Part shown: positions 1 through 64,000 of the stretch, piece by piece
Layout of the letters: each line of letters begins with the position of its first letter
How positions within the stretch are numbered: position 1 is the stretch's first letter
Assembly (NCBI GenBank): GCA_964424195.1
Contig: CAYRHT010000001.1
Span: forward strand, 207,542-271,541
Origin: an uncultured Gammaproteobacteria bacterium
GTDB taxonomy: Bacteria; Patescibacteriota; Patescibacteriia; UBA1558; S5-K13
Length of the DNA stretch: 64,000 bases
Reading direction: 5' to 3'
Notes under the pieces: generated by a model
What the model saw: the letters and a program-made list of their open reading frames with translations, nothing else
Databases searched by the model: none
Told to the model about the DNA's origin: nothing
Translations under genes and position numbers: made by a program

Positions 1-366
1 TACAAATTCAGGAGCTGGTCTATGAATAGGATCTCTTTGAATTTTATCAGAAAAAGGTTTGTCATCTACTGGCTCACCAATAACATTAAATATTCTTCCT
101 AATGTTTTTTCTCCAACTGGAGCAGTGATAAATTTACCAGTATTAACAACTTCATCACCTCGCTTTAAACCATCAGTAGAGGACATAGCAATTGTTCTAA
201 CTACACCAGAACCAATATGTTGTTCAACTTCTAGAACAATTTTCTTTTTATCATTTGTTATTTCTAAAGCTGTATATATTTCTGGAAGTTTTCCTTCAAA
301 AGCAACATCAATTACAGCTCCGATAACTTGTTTAATTTTTCCTAAAGATTTGTCTTCTTTTGTCAT
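1..366 (-). CDS. atpD: F0F1 ATP synthase beta subunit, 5-prime portion (gene continues beyond window start)
   Basis: Minus-strand translation from ATG at 366 gives [31 protein letters not shown]...[14 protein letters not shown], the typical AtpD N-terminal beta-barrel domain. It sits downstream of atpG in canonical operon order. The plus-strand ORF 59-382 is its shadow. Confidence 0.85.
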
Positions 367-399
367 AAATTTAATATTTTAATATTTTTTAAATAATAA

Positions 400-1353
400 T
401 TATTTTAAAGCATTAGCACCAGCACTTATTTCTGCAATTTCAGAAGTAATACTAGCTTGTCGAGCTTTATTGTAAAATAGAGTAAGTTCATCAATAATAT
501 CACTAGCAGCAGAAGTAGCATTCCGCATAGCATTCATTCGAGCACTATGTTCGGAAGCATTTGATTCTAACAAAGCTTGGAATAATTGAACTTCTACTAA
601 TCTAGGCACCATTTCATTTAAAACTTCTTCCGGCCCTGGTTCAAAAACATAATCAAATTTACCAGCGGCATATTTATCTTTCACTTCTAAATATTTTTCT
701 TCTTTTCCATGAATATATTCTTTATCTGTTTTTAAACGAGTATCTTCACCAACTACACCTAGACAACCATCTTCTTTGTTAACATCAACTGGAATAATTT
801 GTTTAATTCTTGGTTCTTGAGTGACAGCATTTACAAAGTCAGTATAGGCGACCATGACCTTGTCGTATTTATGAGCTAGATAATCATCAACAATCATTTT
901 AGCTAAAGGTCGAACCTCTAACACTTCAGTAAGGGCATCGTTTTTATCAAATTCCGCAATAATATTATGACCTCTTTTATGAACAGAGGAGCCTCTTTTT
1001 CCTAAAAGAATAAAATCAGTTTGAACTTCACCTTCAATAGATTGAATAGCCTTATTAACAATAGCAGTATTTAAACTACCACAAAGACCTCGATTAGCTG
1101 TAATTAAAACAACACATACTTTTTTAATATCCTTCTTATATGTTAAGAGAGGATGTTTTTCATAAAGATTATTAGTAGAATTAGAAAGATTTAAAACAGT
1201 CATCCAACTTAAATTAGCATAACTTCTAGTTCTAAGTACAGCTTCTACTGATTTACGCATCTTTGCCGCAGCTACCATTTCCATAGCTTTAGTAATTTTC
1301 TTGGTATTCTTTACCGACTTGATCCGTTGTTGTATTTCTTTGGTTTTAGCCAT
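400..1353 (-). CDS. atpG: F0F1 ATP synthase gamma subunit
   Basis: 317 aa; N-terminal MAKTKEIQQRIKSVKNTKKITKAMEMVAAAKMRK and C-terminal ITSEIAEISAGANAL are gamma-subunit hallmarks; operon position. Confidence 0.9.
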   Translation of the reverse strand: MAKTKEIQQRIKSVKNTKKITKAMEMVAAAKMRKSVEAVLRTRSYANLSWMTVLNLSNSTNNLYEKHPLLTYKKDIKKVCVVLITANRGLCGSLNTAIVNKAIQSIEGEVQTDFILLGKRGSSVHKRGHNIIAEFDKNDALTEVLEVRPLAKMIVDDYLAHKYDKVMVAYTDFVNAVTQEPRIKQIIPVDVNKEDGCLGVVGEDTRLKTDKEYIHGKEEKYLEVKDKYAAGKFDYVFEPGPEEVLNEMVPRLVEVQLFQALLESNASEHSARMNAMRNATSAASDIIDELTLFYNKARQASITSEIAEISAGANALK

Positions 1354-1377
1354 TTTAATTTATAATTAAACAATTGT

Positions 1378-2892
1378 TTATACAGTCTTTTTATAATCTT
1401 CTACTAACTTAGTAATTTCCTTTTGCAGAGCATCACTAAAATCTTTGTCATTTTCTATTTTCTTTAATAATGCTTTTCCAGTAGTTTCAGCATATTGATA
1501 TAATCCTTCTTCAAACTCTCTTATTTTTTCTAATTCCACATCATCAAGTAATCCGTTTGTTAAAGCAAAGAAAATTATAACTTGATTAATAATTGGAACA
1601 GGAGCGTATTGACCTTGTTTGAAAATTTCCATTAATCTTTTACCTCTTTCTAATTTGTTCTTAGTTTCATCATCTAAATCAGAACCAAATTGAGCAAAAG
1701 CAGCTAATTCTCGATATTGAGCAGCTTCCAATTTTAACTTACCAGCTACTTTTTTCATTGATTTAATTTGAGCATTAGAACCTACTCTAGAAACTGAAAT
1801 ACCTTCATTAATCGCTGGTCTTTGACCTTGATTGAATAAACTAGATTCTAAAAAGATTTGTCCGTCGGTAATAGAAATAACATTAGTTGGAATATATGCT
1901 GATACATCACCAGATTGAGTTTCAATAATAGGAAGAGCAGTAATTGATCCACCACCATGTTCTTTGTTTAATTTACATGATCTTTCTAGTAATCTTGAAT
2001 GGAGATAAAACACATCTCCAGGATAAGCTTCTCGTCCTGGTGGTCGTTTAAGTAATAATGAAATTTCTCTGTAAGATACAGCATGCTTTGATAAATCATC
2101 ATAGATGATTAAAGCATCTTCACCTTTATCTAAGAAGTACTCGGCAATAGCTGAACCAGAATAAGGAGCGATGTATAATAATGACGCTGGATCAGAAGCA
2201 GAAGCTAAAACAATAGTAGTATATTTCATAGCACCAGCTTTTTCTAATTTTTCAACAATACCAGCAATCTTAGATTCTTTTTGTCCGATAGCTACATAAA
2301 CACATTTTACGTTTTGACCTTTTTGATTAATGATTGTATCAATAGCAATAGCAGTTTTACCAGTTTGTCGATCACCAATAATTAATTCTCTTTGACCTCG
2401 ACCAATTGGAATAATTGAATCAATGGATTTGATACCAGTTTGAAGTGGTTCATTAACTGAAGCTCTAGAAATAACACCAGAAGCAACTTTTTCAATTGGA
2501 TAATTATCTTTAGTTTCAATAGCTCCTTTTCCATCTACTGCTTCACCAAGAGGATTTACAACTCTACCAACCATATTTTCTCCAACTGGGATTGATAGAA
2601 TCTTTCGAAGACATTTAGCTTTGTCACCTTCTTTAATTTTAGTAGCTTCACCAAGGATAATTGCACCAACTTCACCTTCTTCTAAATTTAGAGCTACTCC
2701 ATAAACTTTATCACCTTTATCATTTTCAAATTCAATCATTTCTGACATCATGACATCATCAATACCAGAAATTTTAGCGATACCATCGCCAATTTCAATA
2801 ACTTTACCAACTATTTCTTCTTTAGTGTCAGACTTATAGTCAGAAATTTGTTTTTTTAATTGTTCTACAATAAAGTCTTTAGATATTTCCAT
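1378..2892 (-). CDS. atpA: F0F1 ATP synthase alpha subunit
   Basis: 504 aa; Walker [19 protein letters not shown]; conserved alpha-subunit blocks. Confidence 0.95.
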
Positions 2893-2922
2893 ATATTTAT
2901 TTATATTTAATTATTTATATAT

Positions 2923-3327
2923 TTAATTTGAAATCATTTTAATTCTTAAATTGTTGATTCTAGTTTTTAAACTATTATCTAAAATTCGGTCACCATATTT
3001 AATAATAGTGCCAGAAATTAAATCTTTACTTATTATTTTTTCTACTTCTAATTTTTCAGCTCCAGATAATTCTTTAATATGATCTTCTAAAGAACTAGAA
3101 GTTGCTTGATCAATCTCTAAGGCAGTAGTAATACTAGCTTTAACTATTTTATTTTCTTTATTCCAAATAGCATCAAATTCTTCCAGAACTTTATCAATTT
3201 TTGCTAAATCATTTTTCTTAGCTAATAAATCAATGAAATTTTTTAAAACTACATTAATTTCTTTTTCGCTTTTACCATTCACTGATTCGAATAAAGCTTG
3301 AGCGTATTTTTTATTAGTAAGTTTCAT
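2923..3327 (-). CDS. atpH: F0F1 ATP synthase delta subunit (OSCP)
   Basis: 134 aa between atpF and atpA; delta-like helical N-terminus; stop overlaps atpF region by ATGA. Confidence 0.75.
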   Translation of the reverse strand: MKLTNKKYAQALFESVNGKSEKEINVVLKNFIDLLAKKNDLAKIDKVLEEFDAIWNKENKIVKASITTALEIDQATSSSLEDHIKELSGAEKLEVEKIISKDLISGTIIKYGDRILDNSLKTRINNLRIKMISN

Positions 3328-3827
3328 TATTTATTGATTATATCTTTAATTATTTTTTCGTTCTTTTTAGGATCAATTCTTTTCCCTAATACTTTTTCTA
3401 AAGAGAGGATTACTAAGTCTGTTACTTCTTGTTTTACCTCTTTAACTGCTTGAGCTCTTTCTAAACCAATTTTTTCTTTTTCATTAGTAATAATATCTTT
3501 GATTTCTTCTTTAGCTTTAGTAATAATCATATTTCTTTTATCTTCACCAGCTTTAGTAGATGTTTCAATGATTTCTTTAGCTTCTTTTTTAGCTTTATTT
3601 AAAGTTTCTTCTAGAACCTTCTTTTTTTCTTCTTCTAACTCAATTAATCTTTTTTCAGCTTTTTCAGCATCAGTAATTCCTTTTTCAATTTTATCTTTTC
3701 GATCATCTAAAAACTTAAGCATTGGTTTGTAAGCAAACTTCCAGAGAATGAAAAGAAATATTGCAAAGTTAAAAAATTGAGCAATTAAGATTTTTAAGTT
3801 TAAGCCGAGGGCGTTAAATAATTCCAT
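3327..3827 (-). CDS. atpF: F0F1 ATP synthase subunit b
   Basis: 166 aa; single N-terminal TM helix followed by a long charged coiled coil; operon position. Confidence 0.8.
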   Translation of the reverse strand: MELFNALGLNLKILIAQFFNFAIFLFILWKFAYKPMLKFLDDRKDKIEKGITDAEKAEKRLIELEEEKKKVLEETLNKAKKEAKEIIETSTKAGEDKRNMIITKAKEEIKDIITNEKEKIGLERAQAVKEVKQEVTDLVILSLEKVLGKRIDPKKNEKIIKDIINK

Positions 3828-3894
3828 ATTTTTATAATTTTTAATTTAAGATCAAAGGTATTCTACTCTGAAGAGAGTAGAATGGACTCTGCCC

Positions 3895-4140
<246 letters not shown>

Positions 4141-4152
4141 TTATTAATTATA

Positions 4153-4971
4153 TTAAATTGTGGCTGCTTCGATCATTTTGTCTTCTTCAATCTCCGAAGC
4201 CATATTTATAAATATTAGAGTTAAAACTGCAAACACGAAAGGCTGAACAATAGCTGTTAATAATCCTAAGAATAGAAATGGTATGGGAACAATAAAAGGG
4301 GCTAGGAATAGAAATACAGCCGCTAATACTTCAGAGGCAAACATGTTTCCAAACAAACGAAATGATAATGAAATAATTTTAGCAACTTCTCCAACAATAT
4401 CCATGACTCCTAAGAATAAATCTAAAAATCCTTGAGCTAATAATCCAAATTCTAATTTTCCTTTAAAAGTTTGAACAAAGAAATCTTTTACTCCACTAAA
4501 GTTTAAAAATTTTCCAACATATTTAAAAGGACCGTGAATACTAATAGCTACAATTTGAGTTGTGATTACTGACACTAAAGTCATTACAAATACTAAACTA
4601 TAGTCAGCTACAATTGTTCGAAAAAGAGGAACTATGCCACCAGCTGTTTTAATAGTCACAGCAGCTTGCCCAGGAATGAAAGTAACTAAGTTAGCAGTAA
4701 AAGTTATTAAAAACATAGAAAATACTAAAGGAAAAACTCTTTTAGCTTTCTTTTCACTACTAACTACACTAACTACAAAATCAAAAGCTCCACCAATGAT
4801 AAGTTCAAAAAGACCTTGGCCTCGGCCAGGGACTTTCTTTAATGATTTAACCATTAAAACAAGAGTAATTACTACAACAGTATTTAAAATTATTCCCCAA
4901 AAAAATGCATTGCTTACTGCAAATGATCCAATGTAGAATAATATATGTGGTGCTAGGGAAACTCCGTCCAT
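4153..4971 (-). CDS. atpB: F0F1 ATP synthase subunit a
   Basis: 272-aa polytopic membrane protein with the conserved Arg-containing helix (FRLFGNMFASE); operon position. Confidence 0.85.
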   Translation of the reverse strand: MDGVSLAPHILFYIGSFAVSNAFFWGIILNTVVVITLVLMVKSLKKVPGRGQGLFELIIGGAFDFVVSVVSSEKKAKRVFPLVFSMFLITFTANLVTFIPGQAAVTIKTAGGIVPLFRTIVADYSLVFVMTLVSVITTQIVAISIHGPFKYVGKFLNFSGVKDFFVQTFKGKLEFGLLAQGFLDLFLGVMDIVGEVAKIISLSFRLFGNMFASEVLAAVFLFLAPFIVPIPFLFLGLLTAIVQPFVFAVLTLIFINMASEIEEDKMIEAATI

Positions 4972-4976
4972 AGTAT

Positions 4977-5303
4977 TTATGAGTTATTATCTTGATTAAT
5001 TATTTCTTGTTCTTCTTTCTTCTTCTTTTCTTTTTCTTGGCTGTATTCTTTTAATTCACTAGTTAGTTTTCGGATTCTTTTTAAAATTAAGATATTACTG
5101 AATACAAAAGCTACTACTAAACCACCAATTGTTAAATAGGGTTTAGTTCCTAAATAATTGTCTAATAATAGTCCACTACCAACAAATACTAGAATAGGTC
5201 CTAAAATAGAAGCCGCATTATAATATAGCATTCCAGTGGCAATATCTTTAATAGCTGTCGGTTTGAATAATTTTTCTTTCTGATTGTTTAATTTATTTTC
5301 CAT
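4977..5303 (-). CDS. AtpI/AtpZ-like small membrane protein upstream of atpB
   Basis: 108 aa with two TM helices, immediately upstream of atpB in the same orientation; lysine/glutamate-rich tail. Confidence 0.5.
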   Translation of the reverse strand: MENKLNNQKEKLFKPTAIKDIATGMLYYNAASILGPILVFVGSGLLLDNYLGTKPYLTIGGLVVAFVFSNILILKRIRKLTSELKEYSQEKEKKKKEEQEIINQDNNS

Positions 5304-5493
5304 AATCTTAATTATACTAGATATTTAGAATTTTAACTAAAATAGGCGTAAGATAGGAAAAATTATACAGCAATTTAACTTCAAAGTCAATAAAATTTTT
5401 ATGTCTATTTGTGGATAAACCTATTGATGATTTTAGAGAAAAGGAGTAAGTTTAAGAATAAGAATACAAAAATATGTAAAAAAGGAGGAAAAA

Positions 5494-5916
5494 ATGAAAA
5501 CATGTTTTTTATTTATTATTTTACTGTTTGTTCTCATTGCTTGTTCGGTTACTCAATCAGAACCAGAGGAATTATCTCCAAAAGAGTTGCCCTTATCAGT
5601 TATTGATTCGATTAATGATCAGATGATTACAGAATTTACTATTTTTAAAAAATGTTGGATAGAAGGTGATTCTTTAAGAATAGAATATACTTTAACTGAA
5701 AAAGATTCAGTGTCTATCAAGATTTATAATCCCAGTGGTGTATTAGTTGAAGTATTGGTTGATGAAAATGCTGTAGATATTGGTGATTATTCTGAAGCCT
5801 GTAATTTGAAGGCCCTAAAAGATCCGAAAGATTTGAAGACTCGTCCTGGATTTTATTTCTGCAAAATGAAAAATGGCAAAGTTCAGGAAGTTAAAAAAGT
5901 TTTATTAAAAAAATAA
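5494..5916 (+). CDS. Hypothetical lipoprotein
   Basis: Strong SD (AAGGAGG) before the ATG; signal peptide with lipobox-like LIAC|S; hairpin plus T-run terminator downstream (about 5938-5975). Confidence 0.55.
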   Translation: MKTCFLFIILLFVLIACSVTQSEPEELSPKELPLSVIDSINDQMITEFTIFKKCWIEGDSLRIEYTLTEKDSVSIKIYNPSGVLVEVLVDENAVDIGDYSEACNLKALKDPKDLKTRPGFYFCKMKNGKVQEVKKVLLKK

Positions 5917-6009
5917 ATCTTTAATGTCTAATAGTATATAATATCCTTACTTATAAGAGTGAGGATATTTTTTTTGACTGAAAAACATTAAAAAGGTAAT
6001 ATTCACTAT

Positions 6010-9000
6010 ATGAGTAATGATTTAAAACTTAATAAAGAACAAAAAGAAGCTATTGAATATGGAGAGGGACCACTATTAATAGTAGCTGGTGCTGGAACTG
6101 GTAAAACTACGGTTTTAACTCAGCGAGTTTTTCATTTACTAGAAAAAAAGAAACTTGAACCGGATAATGTTTTAGCTCTAACTTTTACTGAAAAATCAGC
6201 TGGAGAAATGGAAGATCGTTTAGATCAGATTTTACCTTATGCTTATACTGACCTTTGGGTAATGACTTTTCATTCTTTTGGTCAAAAGATTCTAGAAGAC
6301 AATGGTCTGGACATTGGCTTACCAAGTAATTTTAAAGTTCTGGATCAAACTGGTTTATGGATTTTGATTAAGAAAAATTTAGATCGTTTTAATTTAGATT
6401 ATTATCAGCCCTTAAGTAATCCAACTAAATTTATAAAGGAGTTAATTAATCATTTTTCTCGTTGCAAAGATGAACTGATTCAAGCTCAAGATTATTTAGA
6501 TTATGCCGAGAAAGTGAAAATGAATCAGGATAAGAGAAATAACGAGGATGCCGAATGGGAAACCAAGCGTTTAGAAGAAATTGCTAATGCCTATCACACC
6601 TACCAACAAATTCTTCTAGAAAATGATGTTTTAGACTTTGGTGATTTAATTAATTATTGTTTAAAACTTTTCAAAGAACGACCAAATATTTTAAAGAAAT
6701 ATCAAGAACAATTTAAATACATTTTAGTAGATGAATTTCAAGATACTAATTATGCTCAATATGAATTAGTAAAATTATTGGCTTTACCTCAGAATAATAT
6801 TACAGTGGTTGGTGATGATGACCAATGTTTAGCTCCTAATGCAAAGGTTTTAATTCCAGATGGTCAGAAAGCTATTAAAGATTTTAAAGTAGGAGACGAA
6901 ATATTAACAGCAGTTGGTAAGGGACATGTGGGAGTTTCTAAAGTAAATCATGTATTTAAGAATAAGAAAAAGACAGAGTTTTTAACAATTAAGACAAAAA
7001 GAGGTTATCAATTAGAAGTGACAGATAATCATAAAATGTTTTGTCATGTTCCGTCGTCTAGAATCACTAATCAGTATGTATATGTTTATTTAATGTGGAG
7101 ACATGATATTGGCTGGAGAATCGGAATTACTAAGAATTTGTCTTGGCGTCTTTCTTTAGAAAGATCAGCTGACAAGATTTTAGGTATTAAAGCTTGTCAA
7201 TCTGAAGCAGAAGCTAGATTCTATGAACAACTTTATTCATTAAAGTACTCTATACCAACTTATTGTTTTAAACAAAGAAAAGGATTAAGTATTAATGAAG
7301 AGAGTTTAAAAAATTTATATCAAGAATTAGATGTTGATGCTGGAGTAGCGAGATTAACTAGTGATTTAAATATTGATTTAACTAGTTTTCATGTTTGTTT
7401 ATATGGAGTGATTAGAGGAAATAAAAAAAGAATTAAAATAAATTTGAATTTATGTCAGAGAAGATATAGAAGTAAATCGCATGTTAAGAATAAAAAAGAA
7501 TTAATGAGATCCTATACGATTTATCATGAGATTAATTTACAAACTTCAGATAAAGAAATTTTAAAAAAATTAGAAAATAATGGATATAGCCTACATCAGG
7601 CGAGAATAGGGAAAAGATTAAAAATCACTAATGCAAATTTATTAGATTTAAAGAAAGATTTAAAGAAAATTGAAAAGATAACTAATGGTATTGTTCAAGC
7701 TAGAGCTAAAATTGCTAAATTAAATTATCAAACTTTGCCAGCTTTAGTAATTCCAGCTAAGAATTTATTATTAGGACATTATCTTCCAGTAAAAGTTAAG
7801 AATGAGATTATTTATGATGAAATAGTAGAGATAAAATCAAAATTGAAAACATCAGTAGTATATGATTTAGAAGTAGATAGAACACATAATTTTTTGGCAG
7901 AAGGCGTTGTAGTTCATAATTCTATTTATGCTTTCCGAGGTTCATCTATGAATAATATTTTAGGTTTTAAAAGAGATTACAAAAAAACCAAAGAAATATT
8001 TTTAAATCAAAACTATCGTTCTGCTCAAAATATTTTAGATTTAAGTTATGATTTCATTCAACAAAATAATCCTCATCGTTTAGAAGTAAAATTGTCTGAA
8101 GGAAAGAATAAGCTTAGTAAAAAATTAAAATCTAATTCTAAAGAAGAAGGGGAGATTGCTGTTTTAAAAGCTCAATCAGAAAGCGATGAAGTTAAAGTAG
8201 TTATTGATCAAATTCATGATTTATTAAAAAAAGGATCTAATCTATCTTGGAGTGATTTCGCTATTCTAGTTCGTTCTAATTCTCAAGCTAAACCTTTCAC
8301 TATTGGGCTAGAAGAGGCTCAAATCCCTTATAATTTCGTAGCTTCCAATGGTCTTTATGAAAAAGAAATTATTATCGACATTATCGCCTATTTAAAATTA
8401 TTGGATAATTATCATGAATCATCTGCCGTTTGGAGAATTTTGAATCTCAGATTTTTAGATATTAATCCTCAAGACGCAGTTAATTTAAGTCATGCTGCTC
8501 GTAGAAAAACTGTCTCTTTATATACTGTTATTAAAAATAATCATTTTTATCTAAGTCTACCAGAGAAAACAACTAAAGCTTTGGATAAGATTGTTGCTTT
8601 AATTGAAAAACATAGTAAATTAGTTACTAAACAAAGTGTTTGGAAGATAATCTGGGCTTTTTTAATTGATAGTGGTTATTTAGCTTGGGTGGAGACTTTA
8701 GATGAAGCTCGGAAACAAGAAATTTTTTCTCATCTAAGTCAGTTTTACAAAAAAGTACAATTATTTGAAAAAGAAAGTGAAGCTCCGCGAGTAAAAGATT
8801 TTTTAGAATTTTTTAAACTAGAACTAGATTCTGGTGAAAAAGGTAAATTAGCTTCTAGTGTTGATGATGGTCCAGAATCAGTAAAAGTAATGACAGTTCA
8901 TGGTGCTAAAGGTTTAGAATTTAAATATGTCTTTATTGTTGGTTTGGTGGATAAGAGATTTCCAAGTATGGAAAGAAAAGAAAAAATTCAGATTCCTAAT

Positions 9001-10059
9001 GAATTAGTGAAAGAAACTTTAATTGATGGTAATGTTCATCTTCAAGAAGAACGAAGATTATTTTATGTAGCTATGACTAGAGCTAAACAAGGACTCTATT
9101 TTACTTGGGCTTTAGATTATGGTGGAGCTCGCTTGAAGAAACCTTCAATCTTTTTGAAGGAATTAGATTTGATTAAATTAGAAGAAGATTTAAGTAAAGA
9201 TGTGGAAATAGATTTTAATAAGCTAGGAGCTAGGGCTATTAAAGATGTTCGGCGGATTACCAAACAAGATTTACAGAAATTATTACCAAAACAGTTCTCT
9301 TTTAGTCAATTAGCAGCTCATAGTGCTTGTCCCCGACAATATTATTATGCCTATATTTTAAAGATTCCAATTTTAGGAAAACATGTTTTCTCTTATGGAA
9401 AATCAATGCATTTAGCATTACAAAAGTTCTTTGGTTTAATTAAAACTCGTTCTGAAATCAATCAAGGAGATCTATTCGAAGTTAAAACTAAGAAAACTAA
9501 GGATAAATTACCAGTTAGCTTGGAAGAGTTATTAAAAATCTATGAAGAATCTTGGATAGATGATTGGTATGAGAATAAGTCTGATAAGGATAAATATTTA
9601 AAGCAAGGTCGAGAGACTTTAAAAGATATATATAAATCAGTTGAAAAAGATCCTCCCCAAGTAAAGTATTTAGAAAAAGGTTTTAATGTTCGCTTTAAAA
9701 ACTATAGTTTTAAGGGTAATATTGATCGAGTAGATCAAATTAAGGGAGGAGTACAATTAGTTGATTACAAAACAGGTAATCCTAAAGAAAAATTAACCTT
9801 TGCTGACAAAGAGCAATTGTTAATTTATCAAATTGCCTATGAAGATGTCTTTCAAGAAAAAGTTCAGAATCTAAAGTTTCATTATTTGAATAATAATACG
9901 GAGATTGATTTCTTAGGTAAAGAAAAAGAGTTAATTAAAGTTAAAGAGAAATTAGTTGAAACCATTGATCAAATTAATTCTTGTAATTTCAAGGCTGACC
10001 CTTCAGAATTTAAATGTACTTATTGTGATTTCAAGGATATTTGTCCCTTTAAAGTTTAG
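6010..10059 (+). CDS. UvrD/PcrA-family helicase fused to a C-terminal PD-(D/E)XK (Cas4/AddB-like, 4Cys Fe-S) nuclease; contains an in-frame intein
   Basis: Walker A GAGTGKTT; motif II VDEFQDTN; motif III split as VVGDDDQ | intein | SIYAFRGS; motif IV QNYRS; motif V TVHGAKGLEF; motif VI VAMTRA. C-terminus has CPRQYYYAY ... VDYKTG ... CNF ... CTYCDFKDIC, a RecB/Cas4-type nuclease with Fe-S cysteines. Confidence 0.85.
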   Translation: MSNDLKLNKEQKEAIEYGEGPLLIVAGAGTGKTTVLTQRVFHLLEKKKLEPDNVLALTFTEKSAGEMEDRLDQILPYAYTDLWVMTFHSFGQKILEDNGLDIGLPSNFKVLDQTGLWILIKKNLDRFNLDYYQPLSNPTKFIKELINHFSRCKDELIQAQDYLDYAEKVKMNQDKRNNEDAEWETKRLEEIANAYHTYQQILLENDVLDFGDLINYCLKLFKERPNILKKYQEQFKYILVDEFQDTNYAQYELVKLLALPQNNITVVGDDDQCLAPNAKVLIPDGQKAIKDFKVGDEILTAVGKGHVGVSKVNHVFKNKKKTEFLTIKTKRGYQLEVTDNHKMFCHVPSSRITNQYVYVYLMWRHDIGWRIGITKNLSWRLSLERSADKILGIKACQSEAEARFYEQLYSLKYSIPTYCFKQRKGLSINEESLKNLYQELDVDAGVARLTSDLNIDLTSFHVCLYGVIRGNKKRIKINLNLCQRRYRSKSHVKNKKELMRSYTIYHEINLQTSDKEILKKLENNGYSLHQARIGKRLKITNANLLDLKKDLKKIEKITNGIVQARAKIAKLNYQTLPALVIPAKNLLLGHYLPVKVKNEIIYDEIVEIKSKLKTSVVYDLEVDRTHNFLAEGVVVHNSIYAFRGSSMNNILGFKRDYKKTKEIFLNQNYRSAQNILDLSYDFIQQNNPHRLEVKLSEGKNKLSKKLKSNSKEEGEIAVLKAQSESDEVKVVIDQIHDLLKKGSNLSWSDFAILVRSNSQAKPFTIGLEEAQIPYNFVASNGLYEKEIIIDIIAYLKLLDNYHESSAVWRILNLRFLDINPQDAVNLSHAARRKTVSLYTVIKNNHFYLSLPEKTTKALDKIVALIEKHSKLVTKQSVWKIIWAFLIDSGYLAWVETLDEARKQEIFSHLSQFYKKVQLFEKESEAPRVKDFLEFFKLELDSGEKGKLASSVDDGPESVKVMTVHGAKGLEFKYVFIVGLVDKRFPSMERKEKIQIPNELVKETLIDGNVHLQEERRLFYVAMTRAKQGLYFTWALDYGGARLKKPSIFLKELDLIKLEEDLSKDVEIDFNKLGARAIKDVRRITKQDLQKLLPKQFSFSQLAAHSACPRQYYYAYILKIPILGKHVFSYGKSMHLALQKFFGLIKTRSEINQGDLFEVKTKKTKDKLPVSLEELLKIYEESWIDDWYENKSDKDKYLKQGRETLKDIYKSVEKDPPQVKYLEKGFNVRFKNYSFKGNIDRVDQIKGGVQLVDYKTGNPKEKLTFADKEQLLIYQIAYEDVFQEKVQNLKFHYLNNNTEIDFLGKEKELIKVKEKLVETIDQINSCNFKADPSEFKCTYCDFKDICPFKV
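6826..7920 (+). other. Intein (365 aa) inserted in helicase motif III of the UvrD-like gene
   Basis: Begins with Cys (CLAPNAKVL, block A) immediately after the conserved DDDQ. Block B TDNHKMF. Ends VVVHN followed by the +1 Ser of SIYAFRG. Removing 6826-7920 restores the canonical VGDDDQSIYAFRG motif in frame. A central region of about 200 aa is likely a degenerate homing-endonuclease domain. Confidence 0.78.
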
Positions 10060-10086
10060 ATTATTTAATTAGAAGTTAATAAAATT

Positions 10087-10383
10087 ATGTCATTTATAGA
10101 TTTAAACAATCTCTTACCTCAGAGTTTAACGAGGAATAGAATTAAGCCGCAAATAGAAGCGACTAATGTTTTAGTTGAGTGTCAGAAGTTGATTGAACAA
10201 GTTTGGGGAAAAGAAATTTCTAATTTAGTAGAACCTAAATATGTTAAAGAAAGAATATTGTATATGCACTGTAATTCTTCCACAGCAGCTAATGCTCTAA
10301 GTCTAGCTAAGAAGAAAATAGTAGAAGAGGTGAATAAATCTTGTGGAGAAGAATTAATTACAGATATTGTTTTTTGGCAATAG
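10087..10383 (+). CDS. DUF721 (DciA-like) domain protein
   Basis: 98 aa; the pattern ATNVLVECQKLIEQVWGKEIS...LYMHCNSSTAANAL resembles DUF721 proteins often found near gyrB/recF. Confidence 0.5.
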   Translation: MSFIDLNNLLPQSLTRNRIKPQIEATNVLVECQKLIEQVWGKEISNLVEPKYVKERILYMHCNSSTAANALSLAKKKIVEEVNKSCGEELITDIVFWQ

Positions 10384-10405
10384 ATTACTTTTAAAGAAAT
10401 TAAAA

Positions 10406-10440
10406 AACCGACCAAGATTGTGTGGTCGGTTTTGTTTTTA
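10406..10440. terminator. Bidirectional rho-independent terminator between convergent genes
   Basis: Hairpin ACCGACCA-agattgtg-TGGTCGGT followed by TTTTGTTTTT. Confidence 0.55.
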
Positions 10441-10992
10441 TAATAATTCTAAAGTTATTCCGGTATAATGTTGCATTTGATGTCCTGTTTGTTTGTGATT
10501 ATAAATTTCTTGAAGAACTTTTTTTATTGCTGGAATTTCTTTGTGTGGAATTTTTGTTGTTGCAAGTAAATAAAGACCACTGAATATTCGACATAAGTCA
10601 TATGGAGCTAAATCTAATTCTTCTAAAGCAGTTTTATCTGTTCCGCGAATGAAATCTTTTATGGACTCATGAAACGGCTTTTTTGCTTTTCCAAGGCTTT
10701 CTATGACTTTTTGAATATATTCAGCAATATCATATTTAAATTTTTTGCAAGGATCGACAGTTTCTCTTTCTTTCATTTTCTGAAGAAATTTTTTTATTGT
10801 AGGGATTTCCTCACTTGGAATATCAGTAGTTTCGATCATATGTAATCCAGCAATTAATCTGTCTGGATGGTTACAATTACAAGGGACACAAGTCCATCCC
10901 ATTTCTTTTAATTTTTCTTTATCCTCTCCAAGAATAAAAACTATTACAGATTTGTGGAAAGGATGTTGTGCTTCTAGTTTTCCATCTTTCAT
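10438..10992 (-). CDS. Hypothetical protein with two internal tandem repeats
   Basis: 184 aa; the repeats IETTDIPSEEIPTIKKFLQKMKE and LATTKIPHKEIPAIKKVLQEIYN are each followed by similar segments; CVPCNCNH cysteine cluster. Confidence 0.5.
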   Translation of the reverse strand: MKDGKLEAQHPFHKSVIVFILGEDKEKLKEMGWTCVPCNCNHPDRLIAGLHMIETTDIPSEEIPTIKKFLQKMKERETVDPCKKFKYDIAEYIQKVIESLGKAKKPFHESIKDFIRGTDKTALEELDLAPYDLCRIFSGLYLLATTKIPHKEIPAIKKVLQEIYNHKQTGHQMQHYTGITLELL

Positions 10993-11088
10993 TTATTCCT
11001 CCTATTTTTTTGTGATTATAAAACATTAGCTTTATTTCAGGTATTTGTCAATGTTTTAAAATTTAAAATTTAATGTTAATCTTTAAAT

Positions 11089-12300
11089 ATGATTAATAAA
11101 AATACAACACCTCTAGCAGATCGAATGCGTCCTGAAAATTTAAAGGATTTTTTTGGTCAAGACGAAATAGTGGGAAAAGATTCTTTATTAAAGAAAGCTA
11201 TTGAATCTGACCAATTACCTTCTATGCTTTTCTGGGGACCTCCGGGGAGTGGAAAAACCACTCTAGCTTTTATTATTGCTCAGAAAACTAAATCAGACTT
11301 TCTTCAAATTTCAGCAGCAACTAGTGGAATTAAAGATTTAAAAGAAGTAATTGCTAAAGCAGAAGAAAGTAAAAGATTAAAAATTCATACAATATTATTC
11401 ATAGACGAAATTCATCGCTGGAATAAGAAACAACAAGATGCTCTACTTCCTCATGTAGAGAAAGGGATTATTACTTTAATTGGAGCTACTACTGAAAATC
11501 CTAGCTTTGAAGTAGTTAGCGCTTTATTATCTCGTTGTCGAGTATTTGTTTTAAAAAGTTTAGAAAAAGAGCAATTAATTAAGATTTTAAAGAAAGCTAT
11601 TAAAGACAAAGAGAGAGGACTTGGTAATTCAGAAATGAAAGTTGCTTTACCAGTTTTAAAAATTTTAGCGAGCATGAGCAATGGTGATGCTCGAACAGCC
11701 CTGAATGTTTTAGAATATGCTACTTCTCTTTCTAAGGATAAAAAGATTAGTAAAGAAGAAATAAAAGAAGCTTTTCAGAATTCATATCTAATGTATGACA
11801 AGAATGGAGAAGAGCATTACAATATTATTTCAGCTTTGCATAAATCAATGCGTGGTTCAGATCCAGATGCTGCTTTGTATTGGTTAGCTCGGATGTTAGA
11901 AGCTGGAGAAGACCCCTTATACATTGCCAGAAGAGTAGTTAGATTTGCTTCTGAAGATATTGGTTTAGCTAATTCTAGAGCTTTAGAACAAGCTGTATCA
12001 GCTTACCAAGCTTGTCATTTTATTGGCATGCCAGAATGTAATGTAATTCTAGCTCAAGCTGTAGTATATATGGCGAAGTGTAAGAAATCTAATGACTTAT
12101 ACTCTGCCTATCAAAAAGTAGCTCAGGATATCAAAGAATATGGTAATTTACCGGTTCCTTTACATATTCGTAATGCTCCTACTAAATTAATGAAGGAGTT
12201 AAATTATGGTAAAGGCTATAAGTATAGTCCTGATCATAATTATCAAGAAAAGCAAGAATATCTTCCAGAGAAATTAAAGAATAAGAAATATTTGAAATAA
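11089..12300 (+). CDS. rarA: Replication-associated recombination protein A (AAA+ ATPase, MgsA/WRNIP1 family)
   Basis: 403 aa; LADRMRPENLKDFFGQDEIVG; Walker A GPPGSGKTTLA; Walker B ILFIDEIHRWNK; C-terminal MgsA helical domain. Confidence 0.9.
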   Translation: MINKNTTPLADRMRPENLKDFFGQDEIVGKDSLLKKAIESDQLPSMLFWGPPGSGKTTLAFIIAQKTKSDFLQISAATSGIKDLKEVIAKAEESKRLKIHTILFIDEIHRWNKKQQDALLPHVEKGIITLIGATTENPSFEVVSALLSRCRVFVLKSLEKEQLIKILKKAIKDKERGLGNSEMKVALPVLKILASMSNGDARTALNVLEYATSLSKDKKISKEEIKEAFQNSYLMYDKNGEEHYNIISALHKSMRGSDPDAALYWLARMLEAGEDPLYIARRVVRFASEDIGLANSRALEQAVSAYQACHFIGMPECNVILAQAVVYMAKCKKSNDLYSAYQKVAQDIKEYGNLPVPLHIRNAPTKLMKELNYGKGYKYSPDHNYQEKQEYLPEKLKNKKYLK

Positions 12301-12303
12301 AAA

Positions 12304-12350
12304 AAGAAGGGATACGTTATTGTATCCCTTCAGTGTTTGTATTTCTTTTT
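12304..12350. terminator. Rho-independent terminator (bidirectional)
   Basis: Hairpin GAAGGGATAC-gttattg-TATCCCTTC followed by a T-rich run. Confidence 0.5.
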
Positions 12351-12363
12351 TGGCAAACAGGGC

Positions 12364-12849
12364 CTAGAGAAATTCCGTAACACCTATTAACATTTCATTC
12401 TTTTCAACTACACGTTCTTCTTTGCCGATTTCATTTTTTGCTTTAGAGTTCGTATTATTTCCGGCTGCTTCTTCTTTTTCTGCTACATAGCTTGTTTCAG
12501 AAGAGGGTAGCTTTAGGATAAGCACTCTTTGTAACTGTTTTTCAAAATAAATACCTTTTTGGATATTTTTTTGCTCAAGAATTCCGATTTCATCATAACG
12601 ATTACTTTTTGCCTTTTCATCGTTGCTGATAGCTTCATTAAATTCATTTTTAGCTTTAGTGTTAGGATTTGCATTGATCATTGTTGTTTCTACGGATGCA
12701 CCTAATAAGACAACCACCTGCCCATTATTATTTGCATCACCTTGCTTTTGGTTTTGAACAATTGTTCCGTCTTGATCTCCTACGATCGCATTAGCTGTTA
12801 AAGAAATGAACAGTAATGCTAATAGAACAATGAATAGTTTCTTTCCCAT
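12364..12849 (-). CDS. Hypothetical secreted protein
   Basis: 161 aa; SD AGGAGGAAA before the ATG; cleavable signal peptide (LTANA|IV); low-complexity Asn/Lys-rich mature part. Confidence 0.55.
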   Translation of the reverse strand: MGKKLFIVLLALLFISLTANAIVGDQDGTIVQNQKQGDANNNGQVVVLLGASVETTMINANPNTKAKNEFNEAISNDEKAKSNRYDEIGILEQKNIQKGIYFEKQLQRVLILKLPSSETSYVAEKEEAAGNNTNSKAKNEIGKEERVVEKNEMLIGVTEFL

Positions 12850-13080
12850 TTTTCCTCCTTTATTACAGAAAAGATGTGTGATTTGTAAAATTCACTTTTC
12901 ATGATCCTCCAAATTAGATAGAGGTCCGATTTGAACACATTTTTGTTTGATTTTTCCTTTTTGTATATTAATTATTACTTTTATTCTAATTCTTGTCAAT
13001 TTGTATTATATTAACTTTGCTATAAAATTATTTTTTAGATATAATTAAGTTAATATAGTATTAAATAATATTTAAGAATC

Positions 13081-13458
13081 ATGGATCTTAAAAAATTTTT
13101 GTTATCTATGACTTTTGCAACCTTACTTTGTTGGTTTGGTTTTTTCATGGTCATTCTTTTTATCAGTCCTCAGGAAATAGGGTTTTTAACTTTTTTGTTA
13201 TTCTATTTAATCCTAGCTTTAGCTGTTATTGGAACCCTAACAATTTTAGGATTTTTACTACGAAAATTATTTAATAGGAAGGAATTAGCTTTTGAACATA
13301 TTATTGTTTCTTTCCGACAAGCTATTTGGTTGAGTTTAATCTTAATCATTTCCTTGTATCTACAGTCTCAGCAATTACTAGCTTGGTGGAACGCTATACT
13401 ATTAGTTTTAGGATTAGGTTTGATTGAGTTTTTCTATTTAGGACATAATGAAAAATAA
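13081..13458 (+). CDS. Hypothetical polytopic membrane protein
   Basis: 125 aa, 3-4 predicted TM helices; its end overlaps the pheS start. Confidence 0.45.
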   Translation: MDLKKFLLSMTFATLLCWFGFFMVILFISPQEIGFLTFLLFYLILALAVIGTLTILGFLLRKLFNRKELAFEHIIVSFRQAIWLSLILIISLYLQSQQLLAWWNAILLVLGLGLIEFFYLGHNEK

Positions 13459-14503
13459 ATATATGAAAGATAAATTAATTGAAATTAAGGAAAAAGTTTT
13501 ACGAGAGATTAAGGAAATTAATCTTCCCGAAGAGTTGGAAAAACTAGAAAAGAATTATTTAGGTCGGAAAGGTGAATTTACTAAATTAATTAAGAGTGTT
13601 AAAGATTTAGCTGAAGAACAACGACCAGTAATGGGAAAATTTGCTAATGAAATGAAAGTTGAATTAGAAGGTGCCTTTTCAGAAATTAAAAAGAATATTA
13701 ATACTGGTTTAGAAAAGACTAAGGATTTTGTATCTAGTTTTGATCCTACTTTACAATCTCGAAAAAAAGAATTAGGACATCTTCATCCGAGTACTATTAT
13801 TCAAAATGAAGTGGTAGAAATTTTTTCTTCCATGGGCTTTTCAGTTTTAGATGGTCCAGAATTAGAATCAGAATTCTATAACTTCGAAGCTTTAAATATT
13901 CCCCAGACTCATCCAGCCCGAGATATGCAAGATACTTTTTTTGTAGATAAGGATAAAGAAATTAAAGATCCTAATAAGTTTGTAATGCGGACTCATACTT
14001 CTAATCAACAAGTACGAGCTATTGAAGAATTAGGAACACCTCTCAGAGCTATTTTTCCAGGAAAGTGTTTTCGAAATGAAGCTACTGATGCTTCTCATGA
14101 TAATACTTTCTATCAACTAGAAGGTTTAATGATTGATAAGAATATATCTATTGCTAACTTAGTAGCTGTAATGAATACTTTGTTATCAAGGGTTTTTGAA
14201 AAAGATGTAAAAACTAGATTAAGACCAGGTTATTTTCCATTTGTAGAACCAGGTTTTGAATTAGATTTTTCTTGTGTAATTTGTAGTGGAAAAGGTTGCT
14301 CGGTTTGTGGAGATGGTTGGGTAGAATTAATTCCCTGTGGTTTAGTTCATCCAGAAGTTTTAAAAGCTGGTGGTCTTGATCCAAAAGAGTGGAGTGGTTT
14401 TGCTTTTGGTATGGGTATGACTAGATTAGTAATGATGAAGTATGGAATTGATGATATCAGATTATTACAATCTGGTGATTTGCGATTTACTAAACAATTT
14501 TAA
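13448..14503 (+). CDS. pheS: Phenylalanine--tRNA ligase alpha subunit
   Basis: 351 aa; class II aaRS motifs (FPFVEPGFELDF motif 2, GFAFGMGMTRLVMMKYG motif 3); followed by pheT. Confidence 0.92.
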   Translation: MKNKYMKDKLIEIKEKVLREIKEINLPEELEKLEKNYLGRKGEFTKLIKSVKDLAEEQRPVMGKFANEMKVELEGAFSEIKKNINTGLEKTKDFVSSFDPTLQSRKKELGHLHPSTIIQNEVVEIFSSMGFSVLDGPELESEFYNFEALNIPQTHPARDMQDTFFVDKDKEIKDPNKFVMRTHTSNQQVRAIEELGTPLRAIFPGKCFRNEATDASHDNTFYQLEGLMIDKNISIANLVAVMNTLLSRVFEKDVKTRLRPGYFPFVEPGFELDFSCVICSGKGCSVCGDGWVELIPCGLVHPEVLKAGGLDPKEWSGFAFGMGMTRLVMMKYGIDDIRLLQSGDLRFTKQF

Positions 14504-14515
14504 ATTAGATAAATT

Positions 14516-16939
14516 ATGAATATATCTCTTAAGTGGTTAAAATCATATGTAGAAATTCCTAAGGAAATTTCAGCTGAAGAATTGGCTGAGAGAATTACGA
14601 TGTCTATTGTAGAAGTTGAGGGAATTATTAAACAAGCTGATAATTCAGAAGGAATTGTAGTAGCTCAGGTTAAAGAAATTAACAAACATCCAGATGCTGA
14701 TAAATTACAAGTCTGTAGTGTTGATGCTGGTAAAAAAGGATCCTTTAAAGTTGTTTGTGGTGGTAATAATCTCCGGAAAGATATGATTGTAGCTTTAGCT
14801 ATGGTTGGTAGTCAAGTTAGATGGCACGGTGAAGGAGATTTAGTTACTTTAGAAAAAGCTAAGATTAGGGGAGTAGAGTCCGAAGGAATGATTTGCGCTG
14901 CGGAAGAAATTGGATTAGCAAAGAAATATAATATTGAAGGTGGAATTGTTGATTTAGAATTAAATACTTCAGCTGTAGGGAATAATATTTCTGAAGCTCT
15001 AGATTTAAATGATGTTATTTTTGAAATTGATAATAAGTCTTTAACTAATCGACCAGATTTATGGGGACATTATGGAATAGCTAGAGAAATTTCAGCATTA
15101 TTAAATATTCGTTTTAAACCTTTAATATTTTCATCAAAATTAAAGATAAAAAAGAAGCATAAATTACATATTGATATTGAAGATCGAAAAGCTTGTCGAA
15201 GATATTTGGGAGTTGTTATGGATAAAATTAAAATAGGTCCTTCTCCAGATTGGTTGACAAAAAGATTAGAAGGTGTTGGTGTAAAATCAATTAATAATAT
15301 AGTAGATATTACTAATTTTGTAATGATGGAGATGGGACAGCCCTTACATGCTTTTGATTTGAGAGATATTAAAGATAATCGAATTATTGTCAGAAAAGCT
15401 CAAGCCGGAGAGAAATTTATTACCCTTGATGAAGAAGAGAGAAACTTAAATACTGATGACCTATTAATCTGTGATGGAGCTAAGGGAGTAGCTCTAGCTG
15501 GAATCATGGGTGGTTTAAATAGTGAAATTAAAGAGGATACTACTAGAATTTTAATAGAATCTGCTAATTTTGAGCCAAGCAGAATTAGAAAAACTTCAGT
15601 GCGAACTGGTTTACGAACAGAGTCTAGTGCTCGTTTTGAAAAGAATCTAGATGTTAATTTAGCTGAAGAGGCAATCAAGAGAGCTATTGAATTAATTCAA
15701 CAATTAAATGTTGATAGTATTATTGCTAGTAAATTAATTGATCGAGATTATTCTCAACAAGAGAAGATTAAAATTAATTTAAATTTAGAATTTATAAACA
15801 AAAAGATAGGACAAGTTATTCCTAAAAAAACTATTATTAATATTTTAACTAGTTTAGGATTTATTATTAAAGAAAAGAAAGAAGAACTAGAAGTAGAAGT
15901 TCCTAGTTATCGAAGTACTGGTGATATTAATATTCCTGAAGATTTAATTGAAGAAATTGCTCGGATTTATGGTTATGACAATATTAAAGTCAAAGAGCCT
16001 CAGATTAAATTAACTCCAGCTCTAAAAGACAGGATTTTGCTAGTAGAAAAGAATATTAGAGACTTTATGTCTGCTGGATTAGCATACAATGAAGTATATA
16101 ATTATTCTATGGTTTCTGAAGATGATATTCAGAAAGTATATGGTAGTAAGAAAGACTATATTGGAATAAAAAATGCGGTTTCTAAAAATTTAAAATATTT
16201 AAGAAATAGTTTGTTAATTGGATTTTTAAATAATGTTAGTGATAATTTAAGATATTTTAAATCTTTCAAAACATTTGAAATAGGAAGAGTATTTAATTTA
16301 GAACAGGGAGATTTTAAAATTTCTAAAGATTCTAGTGAGTTTTTACCAAGTCAGGATAAAATACTATCCTTTGTGTCAGTAGGTGATGATAGCTTTTTGT
16401 CTTTCAAAGGAGACGTAGAAGCAATGTTAAATGAAATGAATATTAAATATACTAGTACTATTACTGAGAGTAGCTCTTTGCTTAAGGGTCAGGCCTTAGA
16501 ATATCTAGTAGATGATGAAGTTATTGGTGTAATGGGAGAAATTGATGCTCAGCTTCTTAATAATTTTAATATTAACGCTAAAGTACTTTATGCTGAATTT
16601 AATGTTTCTAAGTTTTTGAAATATGTTCAAGACTCTAAAAAATACAAAGCATTGTCTAAATATCCAAAGATGGTTCAAGATATTTCTATGACAATTCCAA
16701 ATAGTGTTCAATGGCAGGATGTAGAACAGAAGATTAACGCTATTTCTTCTTTAATTACAGAAGTAGAACTATTTGATATCTATGAAAACAAAGAAAAAGA
16801 AGAAAAAGAGCGTTCTTTAGCTTTCCATATTACTTTTCATGATCTAAAGAAAACTCTCACCAGTAAAGAGGTTGATAAATTAATGAAACAAGTTAGAGAA
16901 ATGTTAGTTAAGGATTTTAAAGTTAAAATAAGAGAATAA
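14516..16939 (+). CDS. pheT: Phenylalanine--tRNA ligase beta subunit
   Basis: 807 aa; N-terminal tRNA-binding (EMAP) domain, B3/B4, B5 and C-terminal FDX-ACB domains; adjacent to pheS. Confidence 0.92.
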   Translation: MNISLKWLKSYVEIPKEISAEELAERITMSIVEVEGIIKQADNSEGIVVAQVKEINKHPDADKLQVCSVDAGKKGSFKVVCGGNNLRKDMIVALAMVGSQVRWHGEGDLVTLEKAKIRGVESEGMICAAEEIGLAKKYNIEGGIVDLELNTSAVGNNISEALDLNDVIFEIDNKSLTNRPDLWGHYGIAREISALLNIRFKPLIFSSKLKIKKKHKLHIDIEDRKACRRYLGVVMDKIKIGPSPDWLTKRLEGVGVKSINNIVDITNFVMMEMGQPLHAFDLRDIKDNRIIVRKAQAGEKFITLDEEERNLNTDDLLICDGAKGVALAGIMGGLNSEIKEDTTRILIESANFEPSRIRKTSVRTGLRTESSARFEKNLDVNLAEEAIKRAIELIQQLNVDSIIASKLIDRDYSQQEKIKINLNLEFINKKIGQVIPKKTIINILTSLGFIIKEKKEELEVEVPSYRSTGDINIPEDLIEEIARIYGYDNIKVKEPQIKLTPALKDRILLVEKNIRDFMSAGLAYNEVYNYSMVSEDDIQKVYGSKKDYIGIKNAVSKNLKYLRNSLLIGFLNNVSDNLRYFKSFKTFEIGRVFNLEQGDFKISKDSSEFLPSQDKILSFVSVGDDSFLSFKGDVEAMLNEMNIKYTSTITESSSLLKGQALEYLVDDEVIGVMGEIDAQLLNNFNINAKVLYAEFNVSKFLKYVQDSKKYKALSKYPKMVQDISMTIPNSVQWQDVEQKINAISSLITEVELFDIYENKEKEEKERSLAFHITFHDLKKTLTSKEVDKLMKQVREMLVKDFKVKIRE

Positions 16940-16953
16940 ATAAAAATAAAAAT

Positions 16954-17316
16954 ATGTATGAAATTAAAAAGATTTTTCCAGCTTCTCTAGCTAAATATTC
17001 TGCCATTATGGTAGCGATGACAGTTTTAATCTTAGGATTAATTAATTTCCTTTTAAATCTATTAGGAATTGGAGTCCAATATGGTATCCCTTGGGATCAG
17101 CAATTAACTAGTTTGTTAGCTAGTGTAATCTTCTTTGCTATCCTTTTCTATATCATCGGTTACATCTTTGCTTTAATATATAATTCAGTAACTTTTAAAG
17201 CTAAGGGAGTAATGATTGAGTTTAAATTAGCTGATCAAGAACTTTTAAAAGAGATTAAGAAAGAGGAAAAGAAAGAGGAAAAGAAAGAGGAACAAGAAGA
17301 TAAATTTGTAGTTTAA
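16954..17316 (+). CDS. Hypothetical membrane protein with EEKKEEKK C-terminal repeats
   Basis: 120 aa; 3 TM helices; charged repetitive tail. Confidence 0.45.
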   Translation: MYEIKKIFPASLAKYSAIMVAMTVLILGLINFLLNLLGIGVQYGIPWDQQLTSLLASVIFFAILFYIIGYIFALIYNSVTFKAKGVMIEFKLADQELLKEIKKEEKKEEKKEEQEDKFVV

Positions 17317-17341
17317 AATTTAATAAAATAAAAATAAAAAA

Positions 17342-18247
17342 ATGAATTTAAATTATATTTTAACAGTATCCTTAGTTTTAATAATTATTATAGTTTGGTA
17401 TCTTTTTAAAGCTAATAAATCAAGTACTAAATTATCAGGAAATATCATTAGTAAATTTACTATTAATCTAACTGATTTAGCTCGAGATCAGAAGTTAGAC
17501 CCAGTAATTGGTAGAGAGAGTGAAATTAAAAGAGTTGTTCAAATTCTTTCTCGAAGAAAAAAGAATAATGCTATTCTTTTAGGTAAGGCTGGAATTGGTA
17601 AAACTGCTATTGTGGAAGGTTTAGCAATGGCTATTGTCAAACATCAAGTTCCTAGTTCTTTGTCAGATAAAGAAGTTTTAAAGATTGATATGTCTTCTAT
17701 TCTAGCTGGTACTAAATATAGAGGAGAGTTTGAAAACAGGTTTAAAACTCTAGTAGACACTATTATTGCAATGAACAAAAAGTTCATTGTTTTTATTGAT
17801 GAAATTCATACTATTGTTCAAGCTGGAGGAGCAGAGGGAGCAATTGATGCTGATGATATTATTAAACCACCTTTAGCTAGAGGAGAATTACAAATGATTG
17901 GTACTACAACTACCAAAGAGTTTAAAGAATTTATCCAACCAGATGTTACCTTAACTAGAAGATTTGAAGCTTTAGAAGTGTCTGAACCGAATAAAGTTCA
18001 AACTATTAAAATATTACAAGGTATAAAGAAAGAATATGAAGATTATCACCGAGTTGTTATTTCAGATGAGATAGTTAAGAAAATAGTTGAATTTTCTATT
18101 AAGATTAAGAACAAGACTTTTCCAGATAAAGCTATTGATATTATGGATGAAGTTTGTGCTAAGGTTAGATTAGATAATGTTAATAGTAATAAGGTTGTAA
18201 AAATTACTAACAAAGACTTAATAGAAGTTTTAAAGTTTTTTAAATAA
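17342..18247 (+). CDS. Membrane-anchored ClpA/ClpB-like AAA+ protein comprising only the first nucleotide-binding domain (D1)
   Basis: 301 aa; N-terminal TM helix; then LDPVIGRESEIKRVVQILSRRKKNNAILLGKAGIGKTAIVEGLA ... AGTKYRGEFENRFK ... FIDEIHTIV ... ARGELQMIGTTT ... TRRFEALEVSEP ... PDKAIDIMDE, which is collinear with ClpB D1. No middle domain or D2 follows. Confidence 0.7.
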   Translation: MNLNYILTVSLVLIIIIVWYLFKANKSSTKLSGNIISKFTINLTDLARDQKLDPVIGRESEIKRVVQILSRRKKNNAILLGKAGIGKTAIVEGLAMAIVKHQVPSSLSDKEVLKIDMSSILAGTKYRGEFENRFKTLVDTIIAMNKKFIVFIDEIHTIVQAGGAEGAIDADDIIKPPLARGELQMIGTTTTKEFKEFIQPDVTLTRRFEALEVSEPNKVQTIKILQGIKKEYEDYHRVVISDEIVKKIVEFSIKIKNKTFPDKAIDIMDEVCAKVRLDNVNSNKVVKITNKDLIEVLKFFK

Positions 18248-18431
18248 CATTTTATGTCAGAAAGCGTAGAAAACAAAAAAGATGATATTAAAACAAAACA
18301 GAAAATTTCTAAGAAAGTTAAAGTTTTGTTATTAGTAGTTTTAACTTTTGCTTCTATAGGAATATTTTTAATTTTAAATATATTATCTCAGGGTAATTTT
18401 TGGGGAGATTTAATTAATAAGTTTTAATAAG

Positions 18432-21400
18432 ATGAAACGAGAGAAAAATACATCTGAGATTACTACTAAAGTAACTCAAAGAGTAGCAACTAAGACTAAA
18501 GTTTTAGTAGGTATGGTTATGGGTTTAGCGATAGTAGGAATGTTGGGGTTTGCTAGTATGGCTTTTGAAAATGTTAAAAAGTTTACTATAGAAGGTGATA
18601 TTCAAGTTCAGTCAGAGGAAAAGGGATATTTTGTAAATCAAGATATGGATCCTTATAGCAGCTTTGATAGTTCAGGTCAATATATGACGAACGGAAGTTT
18701 TAATGATAGAGAGGAAAAGGAATTGAATATTGAAGAAATTCAAAAGGCTTTAGAGAAAAAAGGAACATTATGGCAAGGAATTGAAAATAGAATTTTTAAA
18801 TTGAATAAAGAAAAAAGAGGAAACCTTTTAGGTTTACAAATAATAGAAGAAGAATTAAGAGAAGCTAAACAAAGAGAAAGAAATCAAGTAGGGTCGAGAG
18901 ATGGTGAATTGCCTGATTTTTTTGATTGGAGAGATTTGCATGGCGGTTTAGATTATACGACTCCTGTTAGAGATCAGGGAAGTTGTGGTTCTTGCTGGGC
19001 TTTTGGAGCTTTAGGAGCTTTAGAAGCTGGAATAGAAGCTTATTATAATAATCCTAATTTAAATATTGATTTATCTGAACAAGATTTAGTTTCTTGTTAT
19101 TTAGGAGACGGATGTTTTGGTGCTTATGCAAGTGAAGTCGAATCATTATTTAATAATTATTTTCAAGACATAGGAGTTGCTAATGAAAGTTGTTTTCCAT
19201 ATACAGCGACTAATAACGATTGTGAAAATAAATGTTCTGATTGGCAAAATGAAGCTTGGATTACTACCTCTTATGAAAATGTAGAATTGACAGTTGATGC
19301 TATAAAAACAGCTTTAATAGAGAACGGACCCTTAGAAGTTGGAATGGAAGTTTATGCTGATTTCCTTTCTTATAATAATGGAATATATCATCATGTTACT
19401 GGTGGTCTCTTAGGTTATCATGCGGTTTTAATTGTTGGTTTTGGTGTTTATGATGGAATGGATTACTGGATTGTTAAAAATTCTTGGGGAGAAGATTGGG
19501 GCGATAATGGATATTTTAAAATTTTAACAGGAGACTCAATGATAGATTCTTGGTTTGCTTATGGTATAAATATACCAGAACAATTAATAGGAGATAGTCC
19601 AGAAAGACTATGTGTAGATCAAGATGAAGATGGTTATTGTTATTGGGGTTTAGGTGATATGCCAAGTACTTGTTCTTCTACTTGTATTTTAGATATTTCG
19701 GATTGTAATGATGCTAATGGAGGAATGTTTGAAGATTGTGGGCAAAATACAGAAGTTATTGGATTTTTAAATATTATATCTGAACCGTCTGATGCTGAAG
19801 TTTATATTAAAGACTTAGATTCTAATAATTGGATTCATCGAGGGAATACACCTTTGGAGTTTAAATTAAATGTTGGAGAAAGAGAAATAAAAATTAGAAA
19901 ATTTGGGTACTTTGAATCAATTACAATTATAGATGTCGAAGAAGGGATGACTGATGAGCTATTTATAGAATTAGAACATGATTCTCAATTTCAAGAAGGA
20001 TGGCCAGTTCAAATAACTACTGCTTATCCCAATGAGTCTAGATATGGTGGAGCTTTTTCTGTTTCTGATTTAAATAATGATGGAGCTAAAGAAACAGTTG
20101 TTATTACAACTACGCATGATATTAATACTCCATACTATGCGGATTCAGTTTATGTTATTAATTCAAATGGTGAATTTATGCCAGGTTGGCCAAAAACTTT
20201 ACCTGAAGATGGTTATGTAAGAGAAAGTGCCACACTAGCAGATTTAGATGGTGATGGTGATAAAGAAATAATAATTTTAGCTAGATATGGTTTTAATAGT
20301 CCTAATTGGCCAAACAGTTATATTCAGATTTATAATCACGATGGTACAGATTTTCCTGGATGGCCAAGATTAATAAATCCATCTAATCAAGTAGTTAGGG
20401 TTAGTGTTGCGGATATTAATCTAGATGGAAATTTAGATATAATTGCTGGTTCAGGATCAAGTTATGGTACTGTAATATCTTGTGATTTTAATGAAGATTG
20501 TGAGCCTGCAGGTGTTTGTAATTATGGGTATTGTATGGATATTTATAGAGAAGTATATGCTTTTAACTATGATGGTACAAACTTAACTGGATGGCCAATT
20601 GAGTTTGAAATTCCATATATTCCAAGAAGTTCACCTGTCTTGACTAATTTGGATGATGATCCAGAACTAGAAGTTATTATAACTGCATTTCATTCAATTG
20701 ATAATCCAAATACTCAAACCCATTATGTTTATGCATTTAATCATGATAGTACTATTGTTGATGGTTTTCCTTATTCACTTGATAATTATTGGGGATGGAC
20801 TATAATCTCAGGAGATGTAAATAATGATGGACTTAATGAAATAGTTACACAAAAAGGACCTATAACAAATAATGGAGAAAGTATGTATTGGGAAAACACA
20901 TCCACTAAGATGTACTCAGTAAGTATGGCAAATGTTAACAACAACTACAACTTAGAAATATTATATGGAGATGCGGACGGTAAAGCTTATTTAGTTGATC
21001 ATGAAGGGAATAATTTAACTGGATGGCCAATTGATCAACCTGAAGATAATATATATGCAGACGGAACTCCTATTGTAGCAGACTTATTTGGGGATAATCA
21101 AAAAGAAATAATTATTTCTTGGTGGTCATATACTGGCGAGAAACCAGGTTTGTATGTTTATAATTTAGATGGAACTCTTGTTGAAGGATTTCCTAAATTT
21201 GAGGGATTGGTGTCTATATATTCGTCTATTGTAAATGATATAGACAATGATGGAGATTTAGAATTAATAGCAGTATCTAGTAATGGACAGGATATACTTG
21301 TTCTCGATTTAGATAAGGAATATGATCCTTTAACAATTGAATGGTCACAATTTCAACATGATGCTCAATATACTGGAAATTATAATTTTGAAAGATGTTC

Positions 21401-21575
21401 TAATGAAATAGCTTATGATCAATGTTTTTCTGAAAAACCATTATTTTGTAGTAATGGAGAATTGAGAGATAATTGTCAGGAATGTGGATGTCCAATAAAT
21501 GAATCTTGTCAGGAAGATGGAAGCTGTAGTTTAACTACTGTTCCTAAAGTAGAAACAACATCACATATTAAATAG
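18432..21575 (+). CDS. Large secreted/surface protein: papain-like (C1 family) cysteine peptidase domain followed by multiple FG-GAP/VCBS-type beta-propeller repeats and a Cys-rich C-terminus
   Basis: 1047 aa; N-terminal TM/signal segment. Catalytic Cys in QGSCGSCWAFGALGALE, His in GYHAVLIVGFG, Asn in VKNSWGEDWGDNGYF. At least six Dx[DN]xDGxxE(I/L) repeats (DLNNDGAKE, DLDGDGDKEII, DINLDGNLDII, DVNNDGLNEIV, DIDNDGDLELI). C-terminal CxxCGC cysteine cluster. Confidence 0.75.
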   Translation: MKREKNTSEITTKVTQRVATKTKVLVGMVMGLAIVGMLGFASMAFENVKKFTIEGDIQVQSEEKGYFVNQDMDPYSSFDSSGQYMTNGSFNDREEKELNIEEIQKALEKKGTLWQGIENRIFKLNKEKRGNLLGLQIIEEELREAKQRERNQVGSRDGELPDFFDWRDLHGGLDYTTPVRDQGSCGSCWAFGALGALEAGIEAYYNNPNLNIDLSEQDLVSCYLGDGCFGAYASEVESLFNNYFQDIGVANESCFPYTATNNDCENKCSDWQNEAWITTSYENVELTVDAIKTALIENGPLEVGMEVYADFLSYNNGIYHHVTGGLLGYHAVLIVGFGVYDGMDYWIVKNSWGEDWGDNGYFKILTGDSMIDSWFAYGINIPEQLIGDSPERLCVDQDEDGYCYWGLGDMPSTCSSTCILDISDCNDANGGMFEDCGQNTEVIGFLNIISEPSDAEVYIKDLDSNNWIHRGNTPLEFKLNVGEREIKIRKFGYFESITIIDVEEGMTDELFIELEHDSQFQEGWPVQITTAYPNESRYGGAFSVSDLNNDGAKETVVITTTHDINTPYYADSVYVINSNGEFMPGWPKTLPEDGYVRESATLADLDGDGDKEIIILARYGFNSPNWPNSYIQIYNHDGTDFPGWPRLINPSNQVVRVSVADINLDGNLDIIAGSGSSYGTVISCDFNEDCEPAGVCNYGYCMDIYREVYAFNYDGTNLTGWPIEFEIPYIPRSSPVLTNLDDDPELEVIITAFHSIDNPNTQTHYVYAFNHDSTIVDGFPYSLDNYWGWTIISGDVNNDGLNEIVTQKGPITNNGESMYWENTSTKMYSVSMANVNNNYNLEILYGDADGKAYLVDHEGNNLTGWPIDQPEDNIYADGTPIVADLFGDNQKEIIISWWSYTGEKPGLYVYNLDGTLVEGFPKFEGLVSIYSSIVNDIDNDGDLELIAVSSNGQDILVLDLDKEYDPLTIEWSQFQHDAQYTGNYNFERCSNEIAYDQCFSEKPLFCSNGELRDNCQECGCPINESCQEDGSCSLTTVPKVETTSHIK

Positions 21576-21589
21576 GAATATTTAGCAAA

Positions 21590-21622
21590 AAACCACTTAG
21601 ATTATTAAGTGGTTTTTTGATG
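21590..21622 (+). terminator. Rho-independent terminator after the protease gene
   Basis: Hairpin AAAAACCACTTA-gattat-TAAGTGGTTTTT followed by Ts; a second hairpin GCTCTAAAACGCTTGATTTTAGAGC at 21644-21668 with a T-run. Confidence 0.55.
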
Positions 21623-21751
21623 CTTGAATATTATCTTATTTAGCTCTAAAACGCTTGATTTTAGAGCTATTTTTTGTTAAAATTAAGCTAGAATTTAATT
21701 AAATTCTATTTATTTTTATTAATATCTTTTAAATAATTAACAAATAAAACT

Positions 21752-24306
<2,555 letters not shown>

Positions 24307-24327
24307 TATATACATTGTAAAAAAATA

Positions 24328-24361
24328 ACTCGTTGGGTCATGGGACTCAACGAGTTTTTTT
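24328..24361. terminator. Rho-independent terminator (bidirectional, between gyrB and convergent gene)
   Basis: Hairpin CTCGTTGGGTC-atg-GGACTCAACGAG followed by TTTTTTT. Confidence 0.6.
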
Positions 24362-24367
24362 GATAAA

Positions 24368-24745
24368 TTAGCTTAAAAAGGGTAATTTGTTGATAATACA
24401 GAGGAAAGCTCCTAAGATTACCCAGATAAAACAGAAAGCAAATAACTTAATTTTCTTTCTGCCATTTTCTTGATCAATTCCTTCTTTCATAACAATAGCT
24501 TCAATTCCTAAATAAATTCCCCAAAGTATCAAGATTGATCCTGAAAGATAAGTTATAGGTATAAAAATACCAATAATCCAAAACATAGTTATAACCGTGT
24601 AGAATATTCGATCACTCTTCTGAAATGTTTCTCTCGGGGTAGGATATTCATTATGATATTTAGCATATTCATCATATTCTTTATTACGGAAATGTTTTGA
24701 AATTATTAAAGCTATTATAAGTCCTATTATAAATAATATACCCAT
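24368..24745 (-). CDS. Hypothetical membrane protein
   Basis: 125 aa; SD GAGGAGGAACAA before the ATG; 3-4 TM helices. Confidence 0.5.
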   Translation of the reverse strand: MGILFIIGLIIALIISKHFRNKEYDEYAKYHNEYPTPRETFQKSDRIFYTVITMFWIIGIFIPITYLSGSILILWGIYLGIEAIVMKEGIDQENGRKKIKLFAFCFIWVILGAFLCIINKLPFLS

Positions 24746-24755
24746 TTGTTCCTCC

Positions 24756-24995
24756 TCAATTTAAAATATATTGTTTAACGATAGTTGGTTGACCAGTAAC
24801 TGGATGTTTAGGGGAATCTATTTCCTTGATCTTCCCCTTTTCTTTTAATTGTTTAAATATTAGCGGTGATATAAACTCAAGTCCAGAAAAGTAGCAATTT
24901 GACAAGTCATAAAAAATTGTAGCTCCTTTTTTGAGTTTATCCAGTACTTCTTTTTTGGTAGTTAATTCAACTCTACCATTTCCTATATCTTTCAT
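24756..24995 (-). CDS. Hypothetical small protein
   Basis: 79 aa; SD AGGAGGAACAA before the ATG; no recognisable domain. Confidence 0.45.
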   Translation of the reverse strand: MKDIGNGRVELTTKKEVLDKLKKGATIFYDLSNCYFSGLEFISPLIFKQLKEKGKIKEIDSPKHPVTGQPTIVKQYILN

Positions 24996-25102
24996 TTGTT
25001 CCTCCTATTTTTTCTTATCCCTACCTTAATACTTTTAAGTAATTTTGTAAATAGAGGAGTGTTGACTACTCTTTTTAATTTATGCTAATATTAGTAAAGT
25101 AA

Positions 25103-25129
25103 TTAGCACTTGAAATAGTAGAGTGCTAA
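25103..25129 (+). promoter_or_regulatory. CIRCE operator (HrcA-binding inverted repeat) upstream of groES-groEL
   Basis: TTAGCACTT-gaaatagta-GAGTGCTAA matches the CIRCE consensus TTAGCACTC-N9-GAGTGCTAA with one mismatch, 27 nt upstream of the groES ATG. Confidence 0.85.
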
Positions 25130-25155
25130 TAATATTAATAACTAATTTAAAAGAT

Positions 25156-25446
25156 ATGAATTTAAAACCATTATTCGACAATATTATTGTCAAAAGAATA
25201 GAGGAAGAAGAAAAGACTAAAAGTGGTATTGTTTTACCAGATACAATAGATAAAGAAAAACCTCAGAAGGGTGAAGTAATCGCTATTGGTGAAGGTAAAA
25301 TTACTGACTCTGGTAATAAAATAGAGATGCAAGTTAAAGTTGGAGATCAAGTTTTGTTTAAAAAGTATTCTCCAGATGAAATTAAAGTAGATGGTGAAGA
25401 ATATTTAGTAATGACTCAGAATGATATCATTGCAATTGTTAAATAA
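25156..25446 (+). CDS. groES: Co-chaperonin GroES
   Basis: MNLKPLFDNIIVKRIEEEEKTKSGIVLPDT...; 96 aa. The ORF track start at 25123 would overlap CIRCE; the ATG at 25156 is the likely true start. Confidence 0.9.
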   Translation: MNLKPLFDNIIVKRIEEEEKTKSGIVLPDTIDKEKPQKGEVIAIGEGKITDSGNKIEMQVKVGDQVLFKKYSPDEIKVDGEEYLVMTQNDIIAIVK

Positions 25447-25461
25447 TATTAAAATTAATAA

Positions 25462-27108
<1,647 letters not shown>

Positions 27109-27132
27109 AATACTATTTAGATATAATAAAAA

Positions 27133-27160
27133 ACGTCGAGTTTATCTCGGCGTTTTTACT
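27133..27160 (+). terminator. Probable terminator after groEL
   Basis: Imperfect hairpin CGTCGAG-tttat-CTCGGCG followed by TTTTT. Confidence 0.4.
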
Positions 27161-27215
27161 TCTAAAAAACCTTAGCTTTTGATATAATATATACATAATT
27201 AATATTTATAATTTT

Positions 27216-27992
27216 ATGCCTTTTTATCCTGATGAAGGTAAAGGAGATGATTTTGAGATAGAAAATAAATATGAAGTAGGTTTAGAAACAGACTCTGATG
27301 ATTCAGATAGTTTTTTAATTAAAGATGAACAGAAAAAAGATTCTAAAGCAGGAATAGACCATGAAGAATTAAAAAAGAGAATTCAAAGTTTTAGTTTAGA
27401 TAAAGAAGATAATTTAATAGTAGAAGATGATGAAGGAGTTCCTAGAATTCAAAAAGATACTTGGTTTCAAGGGAAGACTATTCAGAAGGTAAAGGATTTT
27501 AAAGATGATCTTTTAGAAGGGGACCGTTCTCGTTTACCAAAATTCTTTTTTAGAAGTAAAAAAAGTAGAACTAGAACTAATGAAAGCTTAAGTTGGTATA
27601 TGAAAGTATCTAGAATACCAATTTTTTTAATTGTTTTGTATAGTACTTTAGTTTTAATCCGTGGTTATTTAATCACTATCTCTTCTAATCTAACTAATTT
27701 TGCTCAGAGTATACCTTGGTTTGATAATCTTAAATGGCCTTTTGAAATTTTGATATTTTTAATCATTACCTATGTAATTATTAAAAAGAAAAAACAATTA
27801 CCACGAATTGCTGGAATAGCTGGAATTATTATTGGTTTTTCAGCTGGAGTAATAATCTCAGTTATTAAATTATTCTGGTATCGAGAGATGTGGAATATTT
27901 TCTACCTTTCTTCAGAGAGCATCTTTTTAGCTTTAACTGGTTTGGTAGTAGCTCTAGCATCCTCAGCATTATTTTATGAAGAGTATAAATAA
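27216..27992 (+). CDS. Hypothetical membrane protein with acidic N-terminal region
   Basis: 258 aa; Asp/Glu-rich N-terminal 120 aa, then 4 TM helices. Confidence 0.5.
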   Translation: MPFYPDEGKGDDFEIENKYEVGLETDSDDSDSFLIKDEQKKDSKAGIDHEELKKRIQSFSLDKEDNLIVEDDEGVPRIQKDTWFQGKTIQKVKDFKDDLLEGDRSRLPKFFFRSKKSRTRTNESLSWYMKVSRIPIFLIVLYSTLVLIRGYLITISSNLTNFAQSIPWFDNLKWPFEILIFLIITYVIIKKKKQLPRIAGIAGIIIGFSAGVIISVIKLFWYREMWNIFYLSSESIFLALTGLVVALASSALFYEEYK

Positions 27993-28024
27993 ATTATAAT
28001 AAATTAATAATTAAAACAAAAAAT

Positions 28025-28366
28025 ATGGAAGAGAATAATGAAAAAAAAGATCAAAATGTTTTTGAAGAGGTAAGTAAAAAAGTTTCTAATAAAAATGGTT
28101 TAGCAGCGCTAAGCTATATTTGGGTTTTATGCTTAGTTCCTTTGTTAGGATCTAAGGATGAATTTGTAAAATTTCATGCTAAACAAGGTTTTGTTTTATT
28201 CATCATTGAATTAGCTTTAATCTTAGTAGCTTGGATTCCGGTGATTGGTTGGTTATTATCATTAATCGTAGCTCTAGTCGCTATTATTGGCTTAATTAAA
28301 GCTTTAAATGGTGAAAAATGGGAAATCCCTTATGTCTACAATTGGTCTAAAAAAATAAAGATTTAA
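28025..28366 (+). CDS. Small membrane protein, DUF4870-like
   Basis: 113 aa; 2-3 TM helices; motif FVKFHAKQGFVLFIIE is reminiscent of DUF4870. Confidence 0.45.
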   Translation: MEENNEKKDQNVFEEVSKKVSNKNGLAALSYIWVLCLVPLLGSKDEFVKFHAKQGFVLFIIELALILVAWIPVIGWLLSLIVALVAIIGLIKALNGEKWEIPYVYNWSKKIKI

Positions 28367-28370
28367 TACA

Positions 28371-29804
28371 ATGAATCGAACTAAAATAGTTGCTACTATT
28401 GGTCCAGCATCTTCTAGTTATCAGAAATTAAAAAAGATGGCTCAAGCCGGCATGGATGTTTGTCGACTTAATTTTTCACACAATTCTCATCAATCTCATC
28501 TGGAATTAATTAAGAATATTAAAAAAGTTCGTCAAGAATTGAAATTACCTATAGCTATTCTTCAAGATCTTCAGGGTCCAAAGTTAAGAGTAGCTGATCT
28601 AGGGGATAAAGGAATTGAAATTGAAAAGAATGAAGAAATTATTTTAGTGAGTAAAAAGAATATGAATTCTAATTCTTCAGTTAATCCTAAAGTTAAAACT
28701 ATTCCAGTTGATTTTGATATTAGTAAAATAGTTAAAGCTAAACATCGAATTTTGATTCACGATGGTTTAATTGAATTAAAAGTAATTAAAGTAAAAAGTA
28801 ATTTAGTTTGGTGTCAGGCAAATACAGCTGGAATTATTTTTCCCCATAAAGGAGTAAATATTCCCGGAGTTAGAATTACTAAAAATGTTCTAACTGAGAA
28901 AGATAAAAAAGATTTAAAGTTTGGTTTAAAACAAAAGGTTGATTGGATTGCCTTGTCTTTTGTTAGAGACCCTAAAGATATTAAAAGTTTAAGAAGGTTA
29001 ATTAAGAAATATGATCCTCGGTCTAAAGTTAAAATTATGGCTAAAATTGAAAGACCAGAGGCTGTCAGTAAAATAGACAAGATTTTGAATGAAGTAGATG
29101 GAATTATGATTGCTCGAGGAGATCTAGGAGTAGAGATAGATATTGAAAAAGTACCAATCATCCAAAAAGATGTTATTACTAAATGTTTGAAATTAGGTAA
29201 ACCAGTAGTAGTAGCAACTCAAATGCTAGAATCAATGATTGAAAACTTACGACCAACTAGAGCTGAAGTTTCTGATGTAGCTAATGCTGTTATTGATCAT
29301 ACTGATGCTATTATGCTCTCTGGAGAAACTACTTATGGTAAGTATCCAGTAGAAACTGTAGCGATGATGGACAAAATAATTGGTCAAACTGAAGATTCTG
29401 CTTATGATGATCTAATTGATTTAAGTTTGTTTTCTAAATTAAAAAAACCCTTAGCTATTCCAGAATCAATTAAAACCATAATTCTAAATACTAAAGCTGA
29501 AGCTATTATAGTAGCTACTAATTCAGGATATTCAGCTCGAATGATTTCTCGTTTAAGACCAGAAACAAAGATAATTGCTTTAGTTAATGATGATGTAATT
29601 AAAAGACAACTTAATATTTCTTGGGGAGTTCATGCTTTAAATATGCCAAAGTGTAAGACTATTTCAGAGATTATTGAGCAATCAATTAAGTTAGTTAAAT
29701 CAAAGAAACTAGTTAAAAAAGGAGATACAGTAGTGATTGTTACTGGTAAGTCAACAGTTCAGAAAAAGAAGATGAGTTTAGTTAAATTACAAGAGATTGA
29801 CTAA
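28371..29804 (+). CDS. pyk: Pyruvate kinase
   Basis: 477 aa; MNRTKIVATIGPASSS..AGMDVCRLNFSHNSH; MVARGDLGVEI; full barrel and C-terminal domain. Confidence 0.9.
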   Translation: MNRTKIVATIGPASSSYQKLKKMAQAGMDVCRLNFSHNSHQSHLELIKNIKKVRQELKLPIAILQDLQGPKLRVADLGDKGIEIEKNEEIILVSKKNMNSNSSVNPKVKTIPVDFDISKIVKAKHRILIHDGLIELKVIKVKSNLVWCQANTAGIIFPHKGVNIPGVRITKNVLTEKDKKDLKFGLKQKVDWIALSFVRDPKDIKSLRRLIKKYDPRSKVKIMAKIERPEAVSKIDKILNEVDGIMIARGDLGVEIDIEKVPIIQKDVITKCLKLGKPVVVATQMLESMIENLRPTRAEVSDVANAVIDHTDAIMLSGETTYGKYPVETVAMMDKIIGQTEDSAYDDLIDLSLFSKLKKPLAIPESIKTIILNTKAEAIIVATNSGYSARMISRLRPETKIIALVNDDVIKRQLNISWGVHALNMPKCKTISEIIEQSIKLVKSKKLVKKGDTVVIVTGKSTVQKKKMSLVKLQEID

Positions 29805-30037
29805 ATATTAAATATAGAGTAGTTTATATATTACATAAAAAGAAGGAGGACAATTGTTATTTAAATTTGAGTTTAGAATGTGGACTGAAAAAATTTCTGG
29901 ATATAGATTAATACAGATTTTTTTTAGTTTTGGAAAGAAAGAATGGAGATGGGAATTTACCAGAAAACCCAAATTTGTATTGAAAGTTAACGATAATTTT
30001 TAATGATGTTCATTAGGAATACAAAGAGGAGGATTAA

Positions 30038-30199
30038 ATGCTTGGTGGTTGTGGAAAAAAGAAGTTCGCACATCTTAATAGGAAAAGAGAAGAAGGAAAA
30101 GAGAAGAATATAATTGGAGATAAAAAAGAGATTAAAAAATGTAAGTGTGGATCACAGAAAGAACCTTGTAATCGTCGAGGCTGTAAATGTCGGCGTTGA
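30038..30199 (+). CDS. Small basic Cys-rich peptide (53 aa)
   Basis: ATG at 30038 lies 8 nt after the SD AAGAGGAGG. It translates to MLGGCGKKKFAHLNRKREEGKEKNIIGDKKEIKKCKCGSQKEPCNRRGCKCRR (6 Cys). A perfect hairpin terminator lies 20 nt downstream. It is below the 60-aa cutoff of the ORF track. Confidence 0.4.
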   Translation: MLGGCGKKKFAHLNRKREEGKEKNIIGDKKEIKKCKCGSQKEPCNRRGCKCRR

Positions 30200-30218
30200 C
30201 GTAAAATAGATTAATAAA

Positions 30219-30248
30219 AAAGCTCTTACTATGTAAGAGCTTTTTTAA
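30219..30248 (+). terminator. Rho-independent terminator
   Basis: Perfect 9-bp stem AGCTCTTAC-tat-GTAAGAGCT followed by TTTTTT. Confidence 0.65.
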
Positions 30249-30286
30249 TTGCTTTATTTCTTAGTTATAGTATATTGAAAGAGTTC

Positions 30287-30374
30287 GGAGGATTCGCCTA
30301 GTGGCCTATGGCGCACGCTTGGAAAGCGTGTTGGGTGCAAGCCCTCGAGGGTTCGAATCCCTCATCCTCCGCCA
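30287..30374 (+). tRNA. tRNA-Ser (anticodon GGA), type II with long variable arm, CCA encoded
   Basis: Acceptor GGAGGAT/ATCCTCC; D-arm CGCC..GGCG; anticodon stem CACGC/GCGTG with loop TTGGAAA (GGA); long variable arm TTGGGTGCAAGCCCTCGA; T-arm GGGTTCGAATCCC; 3-prime GCCA. Confidence 0.85.
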
Positions 30375-30445
30375 TTAATTAATCACTCTTAAGTGATTTT
30401 TTTGCTTATTTTTGCTATGATAGAGTAATAAATAATAAATTAAGT

Positions 30446-30676
30446 ATGTCAGAATTAAAATTAGGAAAATATCAACATTTTAAGGGTGGTTTTTATAATG
30501 TCTTAGGAGTTGCTAAAGATAGTGAGAATTTAGAAGAATTTGTAGTATATATTCATCATGATCCAGTTAAGGGTGAAAAAGAAAAATCTATGTGGATTAG
30601 ACCTAAAAAGATGTTTTTAGAAGATGTAATTGTTGAAGGGAAAAAAGTTCCCCGTTTTAAATTTGTTAATAAATAA
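30446..30676 (+). CDS. DUF1653 domain protein
   Basis: 76 aa; KYQHFKGGFYNVLGVAK...EEFVVY matches the DUF1653 signature. Confidence 0.5.
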   Translation: MSELKLGKYQHFKGGFYNVLGVAKDSENLEEFVVYIHHDPVKGEKEKSMWIRPKKMFLEDVIVEGKKVPRFKFVNK

Positions 30677-30686
30677 TATATAAAAT

Positions 30687-32249
30687 ATGAAGATCAGACA
30701 AAGAATTACCATTTTTTTAATAATGATTTTTTTGTTTACATTAACTTTTGTTAATGTTCAGGCTATTGATTTGGCAGGAGTAGAAGGGAGACTGTTATTA
30801 CAGGTAGAAAATAAAGGAGAAATATGGTATGTCCATCCTGACGATGGTTTACGATATGAAGTTACTCTTTTAAATGCTTTACCTTTGTTTAGAAAATTTG
30901 CTTTAGGTATTAATACAGAAGATTTGAACAAAGTTCCTATGCTTCATCAGAGTATTTCTAAAGACTTTGGTTTAAAACTCAAGGGTAAATTTTTGTTAGA
31001 TGTTGAGAATAGGGGAAAGATTTGGTATGTAGATTTTGGGGGTTTTCGACATCAAATTAAACAAGATACTTTATTAGAGATATTTAGAAAATTATCTTTA
31101 GGGATTACTAATAAGGATTTAGAAGAAATACCAATTGGAACTTTAGAAAATGAAGTTATTGAAAAGAAAAGTTCTACTACTCAAGATACTAGTATAGCTT
31201 CATTAGAAAATGATTCTGAATTTAAATCTTTTTGGGAGTTATGGAAGTTGATAAAGAATAAATATATTAATTCAGTAGATTCTAAGGTTTTGTTTGAAGG
31301 GGCTAAAGATGGCTTAGTAGAGTCTTTAGGTGATGATTATTCAGACTTTATGACTAAAGAGGAATCTAGTACCTTTTTGAAGGATTTAGGTGGTAAATTT
31401 GAAGGAATTGGAGCTGAAGTAGGAATGAAGAATAATATCTATACAGTCATTTCTCCTTTACCAGATAGTCCAGCAGAGAAATATGGTTTGAAAGCTGGAG
31501 ATCAAATCTTAAAGATTGATGAAATTAGTACTTTAGGTATGAGCTTAGGAGAAGCAATTAAAAGAACTAAGGGAGCTAAAGGTTCTACTTTAATTTTAGA
31601 TGTTAAGCATAAAGATGGTTTAGAAGAGAAGTTAAGTATAGTTCGAGATGAAATTATTTACTCTAGTTTAAGTTATGAGATAAAAGAAGATAATATTGGA
31701 TATATCCGAATGATTAGATTTAATACTGATGTCATCTATCTTTTTGATCGAGCAGTTCAATACATGTTAGAGAATGAAGTTGAAGGTATTATTTTAGATC
31801 TTAGAAACAATCCTGGAGGTTATATGAATATGGCTATTAATGCTGCTGGTTTTTGGATTGATAAGGATGTGGTAGTTATTGAAAAGAAGATTAATGAAAC
31901 TAATGCCTACAAATCATATGTTCAGCCACATTTCAAAGATATTCCTAGTGTAGTTTTAGTTAATGATGGTTCAGCTTCAGCCTCTGAGATTGTAGCTGGA
32001 GCCTTACAAGATTATGGTCTAGCAACTATTGTTGGTCAACAGACTTTTGGTAAGGGTTCAGTTCAAGAATTAACTCCACTTTCTGATGGTTCATATATTA
32101 AAATTACTACTGCTAAATGGTATACTCCAGCTAATAGATCTATTGATGGTAATGGAATTACTCCAGACATTATTGTAGAAAATACAGTAGAGGATTACAA
32201 TAATGATATTGATGCTCAATTAAATAAAGCTTTAGAATTATTAAAATAA
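30687..32249 (+). CDS. Carboxyl-terminal processing protease (S41 family) with PDZ domain and duplicated N-terminal domain
   Basis: 520 aa; signal/TM; two roughly 90-aa N-terminal repeats (LLLQVENKGEIWYVHPDDGLRYEV / FLLDVENRGKIWYVDFGGFRHQI); PDZ (GIGAEVG...GDQILKIDE); S41 catalytic blocks (LDLRNNPGG, DGSASASEIVAGALQD, TFGKGSVQ). Confidence 0.8.
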   Translation: MKIRQRITIFLIMIFLFTLTFVNVQAIDLAGVEGRLLLQVENKGEIWYVHPDDGLRYEVTLLNALPLFRKFALGINTEDLNKVPMLHQSISKDFGLKLKGKFLLDVENRGKIWYVDFGGFRHQIKQDTLLEIFRKLSLGITNKDLEEIPIGTLENEVIEKKSSTTQDTSIASLENDSEFKSFWELWKLIKNKYINSVDSKVLFEGAKDGLVESLGDDYSDFMTKEESSTFLKDLGGKFEGIGAEVGMKNNIYTVISPLPDSPAEKYGLKAGDQILKIDEISTLGMSLGEAIKRTKGAKGSTLILDVKHKDGLEEKLSIVRDEIIYSSLSYEIKEDNIGYIRMIRFNTDVIYLFDRAVQYMLENEVEGIILDLRNNPGGYMNMAINAAGFWIDKDVVVIEKKINETNAYKSYVQPHFKDIPSVVLVNDGSASASEIVAGALQDYGLATIVGQQTFGKGSVQELTPLSDGSYIKITTAKWYTPANRSIDGNGITPDIIVENTVEDYNNDIDAQLNKALELLK

Positions 32250-32253
32250 ATAT

Positions 32254-32685
32254 ATGGTAGAGAAAAAATATCCTAAGGTTGGAATTGGAGTAATGATCCA
32301 AAATGAGAAGGATCAAGTATTATTGGGTTTGAGACAGGGTTCTCATGGAGCAGGAGAATGGAGTTTCCCAGGCGGTCATTTGGATTTTGGAGAGACAATT
32401 TTTAATTGTGCTCAAAGGGAAACCAAGGAAGAAACTAATTTAGAGATTGATGAGTTTGAATTAATATCAGTAGCTAATGAAATGAGATATTTGGAATCAG
32501 ATGGTAAGCATTACATAAATATTGGTATTAAGGCTGTGTATAAAGATGGAGAGCCAGAAATTATGGAACCTGATAAATGTTTAGAATGGAAATGGTTTGA
32601 TTTAAATGATTTACCAGAAAAACTATTTCAGGGAACGGAATTAACTATTAAAAATTATTTAGATAAAAAAATCTATCAATCTTAA
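32254..32685 (+). CDS. NUDIX hydrolase
   Basis: 143 aa; Nudix box GGHLDFGETIFNCAQRETKEETNL (GX5EX7REUXEEXGU). Confidence 0.8.
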   Translation: MVEKKYPKVGIGVMIQNEKDQVLLGLRQGSHGAGEWSFPGGHLDFGETIFNCAQRETKEETNLEIDEFELISVANEMRYLESDGKHYINIGIKAVYKDGEPEIMEPDKCLEWKWFDLNDLPEKLFQGTELTIKNYLDKKIYQS

Positions 32686-32688
32686 AAC

Positions 32689-33393
32689 ATGTTAAATAAG
32701 ATTAAAAAAGAACTTAATTCTTTAGCAAATAAGAAAGATGCTCAGATATTACAGCGTTTTTTTAAAACTGGACCAGGAGAATATGGAGAAGGAGATATTT
32801 TTTTAGGAATTAGAGTTCCGATTCAAAGACAAGTAGTTCAGAAGTATTGGGAGATGGATTTAAAAGAGGTAGAAAGTCTCTTAAAAACTAATATTCATGA
32901 ATATCGTTTAGTAGCTTTGTTAATTTTAGTTAAGAAGTTTGAAAAAGGTGATGAAAAGTTAAGAAAGAGAGTGTTTAATTTGTATTTAAAGAATACTAAG
33001 TATATTAATAATTGGGATTTAGTGGATTTAACAGCTCCTAATATAGTTGGTAAGTATTTATTAGACAAACCTCGTGATATTTTGTATAAATTAGTAAAGT
33101 CTCAGAGTTTGTGGGAGAGAAGAATAGCAATGTTAGCTTGTTTTACCTTTATTCGTAATCAAGAAACTGAAGATACTTTAAAAATAGCTCAACTTTTGTT
33201 AGATGATCAGCATGATTTAATTCATAAAGCAGTAGGTTGGATGTTGAGAGAGCTTGGTAAAAGAATAGATCAAGCTATTGAAGAAAAGTTCTTAAAGAAG
33301 TATTATAGGTCTATGCCGAGAACTATGTTAAGATATGCGATAGAGAGATTTGAAGAAGGTAAAAGAAAAAAGTATTTAAAGAATAAATATTAA
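32689..33393 (+). CDS. DNA alkylation repair protein (AlkD-like HEAT-repeat glycosylase family)
   Basis: 234 aa; overall helical-repeat architecture and motifs (QRFFKTGPGEYGEGDIFLGIRVP, W.LV, WMLRE) typical of the DNA_alkylation family. Confidence 0.65.
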   Translation: MLNKIKKELNSLANKKDAQILQRFFKTGPGEYGEGDIFLGIRVPIQRQVVQKYWEMDLKEVESLLKTNIHEYRLVALLILVKKFEKGDEKLRKRVFNLYLKNTKYINNWDLVDLTAPNIVGKYLLDKPRDILYKLVKSQSLWERRIAMLACFTFIRNQETEDTLKIAQLLLDDQHDLIHKAVGWMLRELGKRIDQAIEEKFLKKYYRSMPRTMLRYAIERFEEGKRKKYLKNKY

Positions 33394-33397
33394 TACA

Positions 33398-34288
33398 ATG
33401 AGTAATGGTAAAATAATAATCTATTTTGGAGGGGGAACAATGTCTGGTGTTTTTAGTGCGGGAGTTGTTAGAAGATTTCAGGAGATGGATATTTATGACA
33501 AAATAGAAGCTGTTTATGGTGGTTCTTGTGGCTCTCTTAATGCAGCTTGTTTTTTAACTAAACAAACAGAATTAGGGTATTATATTTTTTGTGAAGATCT
33601 AACTAGTAACTTTATTCATAAAAGTAGAATATTTTATGCATTTCTACAAAGAATTTTTAGTGGATTAATTTATCGAATTCCGAGAGGAAAAATGGTTGAT
33701 GTTGTAAATTTGAAGTATTTGTTTGATATTATTAAGTATAAGAGGATTTTGGATGTTGATGAGTTGAAAAGACAAGCAGTCCCTTTTTATGCCAAGGTCT
33801 TTAACTTAACCGATGAAAAAATAGAGTATATGGATGTTAAAAAACATAATCCTTTTAAAGTTTTAAAGGCTTGTGTTGATGTGGTCCCTTATGTTAGTGA
33901 ATCTGAAGGCATAGATGGGAAAGAATATGTTGATGGAACTATATTAGAATCTATAAACCTTCAATATTTCTTAGATAAATATCCTTCTCACAAGATAGTT
34001 GTAATTTCTAATACTAATGTAGACAGAAGTTTTAAACATTATGCTAAGAGTTTCTTTGAATCTCTAGCCGCTATATCAATGTGTGGTTTTAAAGCAATAG
34101 AATATTTTGTAAAAGGTGAGTTTCAGCTTCGGAAAGACATTGCTTATGCTAAAAGAACTAAAAATGTACTTTTCATTCACCCTCCTAAGAATAATCCAAC
34201 TATCTCATCTACTACTGATCCTAAAAAATTAAAAAGAACTTACAAAATGGGCATGAAGGAAGCAGAGAAGATTAGAGAATTGTTATAA
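33398..34288 (+). CDS. Patatin-like phospholipase
   Basis: 296 aa; oxyanion GGGTMSG and nucleophile elbow GGSCGS (GxSxG); catalytic Asp in the DGT-like region. Confidence 0.7.
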   Translation: MSNGKIIIYFGGGTMSGVFSAGVVRRFQEMDIYDKIEAVYGGSCGSLNAACFLTKQTELGYYIFCEDLTSNFIHKSRIFYAFLQRIFSGLIYRIPRGKMVDVVNLKYLFDIIKYKRILDVDELKRQAVPFYAKVFNLTDEKIEYMDVKKHNPFKVLKACVDVVPYVSESEGIDGKEYVDGTILESINLQYFLDKYPSHKIVVISNTNVDRSFKHYAKSFFESLAAISMCGFKAIEYFVKGEFQLRKDIAYAKRTKNVLFIHPPKNNPTISSTTDPKKLKRTYKMGMKEAEKIRELL

Positions 34289-34350
34289 TTTTAAAATTAA
34301 ATATGAAGAAGTATTAAAATTATTTTTAATACTTTTATTTTCTAAATATT

Positions 34351-35304
34351 ATGGAATATAGCTTAGATAATTTAAAACAAATTTTAGAATCTTGGGATTT
34401 AGAATTATTAAAGATCCGAGAAGACTTAGTAATTGCTGGTAGCCCGGAAAGGACTGATTTTAGAGTTGTTTTAGAAACTAAAGACGGTGGTTTATTCTTA
34501 GTAGAGAATTTTTCTGATAAATTAGTAGAAGTTAAAGAAAAAATCATCAATGTTTTAGAGTTTTTAGAAAATAAGGAGCTAGGAAAAATTAATAACTATA
34601 TTAAGAATCAAGATGGTAAGTATATAATTGAGGATCAGGGAAAGTTTTGGCAATTACAGAAATTTATCACTGGAACTAAATTAGATCGAATTAACTATAT
34701 TTTTGAAGAGTGGCGGGGAGAAGTATTAGCAGAGTGGTTAATTAATTTTAAGAATAAATCTAAAGATATTAAAGTTAAGAATCAAGAGGTTTTTTCTCTG
34801 AAAGACTATGTTTATCAAATCTATACCGATGTTCAAAACCATAATCCAGAAATAATACCTAGATTAAAACCTATTATTGATTTCTTAGAATCTAATCTTA
34901 TGGATAATTATAATCAATTACCCATAGCTTTTTGTCATGGAGATTATCATCCAGTGAATGTAATCTGGTCTAAAGATAACATCCAAGCCGTAATAGATTG
35001 GGAGTTTTGTGGTTTAAAGCCAGAAATTTATGATATTGCTAATATGGTTTCTTGTGTAGGCATGGAAAATCCCGAATGTCTCCAGCGAGGCTTGATTATT
35101 GGGTTTATTAAAAAAATTAAATCAACTAAACTAATTCAAGATATTAGTTGGAAGTATTTAATTGACGCTATGATAGCTATTCGTTTTGCTTGGTTAGCAG
35201 AATGGCTCAGAAAGGATATTCCAGAAATGATTGAATTAGAATTAATATATATGCATTTATTAAAGGATAATTATCAAGATTTAAACAAAATTTGGTTTAC
35301 TTAA
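34351..35304 (+). CDS. Aminoglycoside/choline-kinase-like phosphotransferase (APH fold)
   Basis: 317 aa; Brenner catalytic motif HGDYHPVNVIW and the IDWEF divalent-cation-binding motif. Confidence 0.65.
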   Translation: MEYSLDNLKQILESWDLELLKIREDLVIAGSPERTDFRVVLETKDGGLFLVENFSDKLVEVKEKIINVLEFLENKELGKINNYIKNQDGKYIIEDQGKFWQLQKFITGTKLDRINYIFEEWRGEVLAEWLINFKNKSKDIKVKNQEVFSLKDYVYQIYTDVQNHNPEIIPRLKPIIDFLESNLMDNYNQLPIAFCHGDYHPVNVIWSKDNIQAVIDWEFCGLKPEIYDIANMVSCVGMENPECLQRGLIIGFIKKIKSTKLIQDISWKYLIDAMIAIRFAWLAEWLRKDIPEMIELELIYMHLLKDNYQDLNKIWFT

Positions 35305-35330
35305 GGCTAGAGTTAATATAAGATATAAGT

Positions 35331-37118
35331 ATGAGTAATGTAACAGAAGATATAAAATCTAGATTGGATGTAGTTGATTTAATAAAAGAATATATTCAGC
35401 TAACACCAGCGGGAGTAAATTTTAAAGCTCCTTGTCCTTTTCATAATGAAAAAACACCTTCTTTTGTTGTATCTTCAGAAAAACAGATTTGGCATTGTTT
35501 TGGTTGTGGTGCTGGTGGTGATATTTTTGAATTTGTAAAAAAGATTGAAGGTTTAGAATTTCCCGAAGCTTTAAGAATACTAGCGGATAAAGCTAATGTT
35601 AAGATTGATTATGACTATAGTCCAGAATTAAAGAATCAAAAAACTAAAGCATTAGATATTTTAACTGTTACAGCTACTTATTATCATCAACTCTTGTTAA
35701 AAGACAGCAATGCTAAAATAGCACAAGATTATTTAAAAGAGAGAGAGATTGATGACAAAGCGGTTGAACAATTTAATTTAGGATACAGTAAAGATTCTTG
35801 GGATGATCTATTAATCTATTTAAGGTCTAAGAAGTTTACAGATTCAGATATTGAAGCTGCTGGTTTAGTAGTGAAATCAAAGAAAGATGGGAAATTTTAT
35901 GATCGTTTTCGAGGTCGTTTAATGTTTCCCATAAATAATATTTTTGGACAAGCTATCGGTTTCACAGCTCGAGTTTTAAAAGAGGATGATCAACAAGGTA
36001 AATATGTAAATACTCCTCAAAGCGTTGCTTATGACAAATCTAGTGTTTTGTATAATATGGATTTAGCTAAAATGACTATTAAACAAAAGAATTATACTAT
36101 TTTAGCTGAAGGGCAATTAGATGTCATTTCTTCATACATGGCGGGAGTAAAGAATATTATTGCTTCTTCTGGGACAGCTCTTACTCCTCAACAAGTTAAA
36201 ATCCTTAAAAGATATTCAGAAAATTTAATGATTGCCTATGATGCTGATCAAGCTGGATTAAAAGCAACTTTTAGAATTGTAGATAATGCTTTAGCAGAGA
36301 ATATTAATATTAAAATTATTAAGATTCCTAAAGGTATGGATCCTGATCAACTGATTAAAAAAGATCCACAGAAATGGTTGGATGCTGTTAAAAATGCTCA
36401 ACCTTTAATGGATTTTGTTTTTGAAAAAGTTTTAGCAACCGGTGATTTAAATAATGTCTTTCAGAAAAAACAAATAGCTAAGAAATTATTGATTTTGATT
36501 AGTAAGTTTCGAGATGATATTGAAAGGCAAACTTATTTAAAAAGACTTGGTGATCTAATTGATGTGGAATATGATTTATTAAAAGAAAAATTAGATGATT
36601 TTGTGAATAAGAATAAAAGAAATATTCCAGTTGAAAAAGAAGAAAGAAAAGAATTTAAGCTATCTGTTTTAGATAAAAAAGAGGAGTTATTAAAGAAAAT
36701 TATAGCTCTAGGGATAAATTTTTTAAATAATATAGAGTATTTGTCATCAAATTTAGAGTTAGAATATATTGGTAAATCAACAATAGATGAACTTTACAAA
36801 GAGATGATAATCTATTATACTAAGAATAATTCTTTTGACCGAAAGGCTTTTGAAAATGGCTTAGATAAAGACAAAAGTGATTTATTGAATATTATTCTTT
36901 TTATTTTTGAAAATGAATATTCTAAGCATGATCAGAATGAAGCTTTTATCGATATTCAAGCTTTAGTAAAGTCTTACAAAAAGGAATTTTTAAATGAGAA
37001 GTTAAAGAAATTAGAAGTTTCTTTAAAATTAGCAGAAAGAAAAGGCGATCAAGAAGAGATTGAAAAAATTACTAAAGAATTTGTATCTGTCACTCATAAG
37101 TTAAGTAGTATAAGTTAA
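35331..37118 (+). CDS. dnaG: DNA primase
   Basis: 595 aa; zinc ribbon [21 protein letters not shown]; RNA polymerase core; Toprim ([14 protein letters not shown]). Followed by rpoD (conserved macromolecular-synthesis operon). Confidence 0.9.
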
Positions 37119-37143
37119 AATTTTTAAATATATAAATTACTAT

Positions 37144-38535
37144 ATGGCTAAAACCAAAAAGAAAAAAACAAATTTAAAAAAAGTTATTTCTAAGCTTATT
37201 CATAAGAAGAAACCAGCTAAAAAGAAAGCAACTCCTGAACTAAAAAAGAAAGTTGCTAAAAAACCTGTTAAAAAAACTCCTAAAAAACCAGTTAAAAAGA
37301 AAGCAACTCCTAAACCAAAAAAGAAACCAGCTAAAAAGATTGCTAAGAAGAAGGTAGTAAAGAAGAAAGTTGTTAAAAAACCTGTTAAAAAAACTCCTAA
37401 AAAGAAGAAACCCGCTAAACGAAGAAAGAAAGCAATTAAAAGAAAAAAAGAAGATATTATTTTTCCAGAATCAGATCGTTTAGCTACTCTAACTAAAGAG
37501 GGTCGGAATAGAGGATTCATAACAGAAAATGAACTTTTGTATGTTTTTCCAGAATTGGAAGAATACTCAGAAATATATGAAGAATATTTAAACACTTTAG
37601 AAGAAAATAGTGTTGAAATATTAACTAATGAAAGTAATCTCTTAAATGATGCGGATGAAGATGATGAAAAGAAATTAGATATTTCTGGTGTTACTTTTGA
37701 TTTAGGAAAAATTTCTTCTGATTCTATTCAAATGTATTTAAGAGAAATTGGTAAAGTATCATTATTAACTTTTGAAGAAGAAGTCGCTTTAGCTAAGAGA
37801 AAAGAAAGAGGAGATGTTGCTGCTAAAATTCAATTAATTAAAGCTAACTTAAGATTAGTAGTTAGTATTGCTAAAAAGTATACTGGACATTCTTTGTCAT
37901 TATTAGATTTAATTCAAGAAGGTAATATTGGATTATTCAGAGCAGTAGAGAAATTTGAATATCGAAAAGGGTATAAATTCTCAACTTATGCTACTTGGTG
38001 GATAAGACAAGCAATTACTAGAGCTTTAGCTGACCAGTCTCGAACTATTAGAATTCCAGTTCATATGGTCGAAACTATAAATAAATTTCAACAAGTTCAA
38101 AGAAGATTAATTCAAGATTTAGGAAGAGAACCTTTACCAGAAGAAATAGCTTATGAAATGGGAGAGGATTTAGATAAGATTCATCATGTGATTAAAATTT
38201 CTCAGGAAACAGTTTCATTAGAAACAACTATTGGAGAAGATGATGAAGATTCTACTTTAAGTGACTTTATTGAAGATAAGAAAACTATTCCACCAGACAA
38301 GGTTGCAGCTTTAAGATTATTAAGAGATCATGTTAAAGAAATAATTGAAGATTTAACTCCAAGAGAACAAAAGATTTTAGAGATGCGTTTTGGTTTAACA
38401 GATGGTATTGCTCATACTTTAGAAGAAGTAGGACAAGAGTTTGGTGTTACTAGAGAGAGAATTAGACAAATTGAAGCTAAATCTTTAGAGAAAATTGCTG
38501 CTAAAGAAGGAATTGCTAAGTTAAAGGATTATTAA
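37144..38535 (+). CDS. rpoD: RNA polymerase sigma-70 factor RpoD with about 105-aa lysine-rich histone-H1-like N-terminal extension
   Basis: Regions 1.2-4 are conserved ([11 protein letters not shown], region 2 [34 protein letters not shown], region 4 [24 protein letters not shown]). The N-terminus is made of [14 protein letters not shown] repeats. Confidence 0.92.
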
Positions 38536-38618
38536 AATAACTTTTAAATTTGAATAGTTTAGTCTTGATTTATTTTTGATTATAAATTATAATCTTATTG
38601 TCTTAAAATAAGAATTAT

Positions 38619-38695
38619 TTCGCGGTAGCTCAGTTGGTTAGAGCGACTGGCTGTTAACCAGTAGGTCGTCGGTTCGAACCCGACCCGCGAAGCCA
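38619..38695 (+). tRNA. tRNA-Asn (anticodon GUU), CCA encoded
   Basis: Acceptor TTCGCGG/CCGCGAA; D-arm GCTC..GAGC; anticodon stem ACTGG/CCAGT with loop CTGTTAA (GTT); T-arm GTCGG-TTCGAAC-CCGAC; discriminator G + CCA. The last 6 nt (AAGCCA) are also the first 6 nt of the 110-bp island repeat. Confidence 0.85.
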
Positions 38696-40165
38696 AATTG
38701 TTTTTTTAGCGGAAAGTGCCTCTTTTGCAGTCGCAAAAGTCGGCAACTCCCATAATATTTCCCAGGGTTTCTGGGGAATTACGCGGATTTCTCGTTCCTG
38801 CAATATGAGGTTCGAGCCAATCTTTTTAAGAAAATCTCTCTTCGTCGAGAGATTTTTTTGTGAAGCGATAATTTTGGCTTGTTTAGCGTCCAGAATGAAC
38901 TTCTTAGCCCGTTCGAGCCAATGATTGCCCTTTTGTTCAAAACCCTCTAATTTCTCCTCAATATCGATTTTTTCATTGAGGATTTTTTGTTTTTTAGAAG
39001 CATATTCTTCTTTAGAAATTAGTTCTTCTAAATGAGAATCTAATAATTTATCTAACTTATTTTCATAATTATATAATTTTTCTTTTAAGTTTTGAACGAA
39101 AGAATTTCCGTCTTGTTCTTCTTGCTTATTTTGTTTTTCCAATTCTTGGATTATCCAATCAGCACAAGACGGAAATAAAGAAACTTTTTGAATTATCTCA
39201 GATATTTGTTGACTCAAAATTTCTTCACGAATATATTTTTGAGAACACTTAATTTTTTTCTTAGTGCAACGATAATAATTATGTCCCTTTTGAGTCTCGG
39301 AAGTAATTGCACAACCACATTCTCCACATTTAAATAACCCTCTAAAAGCGTATTTTTTAATTTGCTTTTTCTTTGGTTTAGAATGTTGTGAAATTACTTC
39401 TTGGCATTTATCAAAAAGTTTCTTGGCAATCATTGGCTCATGACTACCTCTAAATATTTCGTTGTTATACCTAATCAATCCATAGTAAAAAGGATTTTTT
39501 AAAATATGCTGAATAGTAGAAACCGCTAGAGCTTTATTATGCTTACTTAATAATCCGACCGAGGTGATAGTATCCCGCAAAAATTTAATAGTATAATTTC
39601 CAGTAGAGTAGAGTTTAAATATTTTTCTAACTAAATTAAATTTTTGCGGGTCTTTAATAATATTATGTTTTCTTAAATCATTAAGATAACCAATCGGAGC
39701 AGGTCCAGGAAGTTCACCTCGTCTTAATTTTTGCCTTAAACCTCGTTTAGTATTTTCAGAAAGATTGTCAACGAAATATTTAGATTGACCAAAAGCGATA
39801 TTTAACATGAATTTGCCTTGCGGAGTAGCTTCAAACCAGAAAGTAGGAAATTTTAGCGACTTAATTTCTTCACTATCAACTAAATAGATGATTTTACCAC
39901 CATCGACTGAATTACGAGCTAATCTGTCAGGATGCCACGCTAAAATTCCATTAGCTTTATTCTTTTCAATTTTATCTAACATATTATTGAATATTGGACG
40001 ACCTGGTTTTTTAGCAGTTTGAGATTCAATAAAAATATCAATAATATTTAGATTTTCTTTTTCGGCAAATTCTAAAAGTTCAGTTTTCTGAGCTTCTAAA
40101 GATAATACTTGTCGATCATCTTCATCAGTTGATTTTCTAATATAAAGGAAGTATTTATTATCCAT
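38654..40165 (-). CDS. Large serine recombinase (resolvase/invertase N-domain + recombinase domain + zinc ribbon + coiled coil)
   Basis: 503 aa from ATG at 40165: MDNKYFLYIRKSTDEDDRQVLSLEAQ (catalytic Ser region); DRLARN; recombinase domain; zinc ribbon CGECGCA...YYRC...C; C-terminal coiled coil. The ORF track extends it 60 aa upstream (to 40345) through the inverted repeat, which is read-through. The last 13 codons are encoded by the complement of the tRNA-Asn 3-prime end. Confidence 0.85.
   Translation of the reverse strand: MDNKYFLYIRKSTDEDDRQVLSLEAQKTELLEFAEKENLNIIDIFIESQTAKKPGRPIFNNMLDKIEKNKANGILAWHPDRLARNSVDGGKIIYLVDSEEIKSLKFPTFWFEATPQGKFMLNIAFGQSKYFVDNLSENTKRGLRQKLRRGELPGPAPIGYLNDLRKHNIIKDPQKFNLVRKIFKLYSTGNYTIKFLRDTITSVGLLSKHNKALAVSTIQHILKNPFYYGLIRYNNEIFRGSHEPMIAKKLFDKCQEVISQHSKPKKKQIKKYAFRGLFKCGECGCAITSETQKGHNYYRCTKKKIKCSQKYIREEILSQQISEIIQKVSLFPSCADWIIQELEKQNKQEEQDGNSFVQNLKEKLYNYENKLDKLLDSHLEELISKEEYASKKQKILNEKIDIEEKLEGFEQKGNHWLERAKKFILDAKQAKIIASQKNLSTKRDFLKKIGSNLILQEREIRVIPQKPWEILWELPTFATAKEALSAKKTIWLRGSGSNRRPTG
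38690..38799. repeat. 110-bp inverted repeat, left copy, flanking the serine recombinase gene
   Basis: Identical to the reverse complement of 40262-40371, confirmed by direct comparison. Contains internal palindromes CTTTTGC-agtc-GCAAAAG and CCCAG-ggtttc-TGGGG. Starts with AAGCCA, shared with the tRNA-Asn 3-prime end. Confidence 0.85.
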
Positions 40166-40261
40166 ATATTTAAAATTAATTTTTATCGCTTTTGGTCTGT
40201 ATTTGTAAATTACCGCTTCACCTTTGCTAGTAAGCAAAGAAAAATATTGGCTCTCAATAGA

Positions 40262-40371
40262 AGGAACGAGAAATCCGCGTAATTCCCCAGAAACCCTGGG
40301 AAATATTATGGGAGTTGCCGACTTTTGCGACTGCAAAAGAGGCACTTTCCGCTAAAAAAACAATTTGGCTT
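40262..40371. repeat. 110-bp inverted repeat, right copy
   Basis: Perfect reverse complement of 38690-38799. Its outer 6 nt (TGGCTT, the complement of AAGCCA) overlap the outer end of the large GC-rich repeat. Confidence 0.85.
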
Positions 40372-40686
40372 GGACTCCCGAACGAAATTCGAACTTTTTT
40401 CCGAGAAAATCCGACTTGTGACCCGAAACTCTAGTGAAGGGTTAATGCGGAATTTTAGGCGGGCGAAAAGCGGGGGTCTGGGGGAAACCCCGAAGGAGTC
40501 GCTTCGCGACCCTACGGGGTAAAGATTTTCGCCCGCCTTCGTCTTTAAAATTTAGCCCGCTTCGCCGGAGCGAAAGCGAGGCGAGAATTTTTGGCTTTCT
40601 TCCTTGTCTTGCCAAATCCCGTAAAACGGGAGTAGGCAGAGGGAAGACATCATTGGTCGTATTTCGCAAAAGCGAAATGCACCGCT
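40367..40686. repeat. GC-rich about 320-bp inverted repeat, copy A (left flank of defense cassette)
   Basis: Reverse complement of 50159-50443 at about 93% identity. It carries a 35-nt insertion (AAACCCCGAAGGAGTCGCTTCGCGACCCTACGGGG) absent from copy B. The inner-end hairpin differs in sequence but is conserved as a palindrome (ATTTCGC-aaaa-GCGAAAT here versus GCCACGC-tttg-CGTGGC). About 55% GC in a roughly 30% GC genome. Confidence 0.8.
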
Positions 40687-40820
40687 AAATTCCACCTCAA
40701 CCCCGACCACCACCCCTTTTTGAATTTGAAGAGCAAGTATTTTTTTGGTATTATAAAGGTATAATAATTTAATAATATACTTGTATTATCCTACTACTAT
40801 GATAATACTATATAATATCT

Positions 40821-41045
40821 ATGTCAAACAAATTATCAACTATTGCTAAAAACATCAAAAAGCTCAGAAAAGAAAAAGGTATCTCTCAAGATAAACTTTC
40901 TAAATTAGCTAATATTTCTTATAACACAATTATTAAGATTGAATCTGGAGATATTCAAAGTCCAGGTATTGATACTGCTCAAAAAATAGCTCAGGCTTTT
41001 GGTGTTAAAATTGATGATTTAATAAGTGAAAAGTATAAAAAATAA
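40821..41045 (+). CDS. XRE-family helix-turn-helix transcriptional regulator
   Basis: 74 aa; IKKLRKEKGISQDKLSKLANISYNTIIKIESGD is a canonical Cro/C1-type HTH; first gene of the cassette. Confidence 0.7.
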   Translation: MSNKLSTIAKNIKKLRKEKGISQDKLSKLANISYNTIIKIESGDIQSPGIDTAQKIAQAFGVKIDDLISEKYKK

Positions 41046-41065
41046 TAAATTAATATATCGAATAT

Positions 41066-44000
41066 ATGAATAGTGACTTAACTTTTATAACCAATGAAAA
41101 TGGTAAAAATTTAAAAGATAGATTTGATGATTTGATAAAAGATTCTCGTTTTTTTGATGTTTTGGTTGGTTATTTTTATACAAGTGGTTTTTATGCAATT
41201 TATCCTAGTTTAGAAAAAACTGAAAAAATTAAAATCTTAATTGGAATTAGTACTAATTATCAAACATATAATCTTCTTCAAAAAATTCAATCACATAAGG
41301 AAATAGGAGATCAGATTGGTGAGAATATAAAAACTGAGATGGAAAAAAGTGATAATAATTTTCAAGTAGAAAAAGGTGTATATAAATTTCTCGAATGGTT
41401 AAAAAGTGGAAAATTAGAAATTAAAGCTTATCCTGAAGAAAAAATACATTCTAAATTATACATAATGACTTTTAATGAAGATGATAGAGATATCGGTCGT
41501 GTAATAACTGGATCAAGTAATTTTACACAAAGCGGATTAGTGGATAATTTAGAATTTAATGTTGAGCTTAAAGATCCTTCTGATTATAGATTTGCCAAGG
41601 ATAAATTTGATGAATTATGGGGAAAGGGTATTGATGTTAGTGAGAAATATATTGAAACAATTACAAGAGATACGTGGCTTAGAGAAGATATAACGCCGTA
41701 TGAATTATATCTTAAATTTCTTTATGAATATTTTAAAGAAGAAATAAATGAAGAAGACATTTTAGAGCATAGTTATAGACCAGACAATTTTAAAGAATTA
41801 AAATATCAAGATCATGCAGTTATAAATGCAAAAAAAATTGTAGAAGAATATGGTGGTGTATTTTTGTCAGATGTTGTTGGTTTAGGAAAAACATACATGG
41901 GAACTATGCTTTGTCAAGAATTAAAAGGGAGGACTTTAGTATTAGCCCCTCCTCATCTTATTGATGAAAATAATGAAGGTAGTTGGGAAAATTCTTTTAA
42001 AAATTTTGGATTCCGCGCTAAAGATTATAAATGTGAATCTATTGGGGTGTTGGACAAAATAATAAAAAAAGAACTTCATAAAAAATTTGATATTGTTCTT
42101 ATTGATGAAGCTCATCGTTTTAGGACAGAAGAAACGGAAACATATGCAAAACTTGCTCAAATTTGTCGTGGTAAAAAAGTAATTCTTGTTACAGCTACTC
42201 CGTATAATAATTCACCAAAAGATCTGCTTTCTCAAATCAAACTTTTTCAAAAAGCAAGACAAAGTACAATACCAAACCTATTAAATATAGAAGGATTCTT
42301 TAAAAAATTAGAAGGAAATATTAAAAAACTTGATAGAAGAAAAGATAAAACAGAGTATCTCGAAAGAACAAAAGAAAATTCTAAACTTATTCGTGAAAAA
42401 TTATTAAAATATTTAATGGTAAGAAGAACGCGAAAAGAAATTCAAAAATACTATGGAGATGACTTGAAAAAACAAAAAATGAGCTTTCCTGAAATTGCAG
42501 ACCCAAAACCAATTCTTTATGAATTTAATGAGAAAGAAAATGAAATCTTTTTTAAAACTATAAAAATAATATCAAAAGATTTTAAATATTCTCGTTATAC
42601 ACCCTTTTTATATCATAAAGGAGATTTGGGTTCTGAAGAAACTAGACAAAAGAATATGAGAAAGTTCATGAAGATGATGCTTATTAAAAGATTAGAAAGT
42701 AGTTTTTTTGCATTTACGCAGTCACTAGACCGATTTATATCGTCTTATGAAAAATTTATAAGTGAATATAATACAGGTAGCGTATATGTAAGTAAAAAAC
42801 ATATACGAAAAATATTTGATTATCTAGATGGTGGTAATTTAAATGCTGTAGATCAATTAATTTCTGAAGGAAAGGCAGAAAAATTTTCTAGTGATGAATT
42901 TGGAACTAATGAGGCTGGTGTCGAATTTATAGATGCTTTGAAGAATGACCTAATCATCCTAAAAGATATTAAAGAATTATGGAAGGGAATGAAGAGAGAT
43001 CCTAAAATTATTGCTTTTAAAGAGAAATTAGCAAAAGAAAAGCCAATAAAAGAAGGAAAATCTATTGTTTTTACAGAATCAACAGAAACTGCAAAATATC
43101 TTATAGAGAATTTACAAGATATTTTTCCAAATCAAATTATTTATTTTTCCGGAGGAAGCTCACAAGCGGAACGAGAAATTGTCATGGAAAATTTTGATGC
43201 TAACACAAAAAATATCAAAAATGATTATAAACTACTTATTACAACCGATGTATTAGCAGAAGGAGCCAATTTACATCAAGCAAATGTTGTCATAAATTAT
43301 GACATTCCATGGAATCCAACTCGTATAATGCAAAGAGTTGGTCGTATAAATAGAGTTGATACAAAACATGATAAAATTTACACTTATTCTTTTTTTCCAA
43401 CAGATCAATCAGATGAACAAATAAAATTGATATCATTAGCAGAGGCAAAAATACAAGCATTTATCACTTTGCTTGGAACTGATGCAAAGCTATTAACAGA
43501 GGGAGAAGTTCCTGAAGGGCATAGTTTATTTAATCGAATATTATCAAAAGAGATGATTGAAGGTGAAGAAAGTGAAGGAGATTCTGAATTAAAATATTTA
43601 CAAGAAATTAGAAAAATAAGAGACAAGGATCCAGACTTATTTGAAAAAATAAAAAAATTACCTAAAAAAGCACGGACTGCTCGAAAATTGCAGGAAGGTA
43701 AATCAAAGCTATTAACTTATTTTAGAAAAGGAAAATTACAAAAATTTTTCATTATCGACGCTGGAGCATCATCTATTTCTAATGAAATTGATTTTATGAA
43801 AGCGGCAGAACAATTCACAGCAAAACCAAGCGAAAAACGATTCAAATTAGATAAGTTATTTTATGGATTACTTGATAAAAATTTAGAAATGTTACAGAAA
43901 GTGGATGAGTATGAAGAAGAGGAATTTTCTACTAAACGAGGAAGCAGAAATAATGCGGCTCGTCTTTCTAAGATTTTAAACGCAAAGAATATAAAAAAAT

Positions 44001-44266
44001 ATAAAGGATTTACCGATGATAATGAAGCATATATTCAATCTGTAATTAACGAATTGGATTCTGGGGGTATTCCTAAAAAGATAACGCAAACAATTTATAA
44101 AAAAGTCCAAAATACTCCTGAAATAATCGCAAATCCTTTAAAACTTTTAGCTGTGTTGAAAACAACATTGCCAAATGATTTTCTTCAACCAACTCAAAAT
44201 GAAATAGACAAGGGAATATCTAGGAAAAAAGAAATTATACTTTCTGAATATTTTAACAGAAAATAA
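41066..44266 (+). CDS. PLD-family (HKD) nuclease fused to SNF2/SF2 helicase (DrmC-DrmD-like fusion)
   Basis: 1066 aa. N-terminal HKD motif HSKLYIMTFNEDDRDIGRVITGSSNFT. Helicase motif I VVGLGKTYMG, motif II VLIDEAHRFR, motif III ILVTATPYNN, and C-terminal helicase lobe motifs (LITTDVLAEGANLHQANVVINYDIPWNPTRIMQRVGRINR). Confidence 0.8.
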   Translation: MNSDLTFITNENGKNLKDRFDDLIKDSRFFDVLVGYFYTSGFYAIYPSLEKTEKIKILIGISTNYQTYNLLQKIQSHKEIGDQIGENIKTEMEKSDNNFQVEKGVYKFLEWLKSGKLEIKAYPEEKIHSKLYIMTFNEDDRDIGRVITGSSNFTQSGLVDNLEFNVELKDPSDYRFAKDKFDELWGKGIDVSEKYIETITRDTWLREDITPYELYLKFLYEYFKEEINEEDILEHSYRPDNFKELKYQDHAVINAKKIVEEYGGVFLSDVVGLGKTYMGTMLCQELKGRTLVLAPPHLIDENNEGSWENSFKNFGFRAKDYKCESIGVLDKIIKKELHKKFDIVLIDEAHRFRTEETETYAKLAQICRGKKVILVTATPYNNSPKDLLSQIKLFQKARQSTIPNLLNIEGFFKKLEGNIKKLDRRKDKTEYLERTKENSKLIREKLLKYLMVRRTRKEIQKYYGDDLKKQKMSFPEIADPKPILYEFNEKENEIFFKTIKIISKDFKYSRYTPFLYHKGDLGSEETRQKNMRKFMKMMLIKRLESSFFAFTQSLDRFISSYEKFISEYNTGSVYVSKKHIRKIFDYLDGGNLNAVDQLISEGKAEKFSSDEFGTNEAGVEFIDALKNDLIILKDIKELWKGMKRDPKIIAFKEKLAKEKPIKEGKSIVFTESTETAKYLIENLQDIFPNQIIYFSGGSSQAEREIVMENFDANTKNIKNDYKLLITTDVLAEGANLHQANVVINYDIPWNPTRIMQRVGRINRVDTKHDKIYTYSFFPTDQSDEQIKLISLAEAKIQAFITLLGTDAKLLTEGEVPEGHSLFNRILSKEMIEGEESEGDSELKYLQEIRKIRDKDPDLFEKIKKLPKKARTARKLQEGKSKLLTYFRKGKLQKFFIIDAGASSISNEIDFMKAAEQFTAKPSEKRFKLDKLFYGLLDKNLEMLQKVDEYEEEEFSTKRGSRNNAARLSKILNAKNIKKYKGFTDDNEAYIQSVINELDSGGIPKKITQTIYKKVQNTPEIIANPLKLLAVLKTTLPNDFLQPTQNEIDKGISRKKEIILSEYFNRK

Positions 44267-44268
44267 TT

Positions 44269-47200
44269 ATGAATAAACAAGAAGCAAAAAATCTCATTGA
44301 AAATACTTTTAGCAGTGATTTTGATGCAGATAAATATCAAAAGTTTGTAGTAAATCTTTTCAAAAAATATTCTGAAAGTAATTCTTCTCCTACAATAAAA
44401 AATGCTTATCAAGCTTTCATAACTAAATACACAATAATCGGAACTTTTGAAGATAGTGAAAACAATAAGATAGATATCTTGGAAGTTCATCTAAGTAAAG
44501 AATCAACATTAGAACGAGCTAGAACAGCTCAAAGAAACTTTGTAGCAGAATATCTTAAATCAAGAAACAAGGAAGCCGCTTTAGTTGCTTTCATTTCACC
44601 TAATAATAAGGAGTGGCGATTATCTTTTGTAAAATTAGAGCACACATTAGAAGTAATTGACAAAAAAATAAAAGCAAAAGAAGAAATAACTCTTGCTAAA
44701 AGATGGTCATTTTTAGTAGGAGAATACGAAGGGAGTCATACTGCACAAAGTAGATTCGTGAATTTATTGATGAGTGATAAAGAACCAAATTTAGCAGAGT
44801 TTGAAGTAGCTTTTGATATAGAAATAGTTACAAAAGAATTTTTTAAAAAATACACGGAGTTATTTTTTCAATTTAAAGAAAAACTTGATGAATTGTTAGA
44901 AAAAGATGAAATAATAAAAAAAGATTTTAAAGAAAAAGAAATTTCAACAGTTGATTTTGCTAAAAAAACTCTGGGACAAATTGTTTTTTTATATTTTTTA
45001 CAAAAAAAAGGATGGTTTGGCGTTCCTGCTGATAAAAAATGGGGAGAGGGTCCTAAGAAATTTATAAGAGTATTATTTGAACGACGGGAAAAATATGGTA
45101 GTAATTTTTTTAATGATATTTTAGAACCATTATTTTATGAAGCTCTTGCTCAAGATCGTGGTAAGGAATCGATTTATCCACGATTAAATAATTGTAGGAT
45201 GCCATTTTTAAACGGTGGACTTTTTGAGCCAATGAATGATTATAAATGGGAAACAACTGACATTATAATTCCAGATGAACTTTTTTCAAATAATATAAAG
45301 ACTAAGGAAGGTGATATTGGGACTGGTATTTTAGATGTATTTGATAGATATAATTTTACTGTGAATGAAAATGAGCCATTAGAAAAAGAAGTTGCAGTTG
45401 ATCCTGAAATGTTAGGTAAAGTTTTTGAAAATCTTCTTGACATAAAAGACAGAAAAAGTAAGGGAGCATTTTACACCCCTCGTGAAATTGTTCATTATAT
45501 GTGTCAAGAAAGTCTTATTAATTATCTTGAAACCGAAACTAAAAATAAAATACTACGAGAAGATCTGGAATTTCTTATTCACAAAGGGGATAGAATAATT
45601 GAAAATGATAAGGTGTCTTTAGAAAAAACAAAAGGAGGTAAATATCCAAATGAGTATTATAAAATATTTACACCTGATTCAATTATAGCAAATGTAATAT
45701 TGCTTAATGAATTATTAAAAAATATAAAAGTAGCTGATCCAGCCGTTGGTTCAGGAGCTTTTCCATTAGGAATGATTAATGAGATTGTTCGAGCTAGAAA
45801 AGTTTTGAATATTTATCTTAATGAAGATGTTTCTGATTATGAATTAAAAAAACATGCTATAACTCACTCTATTTATGGAGTTGATATTGATTCTGGAGCG
45901 GTGGATATTGCTAAACTTCGTCTTTGGTTAGCGCTAGTTGTGGATGAAGATACTCCTCATCCCCTTCCTAATCTTGAACATAAAATAATGCAAGGAAATA
46001 GTTTAATTTCTGAATATGAAGGAATAAAATTATTTGATGATTCTATTTTAGATGATGCTCGAATTATTAAAGACGGAAAAGATGTAACTGATGAAAAAAT
46101 TTCTTTGTTACAAAAAGAATATTTTAATCTTCATGCCAATAAACAGTTAACTGCTACCAAGGAAATAGAGATAAAAAAAGAGATTAAATCACTTCAACGA
46201 AAATCAAAAGATTTTGTTAATAAATTAGAAGTATTTAAAGGAAATGCTAGTATTTTTGATGTTCCAGAAAAAAGGAAGATTGCTCAAGAGAAGACTGTTC
46301 TTTTGCAAAGAAAAATTAAGGAATATATTTCTGAATCACGAAGAAGTCAAAAACAAAATCTTAAGGAAGAAATTGATAATTTAAAATGGGATCTTATTGA
46401 AGTTTCTTTGGAAGAGCAAAATAAATTAGATGAAAAAAAATTAAAGAAGATTCGAGATTATAAAAAATCAAATACAAAACCTTTTTTTATTTGGAAATTG
46501 GAATTTAGTGATGTTTTTAAGAAAAAAGGTGGCTTTGATATTGTGATTGGAAATCCACCATATGTAAGTGTTAAGAAGATTTCCATAGATAATAAAAAAC
46601 TCTTTTCTGAATTATTTGAGACTGGAAAAGGTAGATTTAATCTTTTTACTTTGTTTTTAGAAAAAGGACAAAAGTTATTAAAATCCGATGGCGTTTTAAG
46701 TTATATTTTACCAGAAGTATTGTACACAAATTCAGAATATAGATATATTAGAAAATACTTATTAGAGAAGACACAAATACTTTCTATTTCCAATTTTTCC
46801 TCGCGTGTCTTTGAGGCTTCTGTAGATACGTCCGTCATAGTCATAAAAAATGGGTACAATCAAAAATCTAAAATAAAAGTATTATTAGACCTGTCTTCAG
46901 TTATCACAACAATTAAACAAGCTGAAATTAACGACATCATCTTAACTAAAAACCCCGATAGTGTTAAGTCTATTTTAGACAAAATAAACTTAGGAAAGGA
47001 CAGGCTATCTAATATTATTGAAGTACAACAAGGTATAATATACTCTGGTCAAAAAAAAGAAGATGTATTTTCTAATAAAAAATTCGATAGCACATATAAA
47101 AAAATATTAGATGGTAGGGATATAAGTAAATACTCAATTAATTATAATTTTAAAAAAGAAAACAGGTACATTAAATATACAAGACAATTACATAGACCAA

Positions 47201-47655
47201 GAGAAGAAAGACTGTTTTTAGCAGAAGAGAAAATAATTTTTCCTAGAAGAAGTATGTTTTTCATGTGCACTATCGATTTCAAACAGTTTTATCTTTTGAA
47301 TACAGCGTATATTTGCTTATTAACAAATTCTAAGTATTCTTTAAAATATATTTTAGGTATTCTTAATTCCAAAGTTGTAAATTTTTTATATTCAAAAACT
47401 TATATTGGTTGGCAGATTACGATTCCAGCCATAAATGCATTACCTATTCCTGAAATTACGCCTAATGAGCAAAAACCCTTTATCGATCTCGTAGATCAAA
47501 TTTTAGAAATTACTTCTCAAGAAAATTATGATTTCAAAAACTCACCAATTCAGCAAAGGGAACTAGAAAAGAAAATAGATGAAATGGTTTATGAATTATA
47601 TGGATTAACTAAAGAAGAGATTGGGGTTATTGAAGAGAGTTTTAATAAAGTATAA
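44269..47655 (+). CDS. N6-adenine DNA methyltransferase, gamma-class, PglX/Eco57I/type IIG-like (large)
   Basis: 1128 aa; motif X/I GAFYTPREIVHYM and ADPAVGSGAFPLGM; motif IV VIGNPPYV; PFLNGGLFEP and LPNLEHKIMQGNSLI blocks typical of BREX PglX / DISARM DrmMI / Eco57I-like enzymes; C-terminal target-recognition-like region. Confidence 0.8.
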   Translation: MNKQEAKNLIENTFSSDFDADKYQKFVVNLFKKYSESNSSPTIKNAYQAFITKYTIIGTFEDSENNKIDILEVHLSKESTLERARTAQRNFVAEYLKSRNKEAALVAFISPNNKEWRLSFVKLEHTLEVIDKKIKAKEEITLAKRWSFLVGEYEGSHTAQSRFVNLLMSDKEPNLAEFEVAFDIEIVTKEFFKKYTELFFQFKEKLDELLEKDEIIKKDFKEKEISTVDFAKKTLGQIVFLYFLQKKGWFGVPADKKWGEGPKKFIRVLFERREKYGSNFFNDILEPLFYEALAQDRGKESIYPRLNNCRMPFLNGGLFEPMNDYKWETTDIIIPDELFSNNIKTKEGDIGTGILDVFDRYNFTVNENEPLEKEVAVDPEMLGKVFENLLDIKDRKSKGAFYTPREIVHYMCQESLINYLETETKNKILREDLEFLIHKGDRIIENDKVSLEKTKGGKYPNEYYKIFTPDSIIANVILLNELLKNIKVADPAVGSGAFPLGMINEIVRARKVLNIYLNEDVSDYELKKHAITHSIYGVDIDSGAVDIAKLRLWLALVVDEDTPHPLPNLEHKIMQGNSLISEYEGIKLFDDSILDDARIIKDGKDVTDEKISLLQKEYFNLHANKQLTATKEIEIKKEIKSLQRKSKDFVNKLEVFKGNASIFDVPEKRKIAQEKTVLLQRKIKEYISESRRSQKQNLKEEIDNLKWDLIEVSLEEQNKLDEKKLKKIRDYKKSNTKPFFIWKLEFSDVFKKKGGFDIVIGNPPYVSVKKISIDNKKLFSELFETGKGRFNLFTLFLEKGQKLLKSDGVLSYILPEVLYTNSEYRYIRKYLLEKTQILSISNFSSRVFEASVDTSVIVIKNGYNQKSKIKVLLDLSSVITTIKQAEINDIILTKNPDSVKSILDKINLGKDRLSNIIEVQQGIIYSGQKKEDVFSNKKFDSTYKKILDGRDISKYSINYNFKKENRYIKYTRQLHRPREERLFLAEEKIIFPRRSMFFMCTIDFKQFYLLNTAYICLLTNSKYSLKYILGILNSKVVNFLYSKTYIGWQITIPAINALPIPEITPNEQKPFIDLVDQILEITSQENYDFKNSPIQQRELEKKIDEMVYELYGLTKEEIGVIEESFNKV

Positions 47656-47669
47656 TCTATAAAAGTATT

Positions 47670-48809
47670 ATGGAAAAAAATAAACAACAAAATAGCTCAC
47701 GTCCTAATCAAAAGACAGCAATAAAACTTTTAATTGCTTCTGGCGGTCGTTGTTCTTTTAACGGTTGTAATGAATATTTATTAAAAGATAATTTAACTCT
47801 TCGTGAATATAATGCTAGTAACATTGCTCATATTGTTGCTTTAAAAAAGAATGGTCCTAGAGGAGACAGTAAATTAACAATAAATGAAAGAAATGAAATT
47901 GATAATTTAATGTTAGTTTGTCGAAAACATCATTGTTTGATTGATAATAAAAGTTTAGTTAAAAAATATCCTGTTAATTTATTAAAAAAATATAAAAGAG
48001 AGCATGAAAATAGAATTTTTAGATTAACTGGACTATCTCCAGAGAGAAAAACAAAAGTAATTATTTTTAAGTTTAAAATTGGTAACGATTTGGTTAAAAT
48101 TTCTAATGAAGATATTTATGAGGCAATTCATCCTTATTATCCAGTGGATAATAGTGTAGAGATTGATTGTACTATTGGTGACTTGGGAACAAAAAAATAT
48201 TATGAATGTATTGTAGAGCATATTAAAACAAAAGTAGATAATTTTAATAATTTTGAAAATGTTAAGCACGTTTCCGTTTTTGCTTTAGCTCCTATTCCTT
48301 TGCTTATATATCTTGGTAATTGTTTAAGTAATAAAGTAAAACTAGAATTATTTCAAAGACATAGAACTGTTCCCGAGACATGGAAATGGAAAACACGGCA
48401 GAAGGTTAGTAATTTTGAATTTAAACAAGTAAACAAAAATAAAAATAAAAATGAAGTGGGTTTAATACTTGAACTTAGTGGTTCTGTTAACTTAGATACA
48501 ATTCCAAGAAAAATTATAAATAATTTACCTGTTTATAAAATAACATTAAAAAATGAAGAATTAACACCAACGTTTTTAAAATCTAGAAAAACTTTAAATA
48601 ATTTTAAGGAGGTTTATCAATCTGCATTAAGAAAAATAAGTCAAGGGGGAAAAACGAAAAAAATTCATTTATTTCCAGCTGTGCCAGCACCCATTGCAGT
48701 ATTGCTTGGAAGAGAAGTGTTAAAAAAAATTGATCCCGATATTCTAGTATACGATAATAATAAACAAAAAGGGGGATTTTATCCCGTATTAACAATAAAA
48801 AATAAATAA
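47670..48809 (+). CDS. HNH endonuclease fused to a C-terminal sensor-like domain (possibly SAVED-like; Cap5-like architecture)
   Basis: 379 aa; N-terminal HNH (CSFNGC ... AHIVAL ... NLMLVCRKHHC). The C-terminal roughly 250 aa has an alpha/beta character with VSVFALAPIPLLIYLG and IHLFPAVPAPIAVLLG motifs. Similarity to SAVED is an impression, not a demonstrated match. Confidence 0.55.
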   Translation: MEKNKQQNSSRPNQKTAIKLLIASGGRCSFNGCNEYLLKDNLTLREYNASNIAHIVALKKNGPRGDSKLTINERNEIDNLMLVCRKHHCLIDNKSLVKKYPVNLLKKYKREHENRIFRLTGLSPERKTKVIIFKFKIGNDLVKISNEDIYEAIHPYYPVDNSVEIDCTIGDLGTKKYYECIVEHIKTKVDNFNNFENVKHVSVFALAPIPLLIYLGNCLSNKVKLELFQRHRTVPETWKWKTRQKVSNFEFKQVNKNKNKNEVGLILELSGSVNLDTIPRKIINNLPVYKITLKNEELTPTFLKSRKTLNNFKEVYQSALRKISQGGKTKKIHLFPAVPAPIAVLLGREVLKKIDPDILVYDNNKQKGGFYPVLTIKNK

Positions 48810-48810
48810 T

Positions 48811-50142
48811 ATGAAAATTAATGATTTTTTGAATGATATAATTTCGAGTCAAGATATAAAAAAAGATGATGAAGAAATAAAAAAATTACAAGATGAAAGA
48901 GAAAAGGTACAAACTCTTGTGAATGATTCTTATGGTGATACAAAGAAAATGATTAGATATGGTGGTTCTTATGCTAAAGATACAATGATAAGGGATAGTT
49001 TTGATTTAGATATTCTTTGTTATTTTCATGCAGATGAAACAACGGCTGGTAACACTTTAGAAGAAATTTATGATAATCTAAAGGAAGTTCTTTCAGAAGA
49101 ATATTATATAGATCCTAAAAGATCCGCTATTAGGTTAAAAAATAAAGATGATGAAGTTGATTTTCATATCGATTTTGTGCCAGGAAGATTTGTTGAGGGA
49201 AAAGAAGGTGATGCTTTTCTATATCAAAAGGGAGCTGAGAAAGATCGTCTTAAAACAAATCCAGACAAACATATTAAATACATAAAGGAAAGTCAGTTAA
49301 CAGATATAATAAAATTAATTAAAATATGGAAATGTATTTACAATATTGATTTAAAAACTTTTATTCTGGAATTGTTAATTGTTAAAATCTTAAAAGATAG
49401 TAAGAAAAAGTCAATTTCAGAAAAATTAGAAATATTTTTTACAAAAATAAAAGACGAAGTTGGAAATATGACAATTGAAGATCCTGCTAATTCTAATAAT
49501 GATTTATCAGAACTATTTGATCAAAAAATTAGAGATACTTTAAAACAATACGCTCAGACAGCTATAGATAATATTGAAGAAGAGGATTGGTTGGGAGTAT
49601 TTGATAATAAATTTGAAATTGATGATGAAACGGAAGAAAGTGATGACAATAAATCTTTGGCTTTAATGGATATATCTCATTGTCAACAACCAAAATGGTT
49701 AATATCTGAATCTCCTTGTAGTGTAGAAATAAGATGTTTTATTAAAGATAAAAACGGCGAGGATAGAGAGGAACTTAAGTCAGATGATAAAAATATAGTA
49801 GATGATTTGATATTAGAATATAGGGCTGAAGTTTCTAATTGTTTTGATGATTACGATATTTATTGGCAAGTGGTGAATACTGGGTATCACGCTGAAAGAG
49901 ATGATGGATTAAGAGGGGAGTTTTTTAAGGGTAAGGATTTAGTCGGAGATTTAACTGAAGATCAGAGGTTGAATTATGAGTTTAGCATGTATAGAGGGAA
50001 ACATTGGATAGAATGTTTTATTGTTAGGGATAATAATTTATTAGCTAGGAGTGGTCGTTTTTATGTGAATATTTTACCAACTTTTAAAAAACCTAGAATA
50101 AAGAAACGTAATAGCATTCCTTATTATAGACGTAAATATTAA
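48811..50142 (+). CDS. CD-NTase/SMODS-like minimal nucleotidyltransferase with a C-terminal extension of unknown function
   Basis: 443 aa; pol-beta NTase signature GGSYAKDTMIRDSFDLDI (GS...DxD); third acidic residue in FHIDFVP (h[DE]hhP); helical NTase-associated region with the IKIWK motif; roughly 160-aa Cys-containing C-terminal domain with no recognisable homolog. Confidence 0.55.
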   Translation: MKINDFLNDIISSQDIKKDDEEIKKLQDEREKVQTLVNDSYGDTKKMIRYGGSYAKDTMIRDSFDLDILCYFHADETTAGNTLEEIYDNLKEVLSEEYYIDPKRSAIRLKNKDDEVDFHIDFVPGRFVEGKEGDAFLYQKGAEKDRLKTNPDKHIKYIKESQLTDIIKLIKIWKCIYNIDLKTFILELLIVKILKDSKKKSISEKLEIFFTKIKDEVGNMTIEDPANSNNDLSELFDQKIRDTLKQYAQTAIDNIEEEDWLGVFDNKFEIDDETEESDDNKSLALMDISHCQQPKWLISESPCSVEIRCFIKDKNGEDREELKSDDKNIVDDLILEYRAEVSNCFDDYDIYWQVVNTGYHAERDDGLRGEFFKGKDLVGDLTEDQRLNYEFSMYRGKHWIECFIVRDNNLLARSGRFYVNILPTFKKPRIKKRNSIPYYRRKY

Positions 50143-50158
50143 TTATTTTTAATTTTCA

Positions 50159-50443
50159 AGCGGTGCGCCACGCAAAGCGTGGCACGACCAATGATGTCTT
50201 CTCTCTGCCTACTCCCGTTTTACGGGATTCGGCAAGACGAGAAAGAAAGCCAAAAATTCTCGCCTCGCTTTCGCTCCGGCGAAGCGGGCTAAATTTCAAA
50301 GACGAAGGCGGGCGAAAATCTTTTACCCCCAGACCCCCGCTTTTCGCCCGCCTAAAATTCCGCATTAACCCTTCACTAGAGTTTCGGGTCACAAGTCGGA
50401 TTTTCTCGGAAAAAAGTTCGAATTTCGTTCGGGAGTCCAAGCC
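50159..50443. repeat. GC-rich about 285-bp inverted repeat, copy B (right flank of defense cassette)
   Basis: Reverse complement of copy A (40367-40686) minus the 35-nt block. Its outer end ...GGGAGTCCAAGCC abuts the AAGCCA direct repeat at 50439-50444. Confidence 0.8.
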
Positions 50444-50450
50444 ACCATTA

Positions 50451-50480
50451 AATAGAGCCTAAAGCTCTATTTTTTGTTTT
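50451..50480 (+). terminator. Rho-independent terminator at the right island boundary (putative original tRNA-Asn terminator)
   Basis: AATAGAGC-ctaaa-GCTCTATT followed by TTTTTGTTTTTTT. Confidence 0.55.
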
Positions 50481-50624
50481 TTTAATTTTAAATTTATTTA
50501 TTATTACTAGTTTTTGACATTGGTGTTGACTTATATTTATTAATATTTTATACTTTATCATTATCAAATTATTGGTAATCTTACTAAGAAGTGCTTAGGA
50601 AATTTTTCAAAAAAGGAGGTTGTA

Positions 50625-51035
50625 ATGAAAGCTAATCTTTCTTTGTATGTTGGTTGTGCTTTGACACATGCTCCTGAAGAGTTTAAACAAAATGTGCAAA
50701 CTCTGAAGGATAGACTAAAAGAAGTTTGTAATGTTCTAGAGTTTGTTGGTTTAACCAATGGTACTAACAATGACGTCTATAACCACGATATTAATGTTTG
50801 TGTTCGTGGTTGTGATCTTTTCGTTGCTATTTGTGATATGCCTTCAATCGGTCTGGGTTATGAATTAGGAACTCAAGTTGAAGACCGTAAAATGCCAGCA
50901 TTAGCCGTTGCTCAGGCGGATCCAATAGTAACTCGTTTGGTTTTAGGAATTCTTAAGCCACATTATAAATTCCAGAGATATAAGGATTTTGATGATCTTT
51001 ATAATATAATCATCAAGAAACTTGAAACACTTTGA
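50625..51035 (+). CDS. Nucleoside 2-deoxyribosyltransferase-like (NDT fold) protein
   Basis: 136 aa; SD AAGGAGG before the ATG; LYVGCAL...; C-terminal block DMPSIGLGYELGTQVEDRKMPALAV resembles the NDT-family D.G..fE.G.A...gKPv motif; terminator hairpin at about 51046-51080. Confidence 0.45.
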   Translation: MKANLSLYVGCALTHAPEEFKQNVQTLKDRLKEVCNVLEFVGLTNGTNNDVYNHDINVCVRGCDLFVAICDMPSIGLGYELGTQVEDRKMPALAVAQADPIVTRLVLGILKPHYKFQRYKDFDDLYNIIIKKLETL

Positions 51036-51317
51036 AAGTGAAAAATTGAGTCGTATGGTTTGCCCAGCGACTCTTTTATTATAAATATTTTTAAGCTCTA
51101 TTTTTTTTGTTTTACAAAACATTATTATGATATAATTAAAATATGATCAAAAAGAAAGTTATTATGTTTATCTTGTATTTAATATTAATATGCAATGTTA
51201 CTGGCATGTTAATCTATTTTTACAAGATTTTTCAAGAAAATCCTCCAAGTTTCATTATTAGAGGTTTTTAATTTATGTTATAATGCATAGTACCTCATTA
51301 AGTAATATACTAAATTT

Positions 51318-51632
51318 ATGGATGCTCAGTTTAAAAAAGGAGTTTTAGAGATAATAGTTTTAAATTTACTTTTGAAAAAAGACTATTATGGTTATGAATT
51401 AGTAGACGAGATGTCAAAAGAAATATCTATTTCTGAAGGAACTATTTATCCTTTATTAACTAGATTAGTAAAATTTAAGTATGTGACAACATATTTAAAA
51501 GAATCTAAATTAGGTCCAGCAAGGAAGTATTACAAATTAAGTTCTCGTGGTAAAGAAAGAGCTCGGAAAATTAAAAATACTTGGATTCTTTTTTCAAAGA
51601 GAGTAAATAATATGTTAAAAAATAATAATTAA
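51318..51632 (+). CDS. PadR-family transcriptional regulator
   Basis: 104 aa; [27 protein letters not shown]...[10 protein letters not shown] winged-helix PadR signature. Confidence 0.75.
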
Positions 51633-51640
51633 TTAAATAT

Positions 51641-53785
51641 ATGAAAAATTTAAAAAAGGATTTAGAAAAAATAAATAATAAATCAAATATGAGTATTAAA
51701 AAAATTATAATTAGTATTATAGTTTTAGGAATTATTGGATTTATAGGCTATGTAGCTTTTAACCTTTATTTCCACAACGAATTTTTTAATTATCAGAATG
51801 TTCTGCAATCTCGTCCTAATACAGATGTATTAAAGAAGGATGTAATTCCTAAAGAAGTTAAGGCTAAGATTAAAAAATTTAAATCAGAAGAGGAATTTAA
51901 AGAGTATTTAAGTAAAGCTGGTAGTGATTCTCAATACGCTATGTATGGCTCAGGAATGAGAAATATGGCTGTTATGGAAGACTCTATAATGATGAAGGCT
52001 GAAACTTTAGCTGTTCCAAGTATGGATATGGATGGGGCTAGTGGAGGACAATCAGCAGAAAGAGTATCAGATACTAATACTCAAGTTTTGAGTATTGATG
52101 AACCAGATATTGTTAAAACAGATGGAGAAGATATCTATTATGCTCAAAATAACTATTATCGATACAAGAGTTTTGGAATGCCTCATAATCAAAATGCAGA
52201 GATTAAAGTTATTAAAGCTTTTCCACCAGCAGAGTTAGAAGAAATTGCTGAGATTGATAAGTCTGGCGATCTATTCCTTCATGAAAATACTTTAGTAGTT
52301 TTCTCTGGAAAAAGTATCTATGGTTATGATGTTAGTGATTCTCAAAATCCCGAAGAGAAATGGGAATTAGAGTTAGGAGATAATAATCATCTAATAGAGT
52401 CTAGATTGTATAACGGAGATATTTATTTAGTAACTAGGAATTATATTAATACCTATAGTCCTTGTCCAATTACTCCTTTTAGAATAGGTGAAGAAGAAAT
52501 AGAAATAAGGTGTGCTGATATTTATTACCCAACTATTCCAGTAGAAACAGATTCTACTTTTATTACTTTAAAAATTGATGCTCAATCTGGAGAAATAAAA
52601 GACAAGACTTCTTTTATCGGTTCTGCTAATTCCTCGGTAACTTATATGTCTGAATCAGCTATCTACGTCACTTACTTCTATAACAAAGATAACTTAGAGT
52701 TCTTTTCTAATTTCCTGAGCCAGAAATGTTCTGATTTAGTCCCAGAGAGCTTAATTAATAGCCTCAAGACCTTAAGTTCTTACAACATCAGCAATCAAGC
52801 TAAAATGACTGAAATGCAGGTTCTATTAGAGAAATTCTATACTGGTTTAGATAATGATGAAAGATTAAGAATAGAGAATGAATTTTCTAACAGAATGGAT
52901 GGATATCATAAAGAGCATATTAGAGAATTAGAAAAAACTGGAATTGTAAAAATTAATCTAGATGATTTTAAAGTAGATGCTAATGGAGAAGTTCCTGGTT
53001 ATCCTTTAAATCAATTTGCTTTAGATGAATATGAAGGTAATTTAAGAATGGCAACTACTGTGGGAGAAAGAACAGGTGGATTCTATTTCATTGGTAGAGG
53101 AGAGAGCTTAAATGATGTTTATGTTTTGGATAAGAAATTAAAGATAAAAGGCTCTGTTTTAAATCTCGGAGAAACTGAGAGAGTATATTCAGTTAGATTT
53201 GTAGGAGAAATGGCTTATGTAGTTACTTTCCGACAAACAGATCCATTCTATGTTTTAGACTTATCCAATCCTTCTCAGCCAGAATTAAAAGGCGAATTAA
53301 AGATTCCTGGATATTCTTCTTATCTCCACCCTGTTTCTAAGGATACTATTTTAGGAGTAGGTAAAGAAGGTTCCAAGGTAAAACTTTCTTTGTTTGACGT
53401 TTCTGATCCGACTGACCCTCAAGAAGTAAGTAAATATATGTTAGATGAGTATTGGTCAGAAGCAGTCAACAATCATCATGCTTTCTTATTAGACAAGAAA
53501 CATGGAGTATTCTTTATTCCTGGTGGAAAAGGAGCATATATTTTCTCTTATGATAATAATGAATTAACTTTAACTAAAGCTTTAAGTAAAACTGGAATTA
53601 AAAGAGCTTTATACTTAGATGATTACCTATACATCATTGGTCAATCTGAAATTAGTGTTTTGAATGAAAATGATTGGACTGAAGTCAATAAATTAGAATT
53701 TAGTGATATAGATAATTATGAACCAGTATTAGAAGATGATGATATGGAAAACCTTAGAGAAATAGAGGTTTTGAAGAATAGATAA
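51641..53785 (+). CDS. Membrane-anchored extracytoplasmic beta-propeller domain protein
   Basis: 714 aa; N-terminal TM; repeated strand-rich blocks (DGEDIYYAQNNYY, NGDIYLVTRNY, AIYVTYFYN, VRFVGEMAYVVTFRQTDPFYVLDLSNPSQPEL) typical of the Beta_propel family; located downstream of PadR. Confidence 0.6.
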   Translation: MKNLKKDLEKINNKSNMSIKKIIISIIVLGIIGFIGYVAFNLYFHNEFFNYQNVLQSRPNTDVLKKDVIPKEVKAKIKKFKSEEEFKEYLSKAGSDSQYAMYGSGMRNMAVMEDSIMMKAETLAVPSMDMDGASGGQSAERVSDTNTQVLSIDEPDIVKTDGEDIYYAQNNYYRYKSFGMPHNQNAEIKVIKAFPPAELEEIAEIDKSGDLFLHENTLVVFSGKSIYGYDVSDSQNPEEKWELELGDNNHLIESRLYNGDIYLVTRNYINTYSPCPITPFRIGEEEIEIRCADIYYPTIPVETDSTFITLKIDAQSGEIKDKTSFIGSANSSVTYMSESAIYVTYFYNKDNLEFFSNFLSQKCSDLVPESLINSLKTLSSYNISNQAKMTEMQVLLEKFYTGLDNDERLRIENEFSNRMDGYHKEHIRELEKTGIVKINLDDFKVDANGEVPGYPLNQFALDEYEGNLRMATTVGERTGGFYFIGRGESLNDVYVLDKKLKIKGSVLNLGETERVYSVRFVGEMAYVVTFRQTDPFYVLDLSNPSQPELKGELKIPGYSSYLHPVSKDTILGVGKEGSKVKLSLFDVSDPTDPQEVSKYMLDEYWSEAVNNHHAFLLDKKHGVFFIPGGKGAYIFSYDNNELTLTKALSKTGIKRALYLDDYLYIIGQSEISVLNENDWTEVNKLEFSDIDNYEPVLEDDDMENLREIEVLKNR

Positions 53786-53802
53786 AGATATAATAATATA
53801 TT

Positions 53803-53830
53803 AAACCCTGTTGAAAAACAGGGTTTTTTC
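53803..53830 (+). terminator. Rho-independent terminator
   Basis: AAACCCTGTT-gaaa-AACAGGGTTT followed by TTTTC. Confidence 0.65.
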
Positions 53831-53915
53831 TTGACTTTTTTCTTTATTATAGCTATACTAATCACAGTTAGTTAGATTTCTAGCTATACTTTTTTGTTAT
53901 TTATTAAAATATAAT

Positions 53916-54101
53916 ATGATTAAAAAATTTACAAAATACATTAAAGATTCTATTACTGAACTTAAGAAGGTTGTATGGCCTACTAAAAAAGAGGTTATTA
54001 AAAAAACTGGACAAGTATTGTTTATCAGCTTGTTTGTTTCTTTCTTCTTAGGAGTAGTAGATTTTGCTTTAACAAGAATTTTAGAAAATTTCGTTAAATA
54101 A
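53916..54101 (+). CDS. secE: Preprotein translocase subunit SecE
   Basis: 61 aa; KDSITELKKVVWPTKKEV followed by a single TM helix; upstream of nusG-rplK-rplA. Confidence 0.8.
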   Translation: MIKKFTKYIKDSITELKKVVWPTKKEVIKKTGQVLFISLFVSFFLGVVDFALTRILENFVK

Positions 54102-54119
54102 ATTATTTAAAATAAATTT

Positions 54120-54665
54120 ATGCCAAAACAAGATCCAAATATTGGTCAAAAATGGTATGTTTTACATACTTATTCTGGTTATGAAGAAAATGTAAAAAGA
54201 AACCTTGAACAAAGAGCAGAGTCTATGAATATGCAAGACTTTATCTTTGATGTTTTAATACCCACAGAGACTAAGATTAAAATTAAAAATGGTAAAAGAA
54301 AAACTGTTCGGGAAAAGATTTTTCCAGGCTATGTTTTGGTAAACATGGCAGTTACTGATGCTTCTTGGTATGTAGCTCGAAATACTCCTAATGTCACTGG
54401 ATTTATTGGTTCTGGAACTACTCCAGTAGCAATGTCTGAAGCTGAAGTTAAATCATTACAAAAGAGAATGGGTGTTGAAGAACCAGAATACAAGATTGAT
54501 GTTGCTAAAGGTGATGCAGTAAAGATAGTTGATGGACCATTTAAAGGTTTTGAAGGTAAAACTGATAGTATTGATGAGAGTCACGGTAAAGTTAAAGTAT
54601 TAGTTTCAATGTTCGGTCGAGAAACTCCAGTAGAATTAGACTTTTTACAAATTAAGAAAATATAA
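54120..54665 (+). CDS. nusG: Transcription termination/antitermination factor NusG
   Basis: 181 aa; NGN domain KWYVLHTYSGYE; KOW motif GDAVKIVDGPFKGFEGK. Confidence 0.9.
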   Translation: MPKQDPNIGQKWYVLHTYSGYEENVKRNLEQRAESMNMQDFIFDVLIPTETKIKIKNGKRKTVREKIFPGYVLVNMAVTDASWYVARNTPNVTGFIGSGTTPVAMSEAEVKSLQKRMGVEEPEYKIDVAKGDAVKIVDGPFKGFEGKTDSIDESHGKVKVLVSMFGRETPVELDFLQIKKI

Positions 54666-54726
54666 TATAAATTAATTAAAGATTTAGATAATCTTCGGAT
54701 TTGCTTCTCTAGGTCTCAAAAAATGT

Positions 54727-55149
54727 ATGGCTAAAAAAGTAAAAACAATTATAAAATTACAAATACAAGGTGGTAAAGCAAATCCAGCTCCACCAGTTGG
54801 TCCAGCTTTAGGACAACATGGACTAGATATTCAAGGTTTTTGTACAAGATTTAATGATGCTACTAAGGATAAGATGGGAGAAATTGTACCAGCAGTTATT
54901 ACTGTATATGAAGATGCTAGTTTTGATTTTGTATTAAAAACTCCTCCAGCTTCAGCTTTGTTATTAAAAGCAGCTGGTATTAAAAAAGGTGCTGGTAATC
55001 CTTTATTAGAAACAGTAGCTACTATCTCTAAATCTCAGGTTAAAGAAATTGCTGAGAAGAAAATGCCTGATTTAAATGCCTATGATATTGAAGCAGCAAT
55101 GAAAATTATTGAAGGTACTGCTCGACAAATGGGTATTAAAGTTAAATAA
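54727..55149 (+). CDS. rplK: 50S ribosomal protein L11
   Basis: 140 aa; [27 protein letters not shown]; highly conserved. Confidence 0.93.
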
Positions 55150-55173
55150 ACTTAAAAATTAAAAACAAAAATT

Positions 55174-56064
55174 ATGTCATCAGCAAACAGTGCTAAGATT
55201 ACTTTCTTTTATTTATTATCACTATTTAGTTTAGCTTTCGCAGCTATTTCTAGTGGAATGATCTTATTTCAAGTGATTAATAAATTAATTCCAGATGCAC
55301 TTAATTATAGTGGTCGATTTTCAGCAGAGGCTTTAAGATTTGGTATCTCAGCTGTAATTGTAGCTACTCCTGTGTATTATTGGATGACTTCCTTAATTCA
55401 AAAGAGTTTGAAAAAAGGGGAGTTAGATAAGGAGTCTCAATTAAGAAAGTGGATGACTTATATTATTATTTTAGTTTCCGCAATCGTAATTATTGTCTCT
55501 TTAATTGGAGTTATTAATAATTATTTAAGTGGTGATTTGACTAGTAAAATTGCTTTAAAAGTATTAACCACTATTATAATCTCCGGAGTTGTTCTTTCTT
55601 ACTATCTATACAATATTAAAAGAGAGAACTTTGAAAAAGAAACAGTAGTTAAGACATATTTCTGGTCTTCATTGGTTTTAGTATTAGTAATACTAGTTTC
55701 TGGATTTTTAGTAGCTGATTCTCCAGCTCAAGTTAGAAAGATTAAACATGATCGTAACATCATTAATGATTTAAATAGTATTAAATATCAAATTGAAAAT
55801 TACACTAGGAATTATGGAAAATTACCAGAAGATTTGAAAGATTTAAATATGCTTAAAATTGACTATTTTGAAAGAGATGGAGAGGTTACAGATTTTGAGT
55901 ATAAAGTTTTAGAGGATAATGAATACGAAATTTGTGCTGAATTTGAAACCAATAGTGAAGAAATGGATGATTTGTATGGTAATCAAAGAGAATGGCCTCA
56001 TAAAATTGGGAAAGAATGTTTTCAAAGAACTGTAAATTTAATAGACATTCAATTAAAAAATTAA
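55174..56064 (+). CDS. Polytopic membrane protein with C-terminal type-IV-pilin/GspG-like periplasmic domain, inserted between rplK and rplA
   Basis: 296 aa; about 6 TM helices in the N-terminal 190 aa. The C-terminal segment RKIKHDRNIINDLNSIKYQIENYTRNYGKLPEDLKDL resembles the helix/loop of pseudopilins (..DL..L..AL..Y..dnG.yP..L..L). Confidence 0.5.
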   Translation: MSSANSAKITFFYLLSLFSLAFAAISSGMILFQVINKLIPDALNYSGRFSAEALRFGISAVIVATPVYYWMTSLIQKSLKKGELDKESQLRKWMTYIIILVSAIVIIVSLIGVINNYLSGDLTSKIALKVLTTIIISGVVLSYYLYNIKRENFEKETVVKTYFWSSLVLVLVILVSGFLVADSPAQVRKIKHDRNIINDLNSIKYQIENYTRNYGKLPEDLKDLNMLKIDYFERDGEVTDFEYKVLEDNEYEICAEFETNSEEMDDLYGNQREWPHKIGKECFQRTVNLIDIQLKN

Positions 56065-56128
56065 ATAATATAATTAATCGAGGGAGCGTTAAATAATGCA
56101 TTAATACCTCGAAAGAAAGAAAATTAGT

Positions 56129-56806
56129 ATGGGAAAACAATCAAAGAGATTCAAAGAAATAAATGCTAAAATTGAAAAGGATAAAGTATATTCTTTAGAA
56201 GAAGCAGTAGCATTGGTTAAAGAGACTTCTAATGTAAAGTTTGATGCTTCAGTTGAAATTCATATGAATTTAGGAATTGATCCTAAAAAAGGTGATCAAA
56301 TTATTAGATCAACAGTTACTTTACCGAATGGAAATGGTAAAGAAAAGAAAATTGCAGCTTTTACTTCTAAGATTGATGAAGCTCAGAAAGCTGGAGCAAG
56401 TATTGCTGGTGATGATGATTTAATTGCTAAGATTAAGAAAACCGGTAAATGTGATTTTGATGTAGCAGTAGCTACACCAGAGATGATGCCGAAGATTGCT
56501 CAAATTGCTAAAGTTTTAGGACAGAAGGGTTTAATGCCTAATCCAAAATCAGGAACTATTGGACCAAATGTTACTAAAATGATTGAAGAGCTTAAAAAAG
56601 GTAAAGAAACATTTAAGAATGATGATTCTGCTAATGTTCATTTAGCTGTTGGTAAAGTTAGTTTTACAGAAGAGCAATTAGTAGAAAATATTTCTAGCTT
56701 TTTAGAGACTGTTAAGAAGATTAAACCTAGTGGAGTTAAAGGAACTTATATCAAAGGTGTTTCTATGTCTTCCAGTATGGGTCCTGGAATAAAGATTAGT
56801 GTATAA
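56129..56806 (+). CDS. rplA: 50S ribosomal protein L1
   Basis: 225 aa; MGKQSKRFKEINAKI...; conserved L1 blocks; terminator hairpin AGGAAGTCA-atg-ACTTCCT + T-run at 56824-56852. Confidence 0.9.
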   Translation: MGKQSKRFKEINAKIEKDKVYSLEEAVALVKETSNVKFDASVEIHMNLGIDPKKGDQIIRSTVTLPNGNGKEKKIAAFTSKIDEAQKAGASIAGDDDLIAKIKKTGKCDFDVAVATPEMMPKIAQIAKVLGQKGLMPNPKSGTIGPNVTKMIEELKKGKETFKNDDSANVHLAVGKVSFTEEQLVENISSFLETVKKIKPSGVKGTYIKGVSMSSSMGPGIKISV

Positions 56807-56823
56807 GATATATTTTTAGATAT

Positions 56824-56852
56824 TAAAAAGGAAGTCAATGACTTCCTTTTTT
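56824..56852 (+). terminator. Rho-independent terminator after rplA
   Basis: AAGGAAGTCA-atg-ACTTCCTT followed by TTTTTG. Confidence 0.65.
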
Positions 56853-56901
56853 GTTTAATATTTGTTAAATTTAGTATATGAAAGAAAATAAAATAAAATA
56901 A

Positions 56902-58461
56902 ATGTCTAAAAAGAAAATAAAGCTAGGAGATTTGTATTTCATTGCCGCGGAAATAACACATGATACTATTTTTATGATGGGAGCTCCTGGTAAATATTTT
57001 ATGCAAGAATGGTATAAAATAGGATTTGGTAATTATTTGCATAAATGTTATTTTTATTTTCAAGGTGATTTTTGTCAAATGTGGTTTAAGAGATCAGAAT
57101 GGGATGCTCAGTCTAATTTTTTAGCTAATAAGATGATTGGCAAACCAGATTGGACTTTGAAGAAATTAAAAGATATTGAAATTTGGTCAAAGAATTTTAT
57201 GAAAGAGTCTAGTAAATTTGTTAAATTATCTTTTTCAGAAATGAGTAATCAGGAGATTATAAAAGCTTATAAAAAAGTTCATAAATGGCACAAATTATCT
57301 CATGGAATATCTCCAGCTTTAACTTGGATGGCTGATGCTGATGGTGAAAGAGTGAGTAAAGCAATTATTAAAATAGTAGATGAACAAATTAAAAAGCGAA
57401 AATTAAAATTAAATACAGCTTCGGTTTTTAGCATTTTTTCTAGTTCTATTCGAGATAGTTTTACTACTAAGGAAGAAAAGGAATTCTTAAAAGTATCTCA
57501 GAAAATTATTGAACAAAAAGATATTAAGAGAATTTTTCAAAAATTTAAATTAGAACAATTAGAGAAGGAATTGAAGAAAAAAGATAGGAAAATGTTTAGA
57601 CTTCTTTATTGTCATTATCAAAAATGGGCTTGGTTACTCTTTGGATATAAAGGTCCAGCATATAGTTTGGAATATTTTTTAGAGAGATGGCAAATAATTA
57701 TTCAGAAAAAAGTTTCTCCAAGCAAGGCTTTAAAAGAAATTAATGTTCAAAAAGAAGAAACTAAAGAAGAGCAAAAACAATTATTAAAAAAGTTAAAGTT
57801 TAATTCTAGTCAATTAAAGTTATTAAAAGTGACTCAAGAAATCCTTTTTATTAAAGAATTTAGAAAAGGAGCTTTGTATCATGGAATGTATTGTTATGAG
57901 CCTTGTTTTAAAGAAATATCACGGAGATTAGCTTTAACTATTGATCAAGTTTGGGCTATGCCTTCTTGGGAAGTATTAAATGTTTTAAAAACTGATCGAG
58001 TCGATCAAGATAAATTAAATCAACGTTTAAAAGAAGCTATTTGTTGTATAGATAGAAAAAATTATTTTGTTTATAGTGGGGAAAAAGCTAGAAAAATATT
58101 TAATAGTCTTTCAAAAGAAAAGATTCCTAATAAAAAAGATGTTCAAGAATTAACTGGAACTTGTGCTTGTCCAGGTTATGCTAAAGGGAAAGTTAAAATT
58201 ATAGAAGTTCCAGAAGATATGATTAAAATGAAAAAAGGTGATATTTTAGTTTCAGAAACAACATATCCTTCTTTAGTGCCAGCTATGAAAAAAGCCAGTG
58301 CTATTGTAACTAATGCTGGTGGTTTAACTTGTCATGCTGCTATAGTTTCTAGAGAATTAAAAATCCCTTGTGTAGTAGGAACTAAAATAGCTAATAAAAT
58401 TTTAGATGATGGGGATAAAGTAGAGGTTAATGCTAGTAGAGGAATTGTTAAAAAGATATAA
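56902..58461 (+). CDS. PEP-utilising-enzyme family protein: N-terminal helical/ATP-grasp-associated domain plus C-terminal swivelling phosphohistidine domain (paralog 1)
   Basis: 519 aa; C-terminal GTCACPGYAKGKVKII...GDILVSETTYPSLVPAMKKASAIVTNAGGLTCHAAIVSRELKIPCVVG matches the PEP-utilizers mobile domain with conserved T-x-H; no PEP-binding TIM barrel. Confidence 0.6.
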   Translation: MSKKKIKLGDLYFIAAEITHDTIFMMGAPGKYFMQEWYKIGFGNYLHKCYFYFQGDFCQMWFKRSEWDAQSNFLANKMIGKPDWTLKKLKDIEIWSKNFMKESSKFVKLSFSEMSNQEIIKAYKKVHKWHKLSHGISPALTWMADADGERVSKAIIKIVDEQIKKRKLKLNTASVFSIFSSSIRDSFTTKEEKEFLKVSQKIIEQKDIKRIFQKFKLEQLEKELKKKDRKMFRLLYCHYQKWAWLLFGYKGPAYSLEYFLERWQIIIQKKVSPSKALKEINVQKEETKEEQKQLLKKLKFNSSQLKLLKVTQEILFIKEFRKGALYHGMYCYEPCFKEISRRLALTIDQVWAMPSWEVLNVLKTDRVDQDKLNQRLKEAICCIDRKNYFVYSGEKARKIFNSLSKEKIPNKKDVQELTGTCACPGYAKGKVKIIEVPEDMIKMKKGDILVSETTYPSLVPAMKKASAIVTNAGGLTCHAAIVSRELKIPCVVGTKIANKILDDGDKVEVNASRGIVKKI

Positions 58462-58473
58462 ATAGATCATTTT

Positions 58474-59511
58474 ATGAATAAACAAAAACTTATTAGAATA
58501 GCTATTAGAGATCGTTCATTATTGAATGGTTATATTTGGCATAAAAACAAACGATTGTCTTATAAAACTTGGCTTGATTATTCTATAAAAAATGATGTTG
58601 TTATTCGCCCACCTAATAAAAAGATGTCTGTTTGGTTTGATCCTAATGAACTATATAAAATCAATAAACTTATTTTAAAAAAAATTACAAAAGATTCTTC
58701 TTTTGTAGATAGAATTGAAGAATCAGCACGTTCCGTATGGAAAGAACTGCAACCCTTTATTAGTAAAAAAAAGCCAATTAGTACTATTACTGAATTTCAA
58801 TTCTTTTTTCATTCATATATTCTGTGGTGGTCACATGTTTCAATATTCATGATTATTCCAGATATTGAAGAAATTCCTTTAGTGATTAAAGAAAAAGTAC
58901 TTGGGATACGTTCAAAGTATGAGAAATTTTCTGATGTTTCAGATCAATTACTACTTCAATATTTTAAAAAATATTTTCCAGATTATAAGGATATATCTAA
59001 TGTTATTAGTCCAGATGAAATTGTGTCTTTGTCAAAAAATACTCTTACTATTAAAGAGTTAGATGCGATAAAAAAGAGAAATAAGAGAGGTTGGGTATTA
59101 ATAAACGGCGAGCTGTCTAGTCATAATAATATTGAGAAGTTATTAACCAAACATCGTCTTAAGTTAACTACTGATATTGCCGAAACAAATATAGATAGGC
59201 TTGTAGGTATGTCGGCATATAAAGGAAACATTAGAGGTGTGGTTAAGTTAGTTTTTAATAAAAGAGATTTATATAAGGTTAAAAAGGGTGATATTTTGGT
59301 TTCTGATGCTACGACACCAGATTTTTTACCAGCAATGAATAAAGCTACAGGATTTATAACTGATGAAGGCGGAATTACTTCACATACTGCTATTGTTGCA
59401 AGAGAAATGAAGAAACCTTGTATAGTTGGTACTAAAATTGCTACTCAAGTATTAAAAGATGGGGATTTAGTAGAAGTGGATGCTGACAAAGGTATTGTTA
59501 AAAAAATATAA
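58474..59511 (+). CDS. PEP-utilising-enzyme family protein (paralog 2)
   Basis: 345 aa; C-terminal GDILVSDATTPDFLPAMNKATGFITDEGGITSHTAIVAREMKKPCIVGTK, the same swivelling His domain, with a distinct N-terminal domain. Confidence 0.6.
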   Translation: MNKQKLIRIAIRDRSLLNGYIWHKNKRLSYKTWLDYSIKNDVVIRPPNKKMSVWFDPNELYKINKLILKKITKDSSFVDRIEESARSVWKELQPFISKKKPISTITEFQFFFHSYILWWSHVSIFMIIPDIEEIPLVIKEKVLGIRSKYEKFSDVSDQLLLQYFKKYFPDYKDISNVISPDEIVSLSKNTLTIKELDAIKKRNKRGWVLINGELSSHNNIEKLLTKHRLKLTTDIAETNIDRLVGMSAYKGNIRGVVKLVFNKRDLYKVKKGDILVSDATTPDFLPAMNKATGFITDEGGITSHTAIVAREMKKPCIVGTKIATQVLKDGDLVEVDADKGIVKKI

Positions 59512-59532
59512 ATAGAAATTTATAGAAAAAAA

Positions 59533-59562
59533 TTCAAGCCCATGCAATTGCAAGGGCTTGAT
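59533..59562. terminator. Bidirectional terminator hairpin
   Basis: CAAGCCC-atgcaattg-CAAGGGCTTG; a T-run follows on the minus strand (AAAAAAATT on top) and a weaker U-tract on the plus strand. Confidence 0.5.
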
Positions 59563-59583
59563 TGTGATCAGAGTAAAACTTAC

Positions 59584-60201
59584 TTATAATGTTGCTTCAG
59601 GTGTAAATTTTACTACTGATAGAATGTTTTCTCCGTCTGAGAAAATGACGTAAGATTGACATTCTTTTAAGCTGATTTTATCAGCAGAAATTAATTCTTT
59701 GCGAGCCATAAAGATTGATGGCCCTGGTTCATGAGATGTTCCGAAAATGAAATTAGGTTCAGATTTAACACTAAAATCATAGATAGTATCCATTGCTTTA
59801 TCAAAAGGTTGGTCTCCAAACAATGATGGAAACTCAGCAAGTTGTTTGAAAATTTCTGGAATACTAAAGTCTTCTTTCATTTCTTTGAACCATTCTCCTT
59901 TGTTAATTTTTTTGGAACTAATAATTGAATCTAAGCGATCGTCTTGAACCATCTGTGACGGGTGAAAGGTTTCCCACAAAGTTAGACCCGTTCTAATTTT
60001 AGGGGAATGATGAAATTTTGGTTCTCCAAGTTCAGATAATCTGTAGATTAGTTCTCGATAATCAGGCTCTACTTTTTGACAAAGAGTAATGCCATATGGT
60101 GTTAATGTGCGTGCGTTGTTTTCACCTTCTGATATGCTTTCAGAATGACGCATAATTACTGCTACTTTCGTAGCTTCTTTGGGAATAATAATTCCACTCA
60201 T
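59584..60201 (-). CDS. Histidine phosphatase superfamily (phosphoglycerate-mutase-like) protein
   Basis: 205 aa; SD GGAGGAAATC before the ATG; N-terminal VAVIMRHSES (RHG-type catalytic His); later FGTSHEPG (second His region). Confidence 0.55.
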   Translation of the reverse strand: MSGIIIPKEATKVAVIMRHSESISEGENNARTLTPYGITLCQKVEPDYRELIYRLSELGEPKFHHSPKIRTGLTLWETFHPSQMVQDDRLDSIISSKKINKGEWFKEMKEDFSIPEIFKQLAEFPSLFGDQPFDKAMDTIYDFSVKSEPNFIFGTSHEPGPSIFMARKELISADKISLKECQSYVIFSDGENILSVVKFTPEATL

Positions 60202-60355
60202 GATTTCCTCCTGTTTTTTTTGCTTTATTTTTCTACCTTATTCTTTTATTTTAGGCATTATATTAATATATCATATTTTAACTAAAAAGTCAAGTATATT
60301 TTATCTCTAAAAATTGTTAAGATTAACTTGTATTATAAGTAATAATATTATATTT

Positions 60356-61300
60356 ATGAACAAAATTATACAATTTTCAAAAATCTCCAAAAAAGATGTT
60401 CATTTAGCTGGAGGTAAGGGAGCTTCTTTAGGAGAAATGACTCAAGTTAAGATTCCAGTACCAGAAGGTTTTGTGATTACTGCCGGTGTATTTGATGAAT
60501 TTTTGTTAGAAACAGATTTATACCAAGATATTAAGGCTCAATTAAAGAAGGTGAATTATCAGGATACTAATTCTGTTGATAAGACTTCTAATGTTATTAG
60601 AGACTTAATTAATGATGCTGAATTTCCGACAGAATTAGCAAAGGAGATTGTTCAAGATTTCAAGAAATTAAAATGTAAATATGTAGCAGTTAGAAGTTCA
60701 GCTACCGCAGAAGATTCTTCCACGGCTTCTTGGGCCGGTGAACTCGATACTTTTCTAAATACCACTGAAAAAACTTTAACAGATAATATTAAAAAATGTT
60801 GGTCATCTTTATTCACCCCTCGAGCTATATTCTACCGAAAAGAAAAGAAATTATTAAATGCTAAGGTTTCAGTAGCAGTAGTAATTCAGAAAATGATTCA
60901 ATCTGAAATTTCTGGTATTACTTTTACAGTTCATCCTGTAACTAAGGACAAGAATCAAATGATTATTGAAGCTGGTTATGGTTTAGGAGAAGCTATTGTT
61001 TCGGGAAGTATTACTCCTGATTCTTATGTGGTTGATAAAAGAGATTTTTCTATTCTAGATATTAATATTGCTGAACAAAGTAGGAAATTAATTCAAAAAT
61101 CAGTTAAGGGAGACAATAAATGGGTTAAAATTCCTAAGAAGGAAGGTGAAAAACAAGTTTTAAGTGGTAAGCAGATAATAGAATTAGCAAAGCTTTGTGC
61201 AAAAATTGAAAAACATTATAAATTTCCTTGTGATATTGAATGGGCCTTTGAAAAGAGTAAATTCTATATCACTCAATCTCGGCCAATAACGACTTTGTAA
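60356..61300 (+). CDS. PPDK_N-type ATP-grasp nucleotide-binding domain protein (stand-alone N-terminal domain of PEP synthase / pyruvate phosphate dikinase / rifampin phosphotransferase-like enzymes)
   Basis: About 314 aa from the ATG at 60356 (the track starts at a TTG at 60314); KISKKDVHLAGGKGASLGEM...PEGFVITAGVFDEF...AVRSSATAEDS...SWAGELDTFLN...ISGITFTVHPVT is collinear with PPDK_N. Confidence 0.65.
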   Translation: MNKIIQFSKISKKDVHLAGGKGASLGEMTQVKIPVPEGFVITAGVFDEFLLETDLYQDIKAQLKKVNYQDTNSVDKTSNVIRDLINDAEFPTELAKEIVQDFKKLKCKYVAVRSSATAEDSSTASWAGELDTFLNTTEKTLTDNIKKCWSSLFTPRAIFYRKEKKLLNAKVSVAVVIQKMIQSEISGITFTVHPVTKDKNQMIIEAGYGLGEAIVSGSITPDSYVVDKRDFSILDINIAEQSRKLIQKSVKGDNKWVKIPKKEGEKQVLSGKQIIELAKLCAKIEKHYKFPCDIEWAFEKSKFYITQSRPITTL

Positions 61301-61380
61301 AATATTATTTTCGTGATATATTTAAGACAGGTTTGAATTATATTAATTTATAATAAACATTTTATTAATAATAAAAAAAT

Positions 61381-62520
61381 GTGAGTGCAGCATGGGAAAG
61401 ACCGGTGGAGGACAAAACATTAGAATTTATTAGACACGCAGATAAAGTCTCAAGTAAATTAACACCAGAGGATGTTTCTGAAGATGAAATTGAAAAAATG
61501 AGGGCTAAAGTTAAAGCTACTAATCCTGATATTGATGATTCTGATGAAGAATCGCTTCGCAATTTAGTTTTATTAGAAAAAGATTCTGCGGTTTTCGGAC
61601 CAGAAATTGATGGAAAAAAAGAGAAATCTTCTATTACTTTTGCTGGTATTTTGAGAACTCAACAAGAGGCTAAAGAATTTGCAAAAAAAATGGAGCATTC
61701 TGATGAGGAAGCGGTTATTATTATAGGTCCTGGAAGTCCTAAGGATCGTTGTCAGGAGACAGAATGGATTTATGAACAAGAGCTTAAAAAAGCTCATGGT
61801 GTAGCTTCTGATGGCGTCTATAATGCACATAGTGAAGAAAATGGAATACCATCTCAGAAAGAGTTAGATGAAGGAGATTATGCTAGGGTTGCTTTTGTGA
61901 ATAACAAAAATATTGAAGGAATTGAAGCTGAGAAGGTTGGACCATGGGGACCAGAGTATCTTAGTCAAATGAAAGATTTAGTTAATGAATCGGTGGAAGA
62001 CAAAGAAACTCCTGCTATAAAAGTTTGGGTAGCCTTAAAGAATGAAGTTGATACTTTAAGAAAAGAATTTGTAGATCAAGGAATAATTGATGAAGATAAG
62101 TTAACAGAGATAGATCCAGCATTATTTAAAACCAAAGAGAATACTCCGGAAATGGTTGCTAGGGATGTTATTAAGTACTTTAAACAAGTTTTAGAAACAT
62201 GTTTAGAAAAATACCCTGATAGAGAAGTTCATTTTATTAGTGCTAGTCATAATATGATTTTAGATGTTGCTTCTTTAAGACTTTTGGGCCATAAAATAAG
62301 TAGAGAGAATTTAAAAGAATTAAAACTTCCTAATAATAAAGATTACGAAGCTAGTTTCCCCCTAGAGAGCAGGAGTATAAAATTTATCAAGGGTACACTG
62401 CTTTTTCATTTTAGGGGAAAGGAAAAGAAATTTACTACTAGAGATTTGGAAAAGTTAACTAAAGATGGTGGTACTCTAGATCAAGAGGCAGAAGAAAGAT
62501 TGAAAGAGTGGCAATCTTAA
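61381..62520 (+). CDS. Hypothetical protein, possibly histidine-phosphatase-like (GTG start)
   Basis: 379 aa from GTG; LEFIRHADKV (RHA) near the N-terminus and ISASHNMIL near the C-terminus fit an RHG...SHG phosphatase arrangement only loosely; start codon uncertain. Confidence 0.4.
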   Translation: MSAAWERPVEDKTLEFIRHADKVSSKLTPEDVSEDEIEKMRAKVKATNPDIDDSDEESLRNLVLLEKDSAVFGPEIDGKKEKSSITFAGILRTQQEAKEFAKKMEHSDEEAVIIIGPGSPKDRCQETEWIYEQELKKAHGVASDGVYNAHSEENGIPSQKELDEGDYARVAFVNNKNIEGIEAEKVGPWGPEYLSQMKDLVNESVEDKETPAIKVWVALKNEVDTLRKEFVDQGIIDEDKLTEIDPALFKTKENTPEMVARDVIKYFKQVLETCLEKYPDREVHFISASHNMILDVASLRLLGHKISRENLKELKLPNNKDYEASFPLESRSIKFIKGTLLFHFRGKEKKFTTRDLEKLTKDGGTLDQEAEERLKEWQS

Positions 62521-62545
62521 AACAAGAGAGTTTGATCAAAAAATT

Positions 62546-63979
62546 GTGTGGATTAAATATATCACAAGACGTTTAGCGGTTCAAGTTACTCAGCAATGGA
62601 ACTTTGGATGGGGAACTGCTATGGAAAAAGTTTATGGAGTATCTGTAAGAAATACTCTGGTTTTTCGTGATCAAAAAAAGACAGAATATTATGTGGATCA
62701 AAAAGAACATAATAAATATGTATTGGACTTATATAATCTTTTAGATAATAAGGTTTTTGTTAAAAATTTTCATAAGGACGCTCAGAAAAAGATAGAGGAA
62801 ATTTTTAAAAAGATAATAAATAAATTAGATATGGATCTGTCTAATTTGTCGAATGAAGAATTGATAAAACTTTATCAGAATTTTATTTTACCCAATACAG
62901 AAGAATTTTATGTTCGAATGTGGACTGTTTTTAATATTGGAAAACCACTCTCCATAGTGATTGAAAGAGAATTAAAGAAATATGTAAAAAATTCTAATAA
63001 GTTAATTAAATATTTATTAATTTTATCTTCTCCTGCAGAGCCCAACGATGTTTTAAATGAAAGAATAGATTTATTGAAATTGAAGATTTTAGAAAGTAAA
63101 ATTGATCAAGAAAATTTTTTACAGAAATTGAAGTTACATACGGAAAATTATAAACATATACCAATGTTTGACTTTGATCATAATCCTTATACCATATCTC
63201 ACTTTAGGAAAGAAATAAATCTTATTAAAAATCCAGAGAAGGAGATTAGAAAAATAAGAAAAGCGTTTGAAAAAAGAAAAAGTGATTTAAATAGAATTTT
63301 TAAGGAAATTAAACCAAGTCACAAGTTGAAAAATTTAATAGAGTTTTTAAAGGAAAATGTTTTTTTAAGAGATTATAGAGATATGGTTAGACAGAAATTG
63401 AATTTGCAATTAAGAAAATTTTATCAAGAAGTGGGTCAAAGATTAGACTTAAATGTTAAACAAGTTGCTGTTTTGACTAATGAAGAGATTGTTGAATATT
63501 TGAATAAAAATAAAAAATTTCCTAAGAAAGAAATAAAACAAAGGGAAAGGAATTATCTATTAATTCAAAAAGATAAGAAATATTGGGTTTATTCAGGAAA
63601 AAATGCTCTAGTTAAATTTAGGAAAGAGTTAAAAGAAGTAATAGAGAATAAAAAAATTTTAGAATTACATGGTATTATTGCATCTAAAGGTGTTGCTAAA
63701 GGTATTGTTAAAGTAGTTTATACTAATAAAGATCTTTATAAAATAAATAAGGGAGATATTTTAGTCGCTTGTATGACTAGACAAGATTTTGTACCAGCAA
63801 TGAGAAAATGTTCAGCTATTGTTATCGATGAAGGAAGTATTACTTGTCATGCAGCTATTATTGCTCGAGAATTAAGTGTTCCTTGTCTAGTGGCTATCAA
63901 ACAAGCTACTAGAGTTTTAAAAGATGGAGACTTAGTGGAAGTAGATGCAAATAAAGGGGCAGTTAAGAAAATTAAATAA
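62546..63979 (+). CDS. PEP-utilising-enzyme family protein (paralog 3)
   Basis: 477 aa (GTG start at 62546, alternative ATG at 62621); C-terminal GIIASKGVAKGIVKVV...GDILVACMTRQDFVPAMRKCSAIVIDEGSITCHAAIIARELSVPCLVA, the swivelling His domain. Confidence 0.6.
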   Translation: MWIKYITRRLAVQVTQQWNFGWGTAMEKVYGVSVRNTLVFRDQKKTEYYVDQKEHNKYVLDLYNLLDNKVFVKNFHKDAQKKIEEIFKKIINKLDMDLSNLSNEELIKLYQNFILPNTEEFYVRMWTVFNIGKPLSIVIERELKKYVKNSNKLIKYLLILSSPAEPNDVLNERIDLLKLKILESKIDQENFLQKLKLHTENYKHIPMFDFDHNPYTISHFRKEINLIKNPEKEIRKIRKAFEKRKSDLNRIFKEIKPSHKLKNLIEFLKENVFLRDYRDMVRQKLNLQLRKFYQEVGQRLDLNVKQVAVLTNEEIVEYLNKNKKFPKKEIKQRERNYLLIQKDKKYWVYSGKNALVKFRKELKEVIENKKILELHGIIASKGVAKGIVKVVYTNKDLYKINKGDILVACMTRQDFVPAMRKCSAIVIDEGSITCHAAIIARELSVPCLVAIKQATRVLKDGDLVEVDANKGAVKKIK

Positions 63980-64000
63980 ATAAGTCTATATCATTTAATC

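What the first reader, a model, noticed from the sequence alone, without database searches (positions are those of the whole stretch)
6826..7920. Intein interrupting the conserved motif III (GDDDQ|SIY) of a UvrD/PcrA-like helicase-nuclease
- The helicase motif is split precisely: ...VVGDDDQ then Cys1 (CLAPNAKVL...) ... 365 aa ... VVVHN then Ser+1 (SIYAFRGS).
- Block B (TDNHKMF) and the terminal HN are present.
- The middle roughly 200 aa presumably hold a homing endonuclease, but no clean LAGLIDADG/HNH signature is visible, so it may be degenerate.
- Inteins target highly conserved catalytic motifs of replication/repair proteins. Insertion in UvrD motif III is much rarer than the DnaB/RecA/GyrB sites, and notable in a small AT-rich genome.
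Basis: seen in the sequence. Interest (0 to 1): 0.7.

Follow-up and report, generated by a model that had tools for sequence, protein, structure and literature searches.

The report
UvrD helicase intein with GIY-YIG-like nuclease
A self-splicing protein element (intein) really does interrupt the ATP/DNA-coupling motif of a repair helicase in this small-genome bacterium; the intein type is already known from phages such as SPO1, but its middle part looks like an intact GIY-YIG-type DNA-cutting domain, a kind I could not find described inside inteins.

Summary

The rarity claim is overstated. UvrD is a listed intein host. The same insertion site is annotated as an intein in phage SPO1 and a BASEL coliphage, and reported for CampHawk. 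I also found it unannotated in phi92-like phages.

Verdict: a new member of a known intein allele, whose nuclease domain is unclassified in Pfam, NCBIfam and PHROGs.

The parts
6010..10059 (+). Host gene: 1349-aa precursor of a UvrD/PcrA-type SF1 helicase fused to a C-terminal PD-(D/E)XK nuclease (stop codon included)
   Evidence: ORF. Pfam UvrD-helicase aa 7-273, UvrD_C aa 663-1034, PDDEXK_1 aa 1095-1346. Spliced product matches PcrA 1pjr at E 1.4e-95.
6010..6825 (+). N-extein (aa 1-272), ending in the first half of helicase motif III (VVGDDDQ)
   Evidence: DNA junction.
6826..7920 (+). Intein, 365 aa, class 1 (Cys1 ... His364-Asn365, followed by Ser+1)
6826..7053 (+). N-terminal part of the Hint splicing domain (intein aa 1-76), with block A (Cys1)
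   Evidence: intein_Nterm TIGR01445 covers aa 1-72. Beta strands at aa 7-74 in the model.
7021..7041 (+). Block B, TDNHKMF (Thr66, His69)
   Evidence: Read from the sequence. T66, N68, H69, K70 and F72 are nearly invariant in alignment A1.
7078..7269 (+). GIY-YIG-like nuclease lobe (intein aa 85-148): beta-beta-alpha-beta-alpha. Tyr88, Arg98, Gly100, Arg108 and Glu134 are invariant; Glu112 is nearly invariant.
7297..7368 (+). Two-helix linker between the lobes (intein aa 158-181)
   Evidence: Helices at 158-167 and 170-180, equal to 83-106 in the central-domain model. Shared with the SPO1 intein.
7408..7707 (+). Second alpha/beta lobe of unknown fold (intein aa 195-294). Inferred to recognise DNA.
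   Evidence: Confident model. No convincing structural or sequence match. Present in phi92 gp198 and absent from the SPO1 intein. The function is inference only.
7741..7920 (+). C-terminal part of the Hint domain (intein aa 306-365), with block F (VVYDLEVDRTHNFLAEG) and block G (VVVHN)
   Evidence: intein_Cterm TIGR01443 covers aa 345-365. PDB intein matches cover aa 316-365. Model strands at 306-364.
7921..10056 (+). C-extein (aa 638-1349), beginning with Ser+1 and the second half of motif III (SIYAFRGS)
   Evidence: DNA junction.
9292..10047 (+). PD-(D/E)XK (Cas4/AddB-like) nuclease domain of the host protein, with a C-terminal Cys cluster
   Evidence: Pfam PDDEXK_1 at aa 1095-1346, E 1.4e-30; TIGR00372 cas4 below threshold.

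Best explanation
Nt 6826-7920 encode a mobile class-1 intein inserted in frame between Gln272 and Ser638 of a UvrD/PcrA-type helicase-nuclease. That is the middle of SF1 helicase motif III (GDxxQ|SIYxFRG).

Inferred mechanism:
1. The 1349-aa precursor is translated. It should be inactive as a helicase because motif III is split.
2. The Hint domain splices it. Cys1 makes the thioester, Ser+1 attacks it, Asn365 cyclises with help from His364, and the result is a 984-aa helicase with an intact motif III plus a free 365-aa intein.
3. The intein's central domain acts as a homing endonuclease. It consists of a divergent GIY-YIG-like lobe (Tyr88, Arg98, Arg108, Glu134) and a second lobe that probably reads DNA. 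It would cut intein-free alleles near ...GGTGATGATGAYCAA|TCNATYTATGC..., and recombinational repair would copy the intein in.

Shown here: the anatomy, the Hint fold, extein continuity, the empty site in the closest ortholog, the sporadic distribution, and conservation of the candidate catalytic residues. Inferred: splicing, DNA cleavage, the target site and current mobility.
For: Intein identity:
- Curated models pass their cut-offs.
- The spliced protein aligns gap-free to PcrA.
- The closest ortholog, P0163 (79% identity), sits in the same gene neighbourhood (ATP synthase, helicase, DciA, MgsA) and has an uninterrupted NNITVVGDDDQSIYAFRGSSMNNIL. Flanking DNA is 82-84% identical.

Mobility:
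- Only 6 of the 120 best orthologs carry the intein, and the nine closest do not.
- The window's intein is 80% identical to that of P0172, while their exteins are 69.7% identical.
- Close relatives of the domain occur in 64 species-representative genomes of many phyla, from AT-rich Patescibacteria to Rokubacteria whose bin names indicate about 70% GC, and in phages.

Nuclease domain:
- 622 cluster representatives at E<=1e-3 and 300 at E<=1e-10.
- In 120 of 152 instances it follows GDxxQ|C, and in 110 it precedes HN|[SCT].
- Y, R, G, R and E are invariant across 37 diverse members.
- pLDDT 90.1.
- GIY-YIG is the only recurrent weak Pfam hit.
- The register against UvrC pairs Y/R/G/R with UvrC Y19/Y29/G31/R39.
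- No alternative-frame ORF of 30 aa or more lies inside the intein.
Against: - Nothing was tested biochemically.
- GIY-YIG membership is not established by sequence. The window copy has no Pfam hit, and the best family member scores 18.5 bits against a 22.6-bit cut-off. hhalign against I-TevI and UvrC is not significant (probabilities 0.2% and 2%).
- The second Tyr of the GIY-YIG motif is an invariant Arg here, and no conserved Asn follows the Glu.
- I could not inspect model coordinates, so the active-site geometry is unchecked.
- The intein's GC content (27.3%) is close to the extein's (29.3%). There is therefore no compositional sign of recent arrival.
- Sporadic presence can also come from repeated loss.
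Confidence: 0.8

Rival explanations
1. The element is a splicing intein, but its central domain is an inactive relic or a purely structural scaffold. The intein would then be inherited vertically and lost sporadically, which is the first reader's 'degenerate endonuclease' idea.
For: There is no hit to any curated nuclease family. The canonical second Tyr and the Asn of GIY-YIG are missing. Intein and extein composition are similar.
Against: Candidate catalytic residues are invariant across members sharing only 24-49% identity. Both lobes model with high confidence. The intein is more conserved than the extein between the window and P0172, while closer orthologs lack it. The domain is spread across many phyla and phages. 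Relics normally show deletions and loss of motifs.
Confidence: 0.12
2. The central domain is functional but is not a homing nuclease. It could be a DNA-binding or regulatory module that has been co-opted, for example to couple splicing of the helicase to DNA damage or to a DNA substrate, or a nickase used by the host.
Against: A host-beneficial module should be present in most close orthologs, yet 114 of 120 lack it. Its presence in unrelated phyla and in phages at one precise site is the pattern of a selfish element.
Confidence: 0.07
3. The 365-aa segment is not an intein but a lineage-specific insertion domain that stays in the mature helicase.
For: None beyond the fact that splicing was not observed directly.
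Against: All splicing residues are present: Cys1, Thr66/His69, His364-Asn365 and Ser+1. Curated models pass their cut-offs. The fold is Hint. The insertion splits a catalytic motif whose two halves must be contiguous. The closest orthologs lack the segment.
Confidence: 0.01

Closest known systems
Intein of Bacillus phage SPO1 gp34.33 (putative UvrD-type helicase; GenBank FJ230960) and its CampHawk homolog (PMC3868849)
   Same: The SPO1 intein uses the identical insertion site (LVGDDDQ|C ... THN|SMYSFRG). It is also a class-1 intein. It shares the nuclease-like lobe and helical linker (hhalign probability 98.5%, E 3.8e-15 over profile positions 12-125). CampHawk is reported to have an intein in its UvrD helicase at Cys292-Asn576; I did not examine its sequence.
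   Different: The SPO1 intein is 275 aa and lacks the second alpha/beta lobe. Its host is a phage helicase without the PD-(D/E)XK nuclease fusion. Sequence identity is low.
Intein in the UvrD/Rep helicase of phi92-like coliphages (phi92 gp198; BASEL phage JohannJBalmer bas62_0080, annotated 'intein-containing UvrD/Rep family helicase precursor')
   Same: Same site (VGDEFQ|C ... SHN|CIYQFRG) and the same two-lobe central domain (hhalign probability 99.8%, E 5.8e-28 over 192 columns).
   Different: It has Cys rather than Ser at +1 and about 31% identity. In most phage records it is annotated only as 'DNA helicase', because the Pfam intein scores fall just below the cut-offs (32.3 against 35.8; 28.0 against 29.7).
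Bacterial UvrD inteins catalogued by Novikova et al. 2016 (PMC4760082)
   Same: The host protein family is the same: 16 UvrD inteins are listed in Acidobacteria, Actinobacteria, Deinococcus-Thermus, Firmicutes and Proteobacteria.
   Different: I could not see their insertion sites or endonuclease types, because the supplementary tables are not held. The present host is a Patescibacteria-type genome, a group not in that list.
GIY-YIG homing endonucleases (I-TevI, Seg proteins) and repair nucleases (Slx1, UvrC)
   Same: They share the beta-beta-alpha-beta-alpha core. A Tyr sits in strand 1, an x-I-G in strand 2, an Arg at the start of helix 1 and a Glu in the following helix, with the same Tyr-to-Gly and Gly-to-Arg spacing. 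The missing Asn motif is also a feature of Slx1 (PMC1564403).
   Different: Those enzymes are free-standing, encoded in group I introns, or part of repair proteins. They are not fused in frame inside a Hint domain. Here the second Tyr is an invariant Arg, the DNA-binding part is not a NUMOD, zinc-finger or HTH module, and curated sequence models do not reach threshold.
'Fractured genes': split inteins with a free-standing GIY-YIG or Vsr-like endonuclease gene between the halves (Dassa et al. 2009, PMC2677866)
   Same: An intein is associated with a GIY-YIG-type nuclease at a replication or repair gene.
   Different: There the nuclease is a separate ORF and the intein is split. Here a single polypeptide carries both. 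[quoted passage not shown]
Canonical LAGLIDADG or HNH inteins (PI-SceI, PI-PfuI, Mtu RecA)
   Same: Same Hint fold, splicing residues and homing logic.
   Different: The endonuclease domain here has no LAGLIDADG or HNH motif and no such fold. It is also inserted directly after the block B strand.

Membership tests
Intein (class 1, Hint superfamily) | Cys, Ser or Thr as the first residue | tested here: met
   Cys273 of the precursor (TGT at 6826-6828).
Intein (class 1, Hint superfamily) | Block B T-x-x-H | tested here: met
   TDNH at intein aa 66-69, nearly invariant in homologs.
Intein (class 1, Hint superfamily) | C-terminal His-Asn followed by a Ser, Thr or Cys nucleophile at +1 | tested here: met
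   ...VVVHN|S. 110 family members show HN|[S/C/T].
Intein (class 1, Hint superfamily) | Curated sequence models above threshold | tested here: met
   PF14890 69.6 against 35.8; PF01079 34 against 29.7; TIGR01445 38-41 against 24.5; TIGR01443 33 against 15.6.
Intein (class 1, Hint superfamily) | Hint fold | tested here: met
Intein (class 1, Hint superfamily) | Removal restores a contiguous host protein, and intein-free alleles exist | tested here: met
   Gap-free alignment to PcrA across the junction. Empty site in the syntenic ortholog P0163. 114 of 120 orthologs are intein-free.
Intein (class 1, Hint superfamily) | Protein splicing activity | not testable with these tools
   Requires expression and detection of the spliced products.
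GIY-YIG nuclease superfamily | 'GIY' box: conserved Tyr in the first beta strand | tested here: met
   Y88 (YVYLM) is invariant in 37 members and lies in strand 1 of the model. It pairs with UvrC Y19 in hhalign.
GIY-YIG nuclease superfamily | 'YIG' box: Tyr-Ile-Gly in the second strand | tested here: inconclusive
   The sequence is (W/Y/F)-R-I/V-G. Gly100 is invariant, but the Tyr position holds an invariant Arg98. Whether Arg can replace the Tyr functionally was not tested.
GIY-YIG nuclease superfamily | Conserved Arg at the start of the first helix | tested here: met
   R108 is invariant, 8 residues after the Gly as in I-TevI (G19 to R27) and UvrC (G31 to R39).
GIY-YIG nuclease superfamily | Conserved metal-binding Glu in a later helix | tested here: met
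   E134 is invariant, in the helix after strand 3. Its equivalence to I-TevI E75 or UvrC E76 rests on topology, not on a significant alignment.
GIY-YIG nuclease superfamily | Conserved Asn (motif E) | tested here: not met
   No conserved Asn follows E134. The motif is also absent from the Slx1 family (PMC1564403), so it does not define the whole superfamily.
GIY-YIG nuclease superfamily | Three-stranded sheet with flanking helices (GIY-YIG fold) | tested here: met
GIY-YIG nuclease superfamily | Pfam PF01541 at its gathering score, or a significant profile match | tested here: not met
   The window copy has no hit. 5 of 37 members hit weakly, the best at 18.5 bits against 22.6. hhalign against I-TevI gives probability 0.2% and against UvrC 2%. 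I therefore describe the lobe as 'GIY-YIG-like' and do not file it as a proven member.
GIY-YIG nuclease superfamily | Metal-dependent DNA cleavage | not testable with these tools
   Needs a cleavage assay.
LAGLIDADG or HNH intein endonucleases | LAGLIDADG or HNH motifs and fold in the region between blocks B and F | tested here: not met
   No Pfam, NCBIfam or PHROG hit. LAGLIDADG inteins match only through their Hint part. Neither fold appears among the central-domain hits.
Out-of-frame or antisense intein endonuclease (Gosselin et al. 2025 preprint) | A separate ORF inside the intein, in another frame or on the other strand | tested here: not met
   No ORF of 30 aa or more other than the host frame overlaps 6826-7920.
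UvrD/PcrA/Rep SF1 helicase (host protein) | Helicase motifs and domain models, with motif III GDxxQSIYxFRG | tested here: met
   PF00580 at E 7.8e-72 and PF13361 at E 1e-59. PcrA, UvrD and Rep structures match at E 1e-95 to 1e-74. The equivalog models are below their cut-offs, so it is a UvrD-family helicase-nuclease rather than orthologous PcrA or UvrD.
SPO1 gp34.33-type helicase motif III intein allele | Same insertion point and a homologous intein | tested here: met
   The second lobe is absent from SPO1 but present in phi92 gp198.

The most novel reading that the evidence does not exclude
The central domain represents an undescribed class of in-frame intein homing endonuclease. It has a divergent GIY-YIG-type catalytic lobe (Tyr / Arg-Ile-Gly / Arg / Glu) joined to a new DNA-recognition lobe. 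It is specialised on SF1 helicase motif III, with offshoots at motif II. It is present in hundreds of bacterial lineages and in cultured phages (SPO1, phi92-like), where it has been overlooked. This would overturn the statements that GIY-YIG enzymes are not found in inteins (PMC1564403, PMC2677866).
Probability: 0.45. Interest if true: 0.65.

Novelty: new member of a known kind. Interest (0 to 1): 0.42.

Why it matters
As an intein in a UvrD-type helicase, this is a further example of something already catalogued, so the finding as flagged is fairly ordinary.

Two things add value. First, the intein family's endonuclease domain is large (at least 622 sequence clusters) and conserved, yet absent from Pfam, NCBIfam and PHROGs. 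If it is confirmed as a GIY-YIG-type enzyme, it would add a nuclease class to those known inside inteins. It would also supply a compact, probably monomeric, site-specific nuclease scaffold aimed at a universally conserved helicase motif.

Second, relatives sit unannotated in well-studied coliphages, because the curated intein models score just under threshold there. That is a practical annotation gap. The cultured phages (phi92-like, SPO1) would make the biochemistry directly testable.

Tried and rejected
- LAGLIDADG or HNH endonuclease: no family hit and no fold match.
- Endonuclease in another frame or on the opposite strand: no ORF of 30 aa or more.
- Direct Pfam and PHROG scans of the central domain: nothing usable.
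- Profile search of the domain against PDB sequences: only chance-level hits.
- hhalign of the family profile against the I-TevI and UvrC catalytic domains. I verified both recalled sequences against the PDB. The comparisons were not significant, although the registers agree with the motif mapping.
- AFDB50 fold search: the library was unavailable.
It was repeated successfully with A2.
- The first word-indexed homolog search gave only 13 fragments and missed an 80%-identical intein (P0172). Its small count is therefore not a measure of rarity.
- The 'SF1 helicase' fusion mentioned in the GIY-YIG survey is the Tetrahymena Tlr8p element, not this intein.
- A scan for further inteins or further copies of the domain in the window found none.
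- The supplementary tables of the 2016 intein survey, which would give UvrD insertion sites, are not held.
Full report
**Observation.** The ORF at 6010..10059 (+) encodes a 1349-aa protein. Nt 6826-7920 translate to exactly 365 aa, from CLAPNAKVL... to ...EGVVVHN. The upstream flank is ...NNITVVGDDDQ and the downstream flank is SIYAFRGSS... (DNA).

With the 365 aa removed, the 984-aa product aligns without a gap across the junction to PcrA 1pjr (E 1.4e-95; VGDDDQSIYAFRG against VGDADQSIYRWRG) and to the UvrD and Rep structures. From established knowledge of PcrA and UvrD, this is SF1 helicase motif III. Its Gln contacts the ATP gamma-phosphate, and the following aromatic and Arg residues contact single-stranded DNA. 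The unspliced precursor should therefore be inactive.

**Empty sites and distribution.** A search with the spliced extein found 120 close orthologs, and those with names are all Patescibacteria. Only 6 of them have the roughly 1350-aa intein-bearing length. The nine closest (79-68% identity) are intein-free.

The closest, P0163, lies in the same gene neighbourhood: ATP synthase genes, a small ORF, the helicase, DciA and an MgsA-type ATPase. It reads NNITVVGDDDQSIYAFRGSSMNNIL without interruption, and its flanking DNA is 82-84% identical to the window's. The window's intein is 80% identical to that of P0172, while their exteins are 69.7% identical. This is the presence/absence pattern expected of a mobile intein, although loss can contribute to it.

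The source is a 952-kb metagenomic contig at about 30% GC. The nearest genome carrying the domain is a Komeilibacteria assembly.

**The central domain.** The region between block B and the C-terminal Hint strands is intein aa 76-305, or nt 7051-7740. It has no Pfam, NCBIfam or PHROG match. No alternative-frame ORF of 30 aa or more lies inside the intein, so any nuclease must be in frame.

The domain is not degenerate. A profile of it retrieved 622 cluster representatives at E<=1e-3, and 300 at E<=1e-10, from 1.84 billion proteins. Among the best 150 proteins there are 152 domain instances. In 120 of them the domain lies downstream of GDxxQ|C, and in 110 it lies upstream of HN|[S/C/T][I/L/V][Y/F]. 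That is the same motif III site in proteins of 850-1380 aa.

In an alignment of 37 diverse members (24-49% identical to the window copy), Tyr88, Met90, Arg98, Gly100, Arg108, Ala130, Glu134 and Pro144 are invariant. Glu112, Tyr141 and Phe148 are nearly invariant. These are intein numbers, obtained by adding 75 to the numbering.

**Fold of the central domain.** Modelled alone with that alignment, the domain reaches pLDDT 90.1 and pTM 0.81. It has three parts:
- a first lobe of beta-beta-alpha-beta-alpha;
- a two-helix linker;
- a second alpha/beta lobe.

Foldseek against viral models gives three strong hits to 780-920-aa phage proteins. The weaker hits that carry names include many GIY-YIG, Seg-like, intron-associated, T5orf172 and BRO proteins, though a fair share are unnamed or unrelated.

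Five of the 37 members hit Pfam GIY-YIG weakly, and no other family recurs. One member matches over profile positions 2-69 of 78, at 18.5 bits against a 22.6-bit cut-off. hhalign of the family profile against the I-TevI and UvrC catalytic domains is not significant. I had verified both recalled sequences against the PDB. The registers nonetheless put Tyr88, Arg98, Gly100 and Arg108 opposite UvrC Y19, Y29, G31 and R39, and Gly100 and Arg108 opposite I-TevI G19 and R27.

The GIY-YIG superfamily is defined by the GIY and YIG boxes, a central Arg and a later Glu. The Asn motif is dispensable, as in Slx1 (PMC1564403).

My reading is that the first lobe is a divergent GIY-YIG-like nuclease core in which the second Tyr is replaced by an invariant Arg. 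Because the curated sequence threshold is not met, I describe it as GIY-YIG-like and do not file it as a proven member. The second lobe has no convincing match, and I infer that it recognises DNA.

**What is already known.** UvrD is a tabulated intein host, with 16 inteins in five phyla (PMC4760082). The very same insertion site is annotated as an intein in Bacillus phage SPO1 gp34.33 (LVGDDDQ|C...THN|SMYSFRG, 275 aa). An intein in the UvrD helicase is also reported for CampHawk (PMC3868849). It is annotated in the BASEL coliphage JohannJBalmer as well.

The SPO1 intein shares the first lobe and linker (hhalign probability 98.5%, E 3.8e-15) but lacks the second lobe. Phi92 gp198 shares the whole domain (probability 99.8%, E 5.8e-28) at VGDEFQ|C...SHN|CIYQFRG. 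It is annotated only as a helicase with '2 discontinuous domains', because its Pfam intein scores fall just under the cut-offs. In all, 39 phage records hold the domain.

A narrow peptide pattern alone found 64 species-representative genomes, all uncultured. They include many Patescibacteria classes, Omnitrophota, Rokubacteria, Aerophobetes, Saganbacteria, Margulisiibacteriota, Planctomycetales and Clostridia. The allele is therefore neither new nor rare.

**What I could not find.** I found no published classification of this intein's nuclease domain. Two papers state that GIY-YIG enzymes are not known in inteins (PMC1564403; PMC2677866). A 2025 preprint on non-canonical intein endonucleases reports HNH, Vsr-like, antisense LAGLIDADG and EndoVII-like types, and mentions GIY-YIG only in passing. 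A 2024 paper even says that no inteins have been reported in coliphages (PMC11162368). My literature access covers open-access papers and bioRxiv only, so an earlier description cannot be excluded.

**Mechanism, with status.**
1. Translation of an inactive precursor is inferred from the split motif.
2. Class-1 splicing through Cys1, Ser+1 and Asn365/His364 is inferred from conserved residues and fold.
3. The ligated 984-aa helicase-nuclease has an intact motif III. This is shown at sequence level.
4. Cutting of intein-free alleles around GGTGATGATGAYCAA|TCNATYTATGC by the free intein, followed by copying of the intein through recombinational repair, is inferred. The basis is the nuclease-like fold, the invariant residues, the empty sites and the sporadic, cross-phylum distribution.

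**Verdict.** The finding is real and correctly interpreted. It is a new member of a known intein allele. The extra point of interest is the conserved, unclassified, GIY-YIG-like two-lobe endonuclease domain. Interest is moderate.

Noticed in passing
P0095, P0099, P0123 and P0147 (proteins; sequences of P0095 and P0123): Giant UvrD-like helicases of 1872-2536 aa match the nuclease domain in 2-3 stretches. In the two I read (P0095 and P0123) there are two inteins: one at motif III (GDDKQ|C...HN|SIYEFRG) and one at helicase motif II (DEAQDLNK|C...SHN|CQH). The endonuclease family has therefore colonised a second site in the same host protein.
   Followed up: partly
P0061, P0071, P0076, P0090 and P0105: These 350-380-aa proteins consist only of Hint plus this nuclease domain. 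They start with Met, lack Cys1, and mostly lack the terminal His-Asn (for example, P0071 ends ...VVVSN). They may be free-standing, splicing-dead derivatives, or products of fractured genes. Their genomic context was not examined.
   Followed up: no
L002 2493-5267 (phage phi92 gp198) and 38 other phage records: Phi92-like, Phapecoctavirus, Klebsiella, Serratia and Salmonella phages carry this intein in their UvrD-like helicase. So do some records labelled as Campylobacter phages. Most are annotated only as 'DNA helicase' or 'hypothetical protein', and the Pfam intein models score just below threshold. A 2024 paper states that no coliphage inteins have been reported.
   Followed up: partly
BFVD hit A0A8S5TZY8: A 782-aa Myoviridae protein named 'Adenine specific DNA methyltransferase' matches the central domain (Foldseek E 7e-6). 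This is either a different host protein for the intein or a misannotation.
   Followed up: no
window 5304-5493, with neighbours 2923-5303 (-) and 5494 onward (+): GC skew flips from about -0.18 to +0.2 between 4 and 6 kb, and gene orientation diverges at the same place. The only perfect DnaA box in the window (TTATCCACA, 5410-5418) lies in this intergenic region, and a DciA gene sits at 10087-10383. This may be a replication-origin region. One box is weak evidence.
   Followed up: partly
window 5494-5916 (+): A 140-aa ORF with a hydrophobic N-terminus and a Cys (MKTCFLFIILLFVLIACS...), a possible lipoprotein, lies just upstream of the helicase. It has no Pfam family on record. A similar small ORF occupies the same position in the P0163 locus.
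   Followed up: no
method note: The word-indexed homolog search with the intein returned only 13 fragmentary hits and missed an 80%-identical full-length relative (P0172). Counts from that tool understate family size for this query.
   Followed up: yes

Follow-up and report, generated by a model that had tools for sequence, protein, structure and literature searches.

A restriction pair and a Type I CBASS module as probable independent cargo of an integrative element at a tRNA gene

Relation to DISARM and CBASS and layout of the locus

Class 1 DISARM consists of DrmA, DrmB, DrmC, DrmD and DrmMI, and CdnG-Cap5 Type I CBASS, described from Asticcacaulis and Lactococcus (bioRxiv 10.1101/2021.08.31.458341 / PMC8568899), is a two-gene system of a CD-NTase and an HNH-SAVED protein. 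The locus analysed here lies in a 64,000-nucleotide stretch of DNA, referred to as the window, and shares with class 1 DISARM the joint presence of a PLD nuclease, a SNF2 helicase and a large N6A methyltransferase. A first-pass annotation had called it DISARM-like, a label that holds at the level of domain resemblance but not beyond, as the helicase reached 142 bits with the NCBIfam DrmD model (cut-off 610) and the methyltransferase is nearer to Type IIG enzymes. The defining DrmA and DrmB (DUF1998) are missing, as had been noted, and PLD and SNF2 are fused. DISARM identity was rejected on these grounds: the missing DrmA/DrmB, the failed DrmD cut-off, and a Type IIG model that beats DrmMI. The last two genes are like CdnG-Cap5 CBASS in having no Cap2/3 or HORMA/TRIP13 and in carrying the catalytic GS/DxD/D and HNH motifs, with gene 4 at most ~40% identical to the solved Cap5 proteins (7rwk, 7rwm, 8fm1, 8ysq); unlike that system, they have no regulator of their own and are appended to an RM operon.

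The five co-oriented plus-strand reading frames called previously were recovered with identical boundaries from the ORF list of the window (Table 1), separated by 20, 2, 14 and 1 nt, the second gap having been given earlier as 3 nt. All of the earlier domain calls were correct, each being backed by a profile search, and the motifs cited are present in the translations of genes 2 and 3. No intrinsic-terminator-like site was predicted on the plus strand between 40821 and 50142, and this, together with the tight spacing, suggests that genes 1-5 are probably co-transcribed from one HTH-controlled promoter. We consider it probable that the locus comprises two independent defence modules of known types, likely co-transcribed, which together form the cargo carried by an integrative element; the evidence thus favors the alternative already raised, of two stacked systems sharing one promoter.

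Table 1 Features of the element and cassette (window positions, or residues of gene 3)
Feature	Position	Strand	Description
tRNA-Asn(GTT)	38619-38695	+	Rfam 72.6 bits; ARAGORN
Large serine recombinase	38654-40165	-	Resolvase, Recombinase, Zn_ribbon_recom domains
Inverted-repeat arm A'' (P-right half of attL)	38690-38804	.	98% complementary to 40257-40371
Intact inverted attP-like copy	40257-40660	.	core 40366-40371 (TGGCTT)
Promoter region	40721-40820	+	AT-rich, 19% G+C, directly before gene 1
Palindrome GTATTATC-N10-GATAATAC	40783-40808	+	directly before HTH start codon; putative operator
Gene 1	40821-41045	+	74-aa XRE/HTH_3 regulator
Gene 2	41066-44266	+	1066 aa, fusion of HKD (PLD-family) nuclease and SNF2-type SF2 ATPase
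Gene 3	44269-47655	+	1128-aa gamma-class N6-adenine methyltransferase
Gene 3, N-terminus	residues 1-170		restriction-endonuclease-like domain without conserved (D/E)xK
Gene 3, middle			conserved helical region, then methyltransferase core with coiled-coil insert
Gene 3, TRD	residues ~770-1090		hypervariable, TaqI-like
Gene 4	47670-48809	+	379 aa, Cap5-type CBASS effector, HNH + SAVED
Gene 5	48811-50142	+	443 aa, CD-NTase (SMODS) + C-terminal AGS-C
Right inverted-repeat arm (P-left half of attR)	50184-50444	.	attR core AAGCCA 50439-50444
Hairpin + T-run	50450-50472	+	first plus-strand terminator-like site past the cassette

The HKD-SNF2 and methyltransferase pair

Profile searches assigned PLDc_2/RE_NgoFVII and ResIII/SNF2/Helicase_C domains to gene 2, the PLD domain matching that of the NgoFVII restriction nuclease, and its translation contains the HKD motif HSKLYIM...GSSNFT and the helicase motifs GLGKT, DEAH, TATP and QRVGRINR. 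H128, K130, GLGKT and DEAH are invariant across 41 homologues, the PADLOC 'HKD+Snf2' model is matched at 6.9e-52, and the family is widespread, with 1480 50%-identity clusters at E<=1e-30. Gene 3 contains Eco57I, N6_Mtase and TaqI_C domains and the motifs FYTPREIV, DPAVGSGAF, NPPY, NGGLF and LPNLEHKIMQGNSL, with a coiled-coil insert of ~150 residues between methyltransferase motifs I and IV; its fold matches CamA, M.BseCI and M.TaqI, and the match to PglX is full length. Comparison of homologues showed the first ~600 residues to be highly conserved, as against the hypervariable TRD. From these features we infer that gene 2 encodes the restriction/translocase subunit and gene 3 the modification and specificity subunit, with the nuclease-like N-terminus of the latter most likely serving as a docking or regulatory domain.

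The two genes travel together well beyond this locus, with the methyltransferase lying directly 3' of HKD-SNF2 in L001, L002, L004, L005/6, L007/8 and L009 and following the helicase in 54 of the 55 metagenome loci with enough flanking sequence, at a gap of <=40 nt in 41 of them. The closest copy (L005/L006) is 96% identical in nucleotide sequence to window positions 41041-46049 only, beginning 25 nt upstream of the ATG of the helicase gene and stopping within the methyltransferase at a swapped TRD, and it has neither the HTH gene nor CBASS. This block covers both genes, which fits one two-subunit enzyme. No DrmA/B, PglZ/BrxC or DUF499 partner of the pair was found, a PADLOC scan of the ten largest remaining ORFs in the window returned nothing except a UvrD-type helicase, and the published work that we found consists of passing bioinformatic mentions (PMC9881135; a PADLOC model). 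Judged by sequence, genes 2 and 3 are an autonomous, widespread and unnamed restriction pair. The methyltransferase would recognise a short DNA motif by means of its TaqI-like TRD, which evolves fast, and methylate host adenines; at unmethylated sites it would recruit or license the HKD-SNF2 protein, which would translocate along DNA at the expense of ATP and cleave with its PLD/HKD nuclease, making the pair a possible counterpart, in split form, of Type ISP or Type III enzymes.

Gene 3 could instead be a self-sufficient Type IIG enzyme cutting with its own N-terminal nuclease, leaving HKD-SNF2 in an accessory role or as a distinct defence, such as a cleavage-boosting helicase or a SauUSI-style modification-dependent Type IV-like enzyme. 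The PADLOC/REBASE-type 'Type IIG' model (REase_MTase_IIG) is matched over the full length at 7e-201, far better than either PglX or DrmMI (4e-32 for the latter), D62 and D69 are conserved, and according to Milman et al. relatives are homologous to Cj0031, a Type IIG enzyme. However, the sequences do not conserve a catalytic (D/E)xK: among 62 of them, position 72 is E in 36 and one of Q, I, K and V in 24, while position 74 is variable and never a conserved Lys. The near-obligate co-occurrence with HKD-SNF2, at gaps of 2-18 nt, and the 96%-identical block spanning both genes also speak against this reading, which we regard as unlikely, and the two-subunit pair is retained.

The CBASS module and its relation to restriction

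The domains left for checking in the first-pass annotation were resolved as SAVED at the C-terminus of gene 4 (3.2e-43), behind the N-terminal HNH endonuclease, and as AGS-C, an Ig-like domain, at the C-terminus of gene 5. Gene 4 is homologous to solved Cap5 HNH-SAVED structures (8ysq at 6.6e-55, 7rwk, 7rwm) and matches its PADLOC profile at 2e-119; gene 5 contains SMODS and AGS_C domains, keeps GS, DxD and D in the SMODS core, and matches the PADLOC CBASS cyclase model at 6e-70. No Cap2/Cap3, HORMA or TRIP13 ORF is present in the ORF list of the cassette, and the concordant Pfam, PADLOC and PDB matches identify genes 4 and 5 as a canonical Type I CBASS. Two features previously thought unusual turn out to be commonplace: all relatives examined (L010, L011/12, L013, L101, L102/103, L104/105 and L106) have the effector gene ahead of the cyclase gene, and AGS-C, the supposed extra domain, is carried by ~40% of Type I CD-NTases (bioRxiv 10.1101/2023.05.21.541620). 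By analogy with characterised CdnG-Cap5 systems, the AGS-C-bearing CD-NTase would sense infection and produce a cyclic oligonucleotide, which the SAVED domain of Cap5 would bind, causing the HNH domains to oligomerise and degrade DNA and thus abort the infection.

The closest members of the CBASS subclade (the window, L010 and L101) are 61-71% identical to one another. Unexpectedly, each immediately follows, on the 3' side and in the same orientation, an RM system that differs between the three, namely HKD-SNF2 and methyltransferase in the window (14-nt gap), a C5 methyltransferase and R.HinP1I in L010 (112 nt), and Tsp45I with an N4/N6 methyltransferase in L101 (1 nt), a recurrence missed in the first reading of the sequence.

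As all three are appended to RM operons, the word independent may be too strong, and Cap5/CD-NTase could be a second layer that depends on RM operons, shares their promoter and responds to the action of restriction or to its failure, with DNA ends, anti-restriction proteins or stalled translocases as possible triggers. A regulator of its own is absent from all three, whereas more distant relatives have a LexA-like S24 repressor upstream. Against such coupling, the sample is three loci only, defence genes cluster anyway, Type I CBASS functions by itself in heterologous hosts, and unrelated cargo occupies the same slot in sister elements. Moreover, CBASS genes accompany the HKD-SNF2/methyltransferase pair in 0 of ~60 other loci; true Cap5 or CD-NTase homologues were found in none of them, the sole match being a weak, partial one to the HNH region of Cap5 upstream in L068. 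Functional coupling therefore appears improbable, if somewhat less so than a self-sufficient gene 3. The broader proposal raised in the first-pass annotation, of a single new five-gene system in which a minimal DISARM/BREX-like epigenetic module would be linked to nucleotide signalling, draws on the tight packing, the one upstream regulator and the absent internal terminator, but it is contradicted by the co-occurrence data: the full set occurs only in this element and near-identical copies, the individual sub-modules are found apart from one another elsewhere, the 96%-identical copy of the pair has no HTH gene, and the DISARM and BREX core genes are missing. We regard it as very improbable, and two independent modules remain the preferred reading.

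The integrative element and comparison with described systems

The cassette is cargo of a mobile element by virtue of three features overlooked in the first-pass annotation: a serine recombinase, a tRNA insertion site and long inverted repeats. The element spans 38690-50444 (11.75 kb) and sits at the CCA terminus of tRNA-Asn, whose 3' AGCCA forms the left junction (attL core 38690-38695). The mechanical ORF of the recombinase extends to a GTG at 40345; its start is likely the Met at residue 61, giving 503 aa, the same call as in ENA contigs, and its 3' end passes through attL into the tRNA gene. In the attP-like copy, pairing joins A' (40257-40371) to 38690-38804 and B/C (40366-40660) to 50184-50444. 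This copy has ~50% G+C, compared to 27-30% for the genome, and is strongly self-structured (fold z-score -5.4); no Rfam match was found in 40257-40660. With AGCCA as their common core, the attL, internal and attR sequences reconstruct a tRNA-plus-terminator attB, the hairpin past the cassette being presumably the original tRNA-Asn terminator displaced 11.75 kb by the insertion. Neither an empty attB nor a circular junction was found.

Gene 1 is an HTH_3 match (1.8e-17) that also matches the PADLOC models HTH_VI, capH and Control_protein, resembling by sequence an RM controller (C) protein. Of 79 loci with the HKD-SNF2/methyltransferase pair, only 5 have an XRE gene upstream of it. A divergently oriented serine recombinase (48-65% identical) is found upstream in three of these, while in a fourth, L023, the contig stops inside the repeat ahead of any visible recombinase; palindromes were read at the equivalent position before the HTH gene in L023, L026, L053 and L063. 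This distribution places gene 1 with the predicted recombinase-element backbone and not with the RM pair in general. L063 shows the same layout at tRNA-Gln, where the last cargo gene is UvrD-like, L023 has repeat-bounded HTH, RM pair and KAP NTPase, and one assembly carries the cassette in inverted orientation. The adjacent recombinase would have inserted the element at the AGCCA end of tRNA-Asn, with a backbone of recombinase, inverted repeat, HTH and RM pair, gene 1 acting as an autoregulating XRE/C-protein-like switch of that backbone. The cargo in the slot behind the methyltransferase varies, being CBASS here and a UvrD-like helicase or KAP NTPase in relatives.

Among described systems, Type IIG/IIL enzymes (Eco57I, MmeI, DrdV, BpuSI; C. 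jejuni Cj0031) are, like gene 3, one large polypeptide with an N-terminal REase-like domain, helical linker, gamma-class N6A methyltransferase and TRD, whereas in gene 3 the catalytic motif is unconserved, the coiled-coil insert is present and an HKD-SNF2 partner almost always lies upstream. Hma and 'BREX-related' (BR) Type-2 systems combine a Swi2/Snf2 helicase-nuclease effector, its nuclease in BR Type-2 being an N-terminal HKD as in gene 2, with an N6 methyltransferase, and HmaA has demonstrated defence against T4 (PMC11232893; PMC12839542); unlike them, the window pair has two genes only, without the DUF499 ATPase (HmaC) or DUF3780, and its methyltransferase is of the Eco57I/TaqI_C type, not the DUF1156 type. 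Type ISP (LlaGI, LlaBIII) and Type III (EcoP15I) enzymes are similar in the proposed reading of an asymmetric site by a methyltransferase-TRD and translocation and cutting of unmodified DNA by an SF2 ATPase-nuclease, but here the functions, joined in Type ISP, are divided between two polypeptides, the nuclease is HKD and not Mrr or PD-(D/E)xK, and the methyltransferase is gamma-class and not a beta-class Mod. The element itself is like tRNA-targeting large-serine-recombinase islands in its Resolvase, Recombinase and Zn-ribbon domains, its short attL/attR core and the regenerated tRNA 3' end. It differs in the extra intact inverted attP-like copy between recombinase and cargo, a layout of which we found no published description and by which recombinase and cargo are bracketed by inverted repeats of 115 nt and 261-295 nt.

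The five-gene cassette and its CBASS module

All five co-oriented open-reading frames of the cassette were found where the first-pass annotation had placed them, separated by gaps of 20, 2, 14, and 1 nt, and the motifs it had quoted are present in the translations of genes 2 and 3. Profile searches bore out its domain calls for every one of the five genes (see table). G+C content is low throughout (0.26-0.32), and the sole plus-strand terminator-like hairpin near the cassette lies 3′ of it, at 50450. As to interpretation, the annotation had left a choice between one new system and a stack of two; the stack was retained, while the single new five-gene system was not, since co-occurrence splits the modules. 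We conclude that three parts are stacked at the locus, namely a canonical Type I CBASS (genes 4 and 5), a widespread, putatively ATP-dependent RM-like module of two genes (genes 2 and 3, the RM pair), and a controller HTH gene (gene 1), all three carried as cargo of a serine-recombinase element whose architecture recurs and is apparently undescribed. The five genes of the cassette do not constitute a new system. Five genes in one operon need not form a single system, and here the co-occurrence data divide the operon cleanly into modules.

Coordinates of the cassette, the integrative element, and related loci (L-numbers denote relative loci in other contigs)
Feature	Contig	Coordinates	Strand	Details
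1349-aa UvrD/PcrA-type helicase	window	6010-10059
Recombinase ORF	window	38654-40345	-	large serine recombinase
Integrative element	window	38690-50444		~11.75 kb, from junction reconstruction
Inverted repeats bracketing the recombinase	window	38690-38804 and 40257-40371		115 nt, 98%
Internal attP-like site	window	40257-40660		inverted, intact
Inverted repeats bracketing the five genes	window	40366-40660 and 50184-50444		261-295 nt, 95-99%
Gene 1	window	40821-41045	+	HTH_3
Gene 2	window	41066-44266	+	PLDc_2 / NgoFVII-type PLD + ResIII / SNF2 / Helicase_C
Gene 3	window	44269-47655	+	Eco57I + N6_Mtase + TaqI_C
Gene 4	window	47670-48809	+	SAVED, 3.2e-43
Gene 5	window	48811-50142	+	SMODS + AGS_C
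CBASS behind HKD-SNF2/methyltransferase pair	window	41066-50142		gap 14 nt
136-aa ORF immediately beyond the right end of the element	window	50625-51035		no Pfam match
CBASS behind C5 methyltransferase + R.HinP1I	L010	1030-5350		gap 112 nt
CBASS behind Tsp45I + N4/N6 methyltransferase	L101	502-4560		gap 1 nt
Sister element	L063	4879-15603		inverted repeats around recombinase and HTH + RM pair
Sister element	L023	162-10882		inverted repeats around recombinase and HTH + RM pair
Sister element	L053	46-1766		inverted repeats around recombinase and HTH + RM pair
HKD-SNF2/N-6 DNA methylase pair, Parabacteroides distasonis plasmid	L114 (NZ_OY725763.1)	20076-30431

The whole of gene 4 matches the PADLOC CBASS endonuclease-effector models (2e-119), and it is homologous, again from end to end, to solved Cap5 HNH-SAVED structures (8ysq, 6.6e-55; also 7rwk, 7rwm, and 8fm1). 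Gene 5 matches the PADLOC CBASS cyclase models; its GSYAKDT, DLDI, and HIDFVP motifs align with the catalytic residues of CdnC (GS, DxD, and the third Asp), and G52, S53, D65, D67, and D121 are invariant among 21 homologues. No Cap2/Cap3 (E1/E2/JAB) or HORMA/TRIP13 gene was found among the ORFs between the repeats, all of which are accounted for, and the ORFs downstream of the cassette are housekeeping genes. With a pol-beta-type CD-NTase active site, an adjacent SAVED sensor with a killing domain, and no accessory genes, genes 4 and 5 are, judging from their sequences, an ordinary Type I CBASS. The annotation had regarded the effector-before-cyclase order and the additional C-terminal domain of gene 5 as oddities for CBASS. 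Both proved normal for this clade, because the SAVED effector precedes the cyclase in every relative for which context was fetched (L010, L011/12, L013, L101, L102/103, L104/105, and L106) and because AGS-C is fused to ~40% of Type I CD-NTases in a published survey (bioRxiv 10.1101/2023.05.21.541620). In characterized CdnG-Cap5 systems, as outlined in two published accounts, the signal acts through SAVED to bring about HNH oligomerization and DNA degradation (PMC8568899; PMC12141522); by analogy, a cyclic-nucleotide signal would be bound by the SAVED domain of gene 4, whereupon its HNH domain would oligomerize and DNA would be degraded.

The integrative element, its relatives, and its variants

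The sequence AAGCCA is common to all three junctions of the element, and the attL/attR core is AGCCA. The left junction consists of the end of the tRNA-Asn gene (38695) and arm A of the long inverted repeats, and the right junction of arm B and CCATTAAATAGAGCC, after which come a hairpin and a T-run. When the outer flanks are joined on paper, the product is a terminator-bearing tRNA gene (attB), and joining the element ends yields exactly the internal copy in reverse (attP). This reconstruction delimits an element whose insertion point is the CCA terminus of tRNA-Asn and which has a second, intact, inverted attP-like site between recombinase and cargo. The recombinase has the Resolvase, Recombinase, and Zn-ribbon domains of a serine-recombinase element. 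Its ORF runs through attL (38654-38695) and ends inside the tRNA-Asn gene, so that its C-terminal tail depends on the integration state; the mechanical start, a GTG at 40345, falls within one of the repeat arms, and the Met at residue 61 is the likely true start. The arms have ~50% G+C compared to 27-30% for the genome and fold far better than shuffled sequences (z -5.4), and a search for structured RNA gave no matching Rfam family at the gathering or E<=1 thresholds. The left arm carries a G+C-rich hairpin insertion of 34 nt at about 40488-40515.

Sister elements with this architecture, a tRNA-Gln target, and the AGCCA core were found on three other contigs. The element in L063 has the same layout, AGCCA core, and 6-nt overlap as that in the window, but its target is tRNA-Gln, and the on-paper attB/attP reconstruction holds there too. 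A P-arm motif, GTTCGAATTTCGTTC-N9-10-AGCCA, is common to the arms of the window and sister elements, and the hairpin loop CCCCCAGACCCCC to those of the window, L023, and L053, its orientation varying between elements. The last cargo gene differs, being a UvrD-like helicase (654 aa) in L063, a KAP NTPase (1089 aa) in L023, and CBASS in the window. We also considered L007/L008, where an RM pair lies beside a 37%-identical serine recombinase; the absence of long inverted repeats places these two loci in a different element family.

Only 5 of 79 loci have an XRE ORF in the 700 nt preceding the helicase, and in three of those five (L026, L053, and L063) a recombinase homologue, 48-65% identical, is divergent as in the window. 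In a fourth, L023, any recombinase would be out of view because the repeat is where the contig stops. Each has a palindrome shortly ahead of the HTH start codon, in the window GTATTATC-N10-GATAATAC at 40783-40808, an arrangement that would fit an autoregulated controller like those of mobile RM systems. On the basis of these neighborhoods, gene 1 is assigned to the mobile backbone. Gene 1 also matches the PADLOC capH model (6.7e-11); regulation of the CapH/CapP type was rejected because an ORF for the CapP metallopeptidase is absent.

A 952-kb JGI contig contains the window sequence unchanged. The organism appears to be CPR-like, judging by the 0.95-Mb contig, its 30% G+C, DUF5671, and relatives in Paceibacterota MAGs. 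In a 539,879-nt contig from JGI sample 3300072015, the order is HTH through CD-NTase, recombinase (+), and rpoD (-), indicating that the cassette is inverted relative to the recombinase, and the CD-NTase-to-recombinase spacing of 322 nt is exactly that predicted by inversion across the repeats. Two explanations would fit this gene order, a genuine inversion variant or an assembly error across the repeat; contigs L015, L099, and L023 break inside the repeats. In L015, one otherwise identical population shows a 1-nt deletion at position 2653 of that contig (window 43138; AAATTATT to AAATATT), which splits the HKD-SNF2 gene into ORFs of 729 and 312 aa; either the restriction gene is decaying or the base was lost through a sequencing error. 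Neither an empty site nor an excised circle was found among 22 rpoD-bearing contigs, all of which carry the recombinase or the element, and neither element nor empty site gave an exact 21-mer match in metagenome_contigs, a collection apparently without this organism. Viral contigs scanned with Cap5 or CD-NTase alone returned nothing, and a scan with a CD-NTase alignment returned distant AGS-C matches only; the recombinase found two contig-end fragments in IMG/VR (L016 and L017), 62% identical to its first 114 residues. A repeat-bounded cassette adjacent to a serine recombinase suggests a possible compact natural way to move, and perhaps flip, defense genes in very small genomes.

Elsewhere in the window, the 1349-aa UvrD/PcrA-type helicase matches the PADLOC models for GajB and the DRT helicase in two blocks lying apart (residues about 4-274 and 637-1053). 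The split suggests that a large segment, which may be an intein, has been inserted, and the protein itself is probably housekeeping.

Distribution of the RM pair and its association with CBASS

The HKD-SNF2 family is large and well conserved. The best 120 database matches are all ~1061 aa and 60-97% identical to gene 2, and an exhaustive search gave 1480 clusters (50% identity) matching at E<=1e-30. The pair of HKD-SNF2 and large methyltransferase is present from CPR lineages to Bacteroidota, as well as in archaeal MAGs. A gene 3 homologue lies directly 3′ of HKD-SNF2 in six relative loci (L001, L002, L004, L005/6, L007/8, and L009), and an alignment-seeded metagenome scan with HKD-SNF2 produced 80 further loci, 55 of them with at least 1200 nt downstream. 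The methyltransferase was downstream in 54 of these 55, with a gap of at most 40 nt in 41 and one unrelated small ORF between the two genes in the other 13 (for example L027, L033, L034/L044/L046, L074, L080, and L096). By eye, these inserts look like DUF1016-type nuclease, DUF3800, NYN/LabA, HEPN/DUF86, MazF/PemK, and ATPase proteins. About 30 further pairs were indicated by a "longest contig" of equal size in both homologue lists. A scan of genome_contigs with the single protein was far less productive, finding only four loci because the peptide patterns were poor and of low complexity.

The closest copy of the RM pair, L005/L006, is 96% identical to the window at the nucleotide level, limited to 41041-46049. 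The match begins 25 nt upstream of the helicase start codon and stops mid-methyltransferase gene, indicating that the module leaves out the HTH gene and CBASS and that the target-recognition part (TRD) of the methyltransferase has been exchanged. No true Cap5 or CD-NTase homologue was found among the RM-pair loci of the metagenome scan, the sole match of any kind being a weak, partial one to the Cap5 HNH region upstream in L068. Comparison of these loci identifies genes 2 and 3 as a putatively autonomous two-gene module. Another stacked arrangement, from a cultured organism, was seen in the Parabacteroides distasonis plasmid, where a 31%-identical HKD-SNF2 gene directly precedes an N-6 DNA methylase gene, with HTH and "RNA-binding domain" protein genes before the pair and a TIR-domain protein gene after it.

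Viewed from the side of CBASS, the three closest members of the subclade (window, L010, and L101) are 61-71% identical to one another, and each Cap5/CD-NTase pair is co-oriented with, and immediately 3′ of, a different RM system. In more distant relatives (L011/L012, L013, L102/L103, and L106), a gene for a LexA-like S24 (Peptidase_S24) repressor is found upstream instead, which suggests DNA-damage-responsive control of those systems. We keep alive the hypothesis that this subclade is coupled to RM operons, or piggy-backs on their regulation, as the RM-then-CBASS order recurs in all three closest members with three RM types, although the sample is three loci only. The repeated arrangement is a testable lead as to how first-line and abortive-infection defenses may be wired together. 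A broader reading would combine an RM-coupled CBASS, an invertible tRNA-targeting element family, and a new two-subunit RM class, and this combination we consider improbable. Under it, the CBASS subclade would be a promoter-less back-up layer triggered through whichever RM operon precedes it, of which three different types have been seen so far; the HTH-RM-cargo cassette would be able to flip and be exchanged as a unit within an undescribed family of tRNA-targeting serine-recombinase elements, which have an additional, inverted attP and a "last-gene" defense slot of variable content; and the RM pair would be a distinct, unnamed two-subunit ATP-dependent restriction class mislabelled as Type IIG.

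The RM pair compared with known restriction systems

An alignment of gene 3 homologues shows almost no variation in residues 1-600 or the catalytic motifs, whereas residues ~770-1090 are hypervariable. The AlphaFold model of gene 3 (mean pLDDT 77) matches CamA, M.BseCI, and M.TaqI over the methyltransferase-TRD part and PglX/BrxX over the full length. The N-terminal 170 residues, modelled separately (pLDDT 89.5), have the topology alpha-alpha-beta-beta-beta-alpha-beta, and their nuclease-like signature is incomplete: D62 is kept in 61 of 62 sequences, D69 in 55, and E72 in only 36 (Gln in 12), and the expected Lys position is variable. In gene 2, the HKD residues and all helicase motifs are invariant among homologues, and the PLD domain matches the NgoFVII restriction-nuclease domain. 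On the favored reading, the pair would be a two-subunit ATP-dependent restriction enzyme, in which the methyltransferase-TRD protein would serve as modification and specificity subunit and HKD-SNF2 as translocase-nuclease, the whole operating in the manner of a Type ISP or Type III enzyme that has been split.

The pair was assigned to none of the known multigene systems, as the partner genes that define them are missing from the cassette and from the other large ORFs of the window. The first-pass label "DISARM-like" was not upheld, as DrmA helicase and DrmB (DUF1998) are missing from the cassette, with no PADLOC match to either in the ten largest remaining ORFs of the 64-kb window, and there are no DrmD or DrmMI orthologues by score: gene 2 scores 142 bits against the NCBIfam DrmD cut-off of 610, and gene 3 is far nearer the REBASE-derived PADLOC "Type IIG" model (full length, 7e-201) than DrmMI (4e-32) or PglX. 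For BREX, PglZ and BrxC were not found in the cassette or the other large ORFs of the window, and gene 3 scores 114 bits against the NCBIfam BREX-1 PglX cut-off of 500. Hma / BR Type-2 would require a DUF499 ATPase (HmaC), which is absent; gene 2 matches PADLOC HmaA only partially (1.5e-25), and gene 3 is of the Eco57I/TaqI_C type, not the DUF1156 type. ARMADA is defined by ArmC, a YprA-type helicase fused to DUF1998 (bioRxiv 10.1101/2025.09.22.677730), and the cassette has no ArmC.

A search of literature and databases found three prior mentions of the pair: a table entry listing a PLD (cd09178) + SNF CDS beside Cj0031-like Type II RM genes (Milman et al. 2023; PMC9881135); the PADLOC model "C3a139 HKD+Snf2", for which no literature source was traced; and generic RefSeq names, "SNF2-related protein" and "N-6 DNA methylase", as on the Parabacteroides plasmid. 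The database labels for these proteins, "Type IIG", "N-6 DNA methylase", and "SNF2-related protein", are likely a mis-annotation of the pair. Should HKD-SNF2 prove to be the real restriction subunit, a large set of "Type IIG" annotations would be wrong, and the pair would represent a simple ATP-dependent restriction enzyme of two proteins, its specificity easily swapped, that has yet to be characterized.

Among single- and two-protein restriction types, Type III combines a beta-class Mod with a Res carrying a C-terminal PD-(D/E)xK nuclease, whereas the cassette has a gamma-class motif order and an N-terminal HKD domain; Type ISP is a single Mrr-helicase-methyltransferase-TRD chain, whereas the cassette has two chains and an HKD nuclease. 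Membership in either type was rejected on these differences. On a less likely rival reading, gene 3 would be a true Type IIG enzyme and HKD-SNF2 a helicase accessory; as in that type, gene 3 combines a gamma N6A methyltransferase and a TRD in one polypeptide. Type IIG enzymes, however, act without an obligatory partner gene, whereas the gene 3 family has HKD-SNF2 immediately upstream in 54 of 55 loci and six further ones.

Follow-up and report, generated by a model that had tools for sequence, protein, structure and literature searches.

Gene content of the locus

Two long genes lying side by side in the 64,000-nucleotide stretch of DNA analysed here (the window, meaning that stretch as a whole) raise the question of whether a nuclease-motor protein and a methylase can make up a restriction-modification system by themselves. 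Both open reading frames, here called A and B, sit exactly where a preliminary description of this DNA had placed them, on one strand, with 2 nt between the TAA stop of A and the ATG of B (Table 1). Pfam domains in the two proteins confirm what that description had proposed, namely a PLD nuclease and an SNF2 helicase fused in a single polypeptide and encoded next to a methyltransferase.

The pair is part of a defence island located beside a tRNA gene, which also holds a serine recombinase and, directly downstream of A and B, a CBASS pair. The scan covered all window ORFs longer than 500 aa, plus the smaller ones within the island; apart from these island genes, they comprise housekeeping genes and a beta-propeller protein. 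A small XRE/HTH_3 ORF, annotated as a gene in the source contigs, ends 20 nt upstream of A. Its product is a candidate controller resembling C proteins, and the gene is accessory, outside the core pair. Non-homologous small DNA-binding genes (HTH_17, RHH, HTH_3) occupy the equivalent position in a minority of related loci, including L085, L087 and L090.

Table 1. Position of the two genes, their domains and motifs, and the upstream regulator-like gene in the window.
Feature	Position	Strand	Remarks
Small XRE/HTH_3 DNA-binding protein	40821-41045	+	74 aa; Pfam HTH_3 1.8e-17
Gene A: HKD nuclease-Swi2/Snf2 ATPase fusion, predicted restriction/translocase subunit	41066-44266	+	1066 aa
PLD/HKD endonuclease domain of A	41066-41665	+	aa 1 to ~200; single HKD motif
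H128-S-K130	41447-41455	+	HKD motif
G149-S-S-N152	41510-41521	+	HKD motif
Swi2/Snf2-type SF2 ATPase core of A	41798-43405	+	aa ~245-780
GLGKT	41879-41893	+	Walker A
DEAH	42104-42115	+	ATPase motif
TATP	42191-42202	+	ATPase motif
QRVGRINR	43331-43354	+	motif VI
C-terminal domain of A	43583-44263	+	aa ~840-1066, ~230 aa; mixed beta-sheet and helices
Gene B: methyltransferase-specificity subunit (predicted)	44269-47655	+	1128 aa
N-terminal domain of B	44269-44838	+	aa 1 to ~190; unannotated alpha/beta
Helical spacer of B, containing FLYFLQKKGWFG	44839-45408	+	aa ~191-380
Gamma-class N6-adenine methyltransferase domain of B	45409-46908	+	Pfam Eco57I
GAFYTPREIV	45463-45492	+	motif X
DPAVGSGAF	45736-45762	+	motif I
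NPPY	46552-46563	+	motif IV
Target-recognition domain (TRD) of B	46909-47652	+	aa ~881-1128; TaqI_C

Protein A, a nuclease fused to a motor

The beginning of A (aa 45-185) matches PLDc_2 (4.9e-10) and RE_NgoFVII (1.1e-7) in Pfam and has the HxK...GSxN arrangement of the PLD/HKD superfamily, with conserved His, Lys and Asn; just one H-x-K has a GSxN partner motif. Residues H128, K130, D142, G149, S150, S151 and N152 are invariant among 61 homologs, and so are GLGKT, DEAH, TATP and QRVGRINR in the helicase core, where Pfam finds ResIII, SNF2-rel_dom and Helicase_C (aa 243-764). This core has SF2 motifs I, II, III and VI and an SNF2-type fold, and is thus of the Swi2/Snf2 type. The invariance of the HKD residues argues for DNA cutting by A and, together with that of the ATPase motifs, upholds the earlier proposal that the neighbour of the methylase would be the cutter.

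When the AF2 model of A (pLDDT 78) was compared by Foldseek, the best matches were RapA (9e-15) and SauUSI, a restriction enzyme of the PLD-helicase type (7CLG, 7e-14), and those to RapA, Chd1 and CSB all had E<=1e-12. In the model, a disordered linker (aa 782-838) precedes a folded C-terminal domain with a pLDDT of mostly 83-91, for which Pfam and PDB sequences gave no match and which is a candidate for the surface that contacts B. A has thousands of full-length homologs, about 1061 aa in length. The top match of A in PADLOC is 'C3a139 HKD+Snf2' (7e-52), followed by DrmD (6e-34), and the BrxHII, DpdE and HmaA models also match. The preliminary description had seen here an assembly of DISARM parts; for the nuclease this needs a caveat, as its HKD domain belongs to the NgoFVII/BfiI type and derivation from DrmC is not demonstrable. 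The NCBIfam model 'phospholipD_antiphage' gives 147 bits against A, the model cut-off being 1100.

Protein B, a methylase with a variable specificity domain

Within B, aa 479-879 match Eco57I (6.5e-33), N6_Mtase (2.8e-18) and MmeI_Mtase (1.4e-7) in Pfam, and aa 945-1060 match TaqI_C (4.1e-19). The methylase motifs are intact, with X, I and IV in gamma order, and the region around NPPY has PDB sequence matches to CamA, M.TaqI and PglX/BrxX. An insert at aa ~590-745 is variable, rich in lysine and glutamate and about 10% conserved; we take it to be a putative coiled coil. The helical spacer, with weak Pfam matches to MmeI_hel (E 0.14) and N6_Mtase (E 0.01), is similar to the helical region that precedes the methylase in MmeI and HsdM. 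It is the best-conserved part of B (51 orthologs), and like the whole of aa 81-440 it shows 55-79% identity, in contrast to just 15-30% in the TRD, which has been swapped at many loci, where tblastn matches end near aa 860. Such a conserved segment combined with a variable TRD is what one would expect if a specificity subunit docks onto a partner that is itself conserved.

PADLOC and REBASE-derived models both label B 'Type IIG', the best PADLOC model being REase_MTase_IIG (PDLC03596), which matches end to end at 7e-201. The PglX and DrmMI models also match, below the Type IIG model, so that the earlier term 'PglX-like' does not name the best match. B indeed has the layout of Type IIG enzymes such as MmeI, BpuSI, Eco57I, DrdV and Cj0031 (N-domain, helical spacer, Eco57I/MmeI-type methylase, TRD), with the gamma N6A methyltransferase and the TRD in one polypeptide. 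Where it departs from them is in the lack of a PD-(D/E)XK triad and in its obligate nuclease-motor neighbour gene.

Is the N-terminal domain of B a nuclease?

Pfam has no family covering aa 1-230 of B. The N-domain family amounts to 2689 clusters at 50% identity. In this domain of B, R85, R89, W116, R117, S119, R145, S147, G151 and T158 are invariant and D69, N90, E154 and H157 near-invariant, giving the signature R..[WY]RxS..RxS..G..T. The absence of PD-(D/E)XK from the methylase N-terminus, already remarked in the preliminary description, extends to 142 diverse family representatives, in which no (D/E)XK motif was found, column 72 being I/V/A and column 75 Leu. Where a distant subfamily seems to have 'EVK', the last residue is K and R equally often. 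Comparison of the domain with solved structures, nucleases included, with IIG nuclease domains, and in both sequence and structure with the Type ISP coupler gave no significant match.

These data bear on the idea that B is an autonomous Type IIG enzyme whose N-domain is an unrecognised or atypical nuclease, A being auxiliary, for example as a processive degrader or a widener of the target range. We consider this unlikely. The end-to-end PADLOC match points that way, and the solitary Cj0031, termed a homolog of such methylases in one paper, restricts phage 5- to 1000-fold (PMC4889913). The polar constellation of the N-domain (four Arg, two Ser and Thr, with near-invariant Glu and His; the conserved polar residues include D69, E154 and H157) could be an unrecognised catalytic site, and B might then cut by itself. 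Set against this are the residues occupying the (D/E)XK columns, the K/R alternation in the 'EVK' subfamily, and the fact that it would be unexpected for an enzyme that acts alone to retain, across phyla, an obligate neighbour carrying a second, intact nuclease.

Conservation of the pair

Of 600 pattern-matched stretches taken from a collection with one genome per species, at least 563 encode a relative of A, and the species that carry them range from Patescibacteria to Proteobacteria, Chloroflexota, Nitrospirota and Bacteroidota. Of 80 loci from different species, 75 are informative, and 72 of these have a B ortholog downstream on the strand of A, directly adjacent in 50 (median gap 14 nt) and with an insertion between the genes in 22. 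This pairing is far beyond chance, and the synteny is obligate. At each of four loci reached through B fragments, A or what is left of it lies upstream. Genes found between A and B resemble ORF6N/Bro-N, RhuM, Fic and AbiEii types by their N-terminal sequences, while a Schlafen/AlbA_2 type of about 450 aa and a PIN/DUF2281 pair are supported by Pfam. All these types are known as hitch-hikers in Type I restriction-modification operons.

No recurrent third gene family was found beside the pair at 82 loci. The commonest neighbour is a serine recombinase (10 of the 82), and the surroundings are otherwise unrelated between loci. The claim that DrmA, DrmB, PglZ and BrxC partners are missing therefore stands, both for the scanned window ORFs and, as recurrent neighbours, for 80 related loci spread over highly diverse phyla, and the conserved pairing agrees with the proposal of a self-contained two-gene restriction/modification module.

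Synteny also bears on the reading of A as an independent, modification-dependent Type IV-like enzyme of the SauUSI kind, or of the pair as a decayed larger system, adjacency then reflecting defence-island clustering. SauUSI, likewise a PLD-helicase in layout, is among the top structural matches, and defence genes do cluster, as the CBASS next to this pair illustrates. That CBASS, however, is not conserved with the pair in related loci, whereas B follows A in unrelated surroundings, and Pfam found no DUF3427 or SRA-like modified-base reader in A. Hundreds of species, moreover, have both genes intact and their motifs invariant, which speaks against decay. We regard both versions as very improbable. 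The N proteins of CglI/NgoAVII likewise have a PLD nuclease followed by an SF2 ATPase and, like SauUSI, act in ATP-dependent restriction. SauUSI, however, ends in a modified-base reader and is not known to have a methylase partner, and CglI/NgoAVII depend on a distinct R protein, whose DNA-binding domain is B3-like, and use a C5 methylase.

Comparison with multi-gene defence systems

An adjacent RapA-like helicase and large gamma N6A methylase are also found in DISARM class 1 (DrmD and DrmMI), ARMADA (ArmA and ArmB) and BREX type 3 (BrxHII and PglX), of which this pairing is a common module (10.1101/2025.09.15.676423). None of those pairs acts alone, and none of the helicases in them has a nuclease, whereas here HKD is fused to the helicase. 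Among the window ORFs we found neither DrmA, DrmB (DUF1998) and DrmC, nor the PglZ phosphatase and BrxC ATPase, nor the YprA-family helicase ArmC or ArmD (type II), and none recurs beside related pairs. HKD-Snf2 fusions are known as well, in 'Type-2 BREX-related' systems and in PbeA, where they have been proposed as restriction effectors or modules of systems resembling restriction-modification (PMC12839542, PMC10853773). These effectors, too, have the HKD at the N-terminus of an SF2/Snf2 helicase, but depend on partners, either a DUF499 ATPase together with DUF3780 or a CxC ABC ATPase plus DndE. DUF499 and DUF3780 are absent from the window and from the recurrent neighbours by which related loci were judged, and no CxC ABC ATPase or DndE gene recurs beside the pair at the 82 loci.

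Could A and B then be a minimal pair of the BREX or DISARM kind, in which B only marks self and A acts unrecruited, sensing unmodified or incoming DNA or blocking replication? The outcome may in that case be abortive infection rather than site-directed cleavage. The closeness of A to DrmD, BrxHII, DpdE and RapA-type helicases and of B to PglX and DrmMI fits this, and the homologous BREX, DISARM and ARMADA pairs serve mechanisms beyond simple cutting at a site (10.1101/2025.09.15.676423). We nevertheless think it improbable: the further proteins essential to those systems (PglZ/BrxC, DrmABC, ArmC) are absent here and do not recur at the 80 related loci, the invariant HKD residues point to cutting, and B is better conserved in its N-terminal half than in its catalytic domain, as fits a protein-protein interface with A.

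A probable split ATP-dependent restriction-modification system

We conclude that A and B probably constitute a two-subunit ATP-dependent restriction-modification system. The two-component interpretation of the preliminary description is supported in every part that can be tested in silico; restriction itself is a prediction. B would be the modification and specificity subunit, its TaqI_C-type domain reading a short DNA motif and its gamma-class domain methylating adenine in that motif, which would mark host DNA as self. A would be the restriction subunit, with an ATP-driven motor of the RapA/DrmD/BrxHII-like Swi2/Snf2 type on double-stranded DNA. When B binds an unmethylated site, A would be recruited or licensed through physical contact, likely with two highly conserved parts of B, the N-terminal domain and the helical spacer; A would then translocate along the DNA and cut once two HKD domains meet, by dimerisation or collision. 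Each A polypeptide has a single HKD motif, and the active site of PLD nucleases that have been characterised (Nuc, BfiI) requires two, which there come from a dimer.

The order of functions across the two genes (nuclease, SF2 motor, coupler, gamma N6A methylase, TRD) is that of Type ISP enzymes such as LlaGI and LlaBIII, which suggests that the system works like a split Type ISP. Type ISP enzymes are ATP-dependent, with one polypeptide set for modification and restriction. In the present pair, what is a single chain in Type ISP is divided over two genes, with the break between motor and methylase; an HKD/PLD nuclease takes the place of the Mrr-type PD-(D/E)XK one, and the motor is of the RapA-like Swi2/Snf2 type. 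By analogy, the pair is best read as a split Type ISP or Type I/III-like enzyme with an HKD in place of a PD-(D/E)XK nuclease. Two further points weigh against this reading. The related helicase-methylase pairs of BREX, DISARM and ARMADA need further proteins for defence, loss of any of four genes having abolished protection by ARMADA II (10.1101/2025.09.15.676423), and Swi2/Snf2 motors can remodel or displace proteins instead of delivering a nuclease.

We further suggest, tentatively and with slightly more doubt than conviction, that the pair represents a class of ATP-dependent restriction-modification in its own right, and a very widespread one: a split Type ISP-like machine with a single HKD per motor, cutting only when two motors meet or dimerise, and a methylase whose undescribed, non-nuclease N-domain links recognition of the site to the motor. 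In that case, thousands of 'Type IIG' calls would be mis-assigned in databases, which currently label a two-part system as a single-protein enzyme, and the helicase-methylase pair of BREX-3, DISARM-I and ARMADA would have a free-living relative simple enough for dissection with two proteins. Two papers mention the pair in passing, and we found no functional test of it. The same arrangement also occurs in a more distant A-B pair on a Parabacteroides plasmid, with 31% identity in A and 24% in B.

Domain architecture of the A-B pair

The preliminary description placed a PLD-SNF2 fusion paired with a methylase at 41066-47655, and ORF calls and Pfam confirm both genes exactly there. Gene A, a fusion of an HKD/PLD nuclease to a Swi2/Snf2 ATPase, is followed, 2 nt after its stop codon, by the ATG of gene B, which encodes an N6-adenine methyltransferase-specificity protein (see table). 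The top PADLOC model for A is 'C3a139, HKD+Snf2' (7e-52), ahead of DrmD, PLD_Helicase, HmaA, BrxHI/II and DpdE, and every NCBIfam match falls well under its cut-off (142 vs 610 bits for DISARM_DrmD, 147 vs 1100 for phospholipD_antiphage). Homologs of A, full-length at about 1061 aa and 60-97% identical, number in the thousands and come from many sources. Invariant across 61 homologs of A are the HKD motif (H128, K130, D142, G149-S-S-N152), of which each chain carries only one, and the ATPase residues of Walker A (G272, G274, K275, T276), motif II (D347, E348, H350), motif III (T378) and motif VI (Q756, R757, G759, R760). Compared by its AF2 model (pLDDT 78), A is nearest in fold to RapA (E 9e-15), then to SauUSI (7e-14), an ATP-dependent PLD-helicase restriction enzyme, and next to Chd1, CSB and ZorD; PDB sequence searches with the HKD and C-terminal domains of A gave no useful match.

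Features of the A-B region and of the surrounding DNA (nucleotide positions in the window; domains in amino acids)
Feature	Position	Strand	Remarks
AddA-like helicase-nuclease gene	6010-10059	+	1349 aa
Papain-family peptidase gene	18432-21575	+	1047 aa
tRNA-Asn	38619-38695	+	overlaps 3' end of recombinase gene
Large serine recombinase gene	38654-40345	minus	Resolvase, Recombinase, Zn_ribbon_recom domains
HTH_3 protein gene	40821-41045		74 aa
Gene A	41066-44266	+	1066 aa
A, PLD/HKD domain	aa 45-185		single; Pfam PLDc_2 4.9e-10, RE_NgoFVII 1.1e-7
A, SF2 ATPase	aa 243-764		Pfam ResIII, SNF2-rel_dom, Helicase_C
Gene B	44269-47655	+	1128 aa
B, methyltransferase region	aa 479-879		Pfam Eco57I, N6_Mtase, MmeI_Mtase
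B, TaqI_C	aa 945-1060		Pfam
SAVED-nuclease gene	47670-48809	+	Cap4-like CBASS effector; PADLOC Effector 2e-119
CD-NTase gene	48811-50142	+	AGS_C domain; CBASS
Terminator-like hairpin	50450-50472	+	
136-aa ORF	50625-51035	+	distal end of island
DUF5671 membrane protein gene	55174-56064	+	

The methyltransferase motifs of B occur in gamma-class order, X (GAFYTPREIV), I (DPAVGSGAF) and IV (NPPY). The PADLOC 'Type IIG' model PDLC03596 covers the protein end to end (7e-201), with far lower scores for the DrmMI (4e-32) and PglX (6e-26) models. Identity to orthologs is 55-79% over aa 81-440 (51 orthologs) and just 15-30% in the C-terminal target-recognition domain (TRD), and in many loci the tblastn matches end near aa 860; such a conserved scaffold joined to a fast-changing specificity domain is the pattern expected of an M/S subunit.

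The N-terminal domain of B

The claim that the N-terminus of the methylase shows no obvious PD-(D/E)XK motif of the MmeI type stands. The (D/E)XK motif is absent from the domain (aa 1 to ~190) across 142 representatives (38-76% identity), aa 1-230 have no Pfam match, a 97-sequence profile of the region matched no PDB sequence, and Foldseek returned nothing at E<=1e-3. Other residues are invariant in these representatives (R85, R89, W116, R117, S119, R145, S147, G151 and T158) or nearly so (D69, N90, E154 and H157). Taken together, the missing motif, the lack of matches and the different set of invariant residues mean that the domain is no restriction nuclease of the canonical kind. We infer a role in coupling or DNA-clamping; alternatively, the domain could hold an unconventional catalytic site.

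Two candidate motifs were considered and rejected. In B itself, D61/D62...E72-V-H74 is unconserved, column 72 being I, V or A elsewhere and column 74 variable, while the following position (L75) is Leu in the 142 representatives. The 'YEVKH' of a Parabacteroides plasmid homolog has K or R equally at its K position among 65 relatives, so that this K is not a canonical catalytic Lys and gives no sign of an ancestral active nuclease. The signature R..[WY]RxS..RxS..G..T is common to the B subfamily and the distant Parabacteroides subfamily. An exhaustive HMM search found the domain in 2689 clusters (50% identity), and in the best 150 of these nearly all proteins are full-length, at roughly 900-1350 aa with the domain N-terminal, the remainder being fragments. 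Our analysis indicates that the cutting activity of this 'Type IIG'-labelled family lies in the neighbouring gene A, and the single-protein Type IIG label given by PADLOC-type models would be a systematic mislabelling of a very widespread family.

Conservation of the pair

Relatives of A were surveyed in pattern-matched stretches from one genome per species. Among the 600 matches listed, at least 563 stretches encode one, their taxa including Patescibacteria, Proteobacteria, Bdellovibrionota, Chloroflexota, Nitrospirota, Bacteroidota, Omnitrophota, Planctomycetota and others. In the 80 loci kept, a B ortholog with its N-terminal domain lies directly downstream of A in 50 (median gap 14 nt) and behind an insertion of 0.1-2.1 kb in 22 more; two have a truncated or variant B, one has no B within 1.46 kb, and in five the contig end is too near to tell. 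Reverse sampling with B N-terminal fragments found A or its remnants upstream in all four of four loci. The three loci L088, L089 and L090, reached through B fragments, have A and B broken into many short ORFs, and these decayed copies suggest frequent pseudogenisation or assembly errors in long-read contigs.

The proposal that DrmA/DrmB and PglZ/BrxC partners are lacking was borne out as well: neither these nor a YprA-type helicase or DUF499 relatives occur among the scanned ORFs of the window (all those longer than 500 aa, plus the island's smaller ones), and clustering of 807 neighbour ORFs from 82 loci yielded no third conserved gene beside A-B. Its commonest neighbour, in 10 of the 82 loci, is a large serine recombinase; the module is therefore self-contained and mobile. 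The comparative evidence thus supports a reading of A-B as a putative two-component restriction/modification pair.

One or two unrelated small genes, variable in kind, are found between A and B in about 22 of 75 loci (L012, L014, L016, L019, L025, L026, L028, L029, L032, L037, L040, L044, L045, L051-L053, L065, L068, L072, L073 and L080; also L090 and L091). Inspection of N-terminal sequences by eye gave ORF6N/KilA-N/Bro-N, RhuM, Fic, an AbiEii-type nucleotidyltransferase pair, NYN and HicB, and Pfam backs a Schlafen/AlbA_2-type gene of ~450 aa and a PIN/DUF2281 toxin-antitoxin pair. Genes of this same repertoire lodge inside Type I R-M operons. In a minority of loci the gene immediately upstream of A encodes a small DNA-binding protein of the HTH_3, HTH_17 or RHH type, three types unrelated to one another; they recall the controller (C) proteins of R-M systems. 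The upstream HTH gene of the window has homologs in only 3 of 84 loci and so does not belong to the core.

Distant relatives with other partners

Plasmid records from bacteria and archaea hold HKD-Snf2 relatives of 24-35% identity. A distant A-B pair (L085; 31% identity to A, 24% to B over full length) is found on the Parabacteroides distasonis plasmid NZ_OY725763.1 at 5204-16886, in the order HTH, Schlafen/AlbA_2 gene, HKD-Snf2 (1082 aa) and Eco57I-type methylase (1133 aa), followed by a hypothetical protein, a TIR-domain protein, another hypothetical protein and an AAA protein; this has the appearance of a larger defence cluster. The HKD-Snf2 gene of Thermus oshimai comes after genes for an Eco57I-type methylase and a hypothetical protein. 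The Lactococcus lactis plasmid pUL021B (L087, 6785-16610) encodes a related Snf2 helicase without a PLD match by Pfam, and after it a DUF4391 protein, a beta-class N6/N4 methylase, a second methylase and a DEAD/DEAH helicase. Helicases and methylases are arranged differently here, and the locus may represent another, putative R-M-like type. The nuclease-motor thus partners with different methylases in these three arrangements, which is again in line with the logic of a restriction subunit.

Proposed mechanism and relation to known systems

In the mechanism that we propose, B would read and methylate its own motif and, at unmethylated sites, would recruit or license A. Translocation of A on double-stranded DNA would be driven by ATP, and cleavage would follow when two HKD domains complete one active site. 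Nuc and BfiI need two HKD motifs per active site; if, by analogy, this requirement carries over to A, the single motif per chain predicts that cleavage depends on dimerisation or collision, a testable rule.

A-B misses at least one tested defining feature of each of Type IIG, DISARM, BREX, ARMADA, Type-2 BR, Type ISP and SauUSI-type systems, and we rate it as a variant within the ATP-dependent R-M-like systems. Its layout, nuclease-motor and coupler-methylase-TRD, mirrors the order of functions in Type ISP. A RapA/BrxHII-like helicase and a PglX-like methylase are common to BREX-3, DISARM-I and ARMADA, always with more essential genes (10.1101/2025.09.15.676423). A-B would be a two-protein version of the pair central to these systems, with a built-in nuclease, and hence a minimal system for how a PglX-like methylase communicates with a Swi2/Snf2 motor. 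HKD-SF2 fusions have been described as the restriction effectors of PbeA and of 'Type-2 BREX-related' systems, the latter additionally needing DUF499 and DUF3780 (PMC10853773, PMC12839542), and Cj0031, which is solitary, restricts phage by itself (PMC4889913).

In the literature searched, we found A-B-type gene pairs mentioned in passing only, and no paper that defines or tests a stand-alone two-gene system of this type. Milman et al. report two loci in which a 'Type II R-M CDS homologous to Cj0031' adjoins a CDS whose product has PLD and SNF domains, the methylase gene undergoing programmed inversions (PMC9881135). A candidate relative occurs in Prevotella intermedia 17F, where Type IIG-annotated genes lie 3' of a SNF2/RAD54 helicase; one, Pin17FIII, is responsible for m6A at GGYGAB (PMC5608340). 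The A-B family is present in many uncultivated phyla, among them the small-genome lineage of the window, and bears on methylome interpretation and genetic tool-building there.

The defence island and its surroundings

The window (30% GC) has a chromosomal look, with genes for an ATP synthase alpha/beta-family subunit, pheT, gyrB, groEL, pyk, dnaG and rpoD, and the defence island is located between rpoD and a PadR/beta-propeller pair. The tRNA-Asn and the recombinase probably mark one boundary of a ~12-kb mobile island; we looked for an att-like direct repeat of the tRNA-Asn end that would delimit it and found none convincing. The CBASS pair lies directly 3' of B, with gaps of 14 nt (B to SAVED-nuclease gene) and 1 nt (SAVED-nuclease to CD-NTase gene), a neighbourhood that is not conserved elsewhere. 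Because the island has a single plus-strand terminator-like hairpin, beyond the CD-NTase gene, these four large defence genes may conceivably be co-transcribed.

The 136-aa ORF has a weak match to nucleoside 2-deoxyribosyltransferase (E 0.0025, below cut-off) and none in PADLOC, and may be a further defence-related gene or unrelated. Elsewhere in the window, which also encodes DUF5671 proteins, the papain-family peptidase carries PEGA and FG-GAP repeats. This peptidase and the DUF5671 membrane protein, taken with the 30% GC, suggest a Patescibacteria-like organism. The AddA-like protein joins a UvrD/PcrA-type helicase to a PD-(D/E)XK nuclease at the C-terminus, and Intein_splicing and Hint matches at aa 271-637 place an intein between its helicase halves.

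Follow-up and report, generated by a model that had tools for sequence, protein, structure and literature searches.

A six-gene cluster in a tiny-genome, Patescibacteria-like bacterium probably encodes a multi-component, ATP-dependent small-molecule dikinase of the rifampin phosphotransferase (RPH) type whose domains are split among separate subunits (probability about 0.7). This reading follows from the homology between the N-terminal domains of two carrier subunits, P1 and P6, from the recognition of a third carrier, P2, as a short form, and from a structural model of P1 that matches the RIF-binding and swivel domains of RPH. A preliminary description had proposed a split RPH-like kinase with one shared ATP-grasp protein, and this core stands. 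It is backed by the fold that P1 shares with RPH-Lm, the residues kept in the ATP-grasp subunit, the precedents PpsAB, CreHI and HpeHI, the occurrence of never more than one stand-alone PPDK_N gene in a related locus, and natural fusion proteins.

Composition and boundaries of the cluster

The cluster occupies positions 56902-63979 of the window (the whole 64,000-nt stretch of DNA that was analysed). Its six intact open reading frames lie where the preliminary description had placed them and code for one ATP-binding subunit, three diverged carrier subunits and two histidine-phosphatase-like proteins (Table 1). The PEP-utilizers swivel-His domain (PF00391) is C-terminal in each of the three carriers, PPDK_N (PF01326) spans the entire stand-alone ATP-grasp protein, and the PEP/pyruvate-binding TIM barrel (PF02896) has no Pfam match in any cluster protein even at E<=0.1, all of which agrees with the earlier account. 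Since the TIM barrel is absent, the cluster cannot make PEP.

Table 1. Features of the cluster, with positions in the window
Feature	Coordinates	Strand	Catalytic or motif residues (positions)	Basis and placement
Terminator-like hairpin 3' of rplA	56825..56851	+		12-bp stem then T-run
P1, long-form carrier, 519 aa	56902..58461	+	His478 (58333-58335)	PF00391, E 1e-24; AF2 model and Foldseek
P2, short-form carrier, 345 aa	58474..59511	+	His304 (59383-59385)	PF00391, E 4e-28; 12 nt after P1
g3, 205-aa orphan with histidine-phosphatase (branch 1) motifs	59584..60201	-	R18-H19 (60145-60150); S66-P-K-I-R70-T-G-L-T74 (59980-60006); S156-H157 (59728-59736)	Motifs only
Divergent intergenic region, g3 / ATP-grasp gene	60202..60355	.		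154 nt; inferred feature only
ATP-grasp (PPDK_N) subunit, 314 aa from ATG	60356..61300	+		PF01326, E 1e-99
g5, putative divergent histidine-phosphatase superfamily member, 379 aa	61381..62520	+	R18-H19 (61432-61437); S119-PKD-R123-CQE-T127 (61735-61761); S289-H290 (62245-62253)	Family motifs and profile
P6, long-form carrier, 477 aa	62546..63979	+	His435 (63848-63850)	PF00391, E 5e-23; 25 nt after g5

The swivel and ATP-grasp domains obtain their best NCBIfam scores from PEP synthase (PEPS) models, but all cluster scores fall far under the cut-offs for PEPS, PPDK and RPH (110-345 bits against 598-740 bits for PEPS/PPDK and 41-61 bits against 999-1700 for RPH). The PEPS/PPDK names that databases give to the cluster proteins are misleading.

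The hairpin downstream of rplA forms the upstream boundary of the cluster, and P1 starts 51 nt beyond it. The stretch separating g3 from the ATP-grasp gene has promoter-like hexamers on both strands, in numbers not above those in shuffled sequence. The surrounding genes are housekeeping genes, and no aromatic-catabolic genes are found near the cluster.

Carrier and ATP-grasp subunits

The catalytic His motif GGxT(C/S)HAAI is intact in P1, P2 and P6 (P6 carries GS, not GG, ahead of T-C-H), with the His 41-42 residues from the C-terminus. P1 is composed of a helical, RIF-binding-domain-like substrate region (residues ~1-400) and a swivel phosphohistidine domain (residues 416-519). The best PDB matches to its AF2 model (pLDDT 93) in Foldseek are six RPH-Lm entries (E 4e-13 to 2e-11), headed by 5fbu/5hv1 (E ~4e-13, TMq 0.53-0.58) in a full-length alignment that spans both the RIF-binding and swivel domains at ~15% identity. 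In a profile alignment the P1 family corresponds to residues 615-866 of RPH, a stretch that includes the segment with Arg666, Glu667 and Lys670 (whose role is described in PMC4844700); there the register is uncertain by ~3 residues and the family consensus does not keep the Glu. P1 has more than 6300 homologues, mostly in Patescibacteria. More than 100 of its orthologues are full-length (coverage 97-100%), which rules out the possibility that the genes are pseudogenes or frameshift fragments.

Each carrier had been described as having a different N-terminal domain, and this does not hold. P6 is homologous to P1 over ~430 residues (P1 86-519, 30% identity, E 4e-49), and an N-domain profile matches P6 at 3e-69. 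With P2, hhalign against the P1-family profile covers residues 178-345 only (E 3e-37), but iterated searching from P2 residues 1-230 finds, in register, the first ~150 residues of P6 and of numerous long forms. P2 therefore represents a short form of this domain and consists of a truncated substrate domain and a swivel domain. Similar short forms are found elsewhere, both in arrays and within the L038, L056, L058 and L065 fusions. About 150 residues of the substrate domain are missing from P2, whose small-molecule binding may therefore differ from that of the long forms. Judged by these alignments, P1, P2 and P6 share a homologous RIF-binding-like N-terminal domain that has diverged strongly between them. 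The three swivel domains share ~54% identity versus ~22-30% for the substrate domains, and most likely each of the three carriers has a substrate of its own, with one ATP-loading subunit in common.

The gene caller takes the 314-aa form of the ATP-grasp protein, for which there is an alternative TTG start at 60314. In the PDB this subunit matches 5hv6, the isolated ATP-grasp domain of RPH (E 2e-60), and 9goj, a stand-alone chain of 387 aa (E 1e-44), and the equivalents of RPH Arg117 and Thr136 are kept in the alignment. The subunit corresponds to HpeI, to PpsB and to the N-terminal domain of RPH.

Related loci and characterised dikinases

Two points lay outside the preliminary description: split two-component forms of such dikinases have already been characterised, and the cluster belongs to a widespread CPR/DPANN array. 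Split carrier genes are present in 64 of 79 related loci, compared with flanks of ±8 kb, as co-directional arrays with as many as 10 paralogs, in both Patescibacteria (CPR) and DPANN archaea, an architecture conserved across two domains of life. Within arrays the N-domains have a median identity of 22% (maximum 33%) versus 54% for the swivel domain. None of the 79 loci has more than one stand-alone PPDK_N gene; in 49 of the 64 split-carrier loci none lies within ±8 kb, and sharing of a single partner is therefore not established for every array. In-frame fusions free of ambiguous bases join one PPDK_N to 2, 4, 4 and 8 swivel modules (L036, L056, L065 and L038, respectively).

PpsAB (phenylphosphate synthase) is one of the two-component dikinases that resemble the cluster. 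HpeHI, PpsAB and CreHI are biochemically characterised, with HpeI the counterpart of the RPH ATP-grasp domain and HpeH that of the RIF-binding domain together with the swivel domain (PMC12167813). Another two-component dikinase is AcvAB, and AcvF shows that a dikinase operon can have its own dedicated phosphatase (bioRxiv 10.1101/2022.04.28.489975). As in the cluster, the ATP-grasp gene of these systems is separate from and adjacent to the gene for a RIF-binding-like subunit with a C-terminal swivel His domain, GGxT(C/S)H lies within ~50 residues of the C-terminus, and the operon may hold a phosphatase (AcvF). The known systems are 1:1 pairs, however, whereas the cluster has one ATP-grasp gene for three carriers and related loci have up to ten. 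The carriers of the cluster also have 345-519 aa (the catalytic His of HpeH is residue 581; PMC12167813), the CPR/DPANN hosts have minimal metabolism, aromatic-catabolic genes are absent from the neighbourhood, and the putative accessory phosphatase belongs to the histidine-phosphatase rather than the HAD superfamily.

RPH (PDB 5FBS/5HV1) has the same three domains as the cluster and is the best structural match of P1, and its swivel mechanism is presumably the same, but it is a single polypeptide of ~865 aa. The ATP-grasp and swivel domains of PEPS and PPDK are homologous to those of the cluster, and both share dikinase chemistry at the ATP site with it; what sets PEPS and PPDK apart is the TIM barrel.

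Phosphatase-like proteins, proposed reaction cycle and rival readings

By analogy with RPH, PpsAB and HpeHI, the stand-alone ATP-grasp protein would bind ATP, and the C-terminal swivel of each carrier would dock on it, allowing the conserved His to attack the beta-phosphate while the gamma-phosphate leaves as Pi. The phospho-His domain would then swing back to the carrier's own N-terminal RIF-binding-like domain, where a hydroxyl of the bound small molecule would be phosphorylated (giving X-P + AMP + Pi), each paralog presumably serving a separate substrate. As accessory proteins, g5 (paired with P6) and g3 would most likely dephosphorylate either the product or the phospho-His carrier. A kinase beside a phosphatase for the same product makes a futile cycle unless a step lies between, and the cluster encodes no such step.

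Of the two genes called histidine-phosphatase-like in the preliminary description, g5 is supported as such by its residues and matches, and g3 is a candidate on motifs. Both carry the ordered RH … SxxxRxxxT … E … H signature of SixA and dPGM-type His_Phos_1 proteins but are very divergent from these, with no direct Pfam match in either; g5 also has a ~60-aa insert behind the RH motif and a C-terminal extension. R18, H19, R123, T127, E257 and H290 are invariant in 40 sequences of the g5 family (7 close and 50 distant homologues were found), of which 3 match His_Phos_1 and 1 matches His_Phos_2. The family profile finds PGAM 3eoz (E 0.007), then YKR043C, CobC and Alr0221, and the g5 model (pLDDT 63) resembles histidine acid phosphatases and PGAM weakly (Foldseek E 0.03). 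g3, transcribed divergently from the ATP-grasp gene, matches only itself among 5.8 billion proteins and has no PDB match. It aligns weakly but in register with the g5-family profile over RH…SxxxRxxxT (hhalign E 0.013). Its ordered motif regex is found in 8 of 2243 ORFs with no demonstrable false positive, all the others being His_Phos_1 proteins or members of the His_Phos_1-related A4 family.

The two genes had also been proposed to reverse or relay the phosphoryl group. Linkage is borne out for the g5 family, whose genes directly adjoin swivel or PPDK_N genes in 9/9 contexts, and the role itself may be as proposed. P6 and g5 form a conserved gene pair, with P6-type orthologues directly 3' of g5 orthologues in L085 and L089, and L091 has the same composition as the window (3 carriers, a g5-like gene and PPDK_N). 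A4, a second family related to His_Phos_1, lies inside arrays in 6-7 loci. Besides AcvF, SixA sets a precedent, as a superfamily member that removes phosphate from phospho-His carriers (PMC7948535, PMC12934123). No description of a histidine-phosphatase-superfamily protein as a dedicated genomic partner of a dikinase was found in the literature.

The names 'phosphoenolpyruvate synthase/pyruvate phosphate dikinase' and 'pyruvate, water dikinase' in the source databases, together with the best scores on PEPS models, would suit remnants of a fragmented ppsA/ppdK or a mis-annotated PEP synthase still making PEP. This is effectively refuted by the missing PEP/pyruvate domain, the RIF-binding-like rather than PEPS-like regions N-terminal to the swivel, the sub-threshold scores, the intact reading frames with full-length orthologues and the conservation in two domains of life. 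The carriers could instead be RPH-like resistance kinases that inactivate antimicrobials of the rifamycin type or others from a host or competitor, with different compounds covered by the different paralogs. Among solved folds RPH is the nearest, rph-like hits are already listed in a CPR resistome survey, mostly in Microgenomates (PMC8651080), and arrays as diversified as these are typical of a defence or detoxification repertoire. Resistance is nevertheless improbable given the low RPH scores and identity, the catabolic function of the characterised split homologues (PMC12167813), the ancient divergence of the array paralogs (N-domain identity <=33%) and the housekeeping neighbourhood; a dedicated phosphatase partner would, moreover, undo the inactivation.

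It is similarly doubtful that the swivel His~P is passed to, or removed by, a histidine-phosphatase-like partner with a phospho-acceptor active-site His, which would give a primed PGAM-type mutase or a regulatory switch with the helical N-domain as a protein-docking platform. The strictly conserved pairing of g5 with a carrier or PPDK_N is what such a phosphorelay would predict, the superfamily uses a phospho-His intermediate, its member SixA dephosphorylates phospho-His carrier proteins (PMC7948535, PMC12934123), and PTS enzyme I is in the swivel domain family too. Small-molecule phosphorylation by a split dikinase agrees better with the RIF-binding-domain fold of the P1 N-domain, since all characterised relatives use small molecules (PMC12167813), and most arrays combine many carriers with zero or one phosphatase-like gene.

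Gene layout and domain architecture of the cluster

The cluster at 56902-63979 encodes three carriers, each a substrate domain followed by a C-terminal swivel His domain (long forms P1 and P6, short form P2), together with a stand-alone ATP-grasp (PPDK_N) protein and two smaller proteins, g3 and g5. The six genes are separated by gaps of 12, 72, 154, 80, and 25 nt, in order, and their layout suggests three transcription units: P1-P2 (+), g3 (-), and PPDK_N-g5-P6 (+). A promoter scan gave sites that were not in excess over shuffled sequence. The genes secE-nusG-rplK-DUF5671-rplA directly precede the cluster, and G+C content is ~30% along the whole window. The nearest homologues of the cluster proteins are found in Patescibacteria/CPR metagenome bins, so the source is almost certainly a CPR bacterium.

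Coordinates of the cluster genes and of related features (window positions, or positions in L-numbered loci fetched for comparison)
Feature	Position	Strand	Description
P1	56902-58461	+	519 aa, intact ORF
P2	58474-59511	+	345 aa, intact ORF
g3	59584-60201	-	205 aa, intact ORF
ATP-grasp (PPDK_N) protein	60356-61300	+	314 aa from ATG; ORF opens also at TTG 60314
g5	61381-62520	+	379 aa, intact ORF
P6	62546-63979	+	477 aa, intact ORF
Terminator-like hairpin, strong	56825-56851		between rplA and P1
714-aa protein gene	51641-53785		N-terminal membrane anchor; just 5' of secE-nusG
DUF5671 membrane protein gene	55174-56064		in rplK/rplA gap
tRNA genes	30287-30371; 38619-38692		Rfam gathering-level matches
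Fic-domain gene	L001:11598-12461; L002:3458-10053 region		Fic gene directly 3' of P6, beyond window end; coordinates include the genes that follow it
Pyruvate kinase gene	L082:6930-7955		341 aa
Fusion	L036:2586-6056		1157 aa; N-terminal PPDK_N + 2 carrier modules; in frame, no ambiguous bases
Fusion	L056:4947-10937		1997 aa; N-terminal PPDK_N + 4 carrier modules; in frame, no ambiguous bases
Fusion	L065:5505-11591		2029 aa; N-terminal PPDK_N + 4 carrier modules; in frame, no ambiguous bases
Fusion (Woesearchaeota)	L038:4359-15662		3768 aa; N-terminal PPDK_N + 8 carrier modules; in frame, no ambiguous bases
A4-family genes	L005:11632-12594; L036:9031-9990; L040:1815-2804; L057:5973-6938; L069:2530-3609; L034:6484-7410		second His_Phos_1-related family
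Hexapeptide-transferase/PTA_PTB genes	L020:2903-4006, L025:10646-11785, L031:9492-10586, L035:2174-3289; L020:6069-7079, L021:1899-2888, L030:3-647, L031:11695-12687		beside carriers in DPANN-type arrays

PF00391 (PEP-utilizers mobile domain) matches at the very end of the C-terminal part in P1, P2, and P6 (Pfam E 1e-24, 4e-28, and 5e-23). The catalytic histidines are His478 of P1 (GGLTCHAAI), His304 of P2 (GGITSHTAI), and His435 of P6 (GSITCHAAI), each 41-42 residues from the C-terminus, and His478 is invariant among 43 members of the P1 family. The preliminary description had placed a swivelling His domain at the end of these 519-, 345-, and 477-aa proteins and these matches and motifs confirm that part of the description at a level far above chance. 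It had also read the ATP-grasp half as a separate gene, in agreement with the PF01326 (PPDK_N) match that spans the full protein (Pfam E 1e-99). [quoted passage not shown] The PEP/pyruvate-binding TIM barrel (PF02896) is absent from every cluster protein even at E<=0.1 in Pfam searches, as had been noted from the sequence.

The carriers were initially thought to have three different N-terminal domains, which does not hold. P1 and P6 are homologous over ~430 aa (P1 86-519; 30% identity, E 4e-49). Only the last ~170-190 residues of P2 align with P1 and P6 in BLASTP and hhalign comparisons, but an iterated search from P2 1-230 finds in-register matches to the first ~150 residues of P6 and of many other long forms, along with a recurrent class of short forms of 340-370 aa. 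P2 therefore has a shorter form of this domain, in which roughly 150 central residues are missing. Among the window carriers, pairwise identity is 26-30% in the substrate domains versus 53-58% in the swivel domains.

The substrate domain of the long forms resembles that of RPH. NCBIfam alignments of P1 and P6 extend into the central domains of PigC, RedH, PRK06241, and RPH, and a profile of the 43 P1-family members aligns to residues 615-866 of RPH-Lm. A very confident AlphaFold2 model of P1 (pLDDT 93, pTM 0.89) has RPH-Lm structures as all six of its best PDB matches in Foldseek (E 4e-13 to 2e-11, TMq 0.53-0.58), with 518-596 aligned columns that span the rifampin-binding and swivel domains; matches of the model to PPDK, pyruvate kinase, and enzyme I are confined to the swivel domain. 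The matches across both domains indicate that P1, as modelled, is RPH without its ATP-grasp domain. The near-invariant family residues K318, R321, and K322 line up with the part of RPH that contains Arg666, Glu667, and Lys670, although the register may be off by ~3 residues and the Glu is not conserved. That segment positions the phosphate in RPH (PMC4844700).

Histidine-phosphatase-like partners

Both g3 and g5 had been described as histidine-phosphatase-like. The assignment is supported for g5, by the invariant motifs and PF00300 relatives of its family, and is plausible for g3 on its motifs. g5 itself has no Pfam match, and direct PDB sequence searches with it gave nothing useful. It has seven close homologues, and an exhaustive profile search recovered 50 distant relatives of ~290-350 aa. 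In 40 family members R18, H19, R123, T127, P256, E257, H290, and R345 are invariant, and the family consensus RHGxK…LSExG…PSNxxRAxxTR…SHN is a branch-1 histidine-phosphatase signature in which the catalytic order of that branch (RH, then the Arg of SxxxRxxxT, then an acidic residue and the other His) is present. PF00300 is reached by 3 of the 40 relatives (best 5.6e-10) and PF00328 by one. Searched against the PDB, the g5-family profile has PGAM 3eoz as its top match (E 0.007), and five of the top six matches are superfamily members; 3eoz, YKR043C, CobC, and Alr0221, all within the top six, align on the RHG…SxxxRAxxT segment. For g5 itself the structural model is of mediocre quality (pLDDT 63), and its weak Foldseek matches include MINPP and acid phosphatase (E 0.03-0.1), histidine acid phosphatases, and PGAM.

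In nine of nine independent contexts (the window, L082-84, L085-87, L088, L089, L090, L091/92, L093, and L094) the g5-family gene adjoins, co-directionally, a carrier gene and/or a PPDK_N gene. The components found in the window recur in L091 (three carriers plus a g5-like gene and PPDK_N), and in L019 and L042 the same adjacency lies inside large arrays.

For g3, no homologue besides itself and no Pfam or PDB match was found. Its ordered motif set is complete (R18-H19, S66…R70…T74, H157); a regular expression for this order matches 8 of 2243 ORFs, and all the other matches are PF00300 proteins or members of the A4 family. The L069 array includes a small PF00300 gene in opposite orientation, an arrangement that mirrors g3. 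g3 is weakly in register with the g5-family profile (hhalign, E 0.013); with no BLASTP match between g3 and g5, the two were rejected as paralogs.

The A4 proteins (~320 aa) have invariant RH, GxxRxRxxTA, and GxH motifs and are encoded within the arrays of L005, L034, L036, L040, L057, and L069, and weakly in L018. PF00300 is matched by several A4 proteins, in two cases with a score above the gathering level. The family aligns with that of g5 at an hhalign probability of ~79% on the N-terminal and C-terminal catalytic segments. A histidine-phosphatase-family protein is thus a recurrent, not universal, component of the system.

Carrier arrays and fusions in other genomes

A scan of species-representative genomes, with ORF calling and profile searches, covered 79 loci. 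Split carrier genes (swivel domain, no PPDK_N) occur in 64 of these, with 1-10 per locus and at least three in 30 loci, and they are nearly always co-directional and tightly packed. The loci were fetched with ±8 kb flanks and many arrays extend past the fetched ends; within these limits a stand-alone PPDK_N gene is never found more than once per locus and is found exactly once in 15. The host loci carry Patescibacteria labels (Nealson-, Taylor-, Uhr-, Falkow-, Woese-, Roizman-, Moran-, Paceibacteria, and others) and DPANN labels (Micrarchaeota, Woesearchaeota, and Nanoarchaeota), with a few other labels, some of doubtful accuracy. The presence of the carrier family in both groups points to inter-domain transfer or to a common adaptation of ultra-small symbionts. 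Arrays of 8-10 co-directional carrier paralogs are found in Patescibacteria-type bins (L019, L042, L017, L028, and L069).

One ATP-grasp stands against three carriers in the window (1:3), against as many as ten in related loci (1:10), and against as many as eight in natural fusions (1:8). The fusions join several carrier modules to a single PPDK_N domain and are strong evidence that one ATP-grasp domain serves many carriers. Within arrays, identity is ~54% in the swivel domain and has a median of ~22% (maximum 33%) in the substrate domain; the paralogs are therefore ancient and diversified rather than recent duplicates. Tandem hexapeptide-repeat transferase and phosphate acetyltransferase (PTA_PTB) genes recur beside carriers in DPANN-type arrays. 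A TrmB regulator, the tandem hexapeptide transferase, Pta, HAD, and HD proteins were rejected as core components since they are sporadic (3-5 loci each).

Proposed mechanism and relation to known dikinases

HpeHI, PpsAB (phenylphosphate synthase), CreHI, and AcvAB are characterised two-component ATP-dependent dikinases and split RPH homologues, in which one subunit is the ATP-grasp and the other contains the RIF-binding-like and swivel domains (PMC12167813; bioRxiv 10.1101/2022.04.28.489975). In their mechanism, the His attacks the beta-phosphate, the gamma-phosphate leaves as Pi, and the phospho-His phosphorylates a phenolic hydroxyl. P1 has the second-subunit architecture, as would P6 through its homology to P1, while P2 fits in part only, its substrate domain being truncated. 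The cluster resembles HpeHI, PpsAB, and CreHI in its stand-alone ATP-grasp subunit and in having the catalytic His in a motif of the type GGxT(S/C)HAA(I/V) within ~50 residues of the C-terminus, but those systems have one ATP-grasp per carrier. RPH is a single three-domain polypeptide whereas the cluster genes are split, scoring 55-284 bits against a cut-off of 999 for NF041857. The NCBIfam models for PEP synthase (PEPS), PPDK, and RPH all match the cluster proteins partially and far under their cut-offs (best PEPS scores 112-345 bits against 598), and a canonical PEPS or PPDK is ruled out by these scores and the missing TIM barrel.

By analogy, the two-component dikinase reaction (ATP + X-OH -> X-P + AMP + Pi) is the best model for the cluster proteins, and for this reason the mechanism first proposed, RPH-like split small-molecule kinases that share an ATP-grasp partner, appears essentially right. 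The ATP-grasp subunit would load ATP, and the swivel His of P1, P2, or P6 would be pyrophosphorylated and then processed to phospho-His. The swivel domain would swing back onto its own substrate domain and phosphorylate the bound small molecule. P1, P2, and P6 most likely differ in substrate. The probable target of the phosphatase-like partners is either the phospho-product, for whose hydrolysis AcvF of the acv operon is a precedent (bioRxiv 10.1101/2022.04.28.489975), or the phospho-His carrier, as SixA does in acting on NPr and Ndk (PMC7948535, PMC12934123). The authors of the HpeHI study proposed that such dikinases trap diffusible substrates via phosphorylation (PMC12167813); a metabolite-scavenging role in host-dependent CPR/DPANN cells is attractive, though pure inference.

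In its fullest form, the proposal is a previously undescribed, CPR/DPANN-wide modular dikinase array in which a single ATP-grasp loader charges many diversified carriers (up to 10 genes, or 8 modules in one 3768-aa protein) and a divergent histidine-phosphatase partner acts on the phospho- or pyrophospho-His carrier or on the products. Such a broad-specificity platform could trap or activate host-scavenged metabolites, and organisms with minimal biosynthesis would thereby have, in the cytoplasm, a functional counterpart to PTS-type group translocation. This reading is tentative, with a probability of about one in five. Inactivation of antibiotics or toxins, as by RPH, would draw on the rph-like matches noted in a CPR resistome survey (PMC8651080) and is unlikely; counting such CPR/DPANN genes as rifampin-resistance genes is probably wrong. 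A His-to-His relay onto the phosphatase-like protein is also an unlikely reading. Degraded ppsA or pseudogene fragments, including the possibility raised at the outset of a PEPS gene broken by frameshifts, are ruled out by six intact ORFs and many full-length orthologues. Anti-phage defence was rejected, as no PADLOC model matches any of the six proteins.

The component parts and the split architecture are already known. What appears to be new is that one ATP-grasp goes with many carriers, that CPR and DPANN have large ancient arrays and multi-module fusions in common, and that a dedicated, divergent histidine-phosphatase family is the partner; apart from the mention of rph-like matches in that one resistome survey, no description of CPR/DPANN dikinase arrays was found in the searchable literature. 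Databases widely name such genes "PEP synthase / pyruvate, water dikinase". Since the pyruvate/PEP domain is absent, CPR/DPANN reconstructions that count them as gluconeogenic are probably wrong. Genomes of ~1 Mb that spend up to ~15 kb on ancient diversified arrays imply an important function in episymbiotic ultra-small microbes. With one loader for many carriers, and with natural fusions, the arrays broaden the recently defined subfamily of two-component dikinases, and their carriers are a set of natural specificity variants. That a divergent histidine-phosphatase family is a conserved neighbour suggests that swivel phospho-His chemistry is directly linked to phospho-His phosphatases or mutases.

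Several features of the surroundings were also recorded. The DUF5671 gene interrupts an otherwise conserved secE-nusG-rplK-rplA block, which a gene for an anchored 714-aa protein precedes, and Rfam matches at gathering level in the window are limited to two tRNA genes. The Fic-domain gene beyond P6 is followed by EamA/flavokinase, dCMP deaminase, AAA_17 kinase, dUTPase, ThyX, an unknown gene, and thymidylate kinase. In L082, a distant g5-carrier pair lies ~3 kb upstream of thyX-tmk; the proximity of thyX-tmk in both places may reflect either synteny or a connection with nucleotide metabolism. A pyruvate kinase gene is immediately 5' of the g5-like and carrier pair in L082, a single occurrence.
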